A stretch of DNA of 64,000 nucleotides from an uncultured Acidimicrobiia bacterium (GTDB lineage Bacteria > Acidobacteriota > Terriglobia > Versatilivoradales > Versatilivoraceae), in contig CAWBAT010000005.1 in assembly GCA_963786955.1 (NCBI GenBank), forward strand, positions 1,408,001 through 1,472,000. The letters run 5' to 3'. A model generated the notes under the pieces. That model saw only the letters and a program-made list of their open reading frames with translations, did no database searches and was not told the DNA's origin. A program made the translations under genes and the position numbers. Shown here one piece after another: positions 1-64,000 of the stretch. The stretch's first letter is position 1; every line of letters begins with the position of its first letter.

Positions 1-139
1 GCTGCTGCCGATTCTTGCCCGGATTATGGACCGGCGCAAACCAGGCCAGCTGCGCTCTGTTGTTCCCAATCCTGAAAGATCACCCGAGAATCGAAGCACC
101 GATTATCCCAACGCCGATTCCAAGTCAGAAGAGAAATAA
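1..139 (+). CDS. Probable 3' end of a CDS entering the window (…LLPILARIMDRRKPG…SEEK*)
   Basis: Open frame from position 2 to TAA at 137-139; no recognisable domain. Confidence 0.35.
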   Translation, partial: LLPILARIMDRRKPGQLRSVVPNPERSPENRSTDYPNADSKSEEK

Positions 140-189
140 ACGAGAGAGATTCACTTTACCGGTTGTCACCAGAAAATGGCTAGACTAAG

Positions 190-318
190 TACTGCATTTC
201 ATAAATACGGTGACGTATCTTAGAATAGGCGCCGCGTGGGGTCACGCAGCCTACAAAGGTGTAGGCCGGGTCACTGACCCGGTGCTAACGTCATCGATTT
301 TCTGAAACGCAATGGTAA
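190..318. repeat. MITE-like element with imperfect terminal inverted repeats enclosing an inverted GTAG-type REP pair
   Basis: Left tttcataaatacggtgacgt vs reverse complement of right end tttcagaaaatcgatgacgt; internal gcgtggggtcacgcagcctaca / tgtaggccgggtcactgacccgg hairpins. Confidence 0.55.
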
Positions 319-565
319 ACGATCGATCGTCTCGGGCCAATCGATTATCCTAATATTAAGTTGCGGAAGTCTGTGTTGTAGCTGGCCCCGCTGGGGTCGC
401 CCGGGGTCAACTTCCCCCGGCTAGAGCAGTTACCGCGAATTGATGCGACTCGGCACTAGGCAACCAAAATAGCAGTTCTCTCAGCCCAATTTCTTCATTG
501 TAACGAACCTTCCCAGGAAACAGGGCAGTGGACTTTTGCATCCAATCCGAAGTATTAAATGGAAA

Positions 566-1450
566 ATGAATGATGAACTGGGTATGAGAAGATTCGGATT
601 AATCCTATTGGTCCTTTTGGGCGCCTCGGTCTGTGCTTTTCCTGTGAGTGAGCTGAAGGTCCAAGCCGAGGGACCCTTAAGCGGACCGGAATACATTCGC
701 AAGATCGCGGAGAACGTCAAAAAGAACCGCATCCTGGAGATGTCCTACACATTCGAAGTGACTCATCAGAAACAGACTTTAGGAAGAAATGCGGAGGTCC
801 AGGACAACGAGACTCGAACTTATGAGATCACGCCTTTGGAGGATGACTATTACCGAAAGCTCATCAAGAAAGATGGGAAACCACTCTCGGAACAAGAGAC
901 GCGAAGTGAAGAAAAGAAGCTGCAACAGAGCTTGAAACGGCAAACCAATCTCTCCCTATCGGAACGAAATAAGCTTGAGAAGAAGAAAAAGGAACGCCGC
1001 CGCAAGGAAGAGCAATTCTGGAATGAAGTGGTTAAGGCCTTCGATTTCACTGAAATCGGCGGAGAAACGGTGGAAGGACGCTCCGCCCGAGTCTTTAAAG
1101 CAATCCCTCGCGCGCAATACGTTCCAGAGGACAGCGATTTTGAACTACTCAAGAAAATCAAAGGGACGATCTGGGTCGATGTAGCGGATGACCAGGTCTT
1201 ACGGGCGGATGTGGAGTTTATTGAAGACATTCGCTTGGTCGGAGGGTTTTTGGCGAAAGTCAACAAAGGTGGGACATTCACGGTACTGCAGAAGAAGGTG
1301 AACGACGAAGTTTGGTTCCCTTCTCACAGTGAAATCGTTGTGAATGGCCGCTTGCTTCTGTTTAAAGGGTTCAATCTCAAAATACTCAGCGACTTCGGGA
1401 ATTACAGAAAATTTGAGACCTCAGTCAATTTTGTTCCTGCCTCTGAATAA
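566..1450 (+). CDS. Exported hypothetical protein
   Basis: ORF 536..1450, likely start at 566 or 584; signal peptide MRRFGLILLVLLGASVCA; beta-strand-rich C-terminal half (GTIWVD, VWFPSH). Confidence 0.75.
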   Translation: MNDELGMRRFGLILLVLLGASVCAFPVSELKVQAEGPLSGPEYIRKIAENVKKNRILEMSYTFEVTHQKQTLGRNAEVQDNETRTYEITPLEDDYYRKLIKKDGKPLSEQETRSEEKKLQQSLKRQTNLSLSERNKLEKKKKERRRKEEQFWNEVVKAFDFTEIGGETVEGRSARVFKAIPRAQYVPEDSDFELLKKIKGTIWVDVADDQVLRADVEFIEDIRLVGGFLAKVNKGGTFTVLQKKVNDEVWFPSHSEIVVNGRLLLFKGFNLKILSDFGNYRKFETSVNFVPASE

Positions 1451-1482
1451 GACCTACAGATTCACCGTACCTGGTTCGGCGA

Positions 1483-1697
1483 TTTTGGAGTGCGGCAGCT
1501 CGCTGCCGCTTTCGGTTCCGGCTCTGCCACGAGCGGCAGCTCGCTGCCGCACTGGGCACCTGTTCTACGCCCATGCTGCGGTCACTGTCAATCTTGAGGT
1601 CCAGCAATGAACGGTTCGGGCCGCTCATCTGCTTCGACTACGTCGCCGGCAAGCTGGCGAGCTTGCAAAGTGGGAGCAAGCTCCCGCACTCCCAAAG
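1483..1697. repeat. REP-like palindrome cluster (TTTGGAGTGCGG…CCGC type)
   Basis: ttttggagtgcggcagctcgctgccgcttt, inverted agcggcagctcgctgccgcact, and a third copy gtgggagcaagctcccgcactcccaaag. Confidence 0.7.
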
Positions 1698-1926
1698 AAC
1701 TGCCCAGCACTACCAACTCACTGGGGCAGCAAGGTACGAGGGTCGTTGGTGACATTGTAGATCGCCGCGGCAGACTATTTATGGATTTCTATCTCGCACC
1801 GGATTTCCATTAAACAATACAGATTCTGGACTATAATTCCCTTGCCCGAGGGGGCACTCAGGACCCAATTCATGGGCATCTTTTGCGGTTTCGTCTGAAG
1901 CTGATTCCTCGACATTTCAAAGGTCA

Positions 1927-4014
1927 ATGGTTCGCTTTGGCTCACGACTAATTCATTCCTGGAATAGACTGGCCCGCTCTGAAAAGCTATTTGCTTTACT
2001 GGCACTTCTGACGGGAATCAATTGGATTGTGCAACGAATCAGTTCTTCGGCCCTTCCTTTTGCGGGATTTATTGACTACGCCTTTGCCATCCTGGCTGTT
2101 GCCCTCCTCGTCAAGTACTTCCTCCGTCTAATGCGTCGGTTTGTCTGGCGAATTAGAAACCGACTCATTGTTGCCTACATCTTTATTGGTGTCGTTCCGG
2201 TACTGCTGGTCTTTGCCATGCTGGCTATTGGGCTCTATGTCTTAATGGGCCAGGTAACAACATATCTGCTGACCCGCGAATTACAACACCGGAACGAAAT
2301 CGTACGGGATTGCGCTTCTATATTGGGCTGGCAAACGGCGGAGCATTACAAAGGAGAAGATGTGGAACGGGTGGCTACTCAGACCCTGCTCCATTTGCAA
2401 CATCGTGTTCCTACCCTTCAAGCAATCGTCAGGATCGATAAAGCTACTTTTAACCTTCCGGGAAACACTGTCCGGGAGAACTACCCTTACTGGAGCCGAC
2501 CAGGGTTTGTGGGCTTGGTGAGAGTCGGTCCAGATTATTTTCTAGCAGCTTATACCGAAGCGAGAATCCAAAACCACACCATCGAAGTCTTTGCTTTCGA
2601 ACCGGTCGGTTCGGATTTGCTGTCTAGCCTTCTCCCGGAATTGGCCACAGTGAACCTGCTCGAATTGGAAAAACTCCCCGAGGAAAAATCGGAAGGACAA
2701 AAGAGCTCTGAGCGCCCCTCTGAAAACAGCGAGGCGGGCTCCGCCGGCAAGGGGTCGAGTTACACCATACGTTTGAACCAGCAGCGAATCTCGCCTTCTC
2801 TTGAAGCCTCCATAAAGACACTTCCGGCTGCGAAAGGTTGGTGGGATAGGGAGGTTCGCTGGGGAACGCTGGCGTCCTATAGTCTCTGGGACAATAGGCA
2901 GCAAGAGACCGAAAAGGTTGTCTTTCGCGTTGACTCACGTCCGTCCTTGATCGGCCGGAAACTGTTCAGCGTGCTCGGTCCGCTTAGCAGCGCCGTCTTC
3001 TTCATGCTTTACATTATCGGCGGACTGCTTCTGGTAGCCGAAATCCTTTCGTTGAGTCTAGGTGTCAGCCTGACGAAGACCATCACACGTTCAGTGGCTG
3101 ATCTCTACGAAGGGACTTTGCGAATTAACTCCGGGAACTTTTCTCACCGCATCCCCCTTCGATCAAAGGATCAACTTAGTGAGTTGGCATCTTCCTTCAA
3201 CCGCATGACCGACAGTGTCCAGAAGCTCATCGTGGAATCGAAGGAGAAAGAACGTCTCGAATCGGAGCTTGAAATCGCTCGTGAGGTGCAATCTCAGCTC
3301 TTTCCCCGGGAAATCCCGCAACTGCAGACCTTGGAACTCGCCGGCTCCTGCCTGCCAGCCCGGATGGTGAGCGGAGACTACTATGACTTCATGAGAATGG
3401 ATCCGAATTGGACGGCCTTGGCTATTGGAGACGTTGCGGGAAAGGGCATTTCGGCAGCCCTTCTGATGGCCAGCATTCAATCGTCGCTTCGTGCTCAGCT
3501 GAATGCTCGAGCACTTCCCAGCGGACCCGGCGATGCAGACGGTCTTCCCCTCCTGATTTCTGAAATGACAACCCGGCTTAATCAGCAATTGTACGAAATT
3601 ACTTCTGCCGAGAAGTACGCCACTTTTTTTTGCGCGCTGGTAAATGATTGCAGTGGCCAGCTATTTTATACCAATGCCGGACACCTTCCCCCTCTGCTTA
3701 TTCGGAACCAGCAGGCTCATAAACTGGACATTCATGGAATGGTGTTGGGTGCCTTCCCCAATCAGACTTATGGTCACGGATCTGTTGAGCTTCAACCAGG
3801 AGATCTCTTAGTCGCCTATACAGACGGGATTACAGAGCCTGAAAACGAATATGGTGAGGAGTTTGGTGAAAAACGATTAGCGGAACTACTCGTTCAGAAT
3901 GCCGACCAGCCCTTTGCCGAGTTGACCCGCCTCATCGCGGCAGCGGTTAGGGAATGGAGCGCTACGCCGGAACAGCAGGATGATATGACCCTACTTATGT
4001 TAAGGCGGATCTAA
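1927..4014 (+). CDS. Membrane-bound HAMP + SpoIIE/PP2C (RsbU-like) Ser/Thr phosphatase
   Basis: TM helices; HAMP (DQLSELASSFNRM); PP2C motifs SGDYYD, IGDVAGKG, NAGH, YTDGITE, DDMT. Confidence 0.92.
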   Translation: MVRFGSRLIHSWNRLARSEKLFALLALLTGINWIVQRISSSALPFAGFIDYAFAILAVALLVKYFLRLMRRFVWRIRNRLIVAYIFIGVVPVLLVFAMLAIGLYVLMGQVTTYLLTRELQHRNEIVRDCASILGWQTAEHYKGEDVERVATQTLLHLQHRVPTLQAIVRIDKATFNLPGNTVRENYPYWSRPGFVGLVRVGPDYFLAAYTEARIQNHTIEVFAFEPVGSDLLSSLLPELATVNLLELEKLPEEKSEGQKSSERPSENSEAGSAGKGSSYTIRLNQQRISPSLEASIKTLPAAKGWWDREVRWGTLASYSLWDNRQQETEKVVFRVDSRPSLIGRKLFSVLGPLSSAVFFMLYIIGGLLLVAEILSLSLGVSLTKTITRSVADLYEGTLRINSGNFSHRIPLRSKDQLSELASSFNRMTDSVQKLIVESKEKERLESELEIAREVQSQLFPREIPQLQTLELAGSCLPARMVSGDYYDFMRMDPNWTALAIGDVAGKGISAALLMASIQSSLRAQLNARALPSGPGDADGLPLLISEMTTRLNQQLYEITSAEKYATFFCALVNDCSGQLFYTNAGHLPPLLIRNQQAHKLDIHGMVLGAFPNQTYGHGSVELQPGDLLVAYTDGITEPENEYGEEFGEKRLAELLVQNADQPFAELTRLIAAAVREWSATPEQQDDMTLLMLRRI

Positions 4015-4094
4015 CCGCTTCCGATGAGACCATCCACGCGGAGAGATTCCCTACACTTCAAGACGCTCACCCGATTCGTGTCCATTTAGGAATT
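3955..4094 (+). repeat. Copy 1 of a 140 bp degenerate direct repeat (copy 2 at 4950..5089)
   Basis: Ungapped manual alignment, about 104/140 identical, shared core tgagaccatccacgcg. Confidence 0.9.
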
Positions 4095-4140
4095 CGGACC
4101 TACCACCCGCCTTAAGAAAGTTTATGGGTCTCAAAATCAA

Positions 4141-4178
4141 TTAACACAATCTTCATTTGATGAAAATGCGCCTTTCAT
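4141..4178 (+). promoter_or_regulatory. Pho-box-like 11 bp direct repeat array upstream of receiver gene 1
   Basis: TTAAC acaatc TTCAT ttgatg AAAAT gcgcct TTCAT; same layout upstream of the paralog at 36137. Confidence 0.7.
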
Positions 4179-4260
4179 AAAGGTCTATTAGACTGCCTAG
4201 CAATGGTCGGATGTTGGAGGATTTGTAAGCAATTTGTTCCTAATTAAGGAGGGGGTTAAA

Positions 4261-4710
4261 ATGATTCCCAGTCAATTGCACTTTAGCTCTAGTTCAACCG
4301 GTTTAAGAACGGGCAGATCGCTCAAGCATATTCTCCTCGTGGGCATTGAGGAAGAACACCGTTTGCTGCTGGCTGCACTCCTCCAAGCGGAGGGTCATCT
4401 AGTTTCGGTCAGTTGCACAGACAAAGAAGCCCTTCGACTTCTTCAGCGCGGAAATATTGACTTCGTAATCGTCGATCATTTTGCACCCGAACTCGATGGG
4501 CTGTCGCTTCTGGAGGAAATCAAAAGCCTAAATTCCGACATTCCAGTTCTCATCCTCTCTTCTCAATACGAGATGGAGCATTACATGACAGCGATGAATC
4601 TGGGAGCACTGGACTACTTCAGCAAACCAGTAGATTACTCGAGCGTGCAGCGAATTGTGAATACTCATGTGGCATTTGGGCGGAATCAACAGATGAAGTT
4701 CATGCAATAA
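4261..4710 (+). CDS. Stand-alone response regulator receiver protein with atypical acidic pocket
   Basis: RBS aaggagg; IVDHFAPELDG, GALDYFSKP; first motif is VGIEEE rather than VDD. Confidence 0.85.
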   Translation: MIPSQLHFSSSSTGLRTGRSLKHILLVGIEEEHRLLLAALLQAEGHLVSVSCTDKEALRLLQRGNIDFVIVDHFAPELDGLSLLEEIKSLNSDIPVLILSSQYEMEHYMTAMNLGALDYFSKPVDYSSVQRIVNTHVAFGRNQQMKFMQ

Positions 4711-4949
4711 ATCTCGAGAAAAGTCATCGTTCAAAACTCTTTTTCAAACGCTTGAGACGAGGGCGCAGTCTGCTTGGTTGGGGGGCATCCCTTCAGGGAT
4801 ATGCGGAGTGGCATCCTTCTCGTTCACTATTTGAACGCATTACCTATTCGGTCACGCCAACTTTGATTGAGCTTGTATAGGCCGCAGACGCCATGAATTC
4901 TTTAAAGATCTCACTTCGATTTCAACAGTAGATCGCCGTCCTTGGATAT

Positions 4950-5089
4950 TGGAGCAAGAAGCTGAAACCGCAGCTCGATATGATCCTGCACATGCCGAGG
5001 TGGATCTAACGGCTTCAAGTGAGACCATCCACGCGCGGAGACTTCCTACGTTTCAGGACGCTCAGCCGGCTCGTGATCCTTCAGGAATT
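4950..5089 (+). repeat. Copy 2 of the 140 bp degenerate direct repeat
   Basis: Encodes the remnant WSKKLKPQLDMILHMPRWI*, matching the SpoIIE C-terminus WSATPEQQDDMTLLMLRRI*. Confidence 0.9.
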
Positions 5090-5519
5090 TATCGTTCAAA
5101 GAGTCTAAGATGCGAAAAGTGCGGAGAAAATAATCATCAATTTTTTCCAAATCCTTCTTGCGCCCGAGCGCTGGCTTTAATCCAAGCTTCTTCCCGGACT
5201 TTTGGAGATTACTCAACTCATCTGTCAGTCTCGCTTTCTTGAATTTCTTTTTCTCTGTGCCAGAAATATTTTCCTTCAAAGCCAGAATCTGCCTTTGAAT
5301 CTCTTCGACAATTTTACTGTTATTGTCTGCCATCGCAGAAAGTATTTGGAGATGAAAATTCTTGCAAGTCAGCAGTCCTTCCGAAAGATTGTCCAATTTT
5401 TCGAGCAGAGTCTTCTTCTTACCTCCTTTAGTGCTCTTTGTTCCATCCCCGGCAGATTCTTTCCCGGAATTAGGCTCAGGAAGGTTCGCTACTTTTGAAT
5501 CCTTGTCTTTTTTCTTCAT
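5046..5519 (-). CDS. Lysine-rich hypothetical protein
   Basis: 157 aa ORF with GGAGG RBS; basic and helical; C-terminal KPALGRKKDLEKID. Confidence 0.7.
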   Translation of the reverse strand: MKKKDKDSKVANLPEPNSGKESAGDGTKSTKGGKKKTLLEKLDNLSEGLLTCKNFHLQILSAMADNNSKIVEEIQRQILALKENISGTEKKKFKKARLTDELSNLQKSGKKLGLKPALGRKKDLEKIDDYFLRTFRILDSLNDKFLKDHEPAERPET

Positions 5520-5839
5520 GGTTAGAGCCTCCGTACCTAGATTGGATTTTCATCAAACTCACAATGTTGTGAGCGTTACACAAAGACGTGCAAGGCGCCA
5601 ACGCGAGCTTCGTATTTAGCTGACAAAATCAGGCAGGCGAAGAATCAAACAGATCTCGTTCTGACTGATGAGGGTCAAGCTCGTGCCATCAGACCCGACC
5701 CAAGTGAACGCTTAAAGTCCAGCTAGAAGAATGCAGGGTCAAGCGACCCCTGGATCCAAATTCTTTTCGTCGACTTAAGCGGGCGGAGGAGTGAGTCGCC
5801 TTCCCTCTATCCAGAAAAGACCAACCTTATCCAAGAGCT

Positions 5840-5877
5840 ATAACATTTGTATTACGCCCGCGTAACAACCCCGTGAA
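5840..5877 (-). promoter_or_regulatory. Weak Pho-box-like array
   Basis: Minus strand TTCAC ggggtt GTTAC gcgggc GTAAT acaaat GTTAT, 11 bp period. Confidence 0.45.
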
Positions 5878-5993
5878 ATCGGCACTGGTTGCTACTGTAG
5901 TGGTTTATTTACCAATTTGGAAAGTATAACAGAACACCTCAAACTTTGTGGGAAAGAATATGTGCTTCTCTAATCACAGCACACAGGCAGGAA

Positions 5994-8333
5994 TCATAGG
6001 ATTACCTTCACTCGAGACACATTTAAAGGGACTCTGAGGGTATTTGATGAAAGAGATATAGCCTGATCATCAAAGAAGACCTTAGAAGGACTAAACGGTA
6101 GGCGCCAAATAATCGACTCAGGAGGAAACAGGCAAAACTCATTGGAGAGTTCCAGCCAGATTTCTTTCTTGTCAACAGACAAAATGAAATTGATTTTTCC
6201 AAAAGGACTCGGGGCGTTGCAGACGGAAAAAATAGTGCCAGCTTGCAAATGCTCTTTCTGGAGCAAGGGGGTGATTAAAAGAGAACCCTGTTTCTCGACA
6301 AAGAGCAAATTCATGAGCAACAGGATCCATTCGGCGGCGGCCCAGCCGTGATGGCCTTCTCCCATACAACCACCTCCGGTTGTCGGGTGGATTGCTTCTG
6401 GCCAGGTGTAAGTAGGAGTGGCACATTTTAACAAGTATCGAACCACATCCCAGGCTTTGGGGTTACCGCAGGCGAGGTAGCATTGAGCCAACTGAGCGGA
6501 AAGATAACAATTCACGCCAGAATGAAAATGATTCTGAATGAACCCTTGCCCGATTAGATAACGGTCTTCTATCAGGCGGATTGTATTTTGAACTCTGGGG
6601 TGGCGAGGGTCTATTAATTTCAATGGGTAGACAGAACAAAGAGAACCTATGGCACCCGAATCGATTCGACGGCCAGGTGCTGCCGGCAGAAATGGAACTT
6701 CAGAGCTTTGGTCAGATTGCCCCCAAGTCCTTTCGATATCCTTCCAGTAGGCATGGGCATAAGACGTGAGAGCCTGTTCATCCTCTTTCTTGCCCAGCGT
6801 TTGAGCAGCAAAGGCAACGGCTTTTAATCCCGCCAAGCACCAAAAATTATCCCAATAATAATAATCGCTGGGGCCCAAGTGTTCGGCTGAAAATCCCCGA
6901 GGCAGCAGGCCAGCATGTCCGTTGGGTGACTTTGTGGCTTTGTGACGCTTTCGCTCAATCCAATGGGCAGCTCGCAAGAGCGAAGGATAGAGCTGTGCTA
7001 ACAGTTCACGATCACCCGTCAATCGGAAGTGCTCAACCACCACCCAAATCGTTGATCCGTTGGCATCCCACTCACCTTCCTGGAAATTGAAGAACCCATC
7101 CTTCGACTGACGAGTTGGAAAGTGGAGTAACTTTTCCCTGGCCTGAGAGTGAAATCCTAGCTTATCCAAGGCATGGATCATAAAGGCAGAGTCTCGAATC
7201 CAGCAGTCGTCATAGGTCAAGGCACCAGGGGTCATGACTTGGCCGCGATCAAAGATCTGGAGATACATGCGATTGGCCATAAAGGAACGAGTGAGATTTT
7301 GGTCGGGGAACCCGACTTCAGCTCCTGCAGAGAGATGGTCGTGCCATCTGTCGCGAAACTGGCGGCGTACAGCCTGGTAGTTGAAGCCTTCCAATACAGA
7401 CGATGGCGACAGAGAAGGGACGTCTGAAGTCATGGTTAACAGGGCCAGGTACTCCTTTTGTGCTTGAGGTTCCAGCGATATCGTATATTCGACTAACCCT
7501 GTAGCCATACCCATTTCGCAGGAAATTTTCGGACGGGTCTGCTTGGAAGTCCTGATCAAAGAGACGTCACCCTCCTCATAGTTGGAACAATAGACACGAT
7601 CTGGGGCTTCCTCGAGTATCATTGCCATGTGACCATTCACGAGGCAAAGACGATCCTCTTTGAACTCCAAGTGCCGGATCAGGCTGATTCCTTCGGGATT
7701 GTAAGGCCTGAGAGAAAAATAAAACTTCAGTGGCTTGCGATGAGTTCCCCGGTTGACCAGGCGAACACGGACCAGCAGATAGTGTTTATCCCTGACTTTA
7801 GTGACGAACACGCAAGTCTTAACGGCGATCTTCTCTACTTCGAAATGAGTCTTAACTTGCGGGTACTGAGGATGGATACGTTGTTTGACCGATGGTAATC
7901 TGGCCGGAGTGTAAAGATGCCCTTTCAATTCAATCCAATAGTCGAGAGACCATCCGTCCTTCCAGGGAGTGATCAAAGATCGAGGATCTACGATCGCACG
8001 ATGGGAGTTTCCGAGGGCCCCGATGATGGTCCAATTGCGATGGGTGAGATTGATTTGAGGTAGACCGTGTCCTCTTGGAATGTAGCTCTTGCCATTGGGG
8101 TTGAATTGTCGCTCGATCCAGTAAGGCCAAACCCAATCCAAGTTTCCTTGCACAGCGACGGTATTCAAGAAACCTCTCACATGCATCTTTATCCCTAGCG
8201 TAACAAGCTCTTTTGGGATGTGACGGTCTCCCATCGTGCTGAGCCTGGCCACAGCATCCACTATCTCGAGACTTTCGGACTGATCGAATAGCCTGACTGA
8301 CTGCCGAAGCAGGTCCAAGAAGCTCAGCATCAT
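5994..8333 (-). CDS. Six-hairpin (alpha/alpha)6 glycosidase-like protein
   Basis: 779 aa; PGALTYDDCWIRDSAF, GEWDANG, SAEHLG…YYWDNFW and WPEAIHP…GEGHHGWAAAE resemble GH15/GH63/GH78-like catalytic barrels. Confidence 0.7.
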   Translation of the reverse strand: MMLSFLDLLRQSVRLFDQSESLEIVDAVARLSTMGDRHIPKELVTLGIKMHVRGFLNTVAVQGNLDWVWPYWIERQFNPNGKSYIPRGHGLPQINLTHRNWTIIGALGNSHRAIVDPRSLITPWKDGWSLDYWIELKGHLYTPARLPSVKQRIHPQYPQVKTHFEVEKIAVKTCVFVTKVRDKHYLLVRVRLVNRGTHRKPLKFYFSLRPYNPEGISLIRHLEFKEDRLCLVNGHMAMILEEAPDRVYCSNYEEGDVSLIRTSKQTRPKISCEMGMATGLVEYTISLEPQAQKEYLALLTMTSDVPSLSPSSVLEGFNYQAVRRQFRDRWHDHLSAGAEVGFPDQNLTRSFMANRMYLQIFDRGQVMTPGALTYDDCWIRDSAFMIHALDKLGFHSQAREKLLHFPTRQSKDGFFNFQEGEWDANGSTIWVVVEHFRLTGDRELLAQLYPSLLRAAHWIERKRHKATKSPNGHAGLLPRGFSAEHLGPSDYYYWDNFWCLAGLKAVAFAAQTLGKKEDEQALTSYAHAYWKDIERTWGQSDQSSEVPFLPAAPGRRIDSGAIGSLCSVYPLKLIDPRHPRVQNTIRLIEDRYLIGQGFIQNHFHSGVNCYLSAQLAQCYLACGNPKAWDVVRYLLKCATPTYTWPEAIHPTTGGGCMGEGHHGWAAAEWILLLMNLLFVEKQGSLLITPLLQKEHLQAGTIFSVCNAPSPFGKINFILSVDKKEIWLELSNEFCLFPPESIIWRLPFSPSKVFFDDQAISLSSNTLRVPLNVSRVKVIL

Positions 8334-8423
8334 GCTAGATTTGGGTACAGGCTTTATTGAGTTGCACCTCTTGAACGGGATGTATTCGACCCCGTTATGT
8401 GTGTTGCAATTAGGGTTCGAATG

Positions 8424-10864
8424 TTAAACGAGCCTTCTCCATTTCTCGAGGTCCTCTACATCAATTCTGTCGCCCTCTTGCCCGGCCCAAAAGTTAAGGT
8501 ACAATTGATCCCAACCTTTTGTTTCGGCGTAATTCCTGCAATTGAAAGACATCTTCAGACGCATCTCCGGATCATCGACCAATTTCACGATGGCCTCAAC
8601 GACTTGCCTGGAATCACGCCCTTTGGTCACGAAACCGGTCCTTCCATGCTGCACCGTCTCTCGAGGGCCACCTCTGTCTGACACAATGACAGGAACTCCC
8701 GAAGCCATTGCTTCCAGGACCACATTGCCAAAAGTATCTGTCGTGCTGGGAAGACGAAGATATCCGAAGAGGCATAGGCCTGACTCAATTCTTCATCAAA
8801 CAAGAACCCTGTGAATACAACGTTAGGATAAGGGAGAGCCGCCTTCATCTGACCGAGGTAGGGGCCATCACCGACGATGATCAGTACACATTCAGGACGC
8901 TGCTTTGCCAACTCGGCATAAACTTCAGTCAACACATCGAGATCTTTCTCTTTCGCAACCCGGCCCACATAGGTGATCTTGGGTCCACCATTGACTCCAT
9001 ACTTTGCCCAAAAATCTCTATTTCGATATCTGGGATGGAACTGTTCAGTATCCGTGCCGTGAGGAAATAAGCGGAGCTTGGCCGGATCGAATCCCTTCTG
9101 AATTAGCTGATTCCGGTAGAAGCGGGATGGGACATAAACCGCGTCCATTTGTCCGTAGAACCACTGAAGATATTTCCAAGCGGCGTTCTCCATCGAGTCG
9201 TCTTCTGTGTAGTATTGGATGTAGACAGGGAGGTCGGTGTGATAAATTCCTACCAAAGGTAGGTTCAGAAGCTTAGCGGTCGCAAGGGCTGCCAGTCCTG
9301 CCAACCCAGGGGTACTCACAATCAACTCCGTGAATTGCTCGCGTTCACAATACTCAAGAATATCCAGGAATGGGGGGAACGCCAGCGTGATGCTTTCGTT
9401 CTCCGGCAGAGCAAAATGACCGATGGGTTCAAAGTTCTTCACTCTTCCAGGATACGCGGGAGCCGTTTTAGCGAAGGAAATCAAGGTGAGATGATGTCCA
9501 TGCGATTCAGCTTGATGGCACATTTTCTGAACCAGAGTAGTGACTCCATTGACTTCGGTTAACGTGTCCGTAAACCATGCCTTCTTGGACACTGTTTTGG
9601 GATCGGGACGAACCCCCAGAAAGCGTTGACTGACTTCTGAGAGAAATGGTTTATCCCGGTTCTGGTGATAGAACGAAAACAAGTAGGGCGAGATTCCAAA
9701 CAGGATAGGGCCGAGAGCGCTCATGGCTTCGAGGCTGCCGAAAATGCTGCCTGAAGAAAGCTTCTTAACGAATTTCTTGGCAAACTGGAAGAAAAGTCCA
9801 TTCGAAATTTTGCATGCCAGTTCGAAAGTGCGCCGATTCAATTCATCATATCGAGAAGGATCCGCCACAAAATCGTCCTTCAACCAATCCTCCGCAAATA
9901 ATTTTTTTGTCTCTATGGAAACTAATCGTTTGAATTCTTCTTCAGCAGGTTTTTCAGGCCGTCGAATCACTCGCTGGGTGTAATACGAAACCTTGTCTCG
10001 CAGTCTTCCCTGTGGCTTTCCGATGTCAAACACATCCTTCAGAACCTGCTGCAATATATCTGTCCCGCCTTTTGCAAATCGGTCCCGATAGAAGTGATAC
10101 CCAATGCTATACAAACTATGAGCAAAACTAAGTGGGGTGGCATCTAACCCTGCTGCGCTGCCGCAACGGTTCGACACTTCTTCCAAAAATTCCGCATAAG
10201 TGTCGCAGGCATGGCATTCGGTATACCCTTTGGCGACGAAAATCCCACTATGATCGTCAGATCCTCCGGTGAAGCCTTTGATCCAAGGCTGCTCTCCAAA
10301 TGGAATGATCTTGTGACGGGTGGCGATGTCCTGGAACTGCTGGGCGGTCAAATAATGGAGAATGGTCCGTACGAGCTGATTACCCCTCCGGTTCCGGCCA
10401 CCGTTCATTGTTTCAAACACATTGAACAACAAAAGCAGTTTTTCAAAGTGTTCCACAGTGAGACGATCATTGATCCTATAGAGGGGGTGGGCACACGCGT
10501 TCACAATCCCATCAGTATTCAGATAATCCCGAAGCTCATAGATGTTTTGGCGCAAACGTTGGATTTCGTTGAATTGGGATTCACTAATGTTCCAACACAA
10601 GACGTGGACCTTGCAGCCATCTTCCGGGAAGTAGGTCGTGATCTCATTGCTGATAAAGACATCCTTGAGATGGGCAATTTCAAGGGCTCCCTGAATGCAA
10701 TTGTGATCAGAAATCGTGACGAACTGCATGCCGCGCCGTTTGGCGATTTCATAGACGGTTCGGGGCTCGGTATAACACTCTGGAGCGCCAATTCTTCTCA
10801 GGACCCATTCCGTCGGACGATCGGAATACTTTGAATGGACGTGCAGGTCAACTCGTGAAGACAT
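8424..10864 (-). CDS. PHP-domain phosphoesterase fused to a GT4 (GT-B) glycosyltransferase; one -1 frameshift near 8750
   Basis: PHP motifs DLHVHS, ISDHN, H…AHP, GGSDDH; GT4 motifs YHTD, VGRVAKEK, FPS-TTDTFGNVVLEAMASG restored by adding one C to a C-run; RBS aaggag before ATG 10864. Confidence 0.88.
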
Positions 10865-10960
10865 TGGAATATCTCCTTTTCTCTGACTTGCCTCGTTTCC
10901 CAATACCGGAACAATAGAATTCATGACATCGGAATTGTAACAACACCTCGTTGCGTCGGT

Positions 10961-10987
10961 CTTACAGGGGCATGAAGTCTCTGTTAA
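10961..10987 (-). promoter_or_regulatory. Pho-box-like array upstream of PHP-GT4
   Basis: Minus strand TTAAC agagac TTCAT gcccct GTAAG, 11 bp period. Confidence 0.6.
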
Positions 10988-11186
10988 CAACGAGTGTGTC
11001 CCGTAACAATTCACGTCATTGAATTGGAAAGGGATGCGCGCGTTGAAATTCTAAATCTGCGCTTGGGAAGAAAAAAGTATAGGGGCGCAAGGGCCCCCTT
11101 AATTTTTGTTTTGCAGTTTATAGGCAATTCGGAAGAATCACTTGGGCGAGACCAGCATGAAAGCAGATGGGAACAGCAGGGATCCA

Positions 11187-12101
11187 CTACTCCTTAATTC
11201 GTGGAGCGTTCTCAAATCGAGGATTGAAAGCGACGAATTTCTGCGCGTTATTAAAGTAAATGGTTTGGAAGAAATTCGTCGGCAGTAGACCATTCTCTAT
11301 CCGGTACATCGACAATTTACTATCTGGTGCAAGCTGAACACGAAGGTTTCGAAGCGTGTTGCCTCCTATCTTGAACGATCGAAACGTGCCATGGCTCACA
11401 AAGCCTCGTCCCACGACCGTCTGCAAAGGCTCTGGATCGCTGACGGAGTTCATGTCGAATCCCAGTCCCTTGAAGTCACTTCCAAACAAGACGATGCCTT
11501 TAGCTCCAGAGTCCAGGGAGAAAAGTGAAGGGCGGCTTTCATGAGACTGGGGGGGAATTAATACCAATTTACGTTGGGCAGAATCTAGGAGTATGTATAC
11601 TCCTCCGGACAAGCTCTGAGCAAATTCCTCATTCTCTTCGAAGGTAATGGTTTGTGATTGATAGTCCAAAATGAAATTGAACTTCGTCAGAAAATCCTGT
11701 CCCAAGATTCCTTTGACTTGTATCCCTTGAATTTCGGGACCACCATGCGCGAGAACATCCAGATAGTCCACATGCTGGGAGCCCAGTCTAAAGTTTTCTA
11801 TGCGAAAACAAGGAACGACCATTGACCCCGTGGCAGTCAATAACTGATACCGGCGAGCTTCCTTACCGCCGAGTCTGGTAATCAGGGATGGATCGATAAA
11901 GGTAAGAGCTGATCCCGTATCCAAAACAAGGTCATAAGGCCCCGAACCATTGATGGTTACAGGAACAACGATCCAATGACCTGCGACGAGGCGGAAAGGG
12001 ACAGGGGTGCCGGAAAACGAGACAAATACGCAGAGAAACAGACAGGCTGTTATCAAGCCCGCGACTTTAACGAAAATCGATGAGGATGGCTGGAAACACA
12101 T
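11187..12101 (-). CDS. Exported retropepsin-like aspartyl protease with two domains
   Basis: Signal/TM segment; LDTGS and LDSGA motifs; GILGQDFL, GLLPTNFF. Confidence 0.85.
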   Translation of the reverse strand: MCFQPSSSIFVKVAGLITACLFLCVFVSFSGTPVPFRLVAGHWIVVPVTINGSGPYDLVLDTGSALTFIDPSLITRLGGKEARRYQLLTATGSMVVPCFRIENFRLGSQHVDYLDVLAHGGPEIQGIQVKGILGQDFLTKFNFILDYQSQTITFEENEEFAQSLSGGVYILLDSAQRKLVLIPPQSHESRPSLFSLDSGAKGIVLFGSDFKGLGFDMNSVSDPEPLQTVVGRGFVSHGTFRSFKIGGNTLRNLRVQLAPDSKLSMYRIENGLLPTNFFQTIYFNNAQKFVAFNPRFENAPRIKE

Positions 12102-12191
12102 CCTAAACTCCTTCCTTCTGGAGTCCTTAACCAGCTCACCTTCTGTTTCGATTTAATGATAGGGAATCTTTAGACGATATGCATTAAGAAA

Positions 12192-12229
12192 ATAACAAAG
12201 AATTAACGTGTCGTTAATAGGATTTTAAT
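12192..12229. promoter_or_regulatory. Pho-box-like four-unit array, orientation ambiguous
   Basis: ATAAC aaagaa TTAAC gtgtcg TTAAT aggatt TTAAT; the TTAA cores read on both strands. Confidence 0.55.
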
Positions 12230-12851
12230 AGAGTAGAGGTCACTGATGTCTAATCGGAATGTTGGGGCTATGGGTAAGCTCACTTGGAGGTATGGTAGGG
12301 TTGAATCGCAAACGCAAAACCAAGAATATTAATCTTCCATCATTGTTGGTCTCCAGCCTGCCTCATACTGGGGCATTGGTCGAAGCAACCTATCGTCGAG
12401 CCTTGAGGTCACCGTATCGCTTCTTCCCCAAGCGAGATCAACTCGTCTGGCTGTTTCGAATCTTGTTAGATCTGATGGACATGAACGAAAGCCGGGGGTC
12501 TCTCCAAGAAGTCTCCGACAGACAAACTAGCAGGAAACAAACTGCGGCGAATTTTTCCTAAGCACCAGCCTCAACAGTGGGTTGTAAATTCCGTGGAGCG
12601 TGCCAAGGTTGACAGGATCTATGGAGCAATGTATCTGCATTTAGCGGATCATGCCATTTCCCACTTCCGTCGCCCGATTCAGAGCAAGGGGATGTAACGG
12701 TGGGAGCATTTTCGCGCCTATCGGTTGATCCAAGGTCCTAGCGCGTAGAAGTTCAGAGCAGGGGAATCATCAAGCTGGTGACTTTATTTTAAATTTCGGG
12801 AAGGGAGTTTGGTGGCTCCCTTCCCCACAAAGATGCTATGGTTTGAATGCT

Positions 12852-14833
12852 TTACTTCAGTCCGGGCAGTGCCCCGTTCTCGGTCCCGATGTAGCCGATC
12901 GCGGATTTCTTTCTGTTGTCCCACTTGGTGCTGACCACGGGTAATACGGAATTCTCGAGAGCTTTCCCGGCAGTAGTGGCTGACTTGATCTGATCTTCTT
13001 CGCCCGAGTGCTGGAAATTGCCCAGAATGTATGCAAACCCATTCAGATCTTCGACTACTTGCAGCCCGGTAGCCTCGGCGTACATCGGTACAGACAGGAT
13101 ACGGGAAAGCTTGCGGTGTCGATGTTAAATGCCCAGACGTAGCTATTGTTACGTCGGCTGGTGTCCTCGCCGATAAACAAGGTGCGAATATTCTCCGCAT
13201 ACTTGAGGTTGTCACCGCCGCAGACCTTATCCTGTTCGCAGCGGTTACCTTCTGCATCCCGGCTGTCTACTTTCCCGTCCGCGCTGTCCAATGCGGGTGC
13301 GATCGGCCAGCCACCTAGCAGTTCGGGAATGCTAGCCATGTTCTTGGCCACGTAACCGCTCCAGATCCAATTGCCATCCGTGTCCTTTTGCCAACCTCTC
13401 AGTTCCAACTCATAAACAGCGCCCCCATCGTTGCGGGCGAGGCGGATGTCGTTCTGGGGATCGGAGGAGGTATCCAGCATGCCTGTCTCGACTCGGGAGA
13501 TTACTACATAGGCCTTCTTGTCTTCGGCATTGTGGGTGACGCCCTCCATCTTGGAAACCGAGCGGTGGCGCCCAACAAGGCGGCATAGCGACGGGTTTCC
13601 AGGAAGGCGGCGGCTTTCTCCATGCCCGACTTGAGCTTTAGCCATTCCGTGCCCGAGTAGGTGATGACCTTTTTATAAGTGGAATCTCCTGGGTCTGTAT
13701 TGCTGACTAGGAACATGTCGCTAAACTTAATGCCACTATCCACGATTGCCTTGATTTCCTCGTCAGAGGCATGGCCCAACCTGATCCAGCTCAGGTCGGC
13801 GCTTCCACCGTTGACAGCGCTTGTCTGGCTCCATTTGGCTGCGTACAGGGTGCCCATGGATAAATCGCCCCAGCTGTCTGCGACAAACATGAATAGACCC
13901 GTGTAACCTCCATCGTCGCCCATGTAGACAGTACGCCAGTCAGGCTGCACATCCGCCAGTTCGCGTGCAATGCGCCCAAGTGCATAGTGCTTCACGACGC
14001 TGGCAGAGCCGTTCCGATTCACTGTCACCTCGGGTACCAAGCCATAGTGGTAGGGATTGGCCTTTGTCTTGTCGCCGAAGTAGTATTGGCTGAAGCTATT
14101 GATGTCGGTGGTATCGTTGGTGCCGCTGGCGGCGGCGATGCCCTCACGAGTCTTGGCATCTGGCTCGTACTCTTCGGACCCCAGGTGGGTATTCCAAGGC
14201 GAGAGGGAAGCGGCGCAGTGGATCCATCCTCCATTGACGTCGGCAAAACTGATGTTGTCGTAGTCCACCACTTCAAGCACTCCCGTCCGCTTATCTTGAT
14301 CTAATTTGGTTAGACCCATGGCGGCCGGAGATCTCCACCATTGGCTGGCATAGGGAGAGGTGAAGTTGGGTAGTTTGGTGGCTGTTCCCGGTATTCGAAG
14401 TGGGTCACCATCGCCAGTCCCCGGTTCTTCGAAGGGCTGGCTGCCTGCCAGCCGGGGATTTCCATCAGGGAGTTGCCATCTGGCGAATCAGAGGCCATCT
14501 GTCCGCTGTTGTCTGTGATGGGAGGTTGTAAACATCAAACAGACCACCAACAACCTTCCCGTTAATCTCATCCGTTGTCCCCATCAGCATGTGGTACTTG
14601 AGAGTAATTGTCTTCGATTTCCCATTCCGGTAGGTGACGATCATCTGTGCCTTGGTGTAGATGTCGGCCTTTTCGTCAACTGAGGACGGCGCTGTCATCC
14701 CGATGAACTCAACAGACTTAACAGGCGCCGAAATGACCATTGATGATGGCGATTCAGCCGCTAGGATTGAAGGTGCCATCACTACACTGAGTGCGGAAGA
14801 CATAGCATGTACAAAGAGCTTCTTGAGTCTCAC
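12852..14833 (-). CDS. phoX: PhoX-family (DUF839) alkaline phosphatase, split by several frameshifts
   Basis: Fragments 14465..14941, 14310..14498, 13504..14319, 13055..13645, 12852..13085; motifs HCAASLSPWNTHLGSEEYE, LGRIARE, YMGDDG, KMEG, LFIGED, AEATG, NFQH; GTG start after aaggagg; signal peptide. Confidence 0.85.
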
Positions 14834-14977
14834 AGAAACCTCCTTTTGTTGCGCTGGTTTCGAAGCCGAGGGCTTCGATTGGTGGAAATATAATTTACGT
14901 GCCTTGGTTGTGAGCGAGGGGAACGACGCTGTTCCCCCCACACCACTGTCAGACGCCCATTAACTTAGACTGATCTC

Positions 14978-15015
14978 TTTACAGGAGTATGAAATGGCCG
15001 TTAATTATTCGTGAA
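14978..15015 (-). promoter_or_regulatory. Pho-box array upstream of phoX
   Basis: Minus strand TTCAC gaataa TTAAC ggccat TTCAT actcct GTAAA. Confidence 0.75.
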
Positions 15016-15103
15016 TAGGAGGTTGCCAAGTAAAAAGCCTGAATCGAGCTCCACACCCGTTTCTGGTTCGCAGAGTCTATTGGGAGTGTTTTCAAGATGG
15101 GCT

Positions 15104-15141
15104 GTCACCCACGTTTCATCTGCAATTCACTTGAATTTAAC
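15104..15141 (+). promoter_or_regulatory. Pho-box array oriented toward sthA
   Basis: ctGTCAC ccacgt TTCAT ctgcaa TTCAC ttgaat TTAAC. Confidence 0.7.
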
Positions 15142-15238
15142 TTGAAGGCCAGAGAGCGGCAGGCATATGATCAGCACGCTAATTTTCCAATCTGAAACTA
15201 GGCATTAAGTTGATTTCCTTTTGAATGGACTGGTGAGC

Positions 15239-16629
15239 ATGCAATCGTACGATCTTATTGTTATCGGGTCCGGTCCGGCTGGACAGCGCGCAGCTATTCA
15301 GGGAGCAAAGTGCGGCAAACGCGTGGCCTTGGTTGAGAAGCGGGCAGTGATTGGCGGGACTTGCATCAATACGGGCACCATCCCAAGCAAGACGATGCGG
15401 GAGGCCGTCTTACACCTGTCTGGTTTCCACTATCAACAGCTCTACGGTGTCAACTATCGGGTGAAAGAAAAGATCACGATGGCAGACCTCGCCTTCAGAG
15501 TGCAGCACGTGATCAAGAGTGAAATCGATGTGACCCAGGCTCAGCTTTCTCGCAACGGGATCGAAGTTCTGGTTGGTACTGCCAGCTTTGTGGATGCCAC
15601 CCACGTTCGCATCCACGATTCTCATGGACAACAGTCAGAATATGAGGCTCAAGTGATCATTGTTGCCACTGGAACCCGACCAGCCTCTTCTCCGAAAGTC
15701 CCGTTTAATAATCGAAACATCATCAACAGTGATCAAATCCTGGGAATGCCGGACATGCCAAAAACGATGATCGTCGTGGGGGGAGGAGTCATCGGAGTGG
15801 AATATACTTGCATGTTTGCCACTCTCGGTGTTCGAGTGATTCTGGTTGAAAAGCGCCCTCGGCTTTTGGAATTTGCGGATACTGAGATGGTTGAGGCTCT
15901 CACTTACCATTTGAGAGACCATCGGGTCACTCTCCGGCTGAATGAAGAAGTGGAAAGCGTCGAAGAGACGCCCGAGGGGGCAGTAGTCGCTAATCTGGAG
16001 AGCAAAAAGAAGATTTCAGGCGATGCCCTTCTTTTCGCCGTGGGCCGACAGGGAAACACGGACGAATTGAATCTTTCTGCCGCCGGCATCGCAACGGATG
16101 CGCGAGGAGGATCTCAGTTGACGCCAGTTACCGAACCAACCAGCCCCACATTTATGCGGCGGGAGACATTATCGGATTCCCTAGTCTGGCTTCCGTTTCC
16201 ATGGAACAGGGGCGCATTGCCGCCGCCCATGCGTTTGGTCTAACGGTTCATTCCAATCCCGCCACTTACCCGTACGGGATCTACACCATCCCCGAGATTT
16301 CCTTCATCGGCAAGACGGAAGAACAACTCACGGATGAGGACGTTCCCTATGAAGTGGGGATTGCTTACTATCGTGAAATCGCCCGCGGGCAAATTCGTGG
16401 AGACACTACCGGACGATTAAAGCTGATTTTTCATCGGGAGACCAAAGAGCTTTTGGGCGTCCATATCATTGGAGAGGGAGCCTCCGAGATACTGCATATC
16501 GGTCAGGCAGTGATGATTCTGAAAGGCGGGATTGAGTATTTCGTGAATACCGTATTCAACTTTCCGACCCTGGCAGAATGCTACAAGGCGGCAGCCTTTA
16601 ATGGGTTGAACAAGCTAGCCAAACTCTAA
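15239..16629 (+). CDS. sthA: Soluble pyridine nucleotide transhydrogenase; frameshift near 16110
   Basis: [19 protein letters not shown] (single-Cys motif typical of SthA), [23 protein letters not shown]. Confidence 0.9.
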
Positions 16630-16646
16630 ACCCCGGGAGGAAACCT

Positions 16647-17087
16647 ATGCTACGAAGCATCGGCGTACTAGCAACAGACCATATCGCAGTCGGTTTGGTT
16701 GAGGAACACCATGTAGTGGGGCTTGTGCTTGTTTATCCCGAGAGGGGGGATGACCAGGAAGCTTTGCAAGGCATGCCGGCTGAAGACATCGGGAAGTGTA
16801 TTCGGGAACAAATTGAACGAGTTGGAAAAGGCCATGAGATTCAAGTGGTGGGCGTGGGCTTTCCCGGAATCACACAAGATGGCATCATCGAAGAATCTCC
16901 GAATCTTCAGCAGGTAAAGGGGCTCAATCTGCAAGCAATCTTGTCCTCTGCTTCACTCAAGAATGGAGTTTCTGTTCCAGTGCGGATCTTTAATGACGCT
17001 GACGTCATGGCGGCCGACATCGCTGCTACGGCTAGGTGCTATTCATCCGACATTACAGTCTGGCAGCCCTTCAAACCCTATATTTGA
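16647..17087 (+). pseudogene. N-terminal half of a ROK-family sugar kinase, truncated
   Basis: GVGFPG, ESPNL, FNDAD; similarity ends near 17030 and the frame runs into the convergent gene. Confidence 0.75.
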
Positions 17088-17919
17088 TCAGCAGGACTTC
17101 ATTCCCGGCTTCATTGTAAATGACTTCGTCCACCATCTCCCTGGCCATTAGAAGTCCGAACCCGCCTGGGCGCATTCCACGAGCTGTCCGGAAATCCATG
17201 TGTTTGGTAGGGTCATCGAGAGGATTTGAAATAGCGGCGTGCGGCAAAGAATCACGCCGAAATCCGCGCCCTGGGTCACGAAAGAAATAAACAATGGCGC
17301 GCCCGGTGCGAACCGCTGCGACTTCGACCACCTTTTCTGGATCGAAACCTGCACCGTGCTCCATCGCATTCAGGAGAATCTCGCGGAACGCTGTCATGAG
17401 CTGGAAACGTTCTTGATCCGGGCTGTTGGCCAATAACTCGTTCATAAAAGTCGTTAAGCGTTCGGCCGTTAGTAATCGGCATGCCACCCGCAACTCAATC
17501 CAATCGGGCTGTGCTGACATCACTTCGATGTCGTTCCGCCAGTCAACTTCTTCCTGCGCACGTTTTACCATCGCCGTTATCGCCTTGAGGTCAAATGGAG
17601 CGCTAAAACAGGAGAACACCTGTGCCCGCAAGGCTGCGATCACATCGTCAGGAGTTGTCTCAGGAGCCAGCAGAATTGTTCTCACTCCTGGCCGGATGCG
17701 ACGCATCTCTTCAAGCAAAGCCAGGTCTTCTTTAGGCAAAGTCTGTGGACTGGTCAGTACAACCTCAAATGAACGTTGTCGCAGAAGCTGTAGAGCCTTC
17801 GCTTCTCCACAAGCGACCTCAACGTCACAATTCTGAGGGGCCAAATTCTCCGTTAACCAGGAACTCTCCCCCGGAGTAACCTCTATTACCAAGACCCTCT
17901 GGACGTTTGTTTTACCCAT
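17071..17919 (-). CDS. Atypical receiver + RsbW-like HATPase (anti-sigma/switch kinase) fusion
   Basis: Degenerate REC; EILLNAMEHG, RDPGRGF, RPGGFGLLMAREMVDEV, GNEV. Confidence 0.85.
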   Translation of the reverse strand: MGKTNVQRVLVIEVTPGESSWLTENLAPQNCDVEVACGEAKALQLLRQRSFEVVLTSPQTLPKEDLALLEEMRRIRPGVRTILLAPETTPDDVIAALRAQVFSCFSAPFDLKAITAMVKRAQEEVDWRNDIEVMSAQPDWIELRVACRLLTAERLTTFMNELLANSPDQERFQLMTAFREILLNAMEHGAGFDPEKVVEVAAVRTGRAIVYFFRDPGRGFRRDSLPHAAISNPLDDPTKHMDFRTARGMRPGGFGLLMAREMVDEVIYNEAGNEVLLIKYRV

Positions 17920-18619
17920 AGTGGACGGTCAATCGATTGCATCAAAGTGTTCTTATTTACGACAGTGCCTTGGAACCCTTCAAGCGGATTAGCTAGATCA
18001 TCAAAGCGTGCTTCCGCAGATTAAAGTTGGTGAATTCCCCTCTTCGCCTTCTAAGAAAGTACTAATACCCAATTTAGACCCAACCAGGAATTCGTGATTC
18101 CAAGTTCACCTGTAACATGGTGTTGTCGAAATTTTTATACGAATTTTACCCACAATTGCTGACGGAAGCACCAGGCAAGGATCCGCATCTCTTGTGTGGC
18201 TTATACGTGGGACACCTTAATTTTAACGAATTCAAGGGCTCTGAATCACCAGAGGGAAGTGGTTTCTACACTCCCCTTTGAGGAGGACTGGTGCTACAGC
18301 CGCTTGTTCTTGAAATTAAGAATCCGTTAACTTACTTGATGAAAACCAAACAATATTATAGCGGGTGGCGAGTCCGCCGACACATATCAACTTTACGCCA
18401 TCGCCTGACTCAAACACCATGCAATCTGGAAATAGCCTGAGCGACGTTGAGAGCGAAAACAGAGCAATCATAGAATGAATAGTCATCGATCAATCGGTTA
18501 TTACGGAATAACAAAGTCATTGGCCTGCTTAAGCTACCAATTCGATTTGTAAGATTTCGGCGAGGAACGCAGTCTGGCAGGAATGCTGACTTCAGGGTAT
18601 CCACGACGGGAGCCTCCGA

Positions 18620-19721
18620 TGATTCGAGCGTTGAAAAGTTCGCCTCTCCTTTCACAAAGCCTCCGGGCCATGCGCCTGGAGATGGGCATGAAGAAATTCG
18701 TAACCCTTCCCAGTGGAGATGAACGGGTCTGAATCACTTGCGCTGACGATCGCCCCAATGACGTATTGATGCGGGAAATCGAGGACCTGGAAAAATTCCT
18801 TGCTCAACACCGTCCTGAATGGTCAGTCGTCCGCTGGATTAATGTCGCTGGTTTGTCGGACATGACAGTCGTTCACGCTTTGGCTACCAAGTATGAATTT
18901 CACCCCCTGGCCATCGAGGATCTTCTCCAGGTGACACAACGGCCGAAAGTCGAGCGATATGGGGGTGATGACAGTGAGATGCGGGCTCGATCGTTCGTCA
19001 TCGTCCGGATGGTGCAAATCAAGGAAGAGCGCCTGCACAGCGAACATATCTCACTGTTCCTCGGCCACAAGACCGTCTTGATGTTCCAGGAAAGGCAAGG
19101 AGATGTTTGGGATGCGATTCGACAGCGCCTGAACGTCAAGGGTTCCTGCCTGCGGAAGAATGACGCCAGATTCCTGATGTATTCACTGACTGGACGCTAT
19201 TGTCGACCACTGCTTCTCGATTCTGGAAGACGATGGCGAACGCTTGGAGGAGCTCGAAAACCTCGTACTTGACCGATCGCTGCGCAATCTTATCGAAGAA
19301 ATTCATCGTATGAAGCGCGAGCTGCTGCGGCTGCGCCGGGGGGCATGGCCCATGCGGGAAGTGGTCTCGACGCTGCAACGCGAGCCGCATGAGTGCATGA
19401 GCAGCGACACTCACGTTTATCTGCGCGATCTTTACGATCATGTCGCGCAGATCATCGACATCATCGAAACTTATCGCGAAATGGGCACCGGATGGACCGA
19501 GAACCTACATGCCTGCTGCCTCCAATCGCATGAACGAGGTCATCAAGGCGTCGACGATCATGGGCACCATCTTCATTCCTCTCACCTTCCTGGCTGGGAT
19601 TTACGGTATGAATTTCGCTGACATTCCCGAACTCAAATGGCACTGGGGCTATCCAGCCTTCTGGGCCGTCTGCGTCACATTGTCTGGTGTGATGTTGGCG
19701 CTGTTCAAGCGTCGTGGATAG
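18620..19721 (+). pseudogene. corA: CorA-family Mg2+/divalent cation transporter, disrupted (start approximate)
   Basis: WINVAGL, HPLAIED, QRPKVE, YLRDLYDH, GIYGMNF, PELKW; in-frame TGA near 18730 plus frameshifts near 19195 and 19505. Confidence 0.8.
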
Positions 19722-19837
19722 CTTTGATCCTAAAGATTTCAAGATTTCATCAGCACCTCGACTGAGTTATGATTTCCGCGTTCTCCCTTCCTGTGATTAG
19801 ATAGAGTACCGTAACGCGAGCAGAATGACAGGACCCC

Positions 19838-22697
19838 ATGACTCGATCCTTACAAGCTTCTGATACTATGAATCTTAAGATAAAACACTTTGTCCTCTAC
19901 TCTGTTTACCTCACTTTATTTTTTGCCCCTTCGGCAAATTCGCAAGACTCAGGGTATCCGGTGCAGTTACCTACAGGGAAGGTTCTCGTTGGGGCCCCCG
20001 CCGGCGTCTTTATTTCGGATCTTAACGCATTTCCAATCAACTCGACGAGTAGCCTGGACGGACGGTACGTGGCTTTCTTAAATAACGGCTATGGCCATGC
20101 GGCCTCAGGTTTTCACAAATCCGTAGCCATATATGATCGAGTAACTGGCCACGTTGCTGACTTCACAGACCCAGGTACCGGCCTTCTTTTCGATGGTCCT
20201 GCGGACATCACGACTCCCTTCTACGGAATTGCCTTTAGCTCAACTGGACAAAGGCTGTATGTGTCGGTCGCCTCGACCAAGGACGACGAGACGTTGGGGA
20301 ACCGTACCCAGAATGGTATCCGAATTTACAACGTTCGAGAGCGGGCACTCGACCCAGCGGGCGTGATTCAAATCACTCCCTCAGATGTGCCTCTGCCCAC
20401 AGGTCTCAAGCTTAACAATCCAGCTCCTACTCCATCCGGCATTTGTGTCCGGCCGGATCCTGAAAATCCAGGCGAGGACTTGGTTTATGCTGCCTTGACT
20501 TTAAGTGATGTGGCGGTTGAATTGAGCACCAAAACGGGAAGGGTGAGGCGCCGCTTCAATCTGCACACCCGTTCCGATCGTCCTGCTCTGCCGTCGGAAT
20601 ATCCTTACGCAACCGCAGTGACTCAGGACGGCAAGACTCTTTATGTGATCTCTATAATGGATCTGCAATAGCGGTAGTGGACCTGATCACAGGGCAGGTG
20701 ATTTCCTTGCCCGTCGGAATTCAGCAAATAGGGCCCTCCTCGCCCAGCAGCCACCCCAGCCACTTGGCATTGCACCCATCTGGCAGAGCCGTCTATGTCG
20801 CCGTGGAAAACAGCGACCTGGTCTGCATCATCGACAACAACCCAGCTTCTCCTACTTACCGCACGGTGACCGGGAACCTGGATATCCGGCCTCAAGAAAT
20901 GCGTCGATTGAAACTGCTAGGAGCGGGGCCTAACCACTTGAGCTTTACTCCGGATGGCAAAACGCTCTTTGTGTCATTGGGATTGCTCAATGCAATCGCT
21001 GTGGTTGACTTGAAATGGGACAGCCCTTCCGTTTTTGACCCCGTGGTGAAAGGCTATCTGCCGACGCTTTGGTATCCCCACACCACGGAAGTGAGCCGCG
21101 ACGGAAAAACGCTTTACATGACTAGTGGTAAAGGCAAAGGGACGGGACCCAATCGGCCGAATCGTCCTTACCCAGCAGGTCAGCGACCCGGCGCCTACGG
21201 GCCAACTTTGCTGAAGGGATCGCTGACCAGATTAGCCTCACCGAAATCCAAAACAACCTCGACGCTTTCAGTCAATCCGTGAAAAGCAACAATCAAATTG
21301 ATGAGGCGTCTCTCAGAGCAGCTCAAAAGGCCATTGATTTTAATCCAATCCGGCATGTGATCTACGTCATTAAGGAAAACCGGACTTATGACCAGGTCTT
21401 TGGCGATCTGAAAGGCACAATTTCCGACGAGACTTGCTTGTATTTTGGAGAATCGTTTACTCCCAATCATCACAAACTGGCGCGCGAATTCGGTATCCTG
21501 GATAATTTTTTTGATAGCGCCGAAGTCAGCTTCAACGGTCACACCTGGACGACAGCAGGAATTAACAGCGGCTGGAATGAACAACAGTGGCAAATTAACT
21601 ATTCGACCAAGAACTTCACCTATGACTCGGAGGGCCGAAACAATGACTCTCTGCCGATCCTGCATAACCAGGCTGACGTGGACTCGCCCCAGGGAGGTTA
21701 TATCTGGGACACGGTGACCGCAGCCCGAAAAACCATCGGCATTTACGGGGAGTATTGCGAAAACCCGCCGCAACCCTTGAAATGGCTCGAAAAAGGCGAT
21801 CCACTCCCCTCATACCTGGTCCACCCAGGAATAGGAAAGGATAGCCCGTTTCCCTGGCGTGTGCCACTGTTTGCCGAGCTCGATCCCAACGGAATCGTGA
21901 AGGGTGGCACTGTTCCGACCAAGGGGGTGTTTCAGGGTTCTTTTCAACCTCTCTATCCCGATTTTGACCTCCTCTTTCCTGACATACTGCGCTTCATGAT
22001 TTGGAAGCGAGACTTTGACCGGATCGCAAAAAGACAAAAGCAGACGGGTGAAGACGCGCTCCCAGCCTTCAGCATTGTTCGTCTTGGCAACGACCATACT
22101 CGCGGAGTTGCTCCCGGGGGACCCACTCCCGATGCCAGCGTGGCAGATAACGACCTGGCATTGGGCTGGCTCGCAGAAACCATTTCCGGTAATCCCTATT
22201 ACTGGAGCAACACTGCTATTGTGGCTTTGGAAGACGATGCCCAATCCGGATGCGACCACGTCGATTCCCACCGGAGCATCGCTCTGTTTATCAGCAAATA
22301 CAACAAAGGTTCTCGGCAAACCCAAAGTGTGGATTCCCGCTTTTTAACGACCGCGAGCGCCGTGCGCACAATTGAGGCGTTACTCGGGCTTTCCTCCAGC
22401 AACGTAATGACTGCTACCTCTCCGTTGCTTTTCTCAGAACTGCAGAAAGACCCCTCTCTCTGGCACGGACCGTACAAGGCAGATGTTACTAACCTTGAAA
22501 ATGGTCTCATTTTTCAGGAAGCCACTGGCAAGATTCGCCAAAATCCCGGTTTGCAGGAGTTGGCAGCTTTGACGGCTTCACTCGACATGGAGGAGGCCGA
22601 TCAGGCCGACGCTGAAAAGCTGAACTATATCCTGGAACAATGGGTACGTTTACAGGGCCGCCTGAGCTGCTGCGGCCCTGGAATTCAGCCAAAGTGA
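19838..22697 (+). CDS. Exported YncE-like beta-propeller + phosphoesterase (alkaline phosphatase superfamily) protein; two frameshifts
   Basis: Propeller repeats (DGKTLYV); IYVIKENRTYDQVFGD, TPNHHKLA, NDHT, EDDAQSG.DHVDSHRS; breaks near 20650 and 21230. Confidence 0.85.
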
Positions 22698-23652
22698 TGA
22701 CTTCCAACAGAAGGTGACGATTGGGCAGGAATCGGACACCGAGAGATCCGAAATGAACCGAGTCATCGGCGAAAGCACTCTGCGAATCACTGCGATGAGT
22801 GGCGATTCTCCGCTTCCACCTGCGCGATGCTTTTTTCCGAGAAGATCCCCGATATCGTCAACCTTCTCATCGAGCAGATTCAACTTGTGTGCCATGCCTT
22901 GAATCTCAGACTCCGCGCGGCGGTTGACTTCGAAATCCAGCTCGCTGCGCAGACGATCCTTGGTGTCCTGACGGTTCTGGCTCATCATGATGATTGGCGC
23001 CTGGATGGGCGAGCATCGAGAGAAAAAGGTTGAGCAGGATAAAAGGATACGGATCCCAGGCCGACTGGCGCAAGATCACATTGATCCCCGAGTAGACGAT
23101 CAGGACAATGCCAAACAAGATAATGAAGGTCCAGGATCCTCCAAATCGGGCAACCGAGTCGGCGATGTGTTCACCGGTTGTCGCGTGCTCCTCGATGACC
23201 TCGTTGGGGTTGCGCATCGAGCGCACGCGCACGAGTTGCTGGGAGGCATGGAATTGGCGGCCAAGCACAGTCATCATATCGATCCCCGCGTGCGGTTTAC
23301 TCTGCAGCAAGGCGGTGATGTCATGCCTGTCCACTTCAATGCAGACGGTTTCTTCGAGCGCAATCGCATTGGTCTGATGAGGTGTCTGATCGAGCATTGA
23401 AGCAAATCCGAAGAACTCTCCATGCGCGGGCTCATCAACGATTACCTCCTGGTGATCTTCGTCTACCGTGGTCACCCGAACTCTCCCGGATACCATCACA
23501 TAGGCTGGTCCTGGCAAGTCGCCGATCTTGTAGATGCGCTCACGCAAGGTGAAACGTTTGAGCTCGACTTGTCCGGCCAAAACAGCCATTTCTTCATCGT
23601 CCAGCAGGGCAAAGAGTGGGACATGTTTGAGTACTTCTGGGTCGCATACCAT
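22650..23652 (-). CDS. cNMP-binding domain + DUF1003 membrane protein; frameshifted, 3' end uncertain
   Basis: VPLFALL…GEFFG; FGGSWTF, WDPYPFILLNLFLS, MMSQNRQ…DFEVNRRAE. Confidence 0.82.
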
Positions 23653-23722
23653 TGGTCAATTCCTCCTTTGACGTGGGTCGTCTCCGACCTGTTCTGGGCA
23701 TTGTATGAATAAGGGAACGGTA

Positions 23723-24572
23723 TCAATGGAACTCTGACCGCCGAAAAACAGCAGGGAAATCGACAGAGAATCCAATCTGGGCCCCGATCCGAGGGCTGGC
23801 AATAAACCTCCCGCCGAGCAAACCGAAATCAAGAGTCAGCCCTTTCCGGACTGCATACATACCGCCGACGAGTATCTGGAATTGACTCCTGCTCAGTCCA
23901 GGGTTGTTCGTGAATCCGCCGTAGAGTTCGGCGCCCAGGGTCCACTTGGAGTTGAAGTCGCGTAGAAGTGAAAGGCCTCCGGCGTAGACCATACCGCGCA
24001 CGGAGTGAATTCCCGGTCACCGGTGCTGGTATCGCCGGCAAACACAATGCCTGCGTTCACAGTGAGCCTGTTTTTTCCAGAAAGGTGCTTTTGTGCGATG
24101 AAATTGAACCAGTAGTCTATCTCCCCGGAGCCCAACTGCTGGTACTTATCTCCAGTTGGAAACTCAACGTAAAAGGTCACGCCCATTGCCGGAACACGGG
24201 AAGCATCGGACTCCTTTCTGAAGTTCCACTTCATTCCGAGGTTGGTATCGCCGATCCCAGCGGAAGTCTGGGGCAACCTTCCCAGAGCGCGAAAGATCGA
24301 AAGATACGGATAGTCTACGTCTATTTCCAAATTGTAAGGCAGGCCATAGTTCAGTTTAAAGTTTGTGGTGTCTGCCTGAGACTCGGGTATTGACCATGGT
24401 GGAGAGCGTCAAATTCATTGAAGAATTCAAAGTGATACGTTCCTCGTTCGGTGACCGCGGGGTCGTCCGTGTAGAAAGGCAGTTGAGCCGGCAGAGGCGC
24501 GGCGAAGAGAGCAAAGTGCAAGATAGGCAAAATGAAGCATGGTCGCAGCAATTGATTTCTTAGAAGTTTCAC
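23723..24572 (-). CDS. Putative outer-membrane beta-barrel ('transporter' family) protein; frameshifted
   Basis: Signal peptide; PFYTDDP, GIGDTNLGMKW, PTGD…LGSG; beta-strand C-terminus; three fragments. Confidence 0.65.
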
Positions 24573-24649
24573 ATTTGAAAGAAGTGTTTGGGCGACACCC
24601 TGCTCGAGGTCATTCTGCGGGTGTAGGTTGGCTGAGGGCGCTCCTATTT

Positions 24650-24997
24650 CTACTGGAAGGTGTTAACGTGATTCCTTGTTCCTCTATCGTGAGATCGACC
24701 ACGGTAGAGCAACAAATTTGAAATCGTCGCGATGGCTGCACCGGTAACAAACACCCATGTAATCGGTCGCAAGCCGATTTTGAAAAGGGCCGTGATGGTA
24801 CCAACAGAAAATGATATCTGGAGCAGGCCCAGAAACAGTCGCAGCCAGCCCCAAATCAGCAAATGGCTGGCCTCCTCCGTGAGCCCGAGGATCTTTCCCG
24901 CATCACCTCTCCGGATTGCTCCTTCGTCCTTTTCATTGAATTCTTGACTCACTGATGAGTTTCCCAGAAAAGTTCCCACATGTTTCCGATCAGACAA
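24650..24997 (-). CDS. Small membrane hypothetical protein
   Basis: Two hydrophobic segments (WGWLRLFLGLLQ…; WVFVTGAAIAT). Confidence 0.5.
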   Translation of the reverse strand: MSDRKHVGTFLGNSSVSQEFNEKDEGAIRRGDAGKILGLTEEASHLLIWGWLRLFLGLLQISFSVGTITALFKIGLRPITWVFVTGAAIATISNLLLYRGRSHDRGTRNHVNTFQ

Positions 24998-25110
24998 TGG
25001 AGATCATGAGCAGAGCGTCCCAACTCTTGCCTCTGGCTGTGGTTGTACTTCGAGCTACTGCAGAGGAGAAAGTTTGACCACTGCAAGAGAAACCTTCTTC
25101 ACACTCACGG

Positions 25111-26217
25111 CTATTCTGCTGGCGTGATGGTGCTGAGGGCTGCCAACGCCTTCGTAGTAACATTTGGCGGTAAAGGAACGTAATTGAGTTTGGGAGCCTC
25201 GTTTTGGCCGTCCACTAAGCACCACCGGAACAGCTCCCGGATCGTCTTTGCTTTTTCGGCGTCGTCATAATTCTTATGGGAGAGGATCCAAGTCAAAGTG
25301 ACGATCGGATAGGAATCATGACCCGCTGGATCTGGGATGAACAGACGCAGATTTTCAGGCAGTTCTGTCTCCGCGAGCGCGGCCGTGCAGCTCTGTTCGG
25401 TCGGCTTGACGAAGTTTCCCTGCTTATTCTCCAGGAGTGCCATTTGTAGACCAAGCTTGCCAGCGAACTCATAACCAACATAGCCGATTGAGCCAATCGA
25501 GTGCTGGATAAGGCCGCGACGCCCTCATTGCCGGAGGCTCGCATCACCAAGCCAGGCCAGTTCACCAGAGTTGCCGGGCCGTGCTGGTCACGCGATTTTT
25601 CGCTGATTGCATCGAGGTGCTTCGTGAACGCATAGGTCGTGCCGCTTTTGTCCTGTCGCACCACGGCAACAATGGTGAGTTTAGGAAGCTTTATGTTTGG
25701 GTTTGTCTTAGCGATCAACGGGTCGTTCCAATCTTTGATCTCCCCGAGAAAGATTCCGGCATAGGCCTTACGCGAGAGCTTCAGCTCTCCCCAAGTCAGG
25801 GAGGTTATAAGCGAGTACTACACTGCCGGCGGTTACAGGTAGCAAGAGTGCTCCCCCAGGAACCTGAGAGATCATCTCGTCACTCATGGCCGCATCGCTT
25901 GCCCCAAAGTCTACTTTATCTTCATCTTTAACACTCTTTCCAATAAACCGCCGTACGCCTTCTCCACTGCCGACGCTGTCGTAGCTGATGACCGTTTTGG
26001 GGTGATTGCTCTGGTAGGTCGCAAACCAGTGTTTGTAGAGCAAGGAAGGAAAAGTCGCTCCCGCTCCCTTCACCAGAACACTACCTGCTGGTGCCGTGGA
26101 GTCGGCCTTTCCTTGATCCAGCCCTGAACAGGAACTTAGCGTCCACAAAAGAGCAGCCGTCACTAGCAAAGGCACTGCACGTGTCAAAACCAAGGGGTTC
26201 TCTCTAACTGAATGCAT
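25111..26217 (-). CDS. pstS: Phosphate-binding lipoprotein PstS (third copy); frameshifted
   Basis: Lipobox LSSC; GAGATFP, SVGSGEG, DFGASD, RQDKSGTT, GNEGV, YPIVTLTW. Confidence 0.88.
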
Positions 26218-26357
26218 CGTACTTCCCTCTTTTCAATGAGTATGGCTGCCGCCCCCACCTCTACATTCAATGACAGCGGCTGTCAGCGAGTTAATCCAGG
26301 GCATAACGCTAAGCCGAACATTAGAGCGTAGTGGACTTGCATTTGAAGCGGTCTCTT

Positions 26358-27201
26358 CTAACTGAATTCTCCGCTGATGTAATCCTTAGTGTGCTTTTCC
26401 TTGGGATTCTGAAAGACTTGCTTAGAATCGCCGAACTCTACAAGTAGCCGGTGCGCCCACCCTCGGCAGTGTCTACGTACAGGAAACCGGTTTTGTCGGC
26501 CACGCGCTGTGCCTGCTGCAGGTTGTGGGTTACGATCGCGATGGTGTAACGTTTTTTAAGTTCGAGCATTAGCTCCTCGATCTTGCGGGTAGCGATAGGA
26601 TCCAGTGCAGAACAGGGCTCGTCCATAAGCAAAACTTCGGGGTCTGTGGCGATGGCCCTAGCGATGCAGAGGCGCTGTTGCTGCCCACCGGAGAGCGAGA
26701 GCCCGCTCTTGTGGAGTTTGTCTTTTACTTCATCCCAGAGTGCAGCGCGCTTCAATGCCTCTTCGACTTTCTTCGGGATGTCTCCTTTATAGCGGTTCAA
26801 ACGAAGCCAAAGGCGACATTATTGTAGATACTGGTGGCGAAGGGGTTAGGCTGTTGGAAGACCATGCCGATAAAACGCCGAACGGCGACAGCATCTACGG
26901 AAGTATGATAGATATCTTTACCCCGGAAGCGCACATGGCCTTTGAATCGAAAGCCGCGCACAAGGTCGTTCATCCGGTTCAGGCAACGGAGCACCGTGCT
27001 CTTGCCACACCCGGAGGGTCCGATGAAAGCCGTAATGGAGTTCTTCTTGATGGGAATGGTCGTGTCACGAACGGCTTTAAAAGTCCCGTAGTGAAGTTCT
27101 TTGATGTGACAGTCAATAACAGTATCCCCGGGATCTGGCGCTGTCAGAATTTTACTCGTGCCGGTCCTGTCTTTACCCATATTCGTTGCACTGGTCATCA
27201 T
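26358..27201 (-). CDS. pstB: Phosphate ABC ATPase PstB (operon 2); frameshifted
   Basis: [32 protein letters not shown], …KDYISGEFS*. Confidence 0.92.
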
Positions 27202-27211
27202 ATCAACACTC

Positions 27212-28164
27212 CTATTCACGGATCTGTTTGCGGGACAGACTCTGCCCCGCAAGATTAGTCACTAACACCAGCAACACCAGAACCAACGCCGCTGCCCAAG
27301 CGAGTTCAACTTGATTCTCAAAAGGCATACCTGCAAAGTTGTAGATCAGCACAGCCAGAGAGGCCGTCGGCTGCATGAGGTTTACGTGGCCACGCGAAGC
27401 GATCCAGTAATTGCTGAAAAGCGCGGTGAAGAGCAAAAGGGCCGTTTCCCAGCCGCGCGGGCCACGGCTAGCATGACGCCAGTCAAAATCCCCGGAAGCG
27501 CCGTCGGAAGCAAAACCATCCAGACCGCCTGAGTATTGGTCGCTCCCATGCCGATTGCTGCCTCCCGCATTCTCGCCTGCACCATGCGGATGGCGTCTTC
27601 TGCCGTCAGGATAATTGTCGGCAGCATCAGAATGGACAAAGCGGCCCCTCCTGCAAATGCCGAGAAACCACCTGTGAGAAGAACCAGGACGCCATATGCA
27701 AAGACCCCGGCCAGGATCGACGGGAAACCCGTCATGACTTTGGCGGCAAACCGGACCGAGTAGCCAAACGGCTCTCTTTCTCGGCCTGCGCCAGAAATAT
27801 GGCGCTGAAGATGCCAATCGGCACCTATTATGGTTGCGAGGGCAACCATAATCAGTGTGCCGACGATGGCGTTCCCGAACCCGCCCCCAAGCTCTAGCGG
27901 TGCTGGCGGCAGCTGTGTAAAGAGGGAGAGGCTCAGTTTCCGTCCGCCTCGCCATAAGAGCATCCCAACTACCGAGAATAGCGGGATCAAAGCAAGGAGG
28001 GTCATCCCAGCGACTAGCCAAGTCATCATGAAACTGAACAGGGTTCGGGGACGCCGCAGAGACCTCTCCAGCTCTGGGAAATCTACATCGGTGAGCGGCC
28101 CATAATCCGGCTCAGTAGGCTGCGTCATGAGCAGTTGCTCTGTGGTGACATCGTGCCGGGCCAT
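27212..28164 (-). CDS. pstA: Phosphate ABC permease PstA (operon 2); frameshifted
   Basis: GGGFGNAIVGT, PSILAG, EAAIGMGA, ETA.LLFTA. Confidence 0.9.
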
Positions 28165-29178
28165 TATTTGCCTCCCTCCAGGCTTGCTGATGCTCGCTGA
28201 AGAATGACCGCCCCAAACACGTTGGTTAATAGCGTAATCGCCAGAAGAACTAATGCGGCATACATCAGGACGCTGACTTCTTTCGCAGGGGCTTCGGGGA
28301 AATTATTGGCCAACAAGGCTGCAAGCGTATTTGCAGGGGAGAATAACGAAACCTTGATCTGATTGGCATTTCCCACCAACATGGCAAGAGCCATGGTCTC
28401 TCCCAAAGCCCGACCGAAAGCTAGGACTACCGCCCCAAAAATTCCCCTCAATGCCGTCGGTAAGATCACAGCCAAAATGGTCTCCCATTGTGTGGCGCCC
28501 AGGCCATAAGCTGCCATCCGAAGCTTTGAGGGTACCGACACAAGGGCATCACGGCTGATGGCAGTGATGGTGGAAAATCAGACTAGACAAAACCAAAGCT
28601 GCCGGGAGCATCCCTGGACCGCTTAATGTTGTCCCAAAAAACGGAATCCAGCCCAGTTTCAGATGAAGCCAATTGCAGGCTGGACGAACAAGCGGGATCA
28701 CCACGAACAGACCCCACAACCCGTAGACGACGCTCGGGATTGCAGCCAGCAACTCGATCAGGTTTTTCAGCAACTGCTCCAGACGATCCGGAAGCGTTCC
28801 CCACACCGGATGGAAATGGACGCGAAAAACCCTTAAAATCCGAAATACAAACGAGGCCAGGTAGCCTTCGCTTAGAAATATTGCAGCCGTCAGTCGAAAC
28901 CGGTGCCAATGAAAAGGCCAACACCGAGCTATGCGGGGTCCCCCAGATTTCGGTAGGATTCCGAATCTGCCCTGCTTAGGATCCCAAGTGGTTCCGGTTA
29001 GAAATCCCAGTCCCTCCTGCCGCAACGCGGGCAGCGCAGCCGTGGCGATCCTCAAGACGATGAACGTAATCAAGAGAACAAACAGCCACGCAAGTCCGTA
29101 GCACAGCCTGCGAAATACGGTATCCGTTACACTTTGAGATTGAGTCGGAGGTTGGCAAATCTGGTCATGTTCCGGCAA
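28164..29178 (-). CDS. pstC: Phosphate ABC permease PstC (operon 2); frameshifted
   Basis: IELLAAIPSVVYGLWG, FGRALGETMA. Confidence 0.9.
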
Positions 29179-29265
29179 AGCGACACCTCCTTCACCTGTT
29201 TTTTTACGAGGCTCCTACCCTGGTTTTCCTCGATAATGTCCGGCCGTCCCATCTTTTTTCCGGAG

Positions 29266-30321
29266 CTAACTTGCATTCGGCGCCAACTTAATGGATCGCA
29301 CGGCAGCACTGACCTTTTCAACTACGGCTGGTGGCAAAGGGAGGTAGCCGAGAGACTCTGACTCCTTCTGACCATCGGTAAGACAGTACTGAAGGACATC
29401 TTGAAGAATTTCGAACTTCTTTTTATCTTGGTACTGCTTGTAGCAAAGCAGCCAGGTATAAGTGACGATAGGGTACGCGTCCTTGGCCTCAGGGTCGGAA
29501 GCCCAAACAATTAGATCTTCAGGCATCGGTGCGGAGGCAAGGGCCGCTTGACCAGACTCTGGCGTTGCCGAAACGTAGTTTCCCGATTTGTTCTCTAGAA
29601 TAGCCATAGGCACATTCTGGCTCTTGGCATATCCGTATTCGATGTACCCGATCGAGTTCGGAGTCGTCTTGATACTGGCGGTCACACCTTCATTACCCTT
29701 AGAGCGTGTCCCCACCGCCCAATTGGGCATCTTGTTTGTGCCCGGGTTCTTTGCAAATTCGTCACTGATGGTGCTGAGATGCTTGCTGAAGACGTAAGTC
29801 GTTCCACTGCTATCGGCTCGCACGACTACGTTAATAGGCTCGTCGGGAAGCTTAGCCCCGGGGTTCGCCTGAGCGATGAGAGGATCATTCCATTTCTTAA
29901 CTTTGCCCAAGAAGATTCCTGCGTAGGCCTTCCGCGACAATTTCAAATCAGTGACCCCTTCGACAGTATAAACCAGCACGATGCTGCCGGCGGTCATGGG
30001 CAGGCACTGTACTCCCACATCAACTTTGGCAATCTCTTCGGGTGACATGGCTGCGTCGCTGGCGCCGAAGTCGACGGTCTTGTCAATGACACCCTTAACG
30101 CCGGCACCGCTGCCGACCGACTGGTAGTCGATCTGTACATTCTCATGCTTGCTACCATAGGACTTAAACCACTTCGAATAAAGCGGTGCCGGGAAGCTCG
30201 CCCCCGCCCCTTGCAGCTTGACGAGATCCGCAACTCCCTTTTCCTTGCTATCGCCACATGCGATGCCGAGGGCAGCAATCATTACCAGCAATGCAAGCCA
30301 ACAAGCCTGATTCTTCTTCAT
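29266..30321 (-). CDS. pstS: Phosphate-binding lipoprotein PstS (operon 2)
   Basis: Lipobox GIAC; GAGASFP, GSGAG, DFGASD, RADSSGTT, IGYIEY. Confidence 0.95.
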   Translation of the reverse strand: MKKNQACWLALLVMIAALGIACGDSKEKGVADLVKLQGAGASFPAPLYSKWFKSYGSKHENVQIDYQSVGSGAGVKGVIDKTVDFGASDAAMSPEEIAKVDVGVQCLPMTAGSIVLVYTVEGVTDLKLSRKAYAGIFLGKVKKWNDPLIAQANPGAKLPDEPINVVVRADSSGTTYVFSKHLSTISDEFAKNPGTNKMPNWAVGTRSKGNEGVTASIKTTPNSIGYIEYGYAKSQNVPMAILENKSGNYVSATPESGQAALASAPMPEDLIVWASDPEAKDAYPIVTYTWLLCYKQYQDKKKFEILQDVLQYCLTDGQKESESLGYLPLPPAVVEKVSAAVRSIKLAPNAS

Positions 30322-30618
30322 ACCAAGTCTCCTTTCACTCAAATCCTTTAATGAATGTTCGCCAGCCAAGCGGATGACTCTTGATCGAACGGCGCTGGAA
30401 AAGGGTTCATCTCATACCCCTGAATTGAATTTCAGGGGATGATCAGACTCGTGGAGGAATTGCCCTTTTCGTCGCCATCATCACCGTTGAGAAAATTCTC
30501 CTTCGCCTAAACTCGACCTTCGATCATCTGGTTGTTGAGATACGACAGATTGTCTGAGGTTGCGTCCCCTTTTCAGGGCACGGATTGCCTTTCGGAAAGC
30601 CTACAATGCCATAAGGCT

Positions 30619-30645
30619 ATGAAATTAATATTAACTCTGCGTGAA
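30619..30645 (-). promoter_or_regulatory. Pho-box array upstream of pst operon 2
   Basis: Minus strand TTCAC gcagag TTAAT attaat TTCAT. Confidence 0.7.
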
Positions 30646-30693
30646 ATCTTTTGTCCGAGGTGAGATGCAATGCAAAACGGAGATTCGAGGATG

Positions 30694-31041
30694 CTACTGT
30701 GCTTCCAGCAGTGCCTTTTTTGCGTCTTCAAAGTTATAGTAGATTGGGATAACGGCAACGATCCCAGTCTTTGTGAGCACCAGCGCCACATTGGGTTGGG
30801 GATTGAGAAACACCATTTTCCCGTTGCGGAGCTTTAAGAATTTTGCAGTGTTGACCAACGTACCAATCCCAATTGAAGCCATATAATCCACCTGGGAAAG
30901 ATCCACCACCACAAACGACTTTTCTACCGCAGACGCCAATGCCAACTTCATTTCAACATGTGAAGTCCCCTCAATATCCATTCGCCCAGAAAGATCAATC
31001 TTTTTGATACCATCATCGAGCATCTCTACTGCCATTTTCAT
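30694..31041 (-). CDS. STAS-domain anti-anti-sigma factor (RsbV/SpoIIAA-like)
   Basis: LSGRMD, VDLSQVDYMASIGIG. Confidence 0.88.
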   Translation of the reverse strand: MKMAVEMLDDGIKKIDLSGRMDIEGTSHVEMKLALASAVEKSFVVVDLSQVDYMASIGIGTLVNTAKFLKLRNGKMVFLNPQPNVALVLTKTGIVAVIPIYYNFEDAKKALLEAQ

Positions 31042-31476
31042 GCAAACTCTCCCTTTCTCCAGGCACGAGGGGCCGGCGAATTAGTCAGAATATGAATGGC
31101 TCTGAAGTGCGAGAACTGCGATTCATGGCTGACTCAAGAGCTAGCATGGGAATTGCGAGGTCTGTTGGCCCGCTCGTTCGGTGCTTGTTCGGTGAGGCGC
31201 TCCATCGCTGAGTCAATACCTGTGCGATCTGATTCGTCGAAGGCATGCTATCTTCAAGAGTAAAGTAGGGTAGGTTTATTACTTTAGAATTGCGTTAGTA
31301 GTTTTAACAAATTTGTAATTGCAAAGTATAATTCGGAAAATATGATGGTAATGGACATGCTGCCAGAAAGGAAAATAGAAAAGAGAGCTCTCAGATTGGA
31401 GAGATGATGCGACACTCATCTCGTTCCGATTTTACTATAATTATCTAGAGCCTAGTGTCGAGGGGATTATCCACGC

Positions 31477-31761
31477 CTAATATTTCCTGAGGAGGGCACG
31501 TCCTGGCTGAGCGAGTTCTCGTTGTCTCTTGCGCCGATCTTGAATCACCCCGTGCTCAAGGAGAACAACAACAATGCGGCCATACTTTTCGTCCAGGACG
31601 CGCATGATGTCGGCAATTGACAACTTGTGGTTAACGAAGAGATTGCAGATGGTCATTCTTCGTTTGGTGCTCGGATCCAATGAGAAACCATTCGGAGGCT
31701 GAGCGAAAGTGTTTCGCTTGACCTTGAACCCGTCCCTTTCCATCGCTTCGAACTGGGTCAT
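31477..31761 (-). CDS. Small hypothetical protein
   Basis: ATG 31761 just after the DUF2934 stop; helical C-terminus ending QDRRK. Confidence 0.6.
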   Translation of the reverse strand: MTQFEAMERDGFKVKRNTFAQPPNGFSLDPSTKRRMTICNLFVNHKLSIADIMRVLDEKYGRIVVVLLEHGVIQDRRKRQRELAQPGRALLRKY

Positions 31762-31768
31762 GAGATTG

Positions 31769-31984
31769 TCATCCAGCGGCAGTAAGCGCAACCTCAACCT
31801 GATGGTCAAACTGGCTAAGAAATTCCTGCTCAGCTTGCAACCAATCCTGCATGTGAAAACCGTCTAAATACCCTCTTGTCTCATACAGTTGATAGGCGCG
31901 TTGGGCGATCAGCTCGTGGAATAAATCCTCGTTCAGCGATTCGTTTTCGAGTGGGCTCATTTCGATTCTCCCGCATAGGATCAA
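31769..31984 (-). CDS. DUF2934-like small protein
   Basis: IAQRAYQLYETRG…DG…DWLQAE signature. Confidence 0.85.
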   Translation of the reverse strand: MILCGRIEMSPLENESLNEDLFHELIAQRAYQLYETRGYLDGFHMQDWLQAEQEFLSQFDHQVEVALTAAG

Positions 31985-32169
31985 CCTCCATCTTGTCTGG
32001 CAAAGTTATGAAAATATGTTTTCGAAAAAGTTCCTCCTCCGATGAAACTCGAGGACAAGATTCAAAGGAAGAAGAAGACTCGGAGAGGAGCTTAATTCGG
32101 CTTAGTCAATAGAATCAGGCATTCGAGAACTCGGCACTACGTGAGGATCAGGCCTTAAAAGGAGTTGAA

Positions 32170-33407
32170 TTAGTTCTTCAGCGTGATCGACCCGATAACA
32201 CGGGTCTTACCGTATTGGTCGTCGAAGCCGTAGGCTGTGATCTTTACCTTACCGTTCTCAAAGACCTTACCTTAGCCCACGCATAGTCTCGGTCGGTACT
32301 AGGGCTCACAGTCGTGTCAGTGGGTGCGGCTTCAAACGGGGAGCCGCCCGAACCAACCAGAATTTGCCAGGCCTTCCCACCTTGAGTGGCGCGTGGCTGA
32401 GACAAGTGGAAAATATGTTCGTGTCCACAGAAGTAAGTTGCGCCGTATTGCTCGATCAAGTCCCAAAAAGCGTCTCGACTCACGACATCGTTGTCTAGCC
32501 CGGACGGTGACGCGGGCAGCGGGGCGATTGCACCGTAATAGTACGTGTAGGCGGGTTGCGGCCAAAAACAAAGAAATGCTGTGCACCACGCCCCTGGGCT
32601 GCCGAGAGGTCGTCGGCGAGCCATTTGACGGAGCATGCGCGTCTTTGCCGACCGGATCAGTGTTAATGACGACAGAAATGCAAACCCCGGAAGTCAAAGC
32701 TGTAGGAGAGCTGAGTCTGATCGGTCGTAAGACCGTCTGTCGCGCTTCGATTGTCGCCGGTGGCCTCATACGAGGGCTTCTCACCGAAAAGATTTTGGAA
32801 CCGTGTATCATCTAGGATCAGATCCCCCATATTCTGGCGCCAAACTCCTCGTTTTCCTGCATGGCGTGCTTGCCGCTGACACCACCGCACCCGCTTTCGC
32901 TGACTGCGTCATTGCACTGGGTTTCGTGATTGCCGGGTACGGGCACAACATACGTTCCTGTCTCCATCAAATTTGCAACCATGCCTCGCCAGAACCCGTA
33001 TTGCCGGTAAAACTTCATCAAGTCGGAGCCTATGACCCCATCGACGGTAGCAGCGTTTAGCGGAATAGTCGCGTTGCCGTATCCCATGATCATATCCCCG
33101 TTGAAGAACAGGAGGTCAGACTTCTGGGCCTGAATCAGCGCATGATCCGCGACCAGGCTTTGGTATTTTGAAGCCAAATCTTGTCCTGACTAGAGAGCGG
33201 CGAGGTTGTCGAGTCGAACTTTTTCGGATCCTGACGGGAGTCGCCTACGGTTGAGAACGAAAGGGCGACCTAATCCCGATCGTCGTCCCCCTCGTCTTTT
33301 TCATGATCGGCAGACAACGGAATAGGGTGCAGCGTGAGAGTGGCGTACGCTAGAGCAACCAAGATGAATGCTTTTCCCGCCGTTGCGGTGCGGTTGAACC
33401 ATTTCAT
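32170..33407 (-). CDS. Exported calcineurin-like metallophosphoesterase; many frameshifts
   Basis: Signal peptide MKWFNR… after aaggagg; motifs GDSR, FNGD, PGNHE, CGHEH spread over fragments; stop at 32170. Confidence 0.75.
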
Positions 33408-33539
33408 GTGAAGCCTCCTTTTTTGTTGAACCATCGATGTGTAGAAGATGAACTGCAAAGGATGGAGTGGGAAGTGTTGGCAATCGCAGCCCAGTCCAAA
33501 AATAAATCAACGGGAGGCTACGGACCCAATTGCATCCAT

Positions 33540-33566
33540 GTGAAGAATTCTTGAAGGCTGTGTTAA
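33540..33566 (-). promoter_or_regulatory. Pho-box array upstream of the metallophosphoesterase
   Basis: Minus strand TTAAC acagcc TTCAA gaattc TTCAC. Confidence 0.65.
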
Positions 33567-33798
33567 AACTGCAGAGAGAAACCGAAAAAGATGGGTCGAA
33601 ATGGATTGAGGGTTTTGTAACCGTTGAATTTGATTGTCGGGAAAAATTATCGGAAGATTTTTCAGCTAGGAAATGCAGAAGGATCTTTTCCGGGAAACAA
33701 CAAATATAATTCACAAATAATCTATCTGGCCCTCTTCCATATTATTCTCTAGCAGCTTGTCCCTAAGGATGAGCGGCTCGGGTTGGGCTTCCAATTCA

Positions 33799-35932
33799 TC
33801 AATCACCAATTTCCGACAAATCGCTTATTTTCTGGCTGGTTTTATTCATCAAGTAGTTTTGCGACCCGATCCTATGGGGGCTGTCATGCTTGCCTTCGGG
33901 TTTCCGTTGCAGATAGCTGCCATCGGATTGCATGTCCCAAGCACTTCGTTGGTCGTAGAGATGGATCTGCAGGATCCCCCAGATTTCCTCTCGCAATAAG
34001 GCATTCTCTATCGGAGTGACCGCTTCGACTCGATGCTCCAAATTCCGGTGCATCCAGTCTCCGGATCCAATATAGAATTCCCCGTCCGGGTCCTTTTCGG
34101 CGCCGTTGCGGAAGTAGAAGATCCGGGAGTGTTCAAGAAAGCGCCCGATGATTGAAATCACGCGGATATTTTCGCTCAGGTTGGGAACTTGCGGCCGTAA
34201 AATGCAAAACCCTCGCACGATAAGGTCGATCGAGACTCCTTCTGCGCTGGCTGCGTAGAGCGCCTTGCACACATCGCGGTCCTCTAGTTGGTTCAACTTG
34301 GCTATGATCTGGGCAGGACGGCCAGCCTTCTTATGCTCGACCTCTCTAGTGATCATTTCCAGAAACCGGCTCTTCATATTGGCCGGGGCTATAAGCAATT
34401 TACGGTAATCTGTTTTCCGGCTCCTTCCCGTGAGATAGTTGAAAAGGTCGGCCAAATCGACGGTAAAATCAGCATGGCAGGTCATTAGTCCCAAATCCAC
34501 ATAAAATTGGGCAGTATGATGGTTGTAATTGCCAGTGGCAATGTGGCCATAACAACGAGTCCCATTGCCCTCCTGCCGGACTATCAGTGTGGTCTTGGTA
34601 TGGGTTTTCAGTCCTTCTAGACCGTAGACGACATGGACGCCAGCTTTTTCCATCCGTTTGGCCAGTAAGATGTTTCCTCCTCATCAAATCTCGCCTTGAG
34701 TTCCACGAGGCACGCTACCTGCTTCCCGGTTTCGGCAGCTCGGATGAGCAGAGGGATGAAAGGACTGTCTTTTCCCGTCCGGTAAATAGTCATCTTGATT
34801 GCCAGAACGGCAGGATCTTCGACCGCCTCCTTCAGCATGCGGAGCACGGTCCCGTCAAAAGATTCGTAGGGATGATGGACAAGCAGATCTCCCGACTGAA
34901 TGACATCGAAGATGCTCCGCTCAGAATGGCGCACCCTTTCTGGGATCCGTGGCCGCCAAGGTGGGTATCGGAGGTGAACATAGGGGAGGGAGGCGATGAT
35001 GCGAAGGCTGGTGAAGTCCAGCAGACCAGACATCTCGAAGACGTCATGGGGGCCGATCTCCAATTCCTCAATGAGGAGTTGCCGCATTTCCGGATTGGGA
35101 TTGGATGGGAGCTCCAGCCGCACCACACATTCCATCCTCCGATGACGTAGTTGCTCTTCAACGGCTTGGAGCAGATCCTCGACGTCTTCGAGATCGCTTT
35201 CTACATCGGCATTGCGAGTAACGCGGAAAGGCATGACGATGTCCAGGGGGATTTCAGGAAACAACCATTCCAAGTGGTGTTCAATCAATTCCATCCGGTG
35301 AATGTATCTACATACGCTTTCCCAACAATTATCGATCTTGATCCATTGCGGAATAGTGCCGGACACTTAACTCGCGCAAATGATAATTTCCCCCGTTTGT
35401 GGGTGGGGAGCGTCAGTCCCAATGAGGTGGAGAGGTTGGAGATAAAAGGGAAAGGATGCCCAAGATCAACAGAAAGTGGCGTCAGTACTGGAAAGATGGT
35501 TTTCTCGAACGGGGGTGGCAGAGTTCCTCTTCTCCGCTGGTGAGACCTTCCCAGTCAAGCAAATGGATACCTTGCTCTGCCCAGTGCTGGCCGAATGTTA
35601 TTCAGGTAGACCTCTGCCTGCTGATTGACGAGAGACTGGATGGTCGACCGCATTGTGGTGAGTAATTCCAGGGGCGTTTTTTGATCGGGTGAACTGAAAC
35701 TAACGCCGGCTCGAATCTGCTCCCGCAAACCATAGACCCGCTTCATAACAAATTCGTCAAGGTTCGATGTGAAAATGGCTAGGAAATTGACGCGTTCCAG
35801 AAGCGGCGTGCGTTCATCAAGTGCTTCATGGAGCACGCGGCGATTGAACTCCAGCCAATTCAAATCGCGATCAAAGAATAGTGGCGTTCCCAGTTTGGTC
35901 AGAGGCGAAAGGGATAAATTGGTTGTGGTCAC
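33799..35932 (-). CDS. ppk1: Polyphosphate kinase 1; frameshifted
   Basis: [49 protein letters not shown]. Confidence 0.95.
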
Positions 35933-35974
35933 AGAAAACCTCTATGCCGCATTCGTCCACCCTGACATAGGACG

Positions 35975-36012
35975 GTTAACAGGATATGAAATCCGTATTA
36001 ATTTGAATTGAA
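35975..36012 (-). promoter_or_regulatory. Pho-box array upstream of ppk1
   Basis: Minus strand TTCAA ttcaaa TTAAT acggat TTCAT atcctg TTAAC. Confidence 0.75.
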
Positions 36013-36136
36013 TTTCGCAGTATCCCTAGAATTTAAGGTGATAAATTGACCCTTTTTGCTCACCTTTCCCTCGGAAATGAGTACCTCCCATTGACCGCAA
36101 GAGAATTCTGAACTGTCCTCTGATTTCCGAAACGAA

Positions 36137-36174
36137 TTAACACGCTCTTCATCTCTCGAAAACGTGCCCTTCAT
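36137..36174 (+). promoter_or_regulatory. Pho-box-like array upstream of receiver gene 2
   Basis: TTAAC acgctc TTCAT ctctcg AAAAC gtgccc TTCAT. Confidence 0.7.
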
Positions 36175-36335
36175 GCATCTCGGTTATTCTTTCATTGTTG
36201 ACCGGAAATGTTGGGGAGTTGGTTCATGCATCCAGCCGAGCATCTCTAAACCCCGGAATTGAAAACAAACTAAAACGGAACAATCGAGTCCGTCACATTT
36301 GTCTGAATGAGGCTGCAGAAAGAAAGGATGGAGCC

Positions 36336-36806
36336 ATGTTAAGCGCAGAAAATATGCAAATCAGATCCAGAACGAAAGTGATCAGAAAAGAAATGCCTCG
36401 CAAGAACATCCTGGTTGTGGGCCAAGAAGATCATCACCGGTTGCTGCTCGCGACTTTGCTCGCTGAAGAAGGCCACTCCGTCTTGTCGTGTAGTTCTGAC
36501 GATGAGGCGTTAAAATTGATTCAAGGTGGGAGCATTCACTTCATCATTATCGATCATTTTGCTCCTGAGTTGGATGGATTGCGCTTATTGGAAAAAATCA
36601 AACAAAGTACAACTAGAGCGCCTGTACTCATGATTTCTGCGCAGTATGACGTTGAGCCTTACATTACGGCTATGAATCTGGGAGCTCTGGATTATTTCGG
36701 CAAGCCTATAGACTATGCCGACATTCAAAGAATTCTGAATACATACAATGGTCCCTACTCCCAGACTAAACGCAAATACAATGTCGTCCTAGACGAGGAG
36801 TATTGA
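36336..36806 (+). CDS. Stand-alone receiver protein, paralog of 4261..4710
   Basis: IDHFAPELDG, TAMNLGALDYFGKP; first motif VGQEDH. Confidence 0.85.
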   Translation: MLSAENMQIRSRTKVIRKEMPRKNILVVGQEDHHRLLLATLLAEEGHSVLSCSSDDEALKLIQGGSIHFIIIDHFAPELDGLRLLEKIKQSTTRAPVLMISAQYDVEPYITAMNLGALDYFGKPIDYADIQRILNTYNGPYSQTKRKYNVVLDEEY

Positions 36807-37020
36807 GTTGATGCCTCTTTAAAACGGTTTATCGGGAAGGTGTTTCTGCGTATTTCTGGCTCAATTGACTTTGCAGGTGCGAAGCATAAACCGCCCACAG
36901 AGGGCCGATTAACCCGAATTCCGAAGTTGGGCGGGCATGATTTATCTCAATGGGCTGTTTTACCTGAGGCTTGCAAGACACGGACAAAGGGAAAAAGTAT
37001 AGCGAGAGTTTGCGAATTTT

Positions 37021-37094
37021 GGTGGAACGCGCGCTCTGCCGCGCGTTCACTGAGCGTGCGCGCGGGGACAGCGGTCTTACGCGCACGCTCCACC
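37021..37094. repeat. REP-like palindromic element (GGTGGA…TCCACC); homolog at 53018
   Basis: ggtggaacgcgcgctctgccgcgcgttc…gcgcacgctccacc between convergent genes. Confidence 0.7.
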
Positions 37095-37286
37095 TGGCGA
37101 CACTCGCGCAATTTGGGAATTAAGGGAGAAGGGGCAAGGAAGATCTCTCTGCTCCGAATTTAGAAAGTGAGTATCCTCAATTTCCACTATTCGATTTAGC
37201 CCTGATTTGCCTTTAGAATTCTGCATTGCGATCAAAAATCTTCCACATTGTCTATCAGCAATCACGGGAAATTCACAAAGAGACAG

Positions 37287-37970
37287 CTATTCATTACTAG
37301 CCAATGCCTTCTGTTCGGCATGGTGGCGAATATCGCGACCCAGTACCATATAGATGACATCCTCGGCGATATTTGTGGCGTGATCGGCGATTCTCTCCAG
37401 ATTTCGCGATACAAGAATGAGATCCAAGGCTTGGAGAATATGGCGGGGATCTCGAATCATGTGCGCGATTAATTCCCGGAATATCAAGTCTCGATAACTG
37501 TCCACTTCGTCGTCGCGCAACACGACCTGGCGGGCTAAATCCGTGTCCCGCCTGACGAATGCATCCAAGGCATCTCTGACCATACCCTTAGCGATGTCGG
37601 CCATCCGAGGAATGTCAATCAACGGCTTCAGTGCAGGCTGAGCCACAATCGAAAGAGCCCGTTGAGCGATGTTGACAGCCTGATCCCCCATACGTTCCAG
37701 ATCACTGTTGATCTTCATCGTTGCCGTAATGAATCGAAGATCCACGGCCATCGGTTGCTGCAGCGCCAGCAATTGGAGAGCGCGATCGTCCAGCTCCAGG
37801 TGGAGTTCATTGATCTGGGGTTCCATATCCACAAGCACCTGGGTCGCCAGGTTTTCATTCCGGTTGTTTAGCCCTTCCAAACTGGTATGAATAGCCTTCT
37901 CCACCAGACTGCTCATGAAAAGCATGCGTTCCTTCAATTCTTCCAACTGATCTTCAAAATGGCGATGCAT
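37287..37970 (-). CDS. phoU: Phosphate signalling protein PhoU
   Basis: QPMAVDLR, DLERMGD, LERIADHATNIAE. Confidence 0.96.
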   Translation of the reverse strand: MHRHFEDQLEELKERMLFMSSLVEKAIHTSLEGLNNRNENLATQVLVDMEPQINELHLELDDRALQLLALQQPMAVDLRFITATMKINSDLERMGDQAVNIAQRALSIVAQPALKPLIDIPRMADIAKGMVRDALDAFVRRDTDLARQVVLRDDEVDSYRDLIFRELIAHMIRDPRHILQALDLILVSRNLERIADHATNIAEDVIYMVLGRDIRHHAEQKALASNE

Positions 37971-37981
37971 GGGACCTCCTC

Positions 37982-38821
37982 CTATCCAAATCGACCCGTG
38001 ATGTAATCTTCTGTTTCTTTGCGCGACGGATTCGTAAACATTTTACTGGTGACATCCATTTCAATGAGCTCTCCCATAAAGAAGAATGCCGTATAATCGG
38101 AAACCCGAGCGGCCTGCTGCATGTTGTGAGTCACAATGATAATGGTGTAGCTCCTTTTTAGCTCGAGGATGAGTTCCTCGATCTTCGCTGTGGAGATTGG
38201 ATCCAATGCCGAGGCGGGTTCGTCCATGAGCAGCGTATCGGGCTTCACGGCCAGAGATCGGGCAATACACAAGCGCTGCTGCTGACCTCCCGAAAGTCCG
38301 AGAGCGGAGCTGTCTAAACGATCCTTGACCTCATCCCAGATCGCCGCATCCCGCAAGCTCTTCTCCACAATCTCATCCAATTCGGACTTCTTTTTGGCGT
38401 AACCATTAATCTTGACGCCATAGGCAACATTTTCGTAGATCGATTTGGGAAAGGGATTGGACTTTTGAAAAATCATCCCCACTTTGCGTCGAAGGAGGAT
38501 GGGGTCGACTGATTTTGCATAGATATCCTGCCCATCGATATAGATTTTCCCCGTCACACGAGTACCCGGGACCAGATCATTCATACGATTCAGAGAACGC
38601 AGAAAAGTAGATTTTCCACAACCCGAAGGTCCGATCAAGGCAGTGATGTGTTTCTCTCTCACTTGCATACTGATCCCTGACAGCGCGCGGTTCTTACCAT
38701 AATAAAAGTCCACGTTTTCGGCGACAACCTTACTGAGGACTTCCATGGGCTTTTTCTCCTCGGTCTTGGTCCTGAGTGGAATCTGTATGGCGAGTTTCCT
38801 AAAAGTTGTGCCGGTAGTCAT
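37982..38821 (-). CDS. pstB: Phosphate ABC ATPase PstB (operon 1)
   Basis: [27 protein letters not shown]. Confidence 0.96.
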
Positions 38822-39795
38822 GCTCTTCTCCTCAATCGGGCTCGCATCTGGCTGCGAATGATGATGGCAACGAGGTTCAAAAGAAAAGTCAAGGCCAGCA
38901 GGACAAATACCGTCGAATATAAGATCGGTTTGGTTTTTTCAACATCGGGAGATTGGGTAGAGAGAACGAAGATATGATAGCCCAACTCCATAAATTGCGA
39001 AGTCAATTTCTTGGGGAGTTCGGGCAGAAAATAAGCGGCTCCGGTAAACAAGATGGGCGCCACTTCTCCGGCTCCACGACTGACGGCTAGAATTCCTCCG
39101 GTCATAATTCCCGTCACGGCCTGGGGCAGCACGGTGTGGACAATGGTCTGGAATTTCGTAGCCCCCAAGGCCATGCTCGCCTCGCGCAATTCGTTTGGAA
39201 TGGCCCGGAGGGTATCTTCGGTAGTAAGGATCACTACCGGCATGGTCAAAACCGCCAAAGTCAGTGCCGCCCAAATGATGGCCGGTTGTCCAAAAACGAG
39301 GCTTCCACCATAAAACAGCCGGTCAATATTCCCCCCCATGAATTTTACGAAGAACCCCAGACCGAACAATCCAAAAACAATGGAAGGGACACCTGCCAAG
39401 TTACTCACCGCCAAGCGAGTCGTCTTGTAAAGAATTGAACTGTGAGCACTGTATTCGTGTAGGTAAATCGCCACCATGACTCCAACGGGAACCACCGCTA
39501 ACGTCATGAGGATCACGAGCAAAAGAGTGCCGTAGATAGCGGGGAAAATGCCTCCTGCCGTCATGCCTTCTTCAGGAGCCGCCGTGATAAACCGCCACGA
39601 AAGGTAATCTTTGCCATTCATGAAGATGTTCCCAATGATGAACGCTACCATCAATACAATGATCAAGCAGGCTGAGCCCGTCAAGAGATAGAAGATTTTC
39701 CCAGGGACGTCGAGACGTTGTCTCATTTCGTCTTCCACAGGGGAATTGGACAAAGTCCCCCCCGGCGTGATCACTGGATTTGTGGAAACGATCAT
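38818..39795 (-). CDS. pstA: Phosphate ABC permease PstA (operon 1)
   Basis: [30 protein letters not shown]; likely ATG at 39795. Confidence 0.95.
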
Positions 39796-39820
39796 AAACC
39801 TTTCCTTATTGAGATCTTTA

Positions 39821-39958
39821 AGGTAGGGACGGCCCGCTGGGCTGTCCGCGACGCGACCATCGGTCGCGCCCTGCCATTCCGAAATGTTCAATCTTCAGGT
39901 GACGCGCCGCTGCGCCGTCCACCTAAATCTCAAGATGGGGGGCAACGCGTCCCTATCG
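39821..39958. repeat. GTAG-type REP-like cluster inserted between pstC and pstA
   Basis: ggtagggacggcccgctgggctgtcc, gcgaccatcggtcgc, …cgcgtccctatc hairpins. Confidence 0.6.
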
Positions 39959-39972
39959 CAGATCGCTAATGA

Positions 39973-40977
39973 TTATCGCCCCATCAATTTTCGCTTTAGC
40001 CTGGCTAAAAAGTATTCACCCATCATATTCAGCAAAAACGTCAGCACAAACAACATCGCCCCTAAGAAAAACAAAACATAATAATGAGGGCTATGAAAAA
40101 CAACTTCACCCAGCTCGGCGGCGATAGTGGCAGAGATGGTGCGAACTGAGTCTGTCAGCTTGAGAGATGTGACGGCTGCATTACCGGAAGCCATCAGGAC
40201 GACCATGGTTTCACCCATGGCCCGACCAAACCCAAGCACTAGGGCTGCAAAAATTCCGGGTGTCGCTGCAGGCAGCACGACAGACCAGGCCGTTTTCCAG
40301 GGGGCAACTCCCAATGCCAGCGAAGCTTCCCGGTAGGTGCGCGGAACAGAGGTGAGAGCGTCTTCGCTGACCGTATAAATGATCGGGATGATGGCCAGAG
40401 CCATCGCCACTCCTGCGGTAACGGCATTCAAACGGTAGTCGAAGCCAAATAAATCCTGAAGCCAGGTTGCAAGCACCAGGAGAGCCAAGAACCCTAATAC
40501 CACAGAGGGAACGCCTGCCAGCAACTCGATGACCGGCTTGACAATCTCGCGGATCCGATGATGAGCAAACTCTGCCGTGTAAATGGCCGCTGCAATTGCC
40601 AGAGGTGCCCCGAAGAGCAACGCAATGATCGTGACTTTGAGGGTTCCCAGGAAAAGAGGGAGAACACTGTACTTGGGAACCTCACCCACAGGTTGCCAGA
40701 CAAAATGCAAAGGCCTCTCTTCAGTCCCGTAATTCTGAGGGGCAAAAAGATTACTCAGGCTGGCCTCTTTCTTAGTGTCTGGGTCGTAAAAGACAGGAAT
40801 AGCCTCTTTCCCGACATAAATGAAAATGAGAAAAATAATTGAAATGGCCAAAATGGCATTGAAAAGGATGAATTTCCCAAAAAGAAAATCTTTGAGACGG
40901 GCACCGGTCAGATGGCTGGAAAAAGAATTGGTATCGGCGACTCTCAGTTCAGAATTAAGCGGAACATTGATATTCAT
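39973..40977 (-). CDS. pstC: Phosphate ABC permease PstC (operon 1)
   Basis: IELLAGVPSVV, GRAMGETM. Confidence 0.95.
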   Translation of the reverse strand: MNINVPLNSELRVADTNSFSSHLTGARLKDFLFGKFILFNAILAISIIFLIFIYVGKEAIPVFYDPDTKKEASLSNLFAPQNYGTEERPLHFVWQPVGEVPKYSVLPLFLGTLKVTIIALLFGAPLAIAAAIYTAEFAHHRIREIVKPVIELLAGVPSVVLGFLALLVLATWLQDLFGFDYRLNAVTAGVAMALAIIPIIYTVSEDALTSVPRTYREASLALGVAPWKTAWSVVLPAATPGIFAALVLGFGRAMGETMVVLMASGNAAVTSLKLTDSVRTISATIAAELGEVVFHSPHYYVLFFLGAMLFVLTFLLNMMGEYFLARLKRKLMGR

Positions 40978-41079
40978 GGCAGTTGATCTGACCTGGAAAG
41001 AGAGGCTACAAAGGATCGGTAAGGTGATGAACTCTACAGCCGCCCTGATCCTTAAGTGCAGAAGCTTCAGGCTTACGGC

Positions 41080-41961
41080 CTACTTCGCTTTCTTCTTGAT
41101 TGCGCCCGGCGAATCTACGCCTTTCTTGGGCAAGGGGTAGTAGCCGACTTCCTCAACCAACTTCTGGCCTTCGTGACCAAGAACCCAATCCACTAACTTT
41201 TTCATTTCACCGGACGGATCCCCAGCCGTATACCAGTAAAGATAGCGGCTAATCGGATATTTGCCACTCAAGACATTTTCCATGGAAGGCTCGACGGCAG
41301 GGCTGCTGTCATCCTTTTTGACCATGGCGTGATGAATCCCCTTGGCATAAGCGATACCCCCGTAGCCGATGGACTTTGGGTCTTTCGCCACGGCATTGGT
41401 CACCGCCGATGTACCAGGCAAAGTTTGAATCGTAGGATAAAAATCCGCGTTCCCTAATACATGCTCCTTAAAGTAGGCATAAGTACCGGAATTGTTTTCC
41501 CGGCTATACGCAATGATCATGCCCGCTTTTCCTCCAACGTCCTTCCAATCAGTAATCTTTCCGGTGTAGATTCCCTTAATCTGCTCCAGCGAGAGCTCCT
41601 TGATCGGGTTGGCTGAGTTCAAATAGATGGCCAAGCCGTCGACCGCAACTGGGATCTCCACAACGGCTGCATTGCGTTTGGTTTTCACTTCATCTTTTTC
41701 CTTGTCCTTCATCGGGCGGGAGGCTTCACAAATATCCGTGGTCCCGTTGATCAGGGCTGCGATTCCAGTACCGGAACCGCCACCCGTAACCTGGATTCGC
41801 GAACCGGGATTCTTCTTCATATAAACCTCGGCCCAGCGCTGGCCGAGCAAAACCATCGTATCCGAACCCTTAATCGTTATGGCATTTTGGGCGAAATGAG
41901 AGCCGACAGGCACTAACATCAAAAGTAAGATGACCATAAGACACTTCTTGGTCCAGTTCAT
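41080..41961 (-). CDS. pstS: Phosphate-binding protein PstS (GSDT/GGSG type, operon 1)
   Basis: KGSDTM, GGGSGTG, ASR, RENNSGT, YPISR. Confidence 0.95.
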   Translation of the reverse strand: MNWTKKCLMVILLLMLVPVGSHFAQNAITIKGSDTMVLLGQRWAEVYMKKNPGSRIQVTGGGSGTGIAALINGTTDICEASRPMKDKEKDEVKTKRNAAVVEIPVAVDGLAIYLNSANPIKELSLEQIKGIYTGKITDWKDVGGKAGMIIAYSRENNSGTYAYFKEHVLGNADFYPTIQTLPGTSAVTNAVAKDPKSIGYGGIAYAKGIHHAMVKKDDSSPAVEPSMENVLSGKYPISRYLYWYTAGDPSGEMKKLVDWVLGHEGQKLVEEVGYYPLPKKGVDSPGAIKKKAK

Positions 41962-42006
41962 AAATAAAGCTCCTTATCAAGCATAAATTAGGGATATCTC
42001 ACTGAT

Positions 42007-42044
42007 GTGAACTAAATGTTAAATTTGTGTTAATTTTACATTAA
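42007..42044 (-). promoter_or_regulatory. Pho-box array upstream of pstS operon 1 (strongest in the window)
   Basis: Minus strand TTAAT gtaaaa TTAAC acaaat TTAAC atttag TTCAC. Confidence 0.85.
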
Positions 42045-42069
42045 ATTACTGAGTCCTTGTTGAGGCAGT

Positions 42070-43731
42070 TCAAAAAACGAAGGCGAACTGACTCTGGAAG
42101 CGGTAACTCGTTGCGGTCCCTCTCTGAACGGGAACATAAAATAGTTGGCTGGGGCTGTTCCCACGCCGTTCATCGGTAATAAAGACCAGGTTTTGCCACT
42201 GGAGAAATTTCGCTAAACCAATGTCAAAACGGAAGGCATGAGTCGCAATATTGACCCCGGAGTTCGTTCCGAAGTCGTCGTCCGTAAACTGGGAAACCAT
42301 TGAGTTACCGTCCTTGATGCCATACTGGTAAAGCACCCGCCAGTCACCGAATTTCTTGACGGCGCCGAAGTTCACCGCGCCCAACACAGCATCCTGCAAA
42401 AAACCCGCCCCAAAATTACGCGACATCTGAACATTGAACCAGAAGGGCATTTCCCGATCGCCCACTTTCACCGCCTTGTGCTCTAGCCGATAGGAGACTC
42501 GCATAATGTGAAAATCTGGGGCTGTATATATCGCGCCACCGGGGGTGGTGGTCGCATTACCAGTGCCAGTGACCTGCGCCGAGAGCACCAATCCGAGTGC
42601 CGGGTTTATCAGAACCGGGAAGCCAGCAGGTGTGGAGGCCAGCTGAATCTCATTGGGATTGCGGAACATCTCAGCATTTGCGACAATTGTGTGTTTCCAG
42701 GTACCCGTCGTATTTAGATTGAGCACAATTCCTTGGTCAAACATATTGGCATCACGAACCTTCTGGCCGACCTGATAGCCTGCGCCAACGTAAGGAGAGC
42801 CAGTAGCTACGATGCCTACATTGGGATTGCTCAAAATATATTGAGCGGCCCGAAACTCCACCGAGTTGTTCTCATTAATAGGCAACTTGGCAATCTGCTG
42901 AAAGCCGTTAAACCGAACGTCGTCATCCCAGATGAATCTATAATTATCTGCAAAGACCTCCTCCATCCGGCCTCCGCGAACAGAGAATTTCTTGTTCGGA
43001 TGAAAGTCCGCCCACCCTTCTGAAATGAAGATTGGTGCTCTGACAACTGTTGCCGCAAAATCCTGGTCAAAGGTCAGTCCATTGTTTATCGGACCGCTGC
43101 CAATCTGGAGATGGAAACTAAAGCGAGGATCTAGATCTTTGTCCACATTCAAGCGCAATCGGTAACGTTCGCGGACGTTTTGAACTGGCCCCGAAACTGC
43201 ATTTCCGGAGCGGAGTATTCCATCCGTCCGAAGGCGAAAGTCGCCGCTAAACTTGAATCCCATGACCGAAAGTGCCATGGGTACGGGTTTTTCTTCCGCT
43301 TTTTTGTCATCTTTTTTTGCGACCACATTACTTTGTGCTGCCGCCCCGCCGGTGCCAGTAGCTTGTGGAGGGGTTGCGGATAGGGAGGCAACTTCAACGG
43401 TCGAACCTGCGTTTGGGGAAGCGGCAGCATCGGCCTTCCGTTCGAGAGCCAGTTTGTCGATGAGGGCCTGCTGCTGGGCTAGTTTTCCCTTGAGTTCCTC
43501 GATGGCTTGATGCTGCTGGAGAATCAAGTTTTGCAGATCGGTGATATCCCCTCGTGAAACCGTTGAATCCGATCGACTCCCTGCAGGGACGTCAACCTTT
43601 GTAGCGTTTGCAGGCTCTGGTTCCGCCGCTTGGTACCGATTCAAGCAGACAAACGACAGAAACGCTATAAGCGTAAGCTTCGGCAGGATCCTTCGCAGAG
43701 AGGTAGTCTGTAGTGGGTTGCTGATGGCCAT
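42070..43731 (-). CDS. Putative outer-membrane porin
   Basis: Signal region, coiled coil, FSGDFRLR, RERYRLRL, amphipathic strands, C-terminal Phe; RBS aaggag before ATG 43731. Confidence 0.8.
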   Translation of the reverse strand: MAISNPLQTTSLRRILPKLTLIAFLSFVCLNRYQAAEPEPANATKVDVPAGSRSDSTVSRGDITDLQNLILQQHQAIEELKGKLAQQQALIDKLALERKADAAASPNAGSTVEVASLSATPPQATGTGGAAAQSNVVAKKDDKKAEEKPVPMALSVMGFKFSGDFRLRTDGILRSGNAVSGPVQNVRERYRLRLNVDKDLDPRFSFHLQIGSGPINNGLTFDQDFAATVVRAPIFISEGWADFHPNKKFSVRGGRMEEVFADNYRFIWDDDVRFNGFQQIAKLPINENNSVEFRAAQYILSNPNVGIVATGSPYVGAGYQVGQKVRDANMFDQGIVLNLNTTGTWKHTIVANAEMFRNPNEIQLASTPAGFPVLINPALGLVLSAQVTGTGNATTTPGGAIYTAPDFHIMRVSYRLEHKAVKVGDREMPFWFNVQMSRNFGAGFLQDAVLGAVNFGAVKKFGDWRVLYQYGIKDGNSMVSQFTDDDFGTNSGVNIATHAFRFDIGLAKFLQWQNLVFITDERRGNSPSQLFYVPVQRGTATSYRFQSQFAFVF

Positions 43732-43889
43732 GATGAGTCTCCTTATAGTTTTGTTTAAAGAATTAAATCCGAGCGCTGAAAAGCTGAGTATGCCGAGATC
43801 ATCCATACCCTTGCGTGAAGAGTCCCGGGTACTGACGAGCTTCAATTCATGTTTGCGCAAAAAAACCATGGGAAACATACAGGCACTGT

Positions 43890-43927
43890 GTAAAAAACAT
43901 GTGTCTTTCATGTAAACTCGTGATGAA
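43890..43927 (-). promoter_or_regulatory. Pho-box array upstream of the porin
   Basis: Minus strand TTCAT cacgag TTTAC atgaaa GACAC atgttt TTTAC. Confidence 0.7.
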
Positions 43928-44327
43928 CTTATTTCCCCGGGATTGAGAATGAACAGGCCCCAATAGTCGAGGTGAGATCTGAGGAAATTAGAAGCATGGG
44001 CCGTAAAATCACGGCCCCAATCTTCTTTCTACGAGAAGAATTCATGAGTTTCTATCAAAGTTCGAATGGAAGTTTTTTGCGGGGGGGTAAAGACGATCCG
44101 TCGAATGGGCAGATTCATGGTTGCGGGTCTGCTCACTTGCTCCAAGGTGATGGTGTCGCCTTTATGTAATGTATAGATTAGCTGCCCTGTTCCTTCATAC
44201 CCAGGTGGGTCAAATTCTTCGGATTTTGCAGGTCAAGCAGCTCACCAATTATGAGGAACTGCAAATTATTTGACTCAATGGCGATTGAGCTAGGCCAAAA
44301 TGGCGAGAAAGAGGTTATATTTAGTCT

Positions 44328-45053
44328 CTACGCGGTGGCTGGCATGGAAGTGTTATCCGGATTCTTATGCGAACGAAACCGATAGCCGACACCGACGACA
44401 GTCTCGATGTAATTGTCGGCTTCCTCCCCGAGTTTCTTCCGGATTCTGCGGATATGCACGTCCACAGTTCGAGTTTCTCCATAATAATTGTACCCCCACA
44501 CCGCATCGAGAATCTTGTCTCGTGTCAACACGCGCCCAGTATTCCCCACCAGGATCTTCAAAAGACTAATTTCCTTAAAGGTAAATTTCAGTTCACGACC
44601 ATGGAGTTGAGCGTGATAGTTATCAAAATCGATAGACAATTTCTGATCGCTGTAGGCTTCCACTCGGTCTGACTGAACTTCCACCCGGCGCAAAGCTGCC
44701 CTGATTCGCGCCAATAATTCGCGCATCGCGAAAGGCTTCGTGATGTAGTCATCGGCTCCCAACTCCAATCCGAGGACCTTATCGGACTCGCTGGCGAGGG
44801 CTGTAAGCATGATAATGGGTGTCTCTTTGGTCTCTCCGTTTTGGCGCAAGGCTCTACAGACTTCGGTACCGGTCATACCGGGAAGAATCAAATCGAGAAT
44901 GATCAAATGAGGCCGCGCTTCCATAGCCAATTTAAGCCCTTCATCTCCGGTAGCAGAGGTGAGGACCGAAACGCCTCGTTCTTTCTCGAGGTTGTATTTC
45001 AAGATGTCCCGGATGTCTTTGTCGTCTTCAACAATTAAGATTCTTTTATTCAT
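44328..45053 (-). CDS. phoB: OmpR/PhoB-family response regulator, probably PhoB/PhoP
   Basis: VEDD, LDLILP, GADDYITKPF, RTVDVHIRRIR, TVVGVGY; located directly upstream of the pst cluster. Confidence 0.8.
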   Translation of the reverse strand: MNKRILIVEDDKDIRDILKYNLEKERGVSVLTSATGDEGLKLAMEARPHLIILDLILPGMTGTEVCRALRQNGETKETPIIMLTALASESDKVLGLELGADDYITKPFAMRELLARIRAALRRVEVQSDRVEAYSDQKLSIDFDNYHAQLHGRELKFTFKEISLLKILVGNTGRVLTRDKILDAVWGYNYYGETRTVDVHIRRIRKKLGEEADNYIETVVGVGYRFRSHKNPDNTSMPATA

Positions 45054-45250
45054 TTTTGTCTATTCTCTTCTCTACAGAGCTGAACTCGTTTTCATTTTTC
45101 GAGACTCAATGGATCCAGTTTGCATAGACAGTCAGGGCAATAGTCAGTAACATGCTTCAAATCGTCATCGATTCTGTCATCAACGGGACCCAACCGAGGT
45201 CAAGGCCCATGATTCCAGTTTACCAGCGAGCAAAAGACTATGACTTTATT

Positions 45251-45288
45251 GTTACAGGAGTATTACAAAAAGATGAATCTTTGATGAA
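45251..45288 (-). promoter_or_regulatory. Pho-box array upstream of phoB (putative autoregulation)
   Basis: Minus strand TTCAT caaaga TTCAT cttttt GTAAT actcct GTAAC. Confidence 0.75.
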
Positions 45289-45691
45289 ATTTGGAACGGC
45301 ACGCATCCCAGTGAACATGTAAAACGATTTCAACAGGGCGGAATTCATGTTTATCAAGGCCGAGCACTTGCTGCGCTTTGAAGCTCTTCGATCAACTTGC
45401 TAACGAAGGAGCGGATGAGATCCCGTGTTTCACGAAATTTCCCAAGGACCGTTTGCTCTGATCGATGGTCGGTGTCAGCACCTAGCACTGCAAATCCGAC
45501 TGATAATTGCATTCAGCGACGGTCAGGAGTATGTTATCGAGTGCGATTGCAGAATGGAAATTCGGGTTGGTCTGAATCAGTTCACCTGAGGAGAAAGCCA
45601 ACGGACCATTTTGGAGCGTAAATCATCCGCCGCACAGACTTCCGTCCTGAAGTTCGATCACAAATCTCTGGGCCTAAGGGAGAAAGTCTTT

Positions 45692-47224
45692 ATGTGTCGT
45701 CTTACCAGCGCTGTCCATTCATTTTTCGTGCTCGTTCTATTCTGCGGGGCCTCCAGTATTTGGGCAGGAGATCAACGCGTTAAAGTTGAGGTCCACTGGG
45801 ATCGAGTGACCCGCGTTTTGCAGACAACGCCGACGCTCTTACTCGGTGCAGCTCCCGATATATCGCGCAGCGCCCCGCTCCACGACCGCATCTTTCAGAC
45901 TATCAGGGATCTCGGGGCCGACGATCTGCGGTACGCAACGGGTGGCCCCTACCCCCACTTCGGCGTCGTGGAGCGAGAGCCGCCAACTGCCACTACGACA
46001 TCATGGGACTTCTCTACGATCGATCCTGTGACCGAGGACGTTGTAAACGCGACGCAAGGGCATACATTGGTGATGAACTTCACCAACATCCCGCAATGGA
46101 TGTTTAAGACTTCTGAGCCGATCCCCTACCCGTCGGACCCTACCAAACGATTCTGGCAATATACCAAGGGCACCGAGCTCCGCGATCCCACCTATCAGGA
46201 AGTTGCCGACTATTTTGCCCGTGTTGTCAGCTGGCACGTGAACGGCGGCTTCAAAGACGAGCTCGGAAAATGGCACGAATCGGGGCACCACTATAAGATT
46301 GACTACTGGGAAGTGCTGAACGAACCGGACCTCGAGCACGGGTTCACCGCTCAGACCTACACGAAACTTTACGACGTCGTGACGGAGGCGATCCATAAGG
46401 TTTCACCGCAAACAAAATTTATCGGAATCTCAGACTCCTACCCCGCCGGACATCCGGAATTCTTTGCCTACTTCCTGGATCCCAAGAATCACAAGCCTGG
46501 GACGCCGCTCGACATGATCTCCTACCACTTCTATGCCGTGCCGAGCTCAGACGAACCTCCGGAAGCTCAGCAGTTCACGTTCTTCAACCAGGCCGACAGG
46601 TTCCTGGAGATCACTGGCTATATCGACGCCATTCGGCGGATGCTTTCGCCCAAGACCGGGACCATGGTGAATGAGATCGGCACGATGCTACCGGACGACT
46701 GGACACAGACGACTCCGGATTATGTATTCAAACCTATCAGGCCGTCCTACTGGAATCTGTCTGCGGCGACTTATGCCTACGTCTATGCGGGGCTAGCGCG
46801 GCTGGGAATTGATGCGGCCGGCGAATCGGGAATACCGGCCTCTCCAGGCATGTGGGCGAGCATCGCCATGCTGGATTGGAAAACCGCTCAACCCAACGCT
46901 CGGTTCTGGGCTCTGAAATTGATTCGCGACAACTTCCGGCCCAACGCCAGGATTGTGGAGACGTCCAGCGACCCGGGATACGTGATGGCACAGGCATACG
47001 TAACTTCTGGTGGAGAACGAAAGATCCTGCTGGTCAACAAACGCGATCGGGAATTCGAGATTGCCCTGCCCGAGGCCTCCAGCGGAGCAAAGATCGAATG
47101 GATCGACCTCGCGACAGGGTCGAACCCGCCCTCATCGCAATCGATTGCCGGTTCGACATTCAAGCTGGGAGGATTCGGAGTTGCAGTCGTGACGCTCACG
47201 GTTGGACAACAAGCAACTGCTTGA
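45692..47224 (+). CDS. Exported clan GH-A glycoside hydrolase (GH39-like)
   Basis: Signal peptide; WEVLNEPD (acid/base), ISYHFY, VNEIG (nucleophile). Confidence 0.8.
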   Translation: MCRLTSAVHSFFVLVLFCGASSIWAGDQRVKVEVHWDRVTRVLQTTPTLLLGAAPDISRSAPLHDRIFQTIRDLGADDLRYATGGPYPHFGVVEREPPTATTTSWDFSTIDPVTEDVVNATQGHTLVMNFTNIPQWMFKTSEPIPYPSDPTKRFWQYTKGTELRDPTYQEVADYFARVVSWHVNGGFKDELGKWHESGHHYKIDYWEVLNEPDLEHGFTAQTYTKLYDVVTEAIHKVSPQTKFIGISDSYPAGHPEFFAYFLDPKNHKPGTPLDMISYHFYAVPSSDEPPEAQQFTFFNQADRFLEITGYIDAIRRMLSPKTGTMVNEIGTMLPDDWTQTTPDYVFKPIRPSYWNLSAATYAYVYAGLARLGIDAAGESGIPASPGMWASIAMLDWKTAQPNARFWALKLIRDNFRPNARIVETSSDPGYVMAQAYVTSGGERKILLVNKRDREFEIALPEASSGAKIEWIDLATGSNPPSSQSIAGSTFKLGGFGVAVVTLTVGQQATA

Positions 47225-47875
47225 TTTAAGCTCAGCCGAGACAAACGGTTTATCGAGAAACTGCGTGACATTGTGGGCTTGTACCTGAATCCTCCCGATA
47301 AGTCGCTGGTGCTGTGCGTCGACGAGAAATCGCAGATTCAAGCCCTGGATCGAACTCAGCCGGGGTTGCCTTTGAAGAAGGGGCGTTGTGGCACCCTGAC
47401 TCACGATTACAAACGCCACGGCACCACGACGCTGTATGCCGCCCTGAGCCTGCTGGACGGCCGCGTGATCGGCGATTGTATGCCGAGGCATCGCCACCAG
47501 GAGTTCATTCGGTTTTTGAAGCGGATCGACTGCCAGACTCCCGATGAGCTGAACCTGCATCTGATCGTCGACAATTACGGAACACACAAACATCCCCGCG
47601 TAGTGTCCTGGCTTCGACGCCACCCCAGGTTTCATTTGCACTTTACTCCGACCTCGAGCTCTTGGCTGAATCTGGTAGAACGCTGGTTTCGCAATCTCAC
47701 GGAGAAACGCATTCGCCGCGGTTCTTTTGCCAGTGTTCCTGATTTGGTAGCCGTCATCGAAGACTACTTGCGGAAGCATAACGAAAAACCTCAGGTTTTC
47801 GTTTGGACAGCAACAGCTGACCAAATACTGGCCAAAGTCATCAAATGTAAAGAAGCGTTAGACGCACTACACTAG
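47225..47875 (+). mobile_element. IS630-family transposase remnant (5' truncated) with intact right end
   Basis: FKLSRD…[43 protein letters not shown]; ends …gcactacactag. Confidence 0.92.
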
Positions 47876-48131
47876 GTAACTGAACAAACCTATTTGCAAT
47901 TACGACACTCGAAACCTAATTTGCTAGAATTCTTCATATTTTCGACTCGTAGCGATCGGGACCTGATTCGACGATTCGTTGAAAGTAATCCCGCCTTTAG
48001 ACGGAGACAATTTCTGTGAGTGAAGAACTTAGAGCATCCGAATTGATATGTTTTGGACTTAGAAAGTGGGGAAGAAGTCTGAACAGTAGGGAGTTCCGGG
48101 AAGGGGATTGCTTGGATCTAAGACATCTCCT

Positions 48132-48437
48132 TCATACGCAGACCAATATTTCTCCAGCTTCAATCTTCGTCTCGTAACAGGTAACTTTAGCCGCTGGATT
48201 CAGAGTTGATGTTCCAGTCGTCACATCGTAAGTCCATCGATGCCAGGGGCAGGTCACAATCTTCCCTTGCAGTTCGCCTTCGCCAAGAGGTCCGCCACGG
48301 TGGACGCAAGTACCATCGATTGCATAGAATGAGCCATCAACGTTGAAAAGAGCAATGCCTTTGCCGTTAACCTCAACCGTTTTTCCGCTTCCGGAAGCAA
48401 TATCAGCGACGTTTGCCACTGAGACAAATTCTGCCAT
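48132..48437 (-). CDS. Rieske [2Fe-2S] ferredoxin
   Basis: CVH…CPWH. Confidence 0.92.
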   Translation of the reverse strand: MAEFVSVANVADIASGSGKTVEVNGKGIALFNVDGSFYAIDGTCVHRGGPLGEGELQGKIVTCPWHRWTYDVTTGTSTLNPAAKVTCYETKIEAGEILVCV

Positions 48438-48554
48438 ATAAAATTAAACCTCCGTATGCTTTTATGGATTGGTCCAACCCAATAACTCGTTTAGCGTAAC
48501 CTAAGCCATACAAATGTCAAATGGTTCTATGAGGAGTCTCCAGCAACGTAAGCT

Positions 48555-49715
48555 ATGATAATGAGTCCATGTTTATTTTACACAGCCTTGTTTTCTCTGC
48601 TGATCCTAATCGTCATCACCATCGAGTTGATCAAAGGTGTGAGGGCATTGGGATTTCTGGAGGACGTGCCACCGAATGACTCACCCACTCCTCCGCTGGT
48701 GTCGGTTGTTATTCCCGCCCGAAATGAAAAAAGGCACCTTGAAATGGCGCTGCAATCGATGTTGAGTCAGAAATATCCTCAGTTCGAGGTTGTTGTCATT
48801 GATGACCGCTCGACAGATGCGACGGGAGAAATCTTGGATCGCATGGCCGTTCACAACTCTTTGTTAAAAGTGTTCCATATCCGGGAATTACCTCAGGGGT
48901 GGCTGGGAAAAAACTACGCATTGTCCTATGGCGCGAGCAAGGCCCGGGGGGAACTGCTCCTTTTTACTGATGCTGATGTGATCATGGAACCGACAACCCT
49001 GAGCCGGGCCGTCAACTATCTGATTCAGGAACGGTTTGATCACTTGACCCTGTCGCCTACGCTCTCCATGCCCAGTTTAATTCTCAGAATCTTTGTGACA
49101 GGGTTTTATTTTTTCTTCAGCCTCTATGCCAGGCCATGGAAAGCGCGAGATCCGAAAAGCCACGCCCATATCGGGATTGGCGCCTTTAATCTCATCAGAC
49201 AACAGGTCTACCAAGCCATCGGGACACATCAGGTGATTGCGATGCGTCCGGACGATGATATGAAACTAGGAAAGATTGTAAAAAAGAATGGATTCTCCCA
49301 GGGGTTCCTATTTGGAAACCGTTTTATTTCCGTGGAATGGTACGCTTCGGTGCGGGAACTGGTTCACGGGATGATGAAGAACTCTTTTGCGGGTGTGGGA
49401 TATCGAATATCAATGGTTGTTGCGGCGACCCTTGGTCAATTCATGCTTTTTATCTGGCCATTTCTAGCAGTCTTTTTGGCAGATGGTCTAACTCGCTGGG
49501 TTTACATGGTCATCGTTCTGATCCTCTTACTAATCATGGGCTACGGCGCTCACCTTTGCCACGGCAGTCCTTGGTTGGGGCTAGGACTTCCTTTGGCCAG
49601 CGCTCTACTTCTTTACATTTTCTGGAAATCCATGATCCAGACGTTGTGGCGCCAGGGGATTTTTTGGCGGGAGACCTTTTACCCTCTTCGATTACTCAAA
49701 GCCAATAAAGTCTGA
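48555..49715 (+). CDS. Membrane GT2 glycosyltransferase
   Basis: IPARNE, DDRSTD, GWLGK, FTDAD, RPDDD. Confidence 0.9.
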   Translation: MIMSPCLFYTALFSLLILIVITIELIKGVRALGFLEDVPPNDSPTPPLVSVVIPARNEKRHLEMALQSMLSQKYPQFEVVVIDDRSTDATGEILDRMAVHNSLLKVFHIRELPQGWLGKNYALSYGASKARGELLLFTDADVIMEPTTLSRAVNYLIQERFDHLTLSPTLSMPSLILRIFVTGFYFFFSLYARPWKARDPKSHAHIGIGAFNLIRQQVYQAIGTHQVIAMRPDDDMKLGKIVKKNGFSQGFLFGNRFISVEWYASVRELVHGMMKNSFAGVGYRISMVVAATLGQFMLFIWPFLAVFLADGLTRWVYMVIVLILLLIMGYGAHLCHGSPWLGLGLPLASALLLYIFWKSMIQTLWRQGIFWRETFYPLRLLKANKV

Positions 49716-49720
49716 GATCT

Positions 49721-50527
49721 TTAGCAAGCCACCGTATTAGGGCTCACCTGTTCCTTGATAAAGGAGATGGAAAGAAGATTGAAGAGATCAGGACGATCCA
49801 CATTACAGACATGACCGGAGTTTCCGATGATCTTCAAAATACAGTGTCTATGTTTGCGAATAATCTGCTTGAGCGGGGGGAGAAACATATAGTCTTCCTC
49901 GCCCATCAAATAAAGGGTTGGAATGGGAATTTCTTTTTCTTCGAAATAATCCAAGAGAGGGTTGACTTCGTAGGTTAGCCGAAACCAGCGGATGAATTCC
50001 TTCTGGCAGAGTTTCCTGGCCTCATGGATAAAAAGATACCTGGATTTCTGGTGTCTCTTCTTGGGCATGATAATCCAGGCAAACAAGCTGTAGAGCCAAA
50101 GATATGGAATGATTCTTTTGAAGGTATTTCCTAGCATCACGAGGATCTTGGATCGCACATTCAGCCGAGTAATGGCTCCACCGAGAATCATGGATCGAAT
50201 CCGCAAAGGCGCGATTTCGCCGATCGCACGGATGATAATCGTCCCCAGAGAGATACCGACGAAATGGGCTGTTCGGATGCGTAGGTGATCCAATACCTCC
50301 AGGATTTCCCAGCCGATGTCTTCGAATGTGTACCGGCCTAGAGACTTGACGCCTTCAGCTAAGTTCCTGGATTTTCCATGGCCCCGCAAATCGATCATGA
50401 GGACGTTAAAATGCTTCCTGAATTCACGGAGTTGCTTAAACCAGATGGAGGAACTCCCCCCCGCGCCGTGAACGAAGACCACCCAGTCATTCTGAGGACT
50501 TTTTTCGTATTTCCAGTAGTGCAACAT
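49721..50527 (-). CDS. Alpha/beta hydrolase
   Basis: VHGAGG, DLRGHG, GISLG, GHVCN. Confidence 0.9.
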   Translation of the reverse strand: MLHYWKYEKSPQNDWVVFVHGAGGSSSIWFKQLREFRKHFNVLMIDLRGHGKSRNLAEGVKSLGRYTFEDIGWEILEVLDHLRIRTAHFVGISLGTIIIRAIGEIAPLRIRSMILGGAITRLNVRSKILVMLGNTFKRIIPYLWLYSLFAWIIMPKKRHQKSRYLFIHEARKLCQKEFIRWFRLTYEVNPLLDYFEEKEIPIPTLYLMGEEDYMFLPPLKQIIRKHRHCILKIIGNSGHVCNVDRPDLFNLLSISFIKEQVSPNTVAC

Positions 50528-50709
50528 AATCTTTCAGGAACCTTGGATTAACCCAATTGATTTCAGCGCGCGATCAGGCCAGTGGTATCTTACCCTCAAT
50601 CGAGAGGCTCTAAAACGGAAACATCACCAACTCTATTTAACGATCAAAAAGCCTTGGACCCTTAAAGCTTTCTTGCTGTAATCCCTATTGGACCAGAATG
50701 GAGGATTGA

Positions 50710-52986
50710 ATGTCAAAGCGGTTCGTGAACATGTTTCTGTTCTCACTTCTTGTAGTTGCCCTGAATGGAGTCTCAGCAGGGCCGGTCGAAGAGAGGCTTT
50801 TGGGCTTTGAAGCTGAAAGTTCTAAACGACAAATCGCCTTGGAAGAGCGCTTTGATTCGCTATTGGACGGGAAGAATCTTCGGCTCTGGATGGAAAGGAT
50901 GACAGCAAAACCACATCATCTCGGTTCACCCTTTGGCAAGGAAGTGGCTGAATTCATTGCTGGCCAGTTTCGCTCCTGGGGTTATGAGACCGAAATTGAA
51001 AAATTTGACGTCCTCTTCCCGACCCCCAAGCAACGCTTGCTGGAAATGACGGCGCCCGAGCATTTTGTCGCCTCATTGGATGAACCTGCCCTGAAGGAAG
51101 ACCGGACCTCTGGTGTAACCGGAAACAGACTTCCGCCGTACAACGCCTATTCCATCGATGGGGATGTAACGGGCCTGCTTGTATACGCGAACTATGGACT
51201 CCCCAAAGACTATGAATATTTGGAGTCGAAAGGAATTAACGTCAAAGGCAAGATCATCATCGTGCGCTACGGTGGTTCCTGGCGTGGAATTAAGCCGAAG
51301 GTTGCTGCCGAACACGGAGCCATTGGATGCATCATTTATTCGGACCCGCGAGACGACGGGTATTTTCAAGGCGATGATTATCCGAAAGGTTCATGGAGAA
51401 ACGAGCGGGGGGCGCAACGAGGCTCGGTACTCGACATGCCCGTCTATCCGGGAGATCCATTGACTCCCGGTGCATCCGCGACGGCCGCTGCGAAGCGCCT
51501 TCCAGTAAGAGAAGCCAAAACACTGACCCAGATCCCGGTGCTGCCGATTTCCTACGGTGATGCCGTGCCACTGCTTCGATCCCTCGGGGGCCGGGTGGTG
51601 CCTGAAGACTGGCGTGGGACGTTGCCGCTCACTTACCATATCGGCCCGGGTCCCGCAACGGTGCATCTGAAGCTGGAGTTCAGCTGGGACCTGGCGACGA
51701 CCCATAATGTGATTGCCCGAATCCGTGGGGCCGAAAGGCCCGACCAATGGGTGATTCGCGGAAACCATCATGATGCCTGGGTATTTGGCGCCTATGACCC
51801 TGTCAGCGGGCTCGTCTCTTTGATGGAAGAGGCTCGCGCAGTGGCTGCCCTGAAAAAGTCCGGCTGGAGGCTCAAGCGCACAATTATTTATTGCGCCTGG
51901 GACGGGGAAGAACCGGGATTGATAGGGTCGACGGAGTGGGTGGAAGACCATGAAGAAGAGTTGTCAAAGAAGGCGGTCGTGTATGTGAACTCAGACTCCA
52001 ACGGGGCAGGGTTTTTGGCGATGGGAGGGACTCCAAGCCTGGAGAAGTTCATGAATCAGGCCGCCCGGTCCGTAATGGACCCTCAAAAAGCGGTTTCAGT
52101 TCTCGAACGCGCCAGGGCTTTTGCGATTGTCAAGGGTGATGCAGAGACGCGGCAAATGGCCCGCCAGAAGCAGGACTTGCCGCTAACGGCGCTCGGATCG
52201 GGGTCCGACTATACCCCGTTTCTGCAGCATCTCGGAATTCCTGCACTGAACCTGTTGTTCTTTGGTGAGGAAGGGGGCGGATCGTACCACTCGATTTACG
52301 ACTCTTTTGATTACTACACTCGGTTTGTCGATCCAGATTTCGAGTACGGCGTCACCCTAGCAAAAACCGCAGGGCGTGCGATTCTCCGCTTTGCCAACGC
52401 CGACGTCTTGCCCTATGAATTTCTTAGCCTCTCTGAAAAAGTGGATTCTTATCTAAAGGAATTAGTCAAACTTACGGAGAGTATTCGCGAGGCAAACGAA
52501 GAGAAAAAGCTTTTAATCACAGAGAAGAGCGTGGAAATCACCCTCCAGCCTAAAGAAATCTATATTCCACCTCAGGCTCTTTCTGAAGTCCCATACCTGA
52601 ATTTTTCTCCTCTGCAGAATGCGGCGGCCAACTTAAAAACAAGTGCCCTCGGTTATCACGAAGCTCTGAAAGCCTTTGGGACTTCGGGTGTCGGATTGCC
52701 CGAGCGGACTCAAGAGACCCTAAACCAAATCCTCATAGGCGCAGAAAGAGCCCTCCTTCGAACAGAAGGGCTGCCCGGACACCCTTGGTTCCGCCACCAA
52801 CTTTACGCGCCAGGAAAATACACGGGATATGATGTCAAAACGATTCCAGGGGTGCGTGAAGCAATTGAACAGCGAAATTGGGAGGAAGCCAATCGCGAGA
52901 TCAAACTCGTCGCCAGAACCCTCGATGGACTTGTGACCGTGATTGAGCAGGCGTCGGCGGTTTTGAAGCCAGTGAAGGGCAAATAG
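50710..52986 (+). CDS. M28 peptidase with PA and transferrin-receptor-like dimerisation domains (glutamate carboxypeptidase II-like)
   Basis: GNHHDAW, GAYDP, WDGEE, GSGSDY, YHSIYD. Confidence 0.9.
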   Translation: MSKRFVNMFLFSLLVVALNGVSAGPVEERLLGFEAESSKRQIALEERFDSLLDGKNLRLWMERMTAKPHHLGSPFGKEVAEFIAGQFRSWGYETEIEKFDVLFPTPKQRLLEMTAPEHFVASLDEPALKEDRTSGVTGNRLPPYNAYSIDGDVTGLLVYANYGLPKDYEYLESKGINVKGKIIIVRYGGSWRGIKPKVAAEHGAIGCIIYSDPRDDGYFQGDDYPKGSWRNERGAQRGSVLDMPVYPGDPLTPGASATAAAKRLPVREAKTLTQIPVLPISYGDAVPLLRSLGGRVVPEDWRGTLPLTYHIGPGPATVHLKLEFSWDLATTHNVIARIRGAERPDQWVIRGNHHDAWVFGAYDPVSGLVSLMEEARAVAALKKSGWRLKRTIIYCAWDGEEPGLIGSTEWVEDHEEELSKKAVVYVNSDSNGAGFLAMGGTPSLEKFMNQAARSVMDPQKAVSVLERARAFAIVKGDAETRQMARQKQDLPLTALGSGSDYTPFLQHLGIPALNLLFFGEEGGGSYHSIYDSFDYYTRFVDPDFEYGVTLAKTAGRAILRFANADVLPYEFLSLSEKVDSYLKELVKLTESIREANEEKKLLITEKSVEITLQPKEIYIPPQALSEVPYLNFSPLQNAAANLKTSALGYHEALKAFGTSGVGLPERTQETLNQILIGAERALLRTEGLPGHPWFRHQLYAPGKYTGYDVKTIPGVREAIEQRNWEEANREIKLVARTLDGLVTVIEQASAVLKPVKGK

Positions 52987-53017
52987 GCACGTATTCCGAA
53001 GTTGGGTAAACGTGTTA

Positions 53018-53076
53018 GGTGGAGCGGGCGCTCCCGCGCACGCTCAGAGAACACGCGGCGGAGCGCGCGTTCCACC
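53018..53076. repeat. REP-like element, inverted homolog of 37021..37094
   Basis: Reverse complement ggtggaacgcgcgctccgccgcgtgttctctgagcgtgcgcg matches the 37021 element. Confidence 0.7.
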
Positions 53077-53104
53077 CTAGAACAAGGACTTCTGAAACTT
53101 AGTA

Positions 53105-53851
53105 CTAGAGCCGGTTGATCAGACTTGCGACAAATCCAGCTCCGAAACCATTGTCGATGTTGACGACGGTGACATTGGAAGCGCAACTGTTCAACATTCC
53201 CAGGAGCGCAGCGATGCCCTGGAAACTGGCTCCGTAACCAATGCTGGTAGGGACCGCAATGACCGGGACAGAAACCAGCCCGCCGACAACGCTCGGTAAG
53301 GCGCCTTCCATTCCCGCGACCACAATAATGACCCTGGCCTGCGTCAACCGTTCCCGTTCGCTGAGAAGCCGATGGATTCCGGCAACACCCACATCCACAA
53401 GGCATTCCACCTGGTTCCCCATTGCCTCTGCGGTCACCTGGGCTTCTTTCGCCACCGGGATGTCCGCCGTTCCGGCACAGGCGACCAGGATTTTCCCTTT
53501 TCCATATTCGGTCTTGTCGCGCTGAACCAAAATAGTTCCTGGGTCCGGAAAGAATTTGGCCTTAGAATCCATTTTCTTGATCTCCCGAAAAACAGTTTGA
53601 TCGGTACGGGTGATCAACAAGTTTTGTTTATTGACTAGCATCCGCTTGGCAATGGCTTTGATTTGAGCTACCGTCTTCCCGCGCCCAAAAATGACTTCCG
53701 GAAAACCTTGCCTCAGTGCTCGGTGATGATCGATCCTGGCGAATCCGATGTCTTCATAGGGCAGTTGCTTTAGACGAGAAACCCCATCGTCGACGGAATA
53801 CGTGCCGTTCTTGACGTCTCTGAGGATTTGGCGGATCTCGTTTTCGGTCAT
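53105..53851 (-). CDS. larB: Nickel-pincer cofactor biosynthesis carboxylase LarB (PurE-like)
   Basis: [40 protein letters not shown]. Confidence 0.93.
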
Positions 53852-53961
53852 AGTCACCTCTTCAATTCTTGCTTCATCCATCTCAGTTGTCTAGCCAATT
53901 TGATGCACAGACTGTCAGTTAACGACATTTTGTTATAGTATTTCAAGCTTCCTGTAAGTAT

Positions 53962-54594
53962 TTGACCCGCGAGGACTCAAAACCTTTGGAAATTACAATC
54001 GCAATCACCGGTGCCAGCGGCGCCATTTATCCTGTTCGCCTTTTGAAACATTTGTCTGCTGAGCCCCAGATCAGCGGTATCTATGTCGTTGCTTCCGCGG
54101 CTGGACTTCGAGTCATGCATGAAGAGTTGAACATGGGTCCAGTTAGCCTGAAGTCGCTGGCCGAAAAGGTCACCGACGGCAATAGTCAAAAAATTACGGT
54201 TCTCAACAACAACGATATTGGAGCCAGGATCGCGAGTGGGTCTTACCCGGTTGATGCGATGGTCATCATCCCTTGCAGCATGGGCACTCTCGGCAGTATT
54301 GCCCACGGGATATCGCGGGATTTGATTCAAAGAGCTGCGGATGTGATTCTCAAGGAGCGGAGGAAACTATTACTCATAACGCGTGATACTCCGCTTAATT
54401 TGATTCATCTAGAGAATATGAAGATGCTGACCCTGGCAGGAGGGATTGTATTTCCGGCTGTTCCTTCGTTTTACCATCGGCCGGTTTCACTGGAGGAGGC
54501 TGTGGATCAATTCCTGTATCGGGTCATGCAACACTTGGGTTTGAATCCGAGTAATGCTTACCGTTGGGAAGGCAGCGGAGACCGGCCGGAATGA
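53962..54594 (+). CDS. ubiX: Flavin prenyltransferase
   Basis: ITGASG, IASGS, PCSMGT, RAADVILKERR. Confidence 0.92.
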   Translation: MTREDSKPLEITIAITGASGAIYPVRLLKHLSAEPQISGIYVVASAAGLRVMHEELNMGPVSLKSLAEKVTDGNSQKITVLNNNDIGARIASGSYPVDAMVIIPCSMGTLGSIAHGISRDLIQRAADVILKERRKLLLITRDTPLNLIHLENMKMLTLAGGIVFPAVPSFYHRPVSLEEAVDQFLYRVMQHLGLNPSNAYRWEGSGDRPE

Positions 54595-54711
54595 AACCAT
54601 TCTTTTCTGAAACCCGGAAGAATAAGGTTGGGCGTGTGATTCGCGTGTGCCGTTCTTCCGCTCTCCTGAACTTCACTTCTGACGTTCCCGTCTCAATAAA
54701 TTAGTTGATCT

Positions 54712-55575
54712 ATGTCCACACACTTCTTCAAACACCTCAAGATTACGTTAGAGATGATCAAGTTTGAGCACACGGTTTTCGCATTACCGTTTGCCCTGTT
54801 GAGCGCCATTCTGGCTTCCAATGGCTGGCCGCATGGTTCGAAGCTGTTGTGGATCCTCGCAGCCATGATCGGTGCACGCAGCGCGGCGATGACCTTTAAT
54901 CGAATTGCGGACTGGCCTATTGACGCTGCCAACCCTCGCACCCGAATGCGAGCCCTGCCTGCCGGGCTTTTAAGCCGTAGTTTTGCAGTCCTTTTCACAT
55001 TGGCGTCAAGTCTTCTTTTCATCCTGGCGGCTTCCCAACTCAACCGATTGTGTCTGTGGCTGGCATTCCCCGTGTTATTTATCCTCCTTTTCTATTCTTA
55101 TACAAAACGCTTTACCAGCTACTCTCACATTGTTCTAGGAATTTGCCTCGGAATGGCTCCCCTTGGAGCCTGGATTGCCATCCGAGGAGATGTGGGCCTG
55201 CCCTCTATCTTGCTTTGTGTGATCGTGACTCTCTGGACCGCAGGTTTCGATATCATCTATTCCTGCCAGGATACTGAATTCGACCGAGCGCGAAGTTTGT
55301 TCTCTATCCCCAAGCGATTTGGAGTCAAAGCCGCACTCAGAATTTCGACAGGCCTCCATTTGTTGATGCTTCTTTTCTTGCTTGTACTCTTACGGATCGA
55401 GAAATTGGGCTGGATCAGCCTGCTGGGAACTGCAGTGGTTGCGGGACTCTTGTACTACGAACACAGTCTCGTCCGTCCCAATGACCTCTCCAGAGTGAAT
55501 GCCGCATTCTTTACAGTGAATGGATACATTAGCATCCTGCTTTTGATCGCAATAGGATTAGATAAATTGATCTAG
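54712..55575 (+). CDS. ubiA: UbiA-family prenyltransferase (MqnP-like)
   Basis: IKFEHTVFALPF, NRIAD…DAANPRT, GFDIIYSCQD. Confidence 0.9.
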   Translation: MSTHFFKHLKITLEMIKFEHTVFALPFALLSAILASNGWPHGSKLLWILAAMIGARSAAMTFNRIADWPIDAANPRTRMRALPAGLLSRSFAVLFTLASSLLFILAASQLNRLCLWLAFPVLFILLFYSYTKRFTSYSHIVLGICLGMAPLGAWIAIRGDVGLPSILLCVIVTLWTAGFDIIYSCQDTEFDRARSLFSIPKRFGVKAALRISTGLHLLMLLFLLVLLRIEKLGWISLLGTAVVAGLLYYEHSLVRPNDLSRVNAAFFTVNGYISILLLIAIGLDKLI

Positions 55576-55596
55576 TACTCAGCTGCGAAGTCCATT

Positions 55597-55833
55597 GCCC
55601 TGAAGGGGCAAGAGAAAGTAGCCCAGGGCAGAGTGGAGGGCGAAGCCCGGAGCGGCGCCCTGGGTCACGGACCACCCACGAAAGGGCACCCTGGAGGGGT
55701 GCCACACGTCTCGTCCGGGTTGTCGCGCCCCTTCAGGGCGCCGATGATTCATTGGGACCGCAACCCAGGGCGACGCTGCGGGGCTTTGGCCCTTCGCTCT
55801 GCCCTGGGCTAGATTGTGGCGGCCCTTCAGGCC
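55597..55833. repeat. Long palindromic MITE/REPIN-like element
   Basis: gccctgaaggggc…agcccagggcagag…gaagcc mirrored by gccccttcagggc…ttcgctctgccctgggct…cccttcagg. Confidence 0.75.
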
Positions 55834-56132
55834 GCTGGATGTCTGAAGGACTGCTTATGACCGCTTCGTAAACTTATTTTCAAATGACGAAACGAAACGA
55901 TAGTGTCGCCAATATAAACTTGGAAGCCCGAGCCGTTACTGAATCCGGGGTGCCAAATAATGTCCAATCTTGAGCCCATGGGCAACGACCAATGCTGTCC
56001 AAATTGCGAAAGCTGAAAAGCTAATTTGGGCAAGCATGGTCAGCGACCCCGGCTACAACAATTACCACGAATTTGTGCAACTTATTACTACGCGAACAAC
56101 ACTTTAGATTTAATTTGTAAAAGGCGATACGT

Positions 56133-57842
56133 ATGAAATTTTTCCTTTTGTGTAGTCTGTGTTTACTTTTCGCGACTTGGGCGGAAACTGGGGAGAAGCC
56201 AAGGCAGCACGCCAGGTCCATGGTGATCAGCAAATTTGGTATTGTCGCGACCAGCCAATCTCTTGCCTCCGCCGCTGGAGCGGGCATTTTGGAGCAGGGT
56301 GGCAACGCGATAGATGCTGCGATTGCAGCCAATGCGGTTTTGGGTGTCGTCGAGCCCGGCAGTAATGGGATTGGGGGGGATTTGTTTGCGATCGTCTACG
56401 AGGCCAAGTCAGGCCAGCTTTACGGCCTCAATGCAAGTGGCTGGGCGCCCTCGGGATTGACCATCGATTTTCTAGAAGCTCGCGGAATCCATAGTATGCC
56501 CCAGAAAGGAATCGACTCTGTCACCGTTCCCGGGTGCGTTGCGGGGTGGGAAGCATTGCATCGGAAGTTTGGGAGAATGAATTTCTCGAAACTTTTTTCT
56601 CCCGCTATTTATTACGGCAATAACGGTTTTCCAGTCACTGAAATAATCTCTGCCAGTTGGCAGCAGTCGGTCGATTTTCTCTCTTCCTATCCAAATGCTC
56701 GGGATACATTCCTGCTCGGAGGCAGAGCGCCCAATGTTGGAGAAGTTTTCAGGAATCGCGATTTGGCTTGTACCTTGCAAAAGATTGCCGAACAGGGCCG
56801 GAATGGCTTTTACAAGGGAAGTACTGCCGAATCGATTCTCCAAATCTCGAAGGAATATAGTGGAACTTTCAAGCTTTCGGACTTAACGGAGTTTGAACCT
56901 GAATGGGTCGAACCTATCTCGACAACATATCGAGGCTGGACCGTCTATGAGCTTCCCCCCAACGGTCAGGGCATTGCCGCACTGATGATGTTGAACCTGA
57001 TGGAGCGGTTTCCCTTGGAGGAGTACGGTCATAATAGTGCCAAAGCACTACATATTATGATCGAAGCCAAGAAGCTTGCCTACGCTGACATGCTCCGGAA
57101 TGTGGGGGATCCCCGATTTTCGGAGCTGCCGGTTAAAACCCTGCTTTCCAAAAGTTTTGCCGAGCAGCGAGCACGCTTGATTCTGAGCGAAAAGGCAAGC
57201 TGCCTCGTCCCTCCGGCAGAGTTAACCGAGATCAGCCATTCATATGGCGGGGATACCATTTACATGTCTGCGGTTGATCGTGAAGGAAATATTGTGTCTT
57301 TGATCCAGAGCAATTATGCGGGGTTCGGTTCGGGACTGGTACCACCAAGAATGGGTTTCATGCTTCAGAATCGAGGTGCTCTATTTACTTTAGATCGCGG
57401 GAAACCGAATTCGCTCGAACCGCGTAAACGCCCACTGCATACAATTATCCCTGCGTTTATGGAAAAAGAGGGTGTTCGCATTGGCTTTGGTATCATGGGT
57501 GGATGGAACCAGTCCCAGGCCCATGCTCAATTTGTTTCCAATGTGGTCGACTTCAAGATGAATGTCCAGGAAGCCTTGGAAACGGCCCGCTTCACCAAAC
57601 CGACTTTTGAGGGATGCGATGTTCTGGTGGAGGATCGTGTGCCCGAAAATGTGAGAGCCACTTTACTTCGATGGGGGCATGAGCTGCGGGCGCTCGGTCC
57701 GTATTCCGGATCAATGGGTGGAGGACAGGCGATCATGCGCGACCGGGTAGGCATCAATTATGGTGGGTCTGACCCCCGTAAAGACGGTTCCGCTGTACCG
57801 GAAAACCCTCCTTGGGATCGAACGGGTAAGAATCTGAAATAG
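56133..57842 (+). CDS. ggt: Gamma-glutamyltransferase
   Basis: GGNAIDAA, GIGGD, ELPPNGQG, nucleophile DTIY, QNRG, KRPLHTIIP, SDPRKDG. Confidence 0.93.
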   Translation: MKFFLLCSLCLLFATWAETGEKPRQHARSMVISKFGIVATSQSLASAAGAGILEQGGNAIDAAIAANAVLGVVEPGSNGIGGDLFAIVYEAKSGQLYGLNASGWAPSGLTIDFLEARGIHSMPQKGIDSVTVPGCVAGWEALHRKFGRMNFSKLFSPAIYYGNNGFPVTEIISASWQQSVDFLSSYPNARDTFLLGGRAPNVGEVFRNRDLACTLQKIAEQGRNGFYKGSTAESILQISKEYSGTFKLSDLTEFEPEWVEPISTTYRGWTVYELPPNGQGIAALMMLNLMERFPLEEYGHNSAKALHIMIEAKKLAYADMLRNVGDPRFSELPVKTLLSKSFAEQRARLILSEKASCLVPPAELTEISHSYGGDTIYMSAVDREGNIVSLIQSNYAGFGSGLVPPRMGFMLQNRGALFTLDRGKPNSLEPRKRPLHTIIPAFMEKEGVRIGFGIMGGWNQSQAHAQFVSNVVDFKMNVQEALETARFTKPTFEGCDVLVEDRVPENVRATLLRWGHELRALGPYSGSMGGGQAIMRDRVGINYGGSDPRKDGSAVPENPPWDRTGKNLK

Positions 57843-58004
57843 TCCCCTTTGCTCCTGACTTGACGAGATCATTATCCAGCTGATCAAAACTCACTTACAC
57901 AGTTTGGCAGAAGTTCATACACAAACGGCCAGTGTCTTGAATTTACCCACGAATCTGAAGAAGAACACGAACCTGTGCTAGCATAAGGCGGTGAGTGTAA
58001 CCCT

Positions 58005-58499
58005 ATGAATTCTGGTAACACCTTGGAAGATCAGGAGCGGGCCAAAGAATTGTGGGAAGAGGGAGTCACGGAGTTGATGTCCGGCGGGATCCATTCCGCC
58101 ATTGATTGCTTCAATCAAAGCATCCTCCACTATCCAACCGCCGAAGGCCATACATACCGGGGATGGGCTCTTTCGTTTCTCGGTATGCTCGATCAAGCTA
58201 TCCAGGATTGTAAGAAAGCAATAGAAATTGACCCGGATTTCGGTAATCCCTACAACGATATTGGTGTTTACTTGATGCAAATAGGGCTATTAGACGATGC
58301 CATCCCCTGGTTCGAAAAAGCCAAGAGGGCAGCTCGGTATGTTCCGAGACACTTTCCGTTTCTCAACCTGGCGTACATCTATATGGCCAAGGAAGATCAA
58401 AGCAAAGCATTAGATGAATATGTGCACGCGCTGGACCTCGATCCGGAGAACCCGGCAATACTGAAAGCCATCGCCAGTTTGGATTTAAAAGTGAACTGA
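58005..58499 (+). CDS. TPR-repeat protein
   Basis: AIEIDPDFGNPYNDIG-type repeats. Confidence 0.85.
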   Translation: MNSGNTLEDQERAKELWEEGVTELMSGGIHSAIDCFNQSILHYPTAEGHTYRGWALSFLGMLDQAIQDCKKAIEIDPDFGNPYNDIGVYLMQIGLLDDAIPWFEKAKRAARYVPRHFPFLNLAYIYMAKEDQSKALDEYVHALDLDPENPAILKAIASLDLKVN

Positions 58500-58618
58500 T
58501 TCTAATTGAGAGCCGCTCTCTACTCGAGAGATGAAATCCTTTTGCCAGGATTTCTCGCTGCAGGCATCCGATTGAAGGCCAGAGAAGCACCATTCGCTGT
58601 AGGCTTGGAACATTCTCC

Positions 58619-59716
58619 ATGACTGAGGCAAGCCAATCGACTGCCATTTCTACTTTTCAAGATAGTCGTTTCAACAAAATCACATTCGGAAATGGGAAGA
58701 AGGTCAATTTCCCGGTGATTTTTGCTCCGATGGCGGGCCTCTCACATGTCGCCTTTCGGCAGGTCATTCGGTCCTATCTCCCTCAAGATATCAGCCCAAT
58801 CCTGTTTACCGAAATGCTCTCCACCCGCCTTCTTCCCCAAGAAGACGTCGGCAAAACGCCGCAGACTCGAGTGGTCGACGGGGAAGCAGGCTTGATCCCT
58901 CAGATTATTGGAAATGATGCCGAGCTGATTGCGAAATCGTTAGAAAACCTAAAAACAATTAGCCCCGCCGGGATCGATATTAATATGGGCTGTCCCGTTA
59001 GCAAAGTCCTCAAGCACAACTGGGGTGTGGCCCTGATGGGGGACATCCGCTATGCCGAAGAAGTGGTTCGAATGACACGCCAGTTGACCTCTTTACCCTT
59101 GTCCGTGAAGATTCGAACCGGGCTTAAGGATGATCCGCTCTATTTGGTCGATTTTTCAAAGATGCTGGAAGAAGCGGGAGCCGATTGGATCACGCTTCAT
59201 CCGAGAATTCAGGGCCTCCATCGCAAGGGCTCAGCCAATTGGGAATATATAGGGCGAGTCCGGGAGGCTGTGAGAATCCCCGTAGTTGGCAATGGAGATG
59301 TTCAGGAGGCCAATGATATTCTACTGATGCAGCGGAAAACCCACTGCGATGGGGTCATGGTCGCCCGGGCTGCCACCGCACGCCCTTGGATTTTCTGGCA
59401 AGTAGGAGAATCTCTCGGACTCCCGCCTCCCATTGGGCGGGAAGGTGAAAAAGCTCCACGGACCTGTGAAGAGGAAGGCCTGGAGTTCCATCGAGCCTTG
59501 TTGGAATTTTGCGATCATTTGGAAACTCATTTTACCTTTGCCGAACAAATGCCGAGATTGAAACTCTTTCTTGCCTGGGGGCATAAATGGCTTTTCTTTG
59601 GACATTTCCTTTCCACTCAGGTGAATCGTTGCAAAGACATGCCCTCAGCCCGCCACGTGATCTCCCGATTCTTCGAAGAACCCAAGTTGTTACAAGCACG
59701 TACGTCGCTCCAATAG
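58619..59716 (+). CDS. tRNA-dihydrouridine synthase family protein
   Basis: APMAG, DINMGCP, VKIRTG, LHPR, NGDV. Confidence 0.9.
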   Translation: MTEASQSTAISTFQDSRFNKITFGNGKKVNFPVIFAPMAGLSHVAFRQVIRSYLPQDISPILFTEMLSTRLLPQEDVGKTPQTRVVDGEAGLIPQIIGNDAELIAKSLENLKTISPAGIDINMGCPVSKVLKHNWGVALMGDIRYAEEVVRMTRQLTSLPLSVKIRTGLKDDPLYLVDFSKMLEEAGADWITLHPRIQGLHRKGSANWEYIGRVREAVRIPVVGNGDVQEANDILLMQRKTHCDGVMVARAATARPWIFWQVGESLGLPPPIGREGEKAPRTCEEEGLEFHRALLEFCDHLETHFTFAEQMPRLKLFLAWGHKWLFFGHFLSTQVNRCKDMPSARHVISRFFEEPKLLQARTSLQ

Positions 59717-60156
59717 TAGCTCAGTGAGACCCTGTTGAGTCTGGAGACAGAGATGAATGAGTACGACACGCCGCCCTTCATCTATGGTGGTGGGATCCCT
59801 TGTCTCTGGCATATCGAAATCGATTTGGGTTGAAAAAAGGGCTGGCCCATTGTATTTTTCCAAGGGGGTTTTGTCTTCCGTCACTGAGAAGTCGTGACGT
59901 TATCGGTTCTGGATGGCTCAACAATGGGTTCCCCCCCGAAGACACATCTAATGAAAGAGCGAAATTCTTCCGAATTTTTGGATTGGGCTTTTATTGACTT
60001 ATTTTAAAGGTCTGTTAGATAGAATTGGAACGGGTAACTCGACAAGTAGATCTAGGATTCATTATTATTATCATTTTGGTTATCAACTAGTTGGCGGGGA
60101 AAGGAATTAGGTTTTGAATTGCATTCGCTGACCCCTTTGGAGAGCGTAAAAATCTT

Positions 60157-61173
60157 ATGCCAGCAACAGTTCCCATGGATGTAACGTTTAAAGCTCCATC
60201 AGGGAAGGCTGATGATGCAGAAATTCATCTTCTTTATCTCATGCTGCTTATTCGTCGATTTGAAGAGCGTGCATCGCAAGCCTACCAGCAACAGAAAATT
60301 GGTGGTTTTTGTCACCTCTATATCGGTCAGGAAGCAGTAGCCGTGGGTACGGTTGCCGCCGCTCGAAATGATGATTACGTGATTACGGCTTACCGGGATC
60401 ACGGGCACGCCATTGCTCGAGGAGCTGACCTTAATGGGTGTATGGCCGAGTTATTCGGCAAAGCCACCGGCATTTCCCGAGGTCTAGGCGGGTCAATGCA
60501 TTATTTCGACAAAAAGAATCATATGTTTGGAGGGCACGCCATTGTCGGAGGGCATTTGCCCTTGGCCACAGGATTGGCCTTTGGGAGTCAATATCGTGGC
60601 GAGGACCGCTGCACCCTCTGCTTTTTTGGCGACGGCGCCATCAATCAGGGGGCGTTTCACGAAGCTGCTAACTTGGCGGCACTCTGGAAGCTTCCAATCG
60701 TTTTTATCTGCGAGAACAATTTGTTTGGCATGGGAACCCATGTCGGGCGGGCAACGGCAGTCAAAGAGTTGACCAATCGGGCCAAGGGATATGACATGCC
60801 GTCGGCCGTCGTCAATGGGATGGACGTCCGCCATGTACGAGACACGATGCAGGGCATTCTGGAGGAGATGAGAAGAAAACCTTCCCCCTACCTGGTGGAG
60901 GCCCGAACCTACCGATATCGAGGACATTCCATGTCCGACCCGGCTACTTACCGGAGTAAAGAAGAGGTCGACAAATATAAAAGTGAAGATCCTATTATTG
61001 CCTTTAAGGCCGTCCTGATCAATGAAGGAAAACTCGAAGAAACCCGATTTCAGGAACTGGACCGCGAGGCGCGAAGACTGGCGGCCGATTCCATCAAGTT
61101 TGCCGAAGAGAGTCCAGAGCCTCCCATCGAGGACCTGCATAAATACACCTTTGTGGAGGGCGACAACCATTGA
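60157..61173 (+). CDS. pdhA: Pyruvate dehydrogenase E1 alpha
   Basis: GFCHLYIGQEA, GGSMH, FGDGA, YRGHSMSDP. Confidence 0.95.
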   Translation: MPATVPMDVTFKAPSGKADDAEIHLLYLMLLIRRFEERASQAYQQQKIGGFCHLYIGQEAVAVGTVAAARNDDYVITAYRDHGHAIARGADLNGCMAELFGKATGISRGLGGSMHYFDKKNHMFGGHAIVGGHLPLATGLAFGSQYRGEDRCTLCFFGDGAINQGAFHEAANLAALWKLPIVFICENNLFGMGTHVGRATAVKELTNRAKGYDMPSAVVNGMDVRHVRDTMQGILEEMRRKPSPYLVEARTYRYRGHSMSDPATYRSKEEVDKYKSEDPIIAFKAVLINEGKLEETRFQELDREARRLAADSIKFAEESPEPPIEDLHKYTFVEGDNH

Positions 61174-62156
61174 GAGAAATCACTTATCGTCAGGCAGTCA
61201 ATGAAGCGCTGGAAGAGGAAATGCTGAGAGACCCTGACGTGTTTCTCATCGGCGAAGAAGTGGCCGAGTACAACGGAGCTTATAAGGTCAGCCAGGGATT
61301 GTTGGACAAGTTTGGACCCAAACGGGTGATCGACACACCGATTAGCGAGGCCGGTTTTGCAGGATTAGGTGTTGGTGCTGCCATGGTCGGGCTCCGTCCG
61401 GTGGTGGAATTCATGACCTTTAGCTTTTCGCTCGTCGCCTTTGACCAGGTCGTTAATAACGCACCGAACATGTTGACCATGTCAGGCGGCCAATTCAATA
61501 TTCCGATTGTTTTCCGCGGTCCCAATGGACCCGCCCACCAATTGGGAGCGACTCATTCTCATGCGACTGAGCCCTTCTATGCTAACTTTCCAGGGCTAAA
61601 GATCGCGATTCCTGGTACTCCGCGTGATGCGAAGGGGTTATTAAAGACGGCGATCCGAGATGATAACCCTGTTCTCGTTCTGGAGTCCGAACTCCTTTAC
61701 AATAGTTCCGGCCTGGTTGAGGACAAAGACGAGGAACTACTTATCCCTCTCGGAAAAGGGGAGATCAAGCGGCCGGGTACCGATGTGACGATCGTCTGTT
61801 ATGCCCAGACTGTGCGCATGGCTTTGGCAGCGGCTGAAACTCTTGCCAGCCAGGGGATCAATGCTGAAGTGCTCGATTTAAGGTCCATTAAACCACTCGA
61901 CCTTGACCTAATCCTCAATTCGGTGACGAAGACCCATCGCTGCGTCATCGTCGAACAAGATAAACCTTTTTGCGGGATTGGCTCGGAGTTGACATACCAG
62001 ATCCAGCGCGACATTTTTGACGAACTGGATGGTCCGGTTGCGCGGGTGGCTCAGGAGGAAGTCCCAATGCCTTATAGTGAAAAACTGGAGGCAGCGGTCT
62101 TGCCTAGTGAAGAAAAAATCCTGCAGGCTGTTCATCACCTGTGCTACGGGCGATAG
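61170..62156 (+). CDS. pdhB: Pyruvate dehydrogenase E1 beta
   Basis: GEEVAEYNGAYK, DTPISE, FRGPNG. Confidence 0.95.
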   Translation: MREITYRQAVNEALEEEMLRDPDVFLIGEEVAEYNGAYKVSQGLLDKFGPKRVIDTPISEAGFAGLGVGAAMVGLRPVVEFMTFSFSLVAFDQVVNNAPNMLTMSGGQFNIPIVFRGPNGPAHQLGATHSHATEPFYANFPGLKIAIPGTPRDAKGLLKTAIRDDNPVLVLESELLYNSSGLVEDKDEELLIPLGKGEIKRPGTDVTIVCYAQTVRMALAAAETLASQGINAEVLDLRSIKPLDLDLILNSVTKTHRCVIVEQDKPFCGIGSELTYQIQRDIFDELDGPVARVAQEEVPMPYSEKLEAAVLPSEEKILQAVHHLCYGR

Positions 62157-62202
62157 CCCCTCATTCTCCCAGTTAAATCCCAAGGAAAAAGGAAAAAAGA
62201 TC

Positions 62203-63429
62203 ATGGCTGAAATCACCATGCCCAAACTTAGTGACACAATGACGGAAGGTGTGGTTGTGCGTTGGCACAAGAAGCAAGGGGAGCCGGTCAGTGTCGGAGA
62301 TGTTCTTGCAGAAATTGAGACAGACAAGGCGACGATGGAGATGGAGGCTTTTGACGACGGAATTCTGAAAGAGATTTACGCCCAGGAAGGACAGAAGGTG
62401 GCCGTTGGGGATCGCATTGCCCTCGTTGAAGGAGAAAGCCAGACCGAGTCTTTGCCGCATAAAAAGAAGACGGATGCCGTGCAACCCGAGAGCAAGCTTT
62501 CTGCAGTTACTCCTCCACCGGCTGTTCCGAGTTCTTCCAAAAAAGCATCGAGTGCCCCTAAGACTGTTGAGGGGGGACGTCTGAAGGTTTCCCCGCTGGC
62601 GAGAAAGACGGCAACCCAAATGAATGTCATCATTGAGAACTTGCAAGGTTCAGGTCCTGGTGGACGCATCATTCAGGAAGACGTGTTTCAGGCGGCGAAG
62701 CAGCAAGAAGTTTCTCCGACCCACGTGTCGGTTGCTGAAGCCAGCTTGATTCCACTGACGGCGATGCGCCGCGTGATTGCCCAGCGAATGGTAGAGAGCA
62801 AGAGTCATATCCCGCATTTTTATCTCGACGCCGAACTCGATGCTGGACCTTTGCTTCAATTGCGCTCATTGGCCAATGAGTCTCTTGTCGCCAAAGGGTC
62901 CGAGAAACTGAGTGTCAATGACTTCGTTCTCAAAGCGGCCGTCGAAAGTCTTAGGCGGGTTCCGCAGGTCAATGCCTCATATCGTGAAAACGGTATCCTG
63001 CGATATGCCCATATTCACTTGGGTTTTGCCGTTAGTCTTGAAGAAGGACTAATCACCCCGGTGATTAGAAATGCGGAGAATAAGGAGCTTCGCCAACTTT
63101 CTACTGAAGCTCGGGGACTCATTGAGAAGGCCCGTTCTAAGAGGCTCAAACCTGACGAATATCAGGGAGGAACCTTTACGATCTCAAACCTTGGCGCCTC
63201 TGGGATCGATCGTTTTCACGCGATCATCAACCCTCCTCAGGCTGCCATTCTTTCGGTCGGCAGTATTGTTAAGAAAGCCGTCGTTAATGCGCAGGATCAA
63301 ATTGTTGTCGGGCATCGGCTCAATGTGGCGCTCTGTTGTGACCATAGGGTGGTTGATGGAGCGGTAGGAGCGATTTTTCTCCAGGAATTTCGAAAGCTCA
63401 TCGAGAACCCGGCGTTAATGCTGCTCTAG
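62203..63429 (+). CDS. pdhC: Dihydrolipoamide acetyltransferase E2
   Basis: Lipoyl ETDKA, SPLARK, GSGPGGRI, DHRVVDG; ATG at 62203. Confidence 0.95.
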   Translation: MAEITMPKLSDTMTEGVVVRWHKKQGEPVSVGDVLAEIETDKATMEMEAFDDGILKEIYAQEGQKVAVGDRIALVEGESQTESLPHKKKTDAVQPESKLSAVTPPPAVPSSSKKASSAPKTVEGGRLKVSPLARKTATQMNVIIENLQGSGPGGRIIQEDVFQAAKQQEVSPTHVSVAEASLIPLTAMRRVIAQRMVESKSHIPHFYLDAELDAGPLLQLRSLANESLVAKGSEKLSVNDFVLKAAVESLRRVPQVNASYRENGILRYAHIHLGFAVSLEEGLITPVIRNAENKELRQLSTEARGLIEKARSKRLKPDEYQGGTFTISNLGASGIDRFHAIINPPQAAILSVGSIVKKAVVNAQDQIVVGHRLNVALCCDHRVVDGAVGAIFLQEFRKLIENPALMLL

Positions 63430-63552
63430 AGGACTGGCCCAAAGTCGAGTCCATTGCCACGCCCGCGCGAAGGTCGTGTCTAGAGCGACATTCCAAGAAT
63501 TCTTGGTTTTCCCTGTAATCCCAGTTTATTGTCAACCTTCGGAGGAGTCAGC

Positions 63553-64000
63553 GTGAGCAACGATCAAAATCATTTCGACTTGGTGATTATCGGATCAGGT
63601 CCCGGGGGCTATGTTGGTGCCATTCGAGCGGCTCAACTCGGAATGAAAACTGCCATTGTCGAAAAAGATAAATTGGGCGGCATTTGCCTCAACTGGGGGT
63701 GTATTCCCACGAAAGCGCTCCTCAAGAATGCCGAAATCTATAAGTTATTTCAGAAGAGCGAAGAATTTGGCATTAGCTATGACAACCTGCGGTTTGATTT
63801 TTCGAAAATCATTAAGAGAAGCCGGGAGGTCTCAGACAAGATCAGCAGAGGCGTCGGTTTCCTAATGAAGAAGAACAAAGTCACGATATTTAACGGGACG
63901 GGCAAATTAACGGCTCACGACCACGTTGAGGTCTTCGGCCCGGATCAAACGCTCAAGGACACGTTGACGGCATCCCGGATCATGATTGCGACAGGCGCTC
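63553..64000 (+). CDS. lpdA: Dihydrolipoyl dehydrogenase (partial, runs off the window)
   Basis: GTG after ggagga; GSGPGGY, GGICLNWGCIPTK; not in the supplied ORF track because it has no stop in the window. Confidence 0.93.
   Translation, partial: MSNDQNHFDLVIIGSGPGGYVGAIRAAQLGMKTAIVEKDKLGGICLNWGCIPTKALLKNAEIYKLFQKSEEFGISYDNLRFDFSKIIKRSREVSDKISRGVGFLMKKNKVTIFNGTGKLTAHDHVEVFGPDQTLKDTLTASRIMIATGA

Follow-up and report, generated by a model that had tools for sequence, protein, structure and literature searches.

A Pho-box operon pairing a PHP–glycosyltransferase fusion with a GH15-like protein, and its likely role in glycolipid synthesis under phosphate starvation

What might a bacterium short of phosphate do with a protein that joins a phosphoesterase to a glycosyltransferase, and with the glycosidase-like protein encoded behind it? 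The question was raised by genes A and B, both on the minus strand of a 64,000-nucleotide stretch of acidobacterial DNA (the window), which a sequence-only reading had put forward as a candidate new phosphorus-sparing system. The known point of comparison is PlcP–Agt lipid renovation, in which diacylglycerol made by a phosphoesterase is glycosylated with glucose or glucuronic acid by a glycosyltransferase (Sebastian et al., 2016; PMC4796936). In the accessible portions of that paper, the pathway is known from Alphaproteobacteria (Phaeobacter, SAR11, Sinorhizobium, Agrobacterium), its two genes often form one operon behind a Pho box, and no GH partner is described. The logic proposed for genes A and B, likewise with a Pho box in front, is the same. 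However, PlcP and Agt are two separate proteins, whereas gene A fuses a PHP-fold phosphoesterase to the transferase and gene B supplies a GH15-like partner.

The features of the locus are listed in Table 1. The start of gene A was placed at ATG 10864, preceded by AAAGGAGAT, where the product begins MSSRVDLHVHS in agreement with all homologues; starts at 10987 or at the upstream GTG were rejected since the homologues all fit ATG 10864.

Table 1. Positions of the genes, domains and regulatory sites discussed in the text
Feature	Position	Strand	Remarks
Terminator-like hairpin	5735-5750	minus	about 245 nt downstream of gene B; consensus match only
Gene B, 779-aa cytoplasmic GH15-like six-hairpin protein	5994-8333	minus	family without a Pfam model
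Spacer between genes A and B, 90 bp	8334-8423	minus	no terminator-like site
Gene A C-terminal 107 codons, shifted frame (STTDTFGNVVLEAMASG...)	8424-8747	minus	stop codon 8424-8426
Long ORF with the main-frame part of gene A	8627-11014	minus	begins at upstream GTG
Frame break, CCC run	8748-8750	minus	one base short relative to homologues and related environmental contigs
GT4, gene A residues 431-706: N-terminal Rossmann half and start of C-terminal half	8748-9574	minus	Pfam
Gene A residues 266-430	9575-10069	minus	poorly modelled linker (266-305), then helical bundle
PHP-type metal-dependent phosphoesterase domain (predicted), gene A residues 1-265	10070-10864	minus	invariant motif residues, model
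Gene A Pho box, TTAACA-N5-TTCATG (TTAACAgagacTTCATG)	10971-10987	minus	two hexamers 11 bp apart, 107-123 nt upstream of ATG
Terminator-like hairpin and T-run	11081-11098	minus	behind the upstream aspartyl-protease gene, between it and the promoter region of gene A
Three phased Pho-box hexamers	14988-15015	minus	upstream of ORF 14465-14941
Three phased Pho-box hexamers	30618-30645	minus	upstream of pstS2 (29266-30369)
Three phased Pho-box hexamers	35974-36001	minus	upstream of ppk1, read in three pieces (33799-35932)
Four phased Pho-box hexamers	42006-42044	minus	upstream of pstS1, pstSCAB-phoU operon (37287-41961)

The Glycos_transf_1 domain of gene A was split across two frames in the Pfam search, with profile positions 14-101 in the main frame and 104-170 in the other (8424-8741, E 4.8e-18). 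Exactly where the frame breaks, all 22 aligned homologues run on as FVFPSTTDTFGN; one base is therefore missing from the CCC run of gene A as assembled, and without this break the product would have about 813 aa. Contigs from four public runs were compared over 5.4 kb; the fourth run did not cover the site of the break, and in all three that did, an extra G behind 8747 was the sole indel. These contigs were 90-99% alike to the window and therefore came from relatives, not from the same strain. Since every covering run has the extra base, an assembly error probably explains the break.

If the break were real in this strain, gene A would lack the end of its transferase domain and the operon would be decaying. 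Such a pseudogene is improbable, although the assembled break does cost the last 107 codons, including the transferase's conserved EAMASG...GGPxE stretch, and two genomes of the same genus gave no full-length match to gene A, which is therefore dispensable in this lineage. Against it, besides the public runs, the break sits in a homopolymer, and the shifted frame is open, conserved and aligned with homologue C-termini up to the normal stop. Moreover, split reading frames affect at least six further window genes (CorA, a pyridine-nucleotide oxidoreductase, pstS, pstB, pstA and ppk1), as expected of an assembly with many indel errors.

Pho-box units were taken as TT[AC]A[CT]N hexamers at 11-bp spacing, a pattern derived solely from the sites of pstS1, pstS2 and ppk. 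The window contained 14 such sites against 1.15 expected, and all five of the phased groups with at least three repeats, among 96 site groups in the genome, lay inside it. The box of gene A is a single dimer, and dimers alone occur near background across the 5.65-Mb genome (102 sites vs. about 82 expected); from the site densities, the probability of one dimer by chance on one strand of the 322-nt gene A leader is about 0.003. Orthologues at four loci in related genomes carry the same box 110-141 nt upstream. The Pho box claimed earlier is real, as one dimer. Also in the window are two pst operons, phoU, ppk1, a PhoX fragment (13504-14319), a porin and a PhoB-like regulator; the ORF at 14465-14941, which has no Pfam match, is co-directional with and ahead of the PhoX fragment. 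Genes A and B are best explained as a co-transcribed two-gene operon under a Pho box, inside an acidobacterial phosphate-starvation island. A PF04185-type candidate phosphoesterase gene lies at 21279-22697, the match covering only its first 24 residues.

The fusion described in the earlier reading held up: in gene A, a PHP phosphoesterase is joined through a helical linker to a GT4 glycosyltransferase. Pfam did not call the PHP domain at E ≤ 0.01, but the PHP motif (H8, H10, H54, E74, H87, H126, D203, H205) was invariant in alignments of 23 and of 30 sequences, and its metal-ligand residues were kept even in a clade only 23-24% identical; the site is under selection. In the AlphaFold model of residues 1-430, pLDDT exceeded 90 over residues 1-265, and Foldseek matched the PHP domain of RNase AM (7ug9, E 3.8e-7, TMt 0.60), TM0559 (2anu) and BAD_1165 (3e0f), confirming a PHP fold at the level of the predicted structure; these matches are weak (TMq 0.26-0.37) and a poor guide to the substrate. 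PlcP is a calcineurin-like metallophosphoesterase, and the Metallophos domain was absent from gene A in Pfam. The helical bundle holds a conserved, moderately hydrophobic hairpin (around residues 373-403), with a hydropathy peak of 1.44 at residues 373-392, below transmembrane level. No membrane-spanning segment was found by hydropathy in either product, and neither has a signal peptide.

In the transferase part, Pfam identified Glyco_transf_4 (residues 438-608, E 6.5e-24) and Glycos_transf_1 (residues 626-708). Among the best NCBIfam matches were lipid enzymes sharing the GT4 fold, namely GlcNAc-PG synthase NF053787 (best, 86 bits), the LTA glycolipid-anchor transferase IagA/BgsA NF053513 and alpha-MGlcDAG synthase NF049988, none of which has the PHP domain found in gene A. 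All GT4 scores of gene A were far under the cut-offs (86 bits vs. 480), as were those of gene A and the partner GT4s described below taken together (86-162 bits vs. 400-480), and general GT4 families scored as well.

A more direct indication of function came from Oleidesulfovibrio (Desulfovibrio) alaskensis G20, a sulfate reducer from a different phylum. Gene A is colinear with its 816-aa protein ABB40406.1 (37% identity over 706 aa, E 3e-175), which from matching descriptions and organism is very probably Dde_3613. The two share the three-part architecture, the length class and the PHP metal residues, and both are tied to phosphate limitation. At only 37% identity, however, belonging to one family does not prove a common product. 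According to the accessible text of Bosak et al. (2016; PMC5193443), a Dde_3613 transposon mutant lacked MGDG and GADG, with all glycolipids missing under phosphate limitation, and was unfit at low phosphate only. That paper treats Dde_3613 simply as an Agt homologue, and the terms PHP, phosphoesterase and phospholipase do not occur in its main text. The glycolipid reading is thereby supported, whereas "new system" was an overstatement, because published work already gives this family a part in making glycolipids under phosphate starvation. No description of what the PHP domain does, of the GH15-like partner or of the recurring trio described below was found in the literature searched.

The operon most likely enables this soil bacterium to exchange phosphate-containing membrane lipids for sugar lipids under phosphate starvation. 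The gene A product would be a peripheral cytoplasmic enzyme, and, given its homology to the genetically characterised G20 relative, its GT4 domain most likely moves glucose or glucuronic acid from a UDP-sugar onto diacylglycerol, so that phosphorus-free glycolipids could replace phospholipids once phosphate runs out. The fused PHP domain may supply the diacylglycerol next to the transferase, either by dephosphorylating phosphatidate or by removing the phospho-head group from a phospholipid, as the unrelated PlcP does. More tentatively, gene B might act on the alpha-glycosyl head group to trim, transfer or remove it.

The PHP step could also be read differently: GT4 would make the glycolipid from diacylglycerol provided by another enzyme, while PHP hydrolysed a soluble phosphoester, such as the UDP by-product or another nucleotide, which could pull the reaction forward and recycle phosphate. 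The nearest solved PHP folds are indeed nucleotide or RNA enzymes (RNase AM, EndoQ and Cv1693, the last solved with bound AMP and phosphate, 2yb1), with no lipid phosphatase among them; a 3',5'-nucleoside bisphosphate phosphatase model also matched gene A weakly (E 0.055, NCBIfam), and the PF04185-type gene offers another candidate phosphoesterase in the window. We nevertheless consider this unlikely. The fold matches are too weak to inform on the substrate, the conserved helical module between PHP and GT4 is left unexplained, and the fused PHP is replaced by a separate Phosphodiest+Exo_endo_phos protein in 16 of 80 metagenome loci of the GH15-like family. The family with these domains includes sphingomyelinase-type lipid phosphodiesterases.

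PHP–GT4 fusions of about 800 aa occur in many phyla (482 cluster representatives at E ≤ 1e-30), the N-terminal module being N-terminal in nearly all of the best 150 matches. Ninety PHP–GT4 loci contained PhoU (7), Pst genes (at least 5), PhoB-like regulators (10), Ppx (5 distinct) and OlsF-like genes (3-5), so that about 23 of 88 distinct loci had some such phosphate or lipid neighbour. A gene B homologue adjoined the fusion in only 4 of the 90. Across 41 related genomes, the fusion was present in five and gene B in three, every time beside gene A; in one genome (99% complete) the fusion was present and gene B was not found. The GH partner is therefore not general to PHP–GT4 loci.

A GT4 gene was directly adjacent in 36 of the 80 GH15-like loci, and two sampled partner GT4s had alpha-MGlcDAG synthase NF049988 as their best match, full-length (E 1.9e-47 and 3.2e-45). 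Long GT4 forms of the PHP type were found in seven loci, and 13 of the 16 loci with the separate Phosphodiest+Exo_endo_phos protein also had a GT4. The gene B family travels with lipid transferases, in a recurring trio whose other members, beside the GH15-like protein, are an MGlcDAG-synthase-like GT4 and either a PHP or a PDE/EEP phosphoesterase.

In 11 of the 80 loci, GpsA, which makes glycerol-3-phosphate, was directly upstream of the GH15-like gene, and these loci also fit a soluble glycosyl-glycerol pathway. For a compatible solute, GT4 would glycosylate a small phosphorylated acceptor (glycerol-3-phosphate or 3-phosphoglycerate), PHP would dephosphorylate, and gene B would later hydrolyse the solute. 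Synthase–phosphatase fusions are a known design, with sucrose-phosphate synthase and glucosylglycerol-phosphate synthase both occurring fused to a phosphatase domain that removes the phosphate; soluble phosphomonoesters are common substrates of PHP enzymes, the solved relatives work on soluble molecules, both proteins lack a membrane anchor, and sucrose-phosphate synthase models matched the C-terminal GT4 piece weakly (NCBIfam). This alternative is weakened to the point of being decidedly unlikely by the neighbours, which are Pho boxes, pst, phoU, ppx and OlsF-like lipid genes and not osmotic genes, by the full-length MGlcDAG-synthase matches of the partner GT4s, and by the lack of a GT4 cluster member in all 11 GpsA-linked loci. 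In addition, the G20 mutant specifically loses membrane glycolipids, with a defect tied in the accessible text to low phosphate, not salt (PMC5193443).

Remodelling of an envelope glycopolymer, in which the pair would build or trim a phosphate-free surface glycan or lipid-linked oligosaccharide during phosphate starvation, is very improbable. Source annotations do read "glycosyltransferase involved in cell wall biosynthesis", exopolysaccharide-type GT4 models scored on gene A and the sampled partner GT4s, VTT/DedA membrane proteins neighboured the GH15-like gene in 10 loci (with nine more in a second cluster), one GH15-like protein was fused to a GtrA flippase domain, and envelope changes are mentioned for G20 mutants in the accessible text (PMC5193443). 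However, the lipid phenotype reported there is direct, neither protein has a signal peptide or a membrane segment, and no polysaccharide export or polymerase genes were among the recurrent neighbours of the PHP–GT4 and GH15-like loci.

The glycosidase-like partner proposed for the glycolipid swap was borne out structurally. Gene B had no Pfam match, GH15 included, yet its model (pLDDT 90.5) showed a GH15-type N-terminal beta-sandwich and (alpha/alpha)6 barrel, and VIA-align recovered dextran dextrinase (9ju0, Z 36.1), glucodextranase (1ug9, Z 33.4) and glucoamylase (1lf6, Z 33.3) over 541-557 aligned residues. The YxxxWxRD region is common to these hydrolases and gene B, whereas identity is only 12-15%, the family profile finds 1ug9 only at E 0.65, and gene B has extra N-terminal helices and a C-terminal beta-sandwich. 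Neither a hydrophobic N-terminus nor a transmembrane-level segment was found in gene B, in line with the earlier view that it lacks a signal peptide. Foldseek ranked GH94 phosphorylases first for the model, and the sequence matched TIGR01577 weakly (E 8.2e-10).

Gene A, which encodes the PHP-GT4 fusion, and gene B, which encodes the 779-aa glycosidase-like protein, both lie on the minus strand. The ORF listed upstream of gene B (8627-11014) begins with GTG, but the N-terminus shared by all gene A homologues, M-x-x-[KR]-[AV]-D-L-H-V-H-S, placed the start at ATG 10864, immediately 5′ of which stands AAAGGAGAT. Pfam Glyco_transf_4 matched residues 438-608 (E 6.5e-24), and Glycos_transf_1 was divided by a frame break into a first and a second piece (E 9.6e-14 and 4.8e-18), its profile ending at position 101 in the main frame and restarting at 104 in another frame, at 8424-8741. 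Both Rossmann-type halves of a GT4 (GT-B) enzyme were recognised by these family models. Exactly where the frame departs, 22 of the 22 aligned homologues carried FVFPSTTDTFGNVVLEA, and the break amounts to one base missing from the CCC run at 8748-8750. The predicted intact product has about 813 aa, and full-length homologues have about 790-850 aa.

Contigs from four public sequencing runs were compared with window positions 5900-11300. The single indel across these 5.4 kb was one extra G behind 8747, present in all three runs that cover the site (X1, X2, and X5; the site lies outside the coverage of X3). The contigs were 90-99% alike to the window and therefore come from relatives, not from the same strain; each run covers a small share of the stretch (at most 0.19) and informs on the strain's relatives, not on its habitat. 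At least six further genes of the window were also split, namely those for CorA, a pyridine-nucleotide oxidoreductase, a second pstS, pstB, pstA, and ppk1. Consequently, the break in gene A most likely reflects an assembly error in a homopolymer, and the split genes together suggest an assembly with many single-base indel errors, not pseudogenes on a large scale. That gene A is a real strain-specific pseudogene, dead in this strain, seems improbable given the extra base in every covering run, although those contigs stem from relatives, and given the number of other broken genes. Between 12784 and 36000, many genes lay in two or three overlapping pieces.

Features of the window referred to in the text, in window coordinates
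Feature	Coordinates	Strand	Remark
Terminator-like hairpin	5735-5750		about 245 nt downstream of gene B
Gene B	5994-8333	minus	GH15-like protein
Gene A	start ATG 10864; stop codon 8424-8426	minus	PHP-GT4 fusion
Pho-box dimer of gene A	10987-10971		predicted
Terminator-like hairpin	11081-11098		upstream of the gene A promoter region
Two-domain aspartyl-protease gene	11187-12101		
TTAA-type array, three repeats	12203-12230	plus	between the aspartyl-protease gene and the PhoX-side ORFs
ORF with PhoX match	13504-14319		
Pyridine-nucleotide oxidoreductase	15221-16629		read in pieces
CorA	18766-19621		read in pieces
472-aa ORF	21279-22697	plus	PF04185 match
Second pstS/pstB/pstA set	25293-29178		read in pieces
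ppk1	33799-35932		read in pieces
OmpR/PhoB-type regulator gene	44328-45053		
Pho-box dimer	45288		intergenic region common to the regulator gene and the 537-aa ORF
537-aa ORF	45611-47224	plus	weak GH39 match (E 4e-7); divergent from the regulator gene
GT2 glycosyltransferase	48555-49715	plus	near the Pho island; best NCBIfam match hopene-associated HpnB, 162 bits, cut-off 379

The metal-binding motifs of PHP domains are an N-terminal HxH, followed by H, E, H, H, and a last DxH. The corresponding residues of gene A (H8, H10, H54, E74, H87, H126, D203, and H205) were invariant in 23 homologue sequences, in a set of 30 that included Desulfovibrionaceae members, and in five deeply divergent sequences of a second clade (23-24% identical), and the N-terminal domain thus carries the PHP metal-binding motifs. 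An AlphaFold model of residues 1-430 (mean pLDDT 82.7, above 90 across the barrel at about residues 1-250) retrieved 19 chains at E<=1e-3 in Foldseek, and among the matches listed all were PHP-domain proteins. The best was RNase AM (7ug9, E 3.8e-7, TMt 0.60), and further matches comprised TM0559, BAD_1165, EndoQ, the PHP domains of PolC/PolIII, and Cv1693. As modelled, the domain is a PHP barrel. A PHP site that acts on a nucleotide by-product instead of a lipid is an explanation we regard as improbable. There was no Pfam PHP match at E<=0.01, and the NCBIfam CehA/McbA metallohydrolase domain matched residues 4-128 weakly (E 3.7e-4, 20 bits vs a cut-off of 80). Residues 266-305 were poorly modelled, and a helical bundle at residues 307-416 contained a conserved, moderately hydrophobic hairpin whose hydropathy peak of 1.44 is under the transmembrane level.

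Searched alone, the N-terminal module of gene A gave 482 cluster representatives at E<=1e-30. Among the best 150 of these, which were mostly proteins of 580-850 aa, the match began within the first 30 residues in nearly all, so the fusion appears to be old and fixed. A stand-alone PHP paralogue of about 340 aa (G000:C5:315934-316446, 35% identical to gene A residues 4-169) was found in the window's own genome and, unlike the fusion, in most genomes of the family.

A search with a Desulfovibrionaceae family member led to an 816-aa protein of Oleidesulfovibrio alaskensis, whose cluster includes ABB40406.1 of Desulfovibrio (Oleidesulfovibrio) alaskensis G20. This protein, which aligned colinearly with gene A over 706 aa at 37% identity (E 3e-175), is very probably Dde_3613, the link being made via a supplement description. 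According to Bosak et al. (2016; PMC5193443), a Dde_3613 transposon mutant grew normally at 500 μM phosphate and poorly at 10 or 2 μM, and lacked all glycolipids (MGDG, GADG). Judged by alignment, gene A is a full-length homologue of an Agt-type member with genetic evidence. The sequence-only reading had proposed a new phosphorus-sparing system; this novelty has to be given up, as the role of the PHP-GT4 family in phosphate-starvation glycolipid formation is already in print (PMC5193443).

The terms PHP, phosphoesterase, and phospholipase were absent from the main text of that paper, the only one in the open-access text in which 'Dde_3613' occurred. Among the matches listed, no open-access paper linked a PHP domain with Agt, PlcP, or glycolipid synthesis, and nothing relevant was found there on a glycosidase linked to MGlcDAG in Acidobacteria. 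In open-access literature searches, no description was found of a fused PHP domain that takes the place of PlcP without being homologous to it, of the GH15-like partner family, or of the recurring three-part module considered below. In the PlcP-Agt pathway, as outlined in PMC4796936, diacylglycerol is released by a phospholipase C or formed by dephosphorylation of phosphatidate; Agt, often encoded in a Pho-box operon, then attaches the sugar. Gene A is not itself a member of the PlcP family, since Pfam found no Metallophos (calcineurin-like) domain in it and its N-terminal domain has the PHP fold; it may nevertheless work like PlcP.

A scan of species-representative genomes yielded at least 552 confirmed PHP-GT4 relatives in Acidobacteriota, Planctomycetota, Verrucomicrobiota, Kiritimatiellota, Lentisphaerota, Desulfobacterota, and Bacteroidota. 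The replacement of phospholipids by sugar lipids is a major microbial means of surviving phosphorus scarcity, and what is known of its enzymes comes mainly from the PlcP-Agt pair of Alphaproteobacteria. Because of its spread over seven phyla, the PHP-GT4 family may be the main lipid-replacement route in soils, sediments, and anoxic waters. Within the window's own family the fusion was patchy: among 41 genomes searched, it was full-length in the window's genome (G000) and in G003, G006, and G019, fragmentary in G017, and not found in two genomes of the same genus.

The ORFs of 90 PHP-GT4 loci were clustered and searched by tblastn with the phosphate genes of the window. The neighbours included PhoU at seven loci, PstB with >50% identity at five, PstA at five, PhoB-like at ten, PhoR-like at five, Ppx at five distinct loci, two close relatives among them, and an OlsF-like ornithine-lipid synthase at three to five; a radical SAM gene stood at eight loci and DUF2334 at six. 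At least one phosphate or phosphorus-free-lipid gene lay within 8 kb at about 23 of the 88 distinct loci, which is far above chance for genes with one or two places per genome, and the phosphate context proposed for the fusion recurs in other genomes. A 578-aa orphan adjoined the fusion at 13 of the 90 loci, mostly in Verrucomicrobiota and Kiritimatiellota (L021, L024, L027, L029, L030, L037, L044, L046, L048, L049, L055, L064, and L073). It had no NCBIfam match and a weak match to the GH67 middle domain (E 4.3e-4), and it is a second, unrelated glycosidase-like partner. The 537-aa GH39-like ORF of the window was considered as its counterpart and discarded, with tblastn matches at 0 of the 90 loci.

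Upstream of pstS1 stands the array TTAATG-N5-TTAACA-N5-TTAACA-N5-TTCACA, and similar phased hexamers precede pstS2 and ppk1. A pattern built from these three sites alone, TT[AC]A[CT][ACG]-N5-TT[AC]A[CT][ACG], had 102 occurrences in the 5.65-Mb genome, both strands counted, vs about 82 expected from base composition; 14 of them were in the 64-kb window, for which the expectation was 1.15. Overlapping sites formed 96 groups genome-wide, of which five had at least three phased repeats, and all five lay inside the window. The repeats numbered four before pstS1 and three each before pstS2, ppk1, and the ORF ahead of the PhoX fragment; the fifth array, on the plus strand, was the only one not clearly upstream of a phosphate gene. 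With their 11-bp spacing before pst and other phosphate genes, these direct repeats have the form of a PhoB-type Pho box, and a usable pattern is now available for this acidobacterial lineage.

The predicted Pho box of gene A is one dimer, TTAACAgagacTTCATG. Since single dimers were near background genome-wide, it is modest evidence when taken alone (chance in the 322-nt leader about 0.003). It is supported by the orthologues in related genomes, in which a box was kept 110-141 nt upstream: TTAACAaattcTTCACG at L002, TTAACAtccatTTCATGcgccgTTCACA at L004, and TTAACA-led near-matches, read by eye from the sequence, at L003 and L005. The Pho box noticed in the sequence-only reading thus held up, given the enrichment in the window and the retention at L002-L005. 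Upstream of gene A homologues in other phyla the pattern was present at 6 of 89 loci; as Pho boxes vary from phylum to phylum, this count is not informative. The window forms a phosphate island: besides pstSCAB-phoU and pstS2, it contains a further pst operon in fragments, together with ppk1, a porin, a PhoX fragment, and a regulator of the OmpR/PhoB type. In this context the conserved dimer predicts control of gene A by phosphate limitation.

PhoX was supported by one ORF only; those at 14465-14941, 13055-13645, and 12784-13257 had no PhoX match even at E<=1. A sigma-70 promoter scan gave three sites vs 7.8 expected from shuffles, none usefully placed, and Rfam gave no match on the whole window. 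Contigs from an RNA library covered parts of gene A and gene B, with DNA carry-over possible.

Gene B begins 90 bp past the true stop of gene A, and no terminator-like site was found in the spacer. The protein matched no Pfam family and, weakly, TIGR01577 'oligosaccharide amylase' (E 8.2e-10, 37.9 bits vs a cut-off of 820). Neither a signal peptide nor a transmembrane segment was found in it. Against PDB sequences, phmmer returned 7vma only (E 0.37), and the family profile gave marginal rows only (E 0.23-0.65), including 1ug9 at E 0.65, with which it shares the region YxxxWxRD. The structural model (pLDDT 90.5, pTM 0.91) was made up of four parts: helices at the N-terminus, then a beta-sandwich and an (alpha/alpha)6 barrel, and a further beta-sandwich at the C-terminus. 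Foldseek ranked GH94 phosphorylases and GH15 enzymes at the top, with GH94 (8hob, E 1.6e-22, TMq 0.58) heading the list. In VIA-align, the GH15 chains came first (Z 33.3-36.1, 541-557 residues aligned, rmsd 2.8-4.2), led by dextran dextrinase 9ju0 (Z 36.1) and including glucodextranase 1ug9 (Z 33.4, 552 aligned, rmsd 2.9) and bacterial glucoamylase 1lf6 (Z 33.3). GH125, GH65, GH116, GH63, and GH78 ranked lower, as did 1,2-beta-oligoglucan phosphorylase (Z 27.4).

On its model, gene B therefore has the two-domain GH15 build of an N-terminal beta-sandwich and an (alpha/alpha)6 catalytic barrel. The description of gene B as a six-hairpin glycosidase-like protein, to be compared with GH15, GH63, and GH78, was borne out for GH15 at the level of structure, whereas no GH15 match was obtained in Pfam. 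Acidic residues D381, E421, D423, E484, D495, and E646 were invariant or nearly so in the family, which is large and unnamed: at least 3756 of 8000 candidates scored matched at E<=1e-3, mostly as 'hypothetical protein', and 28 of the 30 nearest clusters in the ESM Atlas had no Pfam family. Envelope glycan remodelling, as the purpose of the two genes, is in our view very improbable.

Gene B was present in 3 of the 41 genomes of the window's family (G000, G006, and G019), adjoining gene A every time, and had no match in G003 (99% complete) or G017, both of which carry the fusion. From the fusion's side, a gene B-type glycosidase was adjacent at only 4 of the 90 PHP-GT4 loci, so that a universal partner was rejected. 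The supposed co-occurrence of the pair holds within these genomes and loci and is not general; seen from the PHP-GT4 side, gene B is a lineage-specific partner.

Viewed from the GH15-like side, a GT4 gene stood directly beside the GH15-like gene on the same strand at 36 of 80 metagenome loci, and a GT4 cluster member was found at 33 of the 61 loci having at least 1.2 kb downstream. Two sampled GT4 partners had their best, full-length match to the alpha-monoglucosyl-diacylglycerol synthase NF049988 (E 1.9e-47 and 3.2e-45, under the cut-off). A compatible-solute synthase/phosphatase, with gene B as its hydrolase, is the alternative raised from the sequence, and we consider it quite unlikely. Long PHP-type GT4 forms occurred at 7 of the 80 loci (one 67% identical to gene A, the others 23-29%), two of them also with pstSCAB-phoU. 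A separate Phosphodiest + Exo_endo_phos protein of 800-900 aa occurred at 16 loci, 13 of which also had a GT4. Thus, GH15-like proteins recur in company with a lipid-type GT4 and with phosphoesterases of unrelated folds, which is the strongest indirect argument for placing the phosphoesterase step in the same pathway as the transferase. Upstream VTT/DedA membrane proteins stood at 10 of the 80 loci, with nine more in a second cluster, and GpsA directly upstream at 11, none of which had a GT4 cluster member. Examples of recurrent neighbours are L166 5759-6793, L158 6171-6905, and L153 6734-9145. One GH15-like member, P0227, was fused to a GtrA flippase domain.

The reading we favour, with somewhat more confidence than doubt, is a two-gene operon that a PhoB-type regulator would activate under phosphate limitation. 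The GT4 domain of gene A probably makes a glycosyl-diacylglycerol. The PHP domain could supply the diacylglycerol from phosphatidate or phospholipids, a step for which the balance tips slightly to the negative side. More tentatively, gene B might remove, trim, or transfer the alpha-glycosyl head group; transfer was kept as an option because the best structural match is a GH15 transglucosylase. A bolder version, which we hold as doubtful, is a single-polypeptide head-group swapper within a wider module of GH15-like protein, MGlcDAG-synthase-like GT4, and phosphoesterase in many phyla. In it, the PHP site would strip phosphate or a phospho-head group from a membrane glycerolipid and hand the diacylglycerol directly to the GT4 site for glycosylation, as a non-homologous, fused replacement of the PlcP-Agt pair. 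The phosphoesterase would be PHP in some lineages and Phosphodiest+EEP in others, and the role of the GH15-like enzyme would be to allow reversal of the swap or to lengthen the sugar head by transglycosylation.

Should the PHP domain supply diacylglycerol, this would account for these groups managing without PlcP and would extend the substrates of the PHP superfamily to a lipid. A first functional context would also be gained for the GH15-like partners, a family for which one scan gave at least 431 relatives and Pfam has no model.

In the 472-aa ORF, the match to the PF04185 phosphoesterase family (phospholipase C / acid phosphatase) was limited to the first 24 residues; the protein is possibly a further, or divergent, phosphate-scavenging enzyme. 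An OlsB-like N-acyltransferase elsewhere in the genome (G000:C4:352846-353292, L180) was 37% identical to the C-terminal part of an OlsF-like protein. This organism may therefore have a second route to phosphorus-free lipids, by way of aminolipid synthesis.
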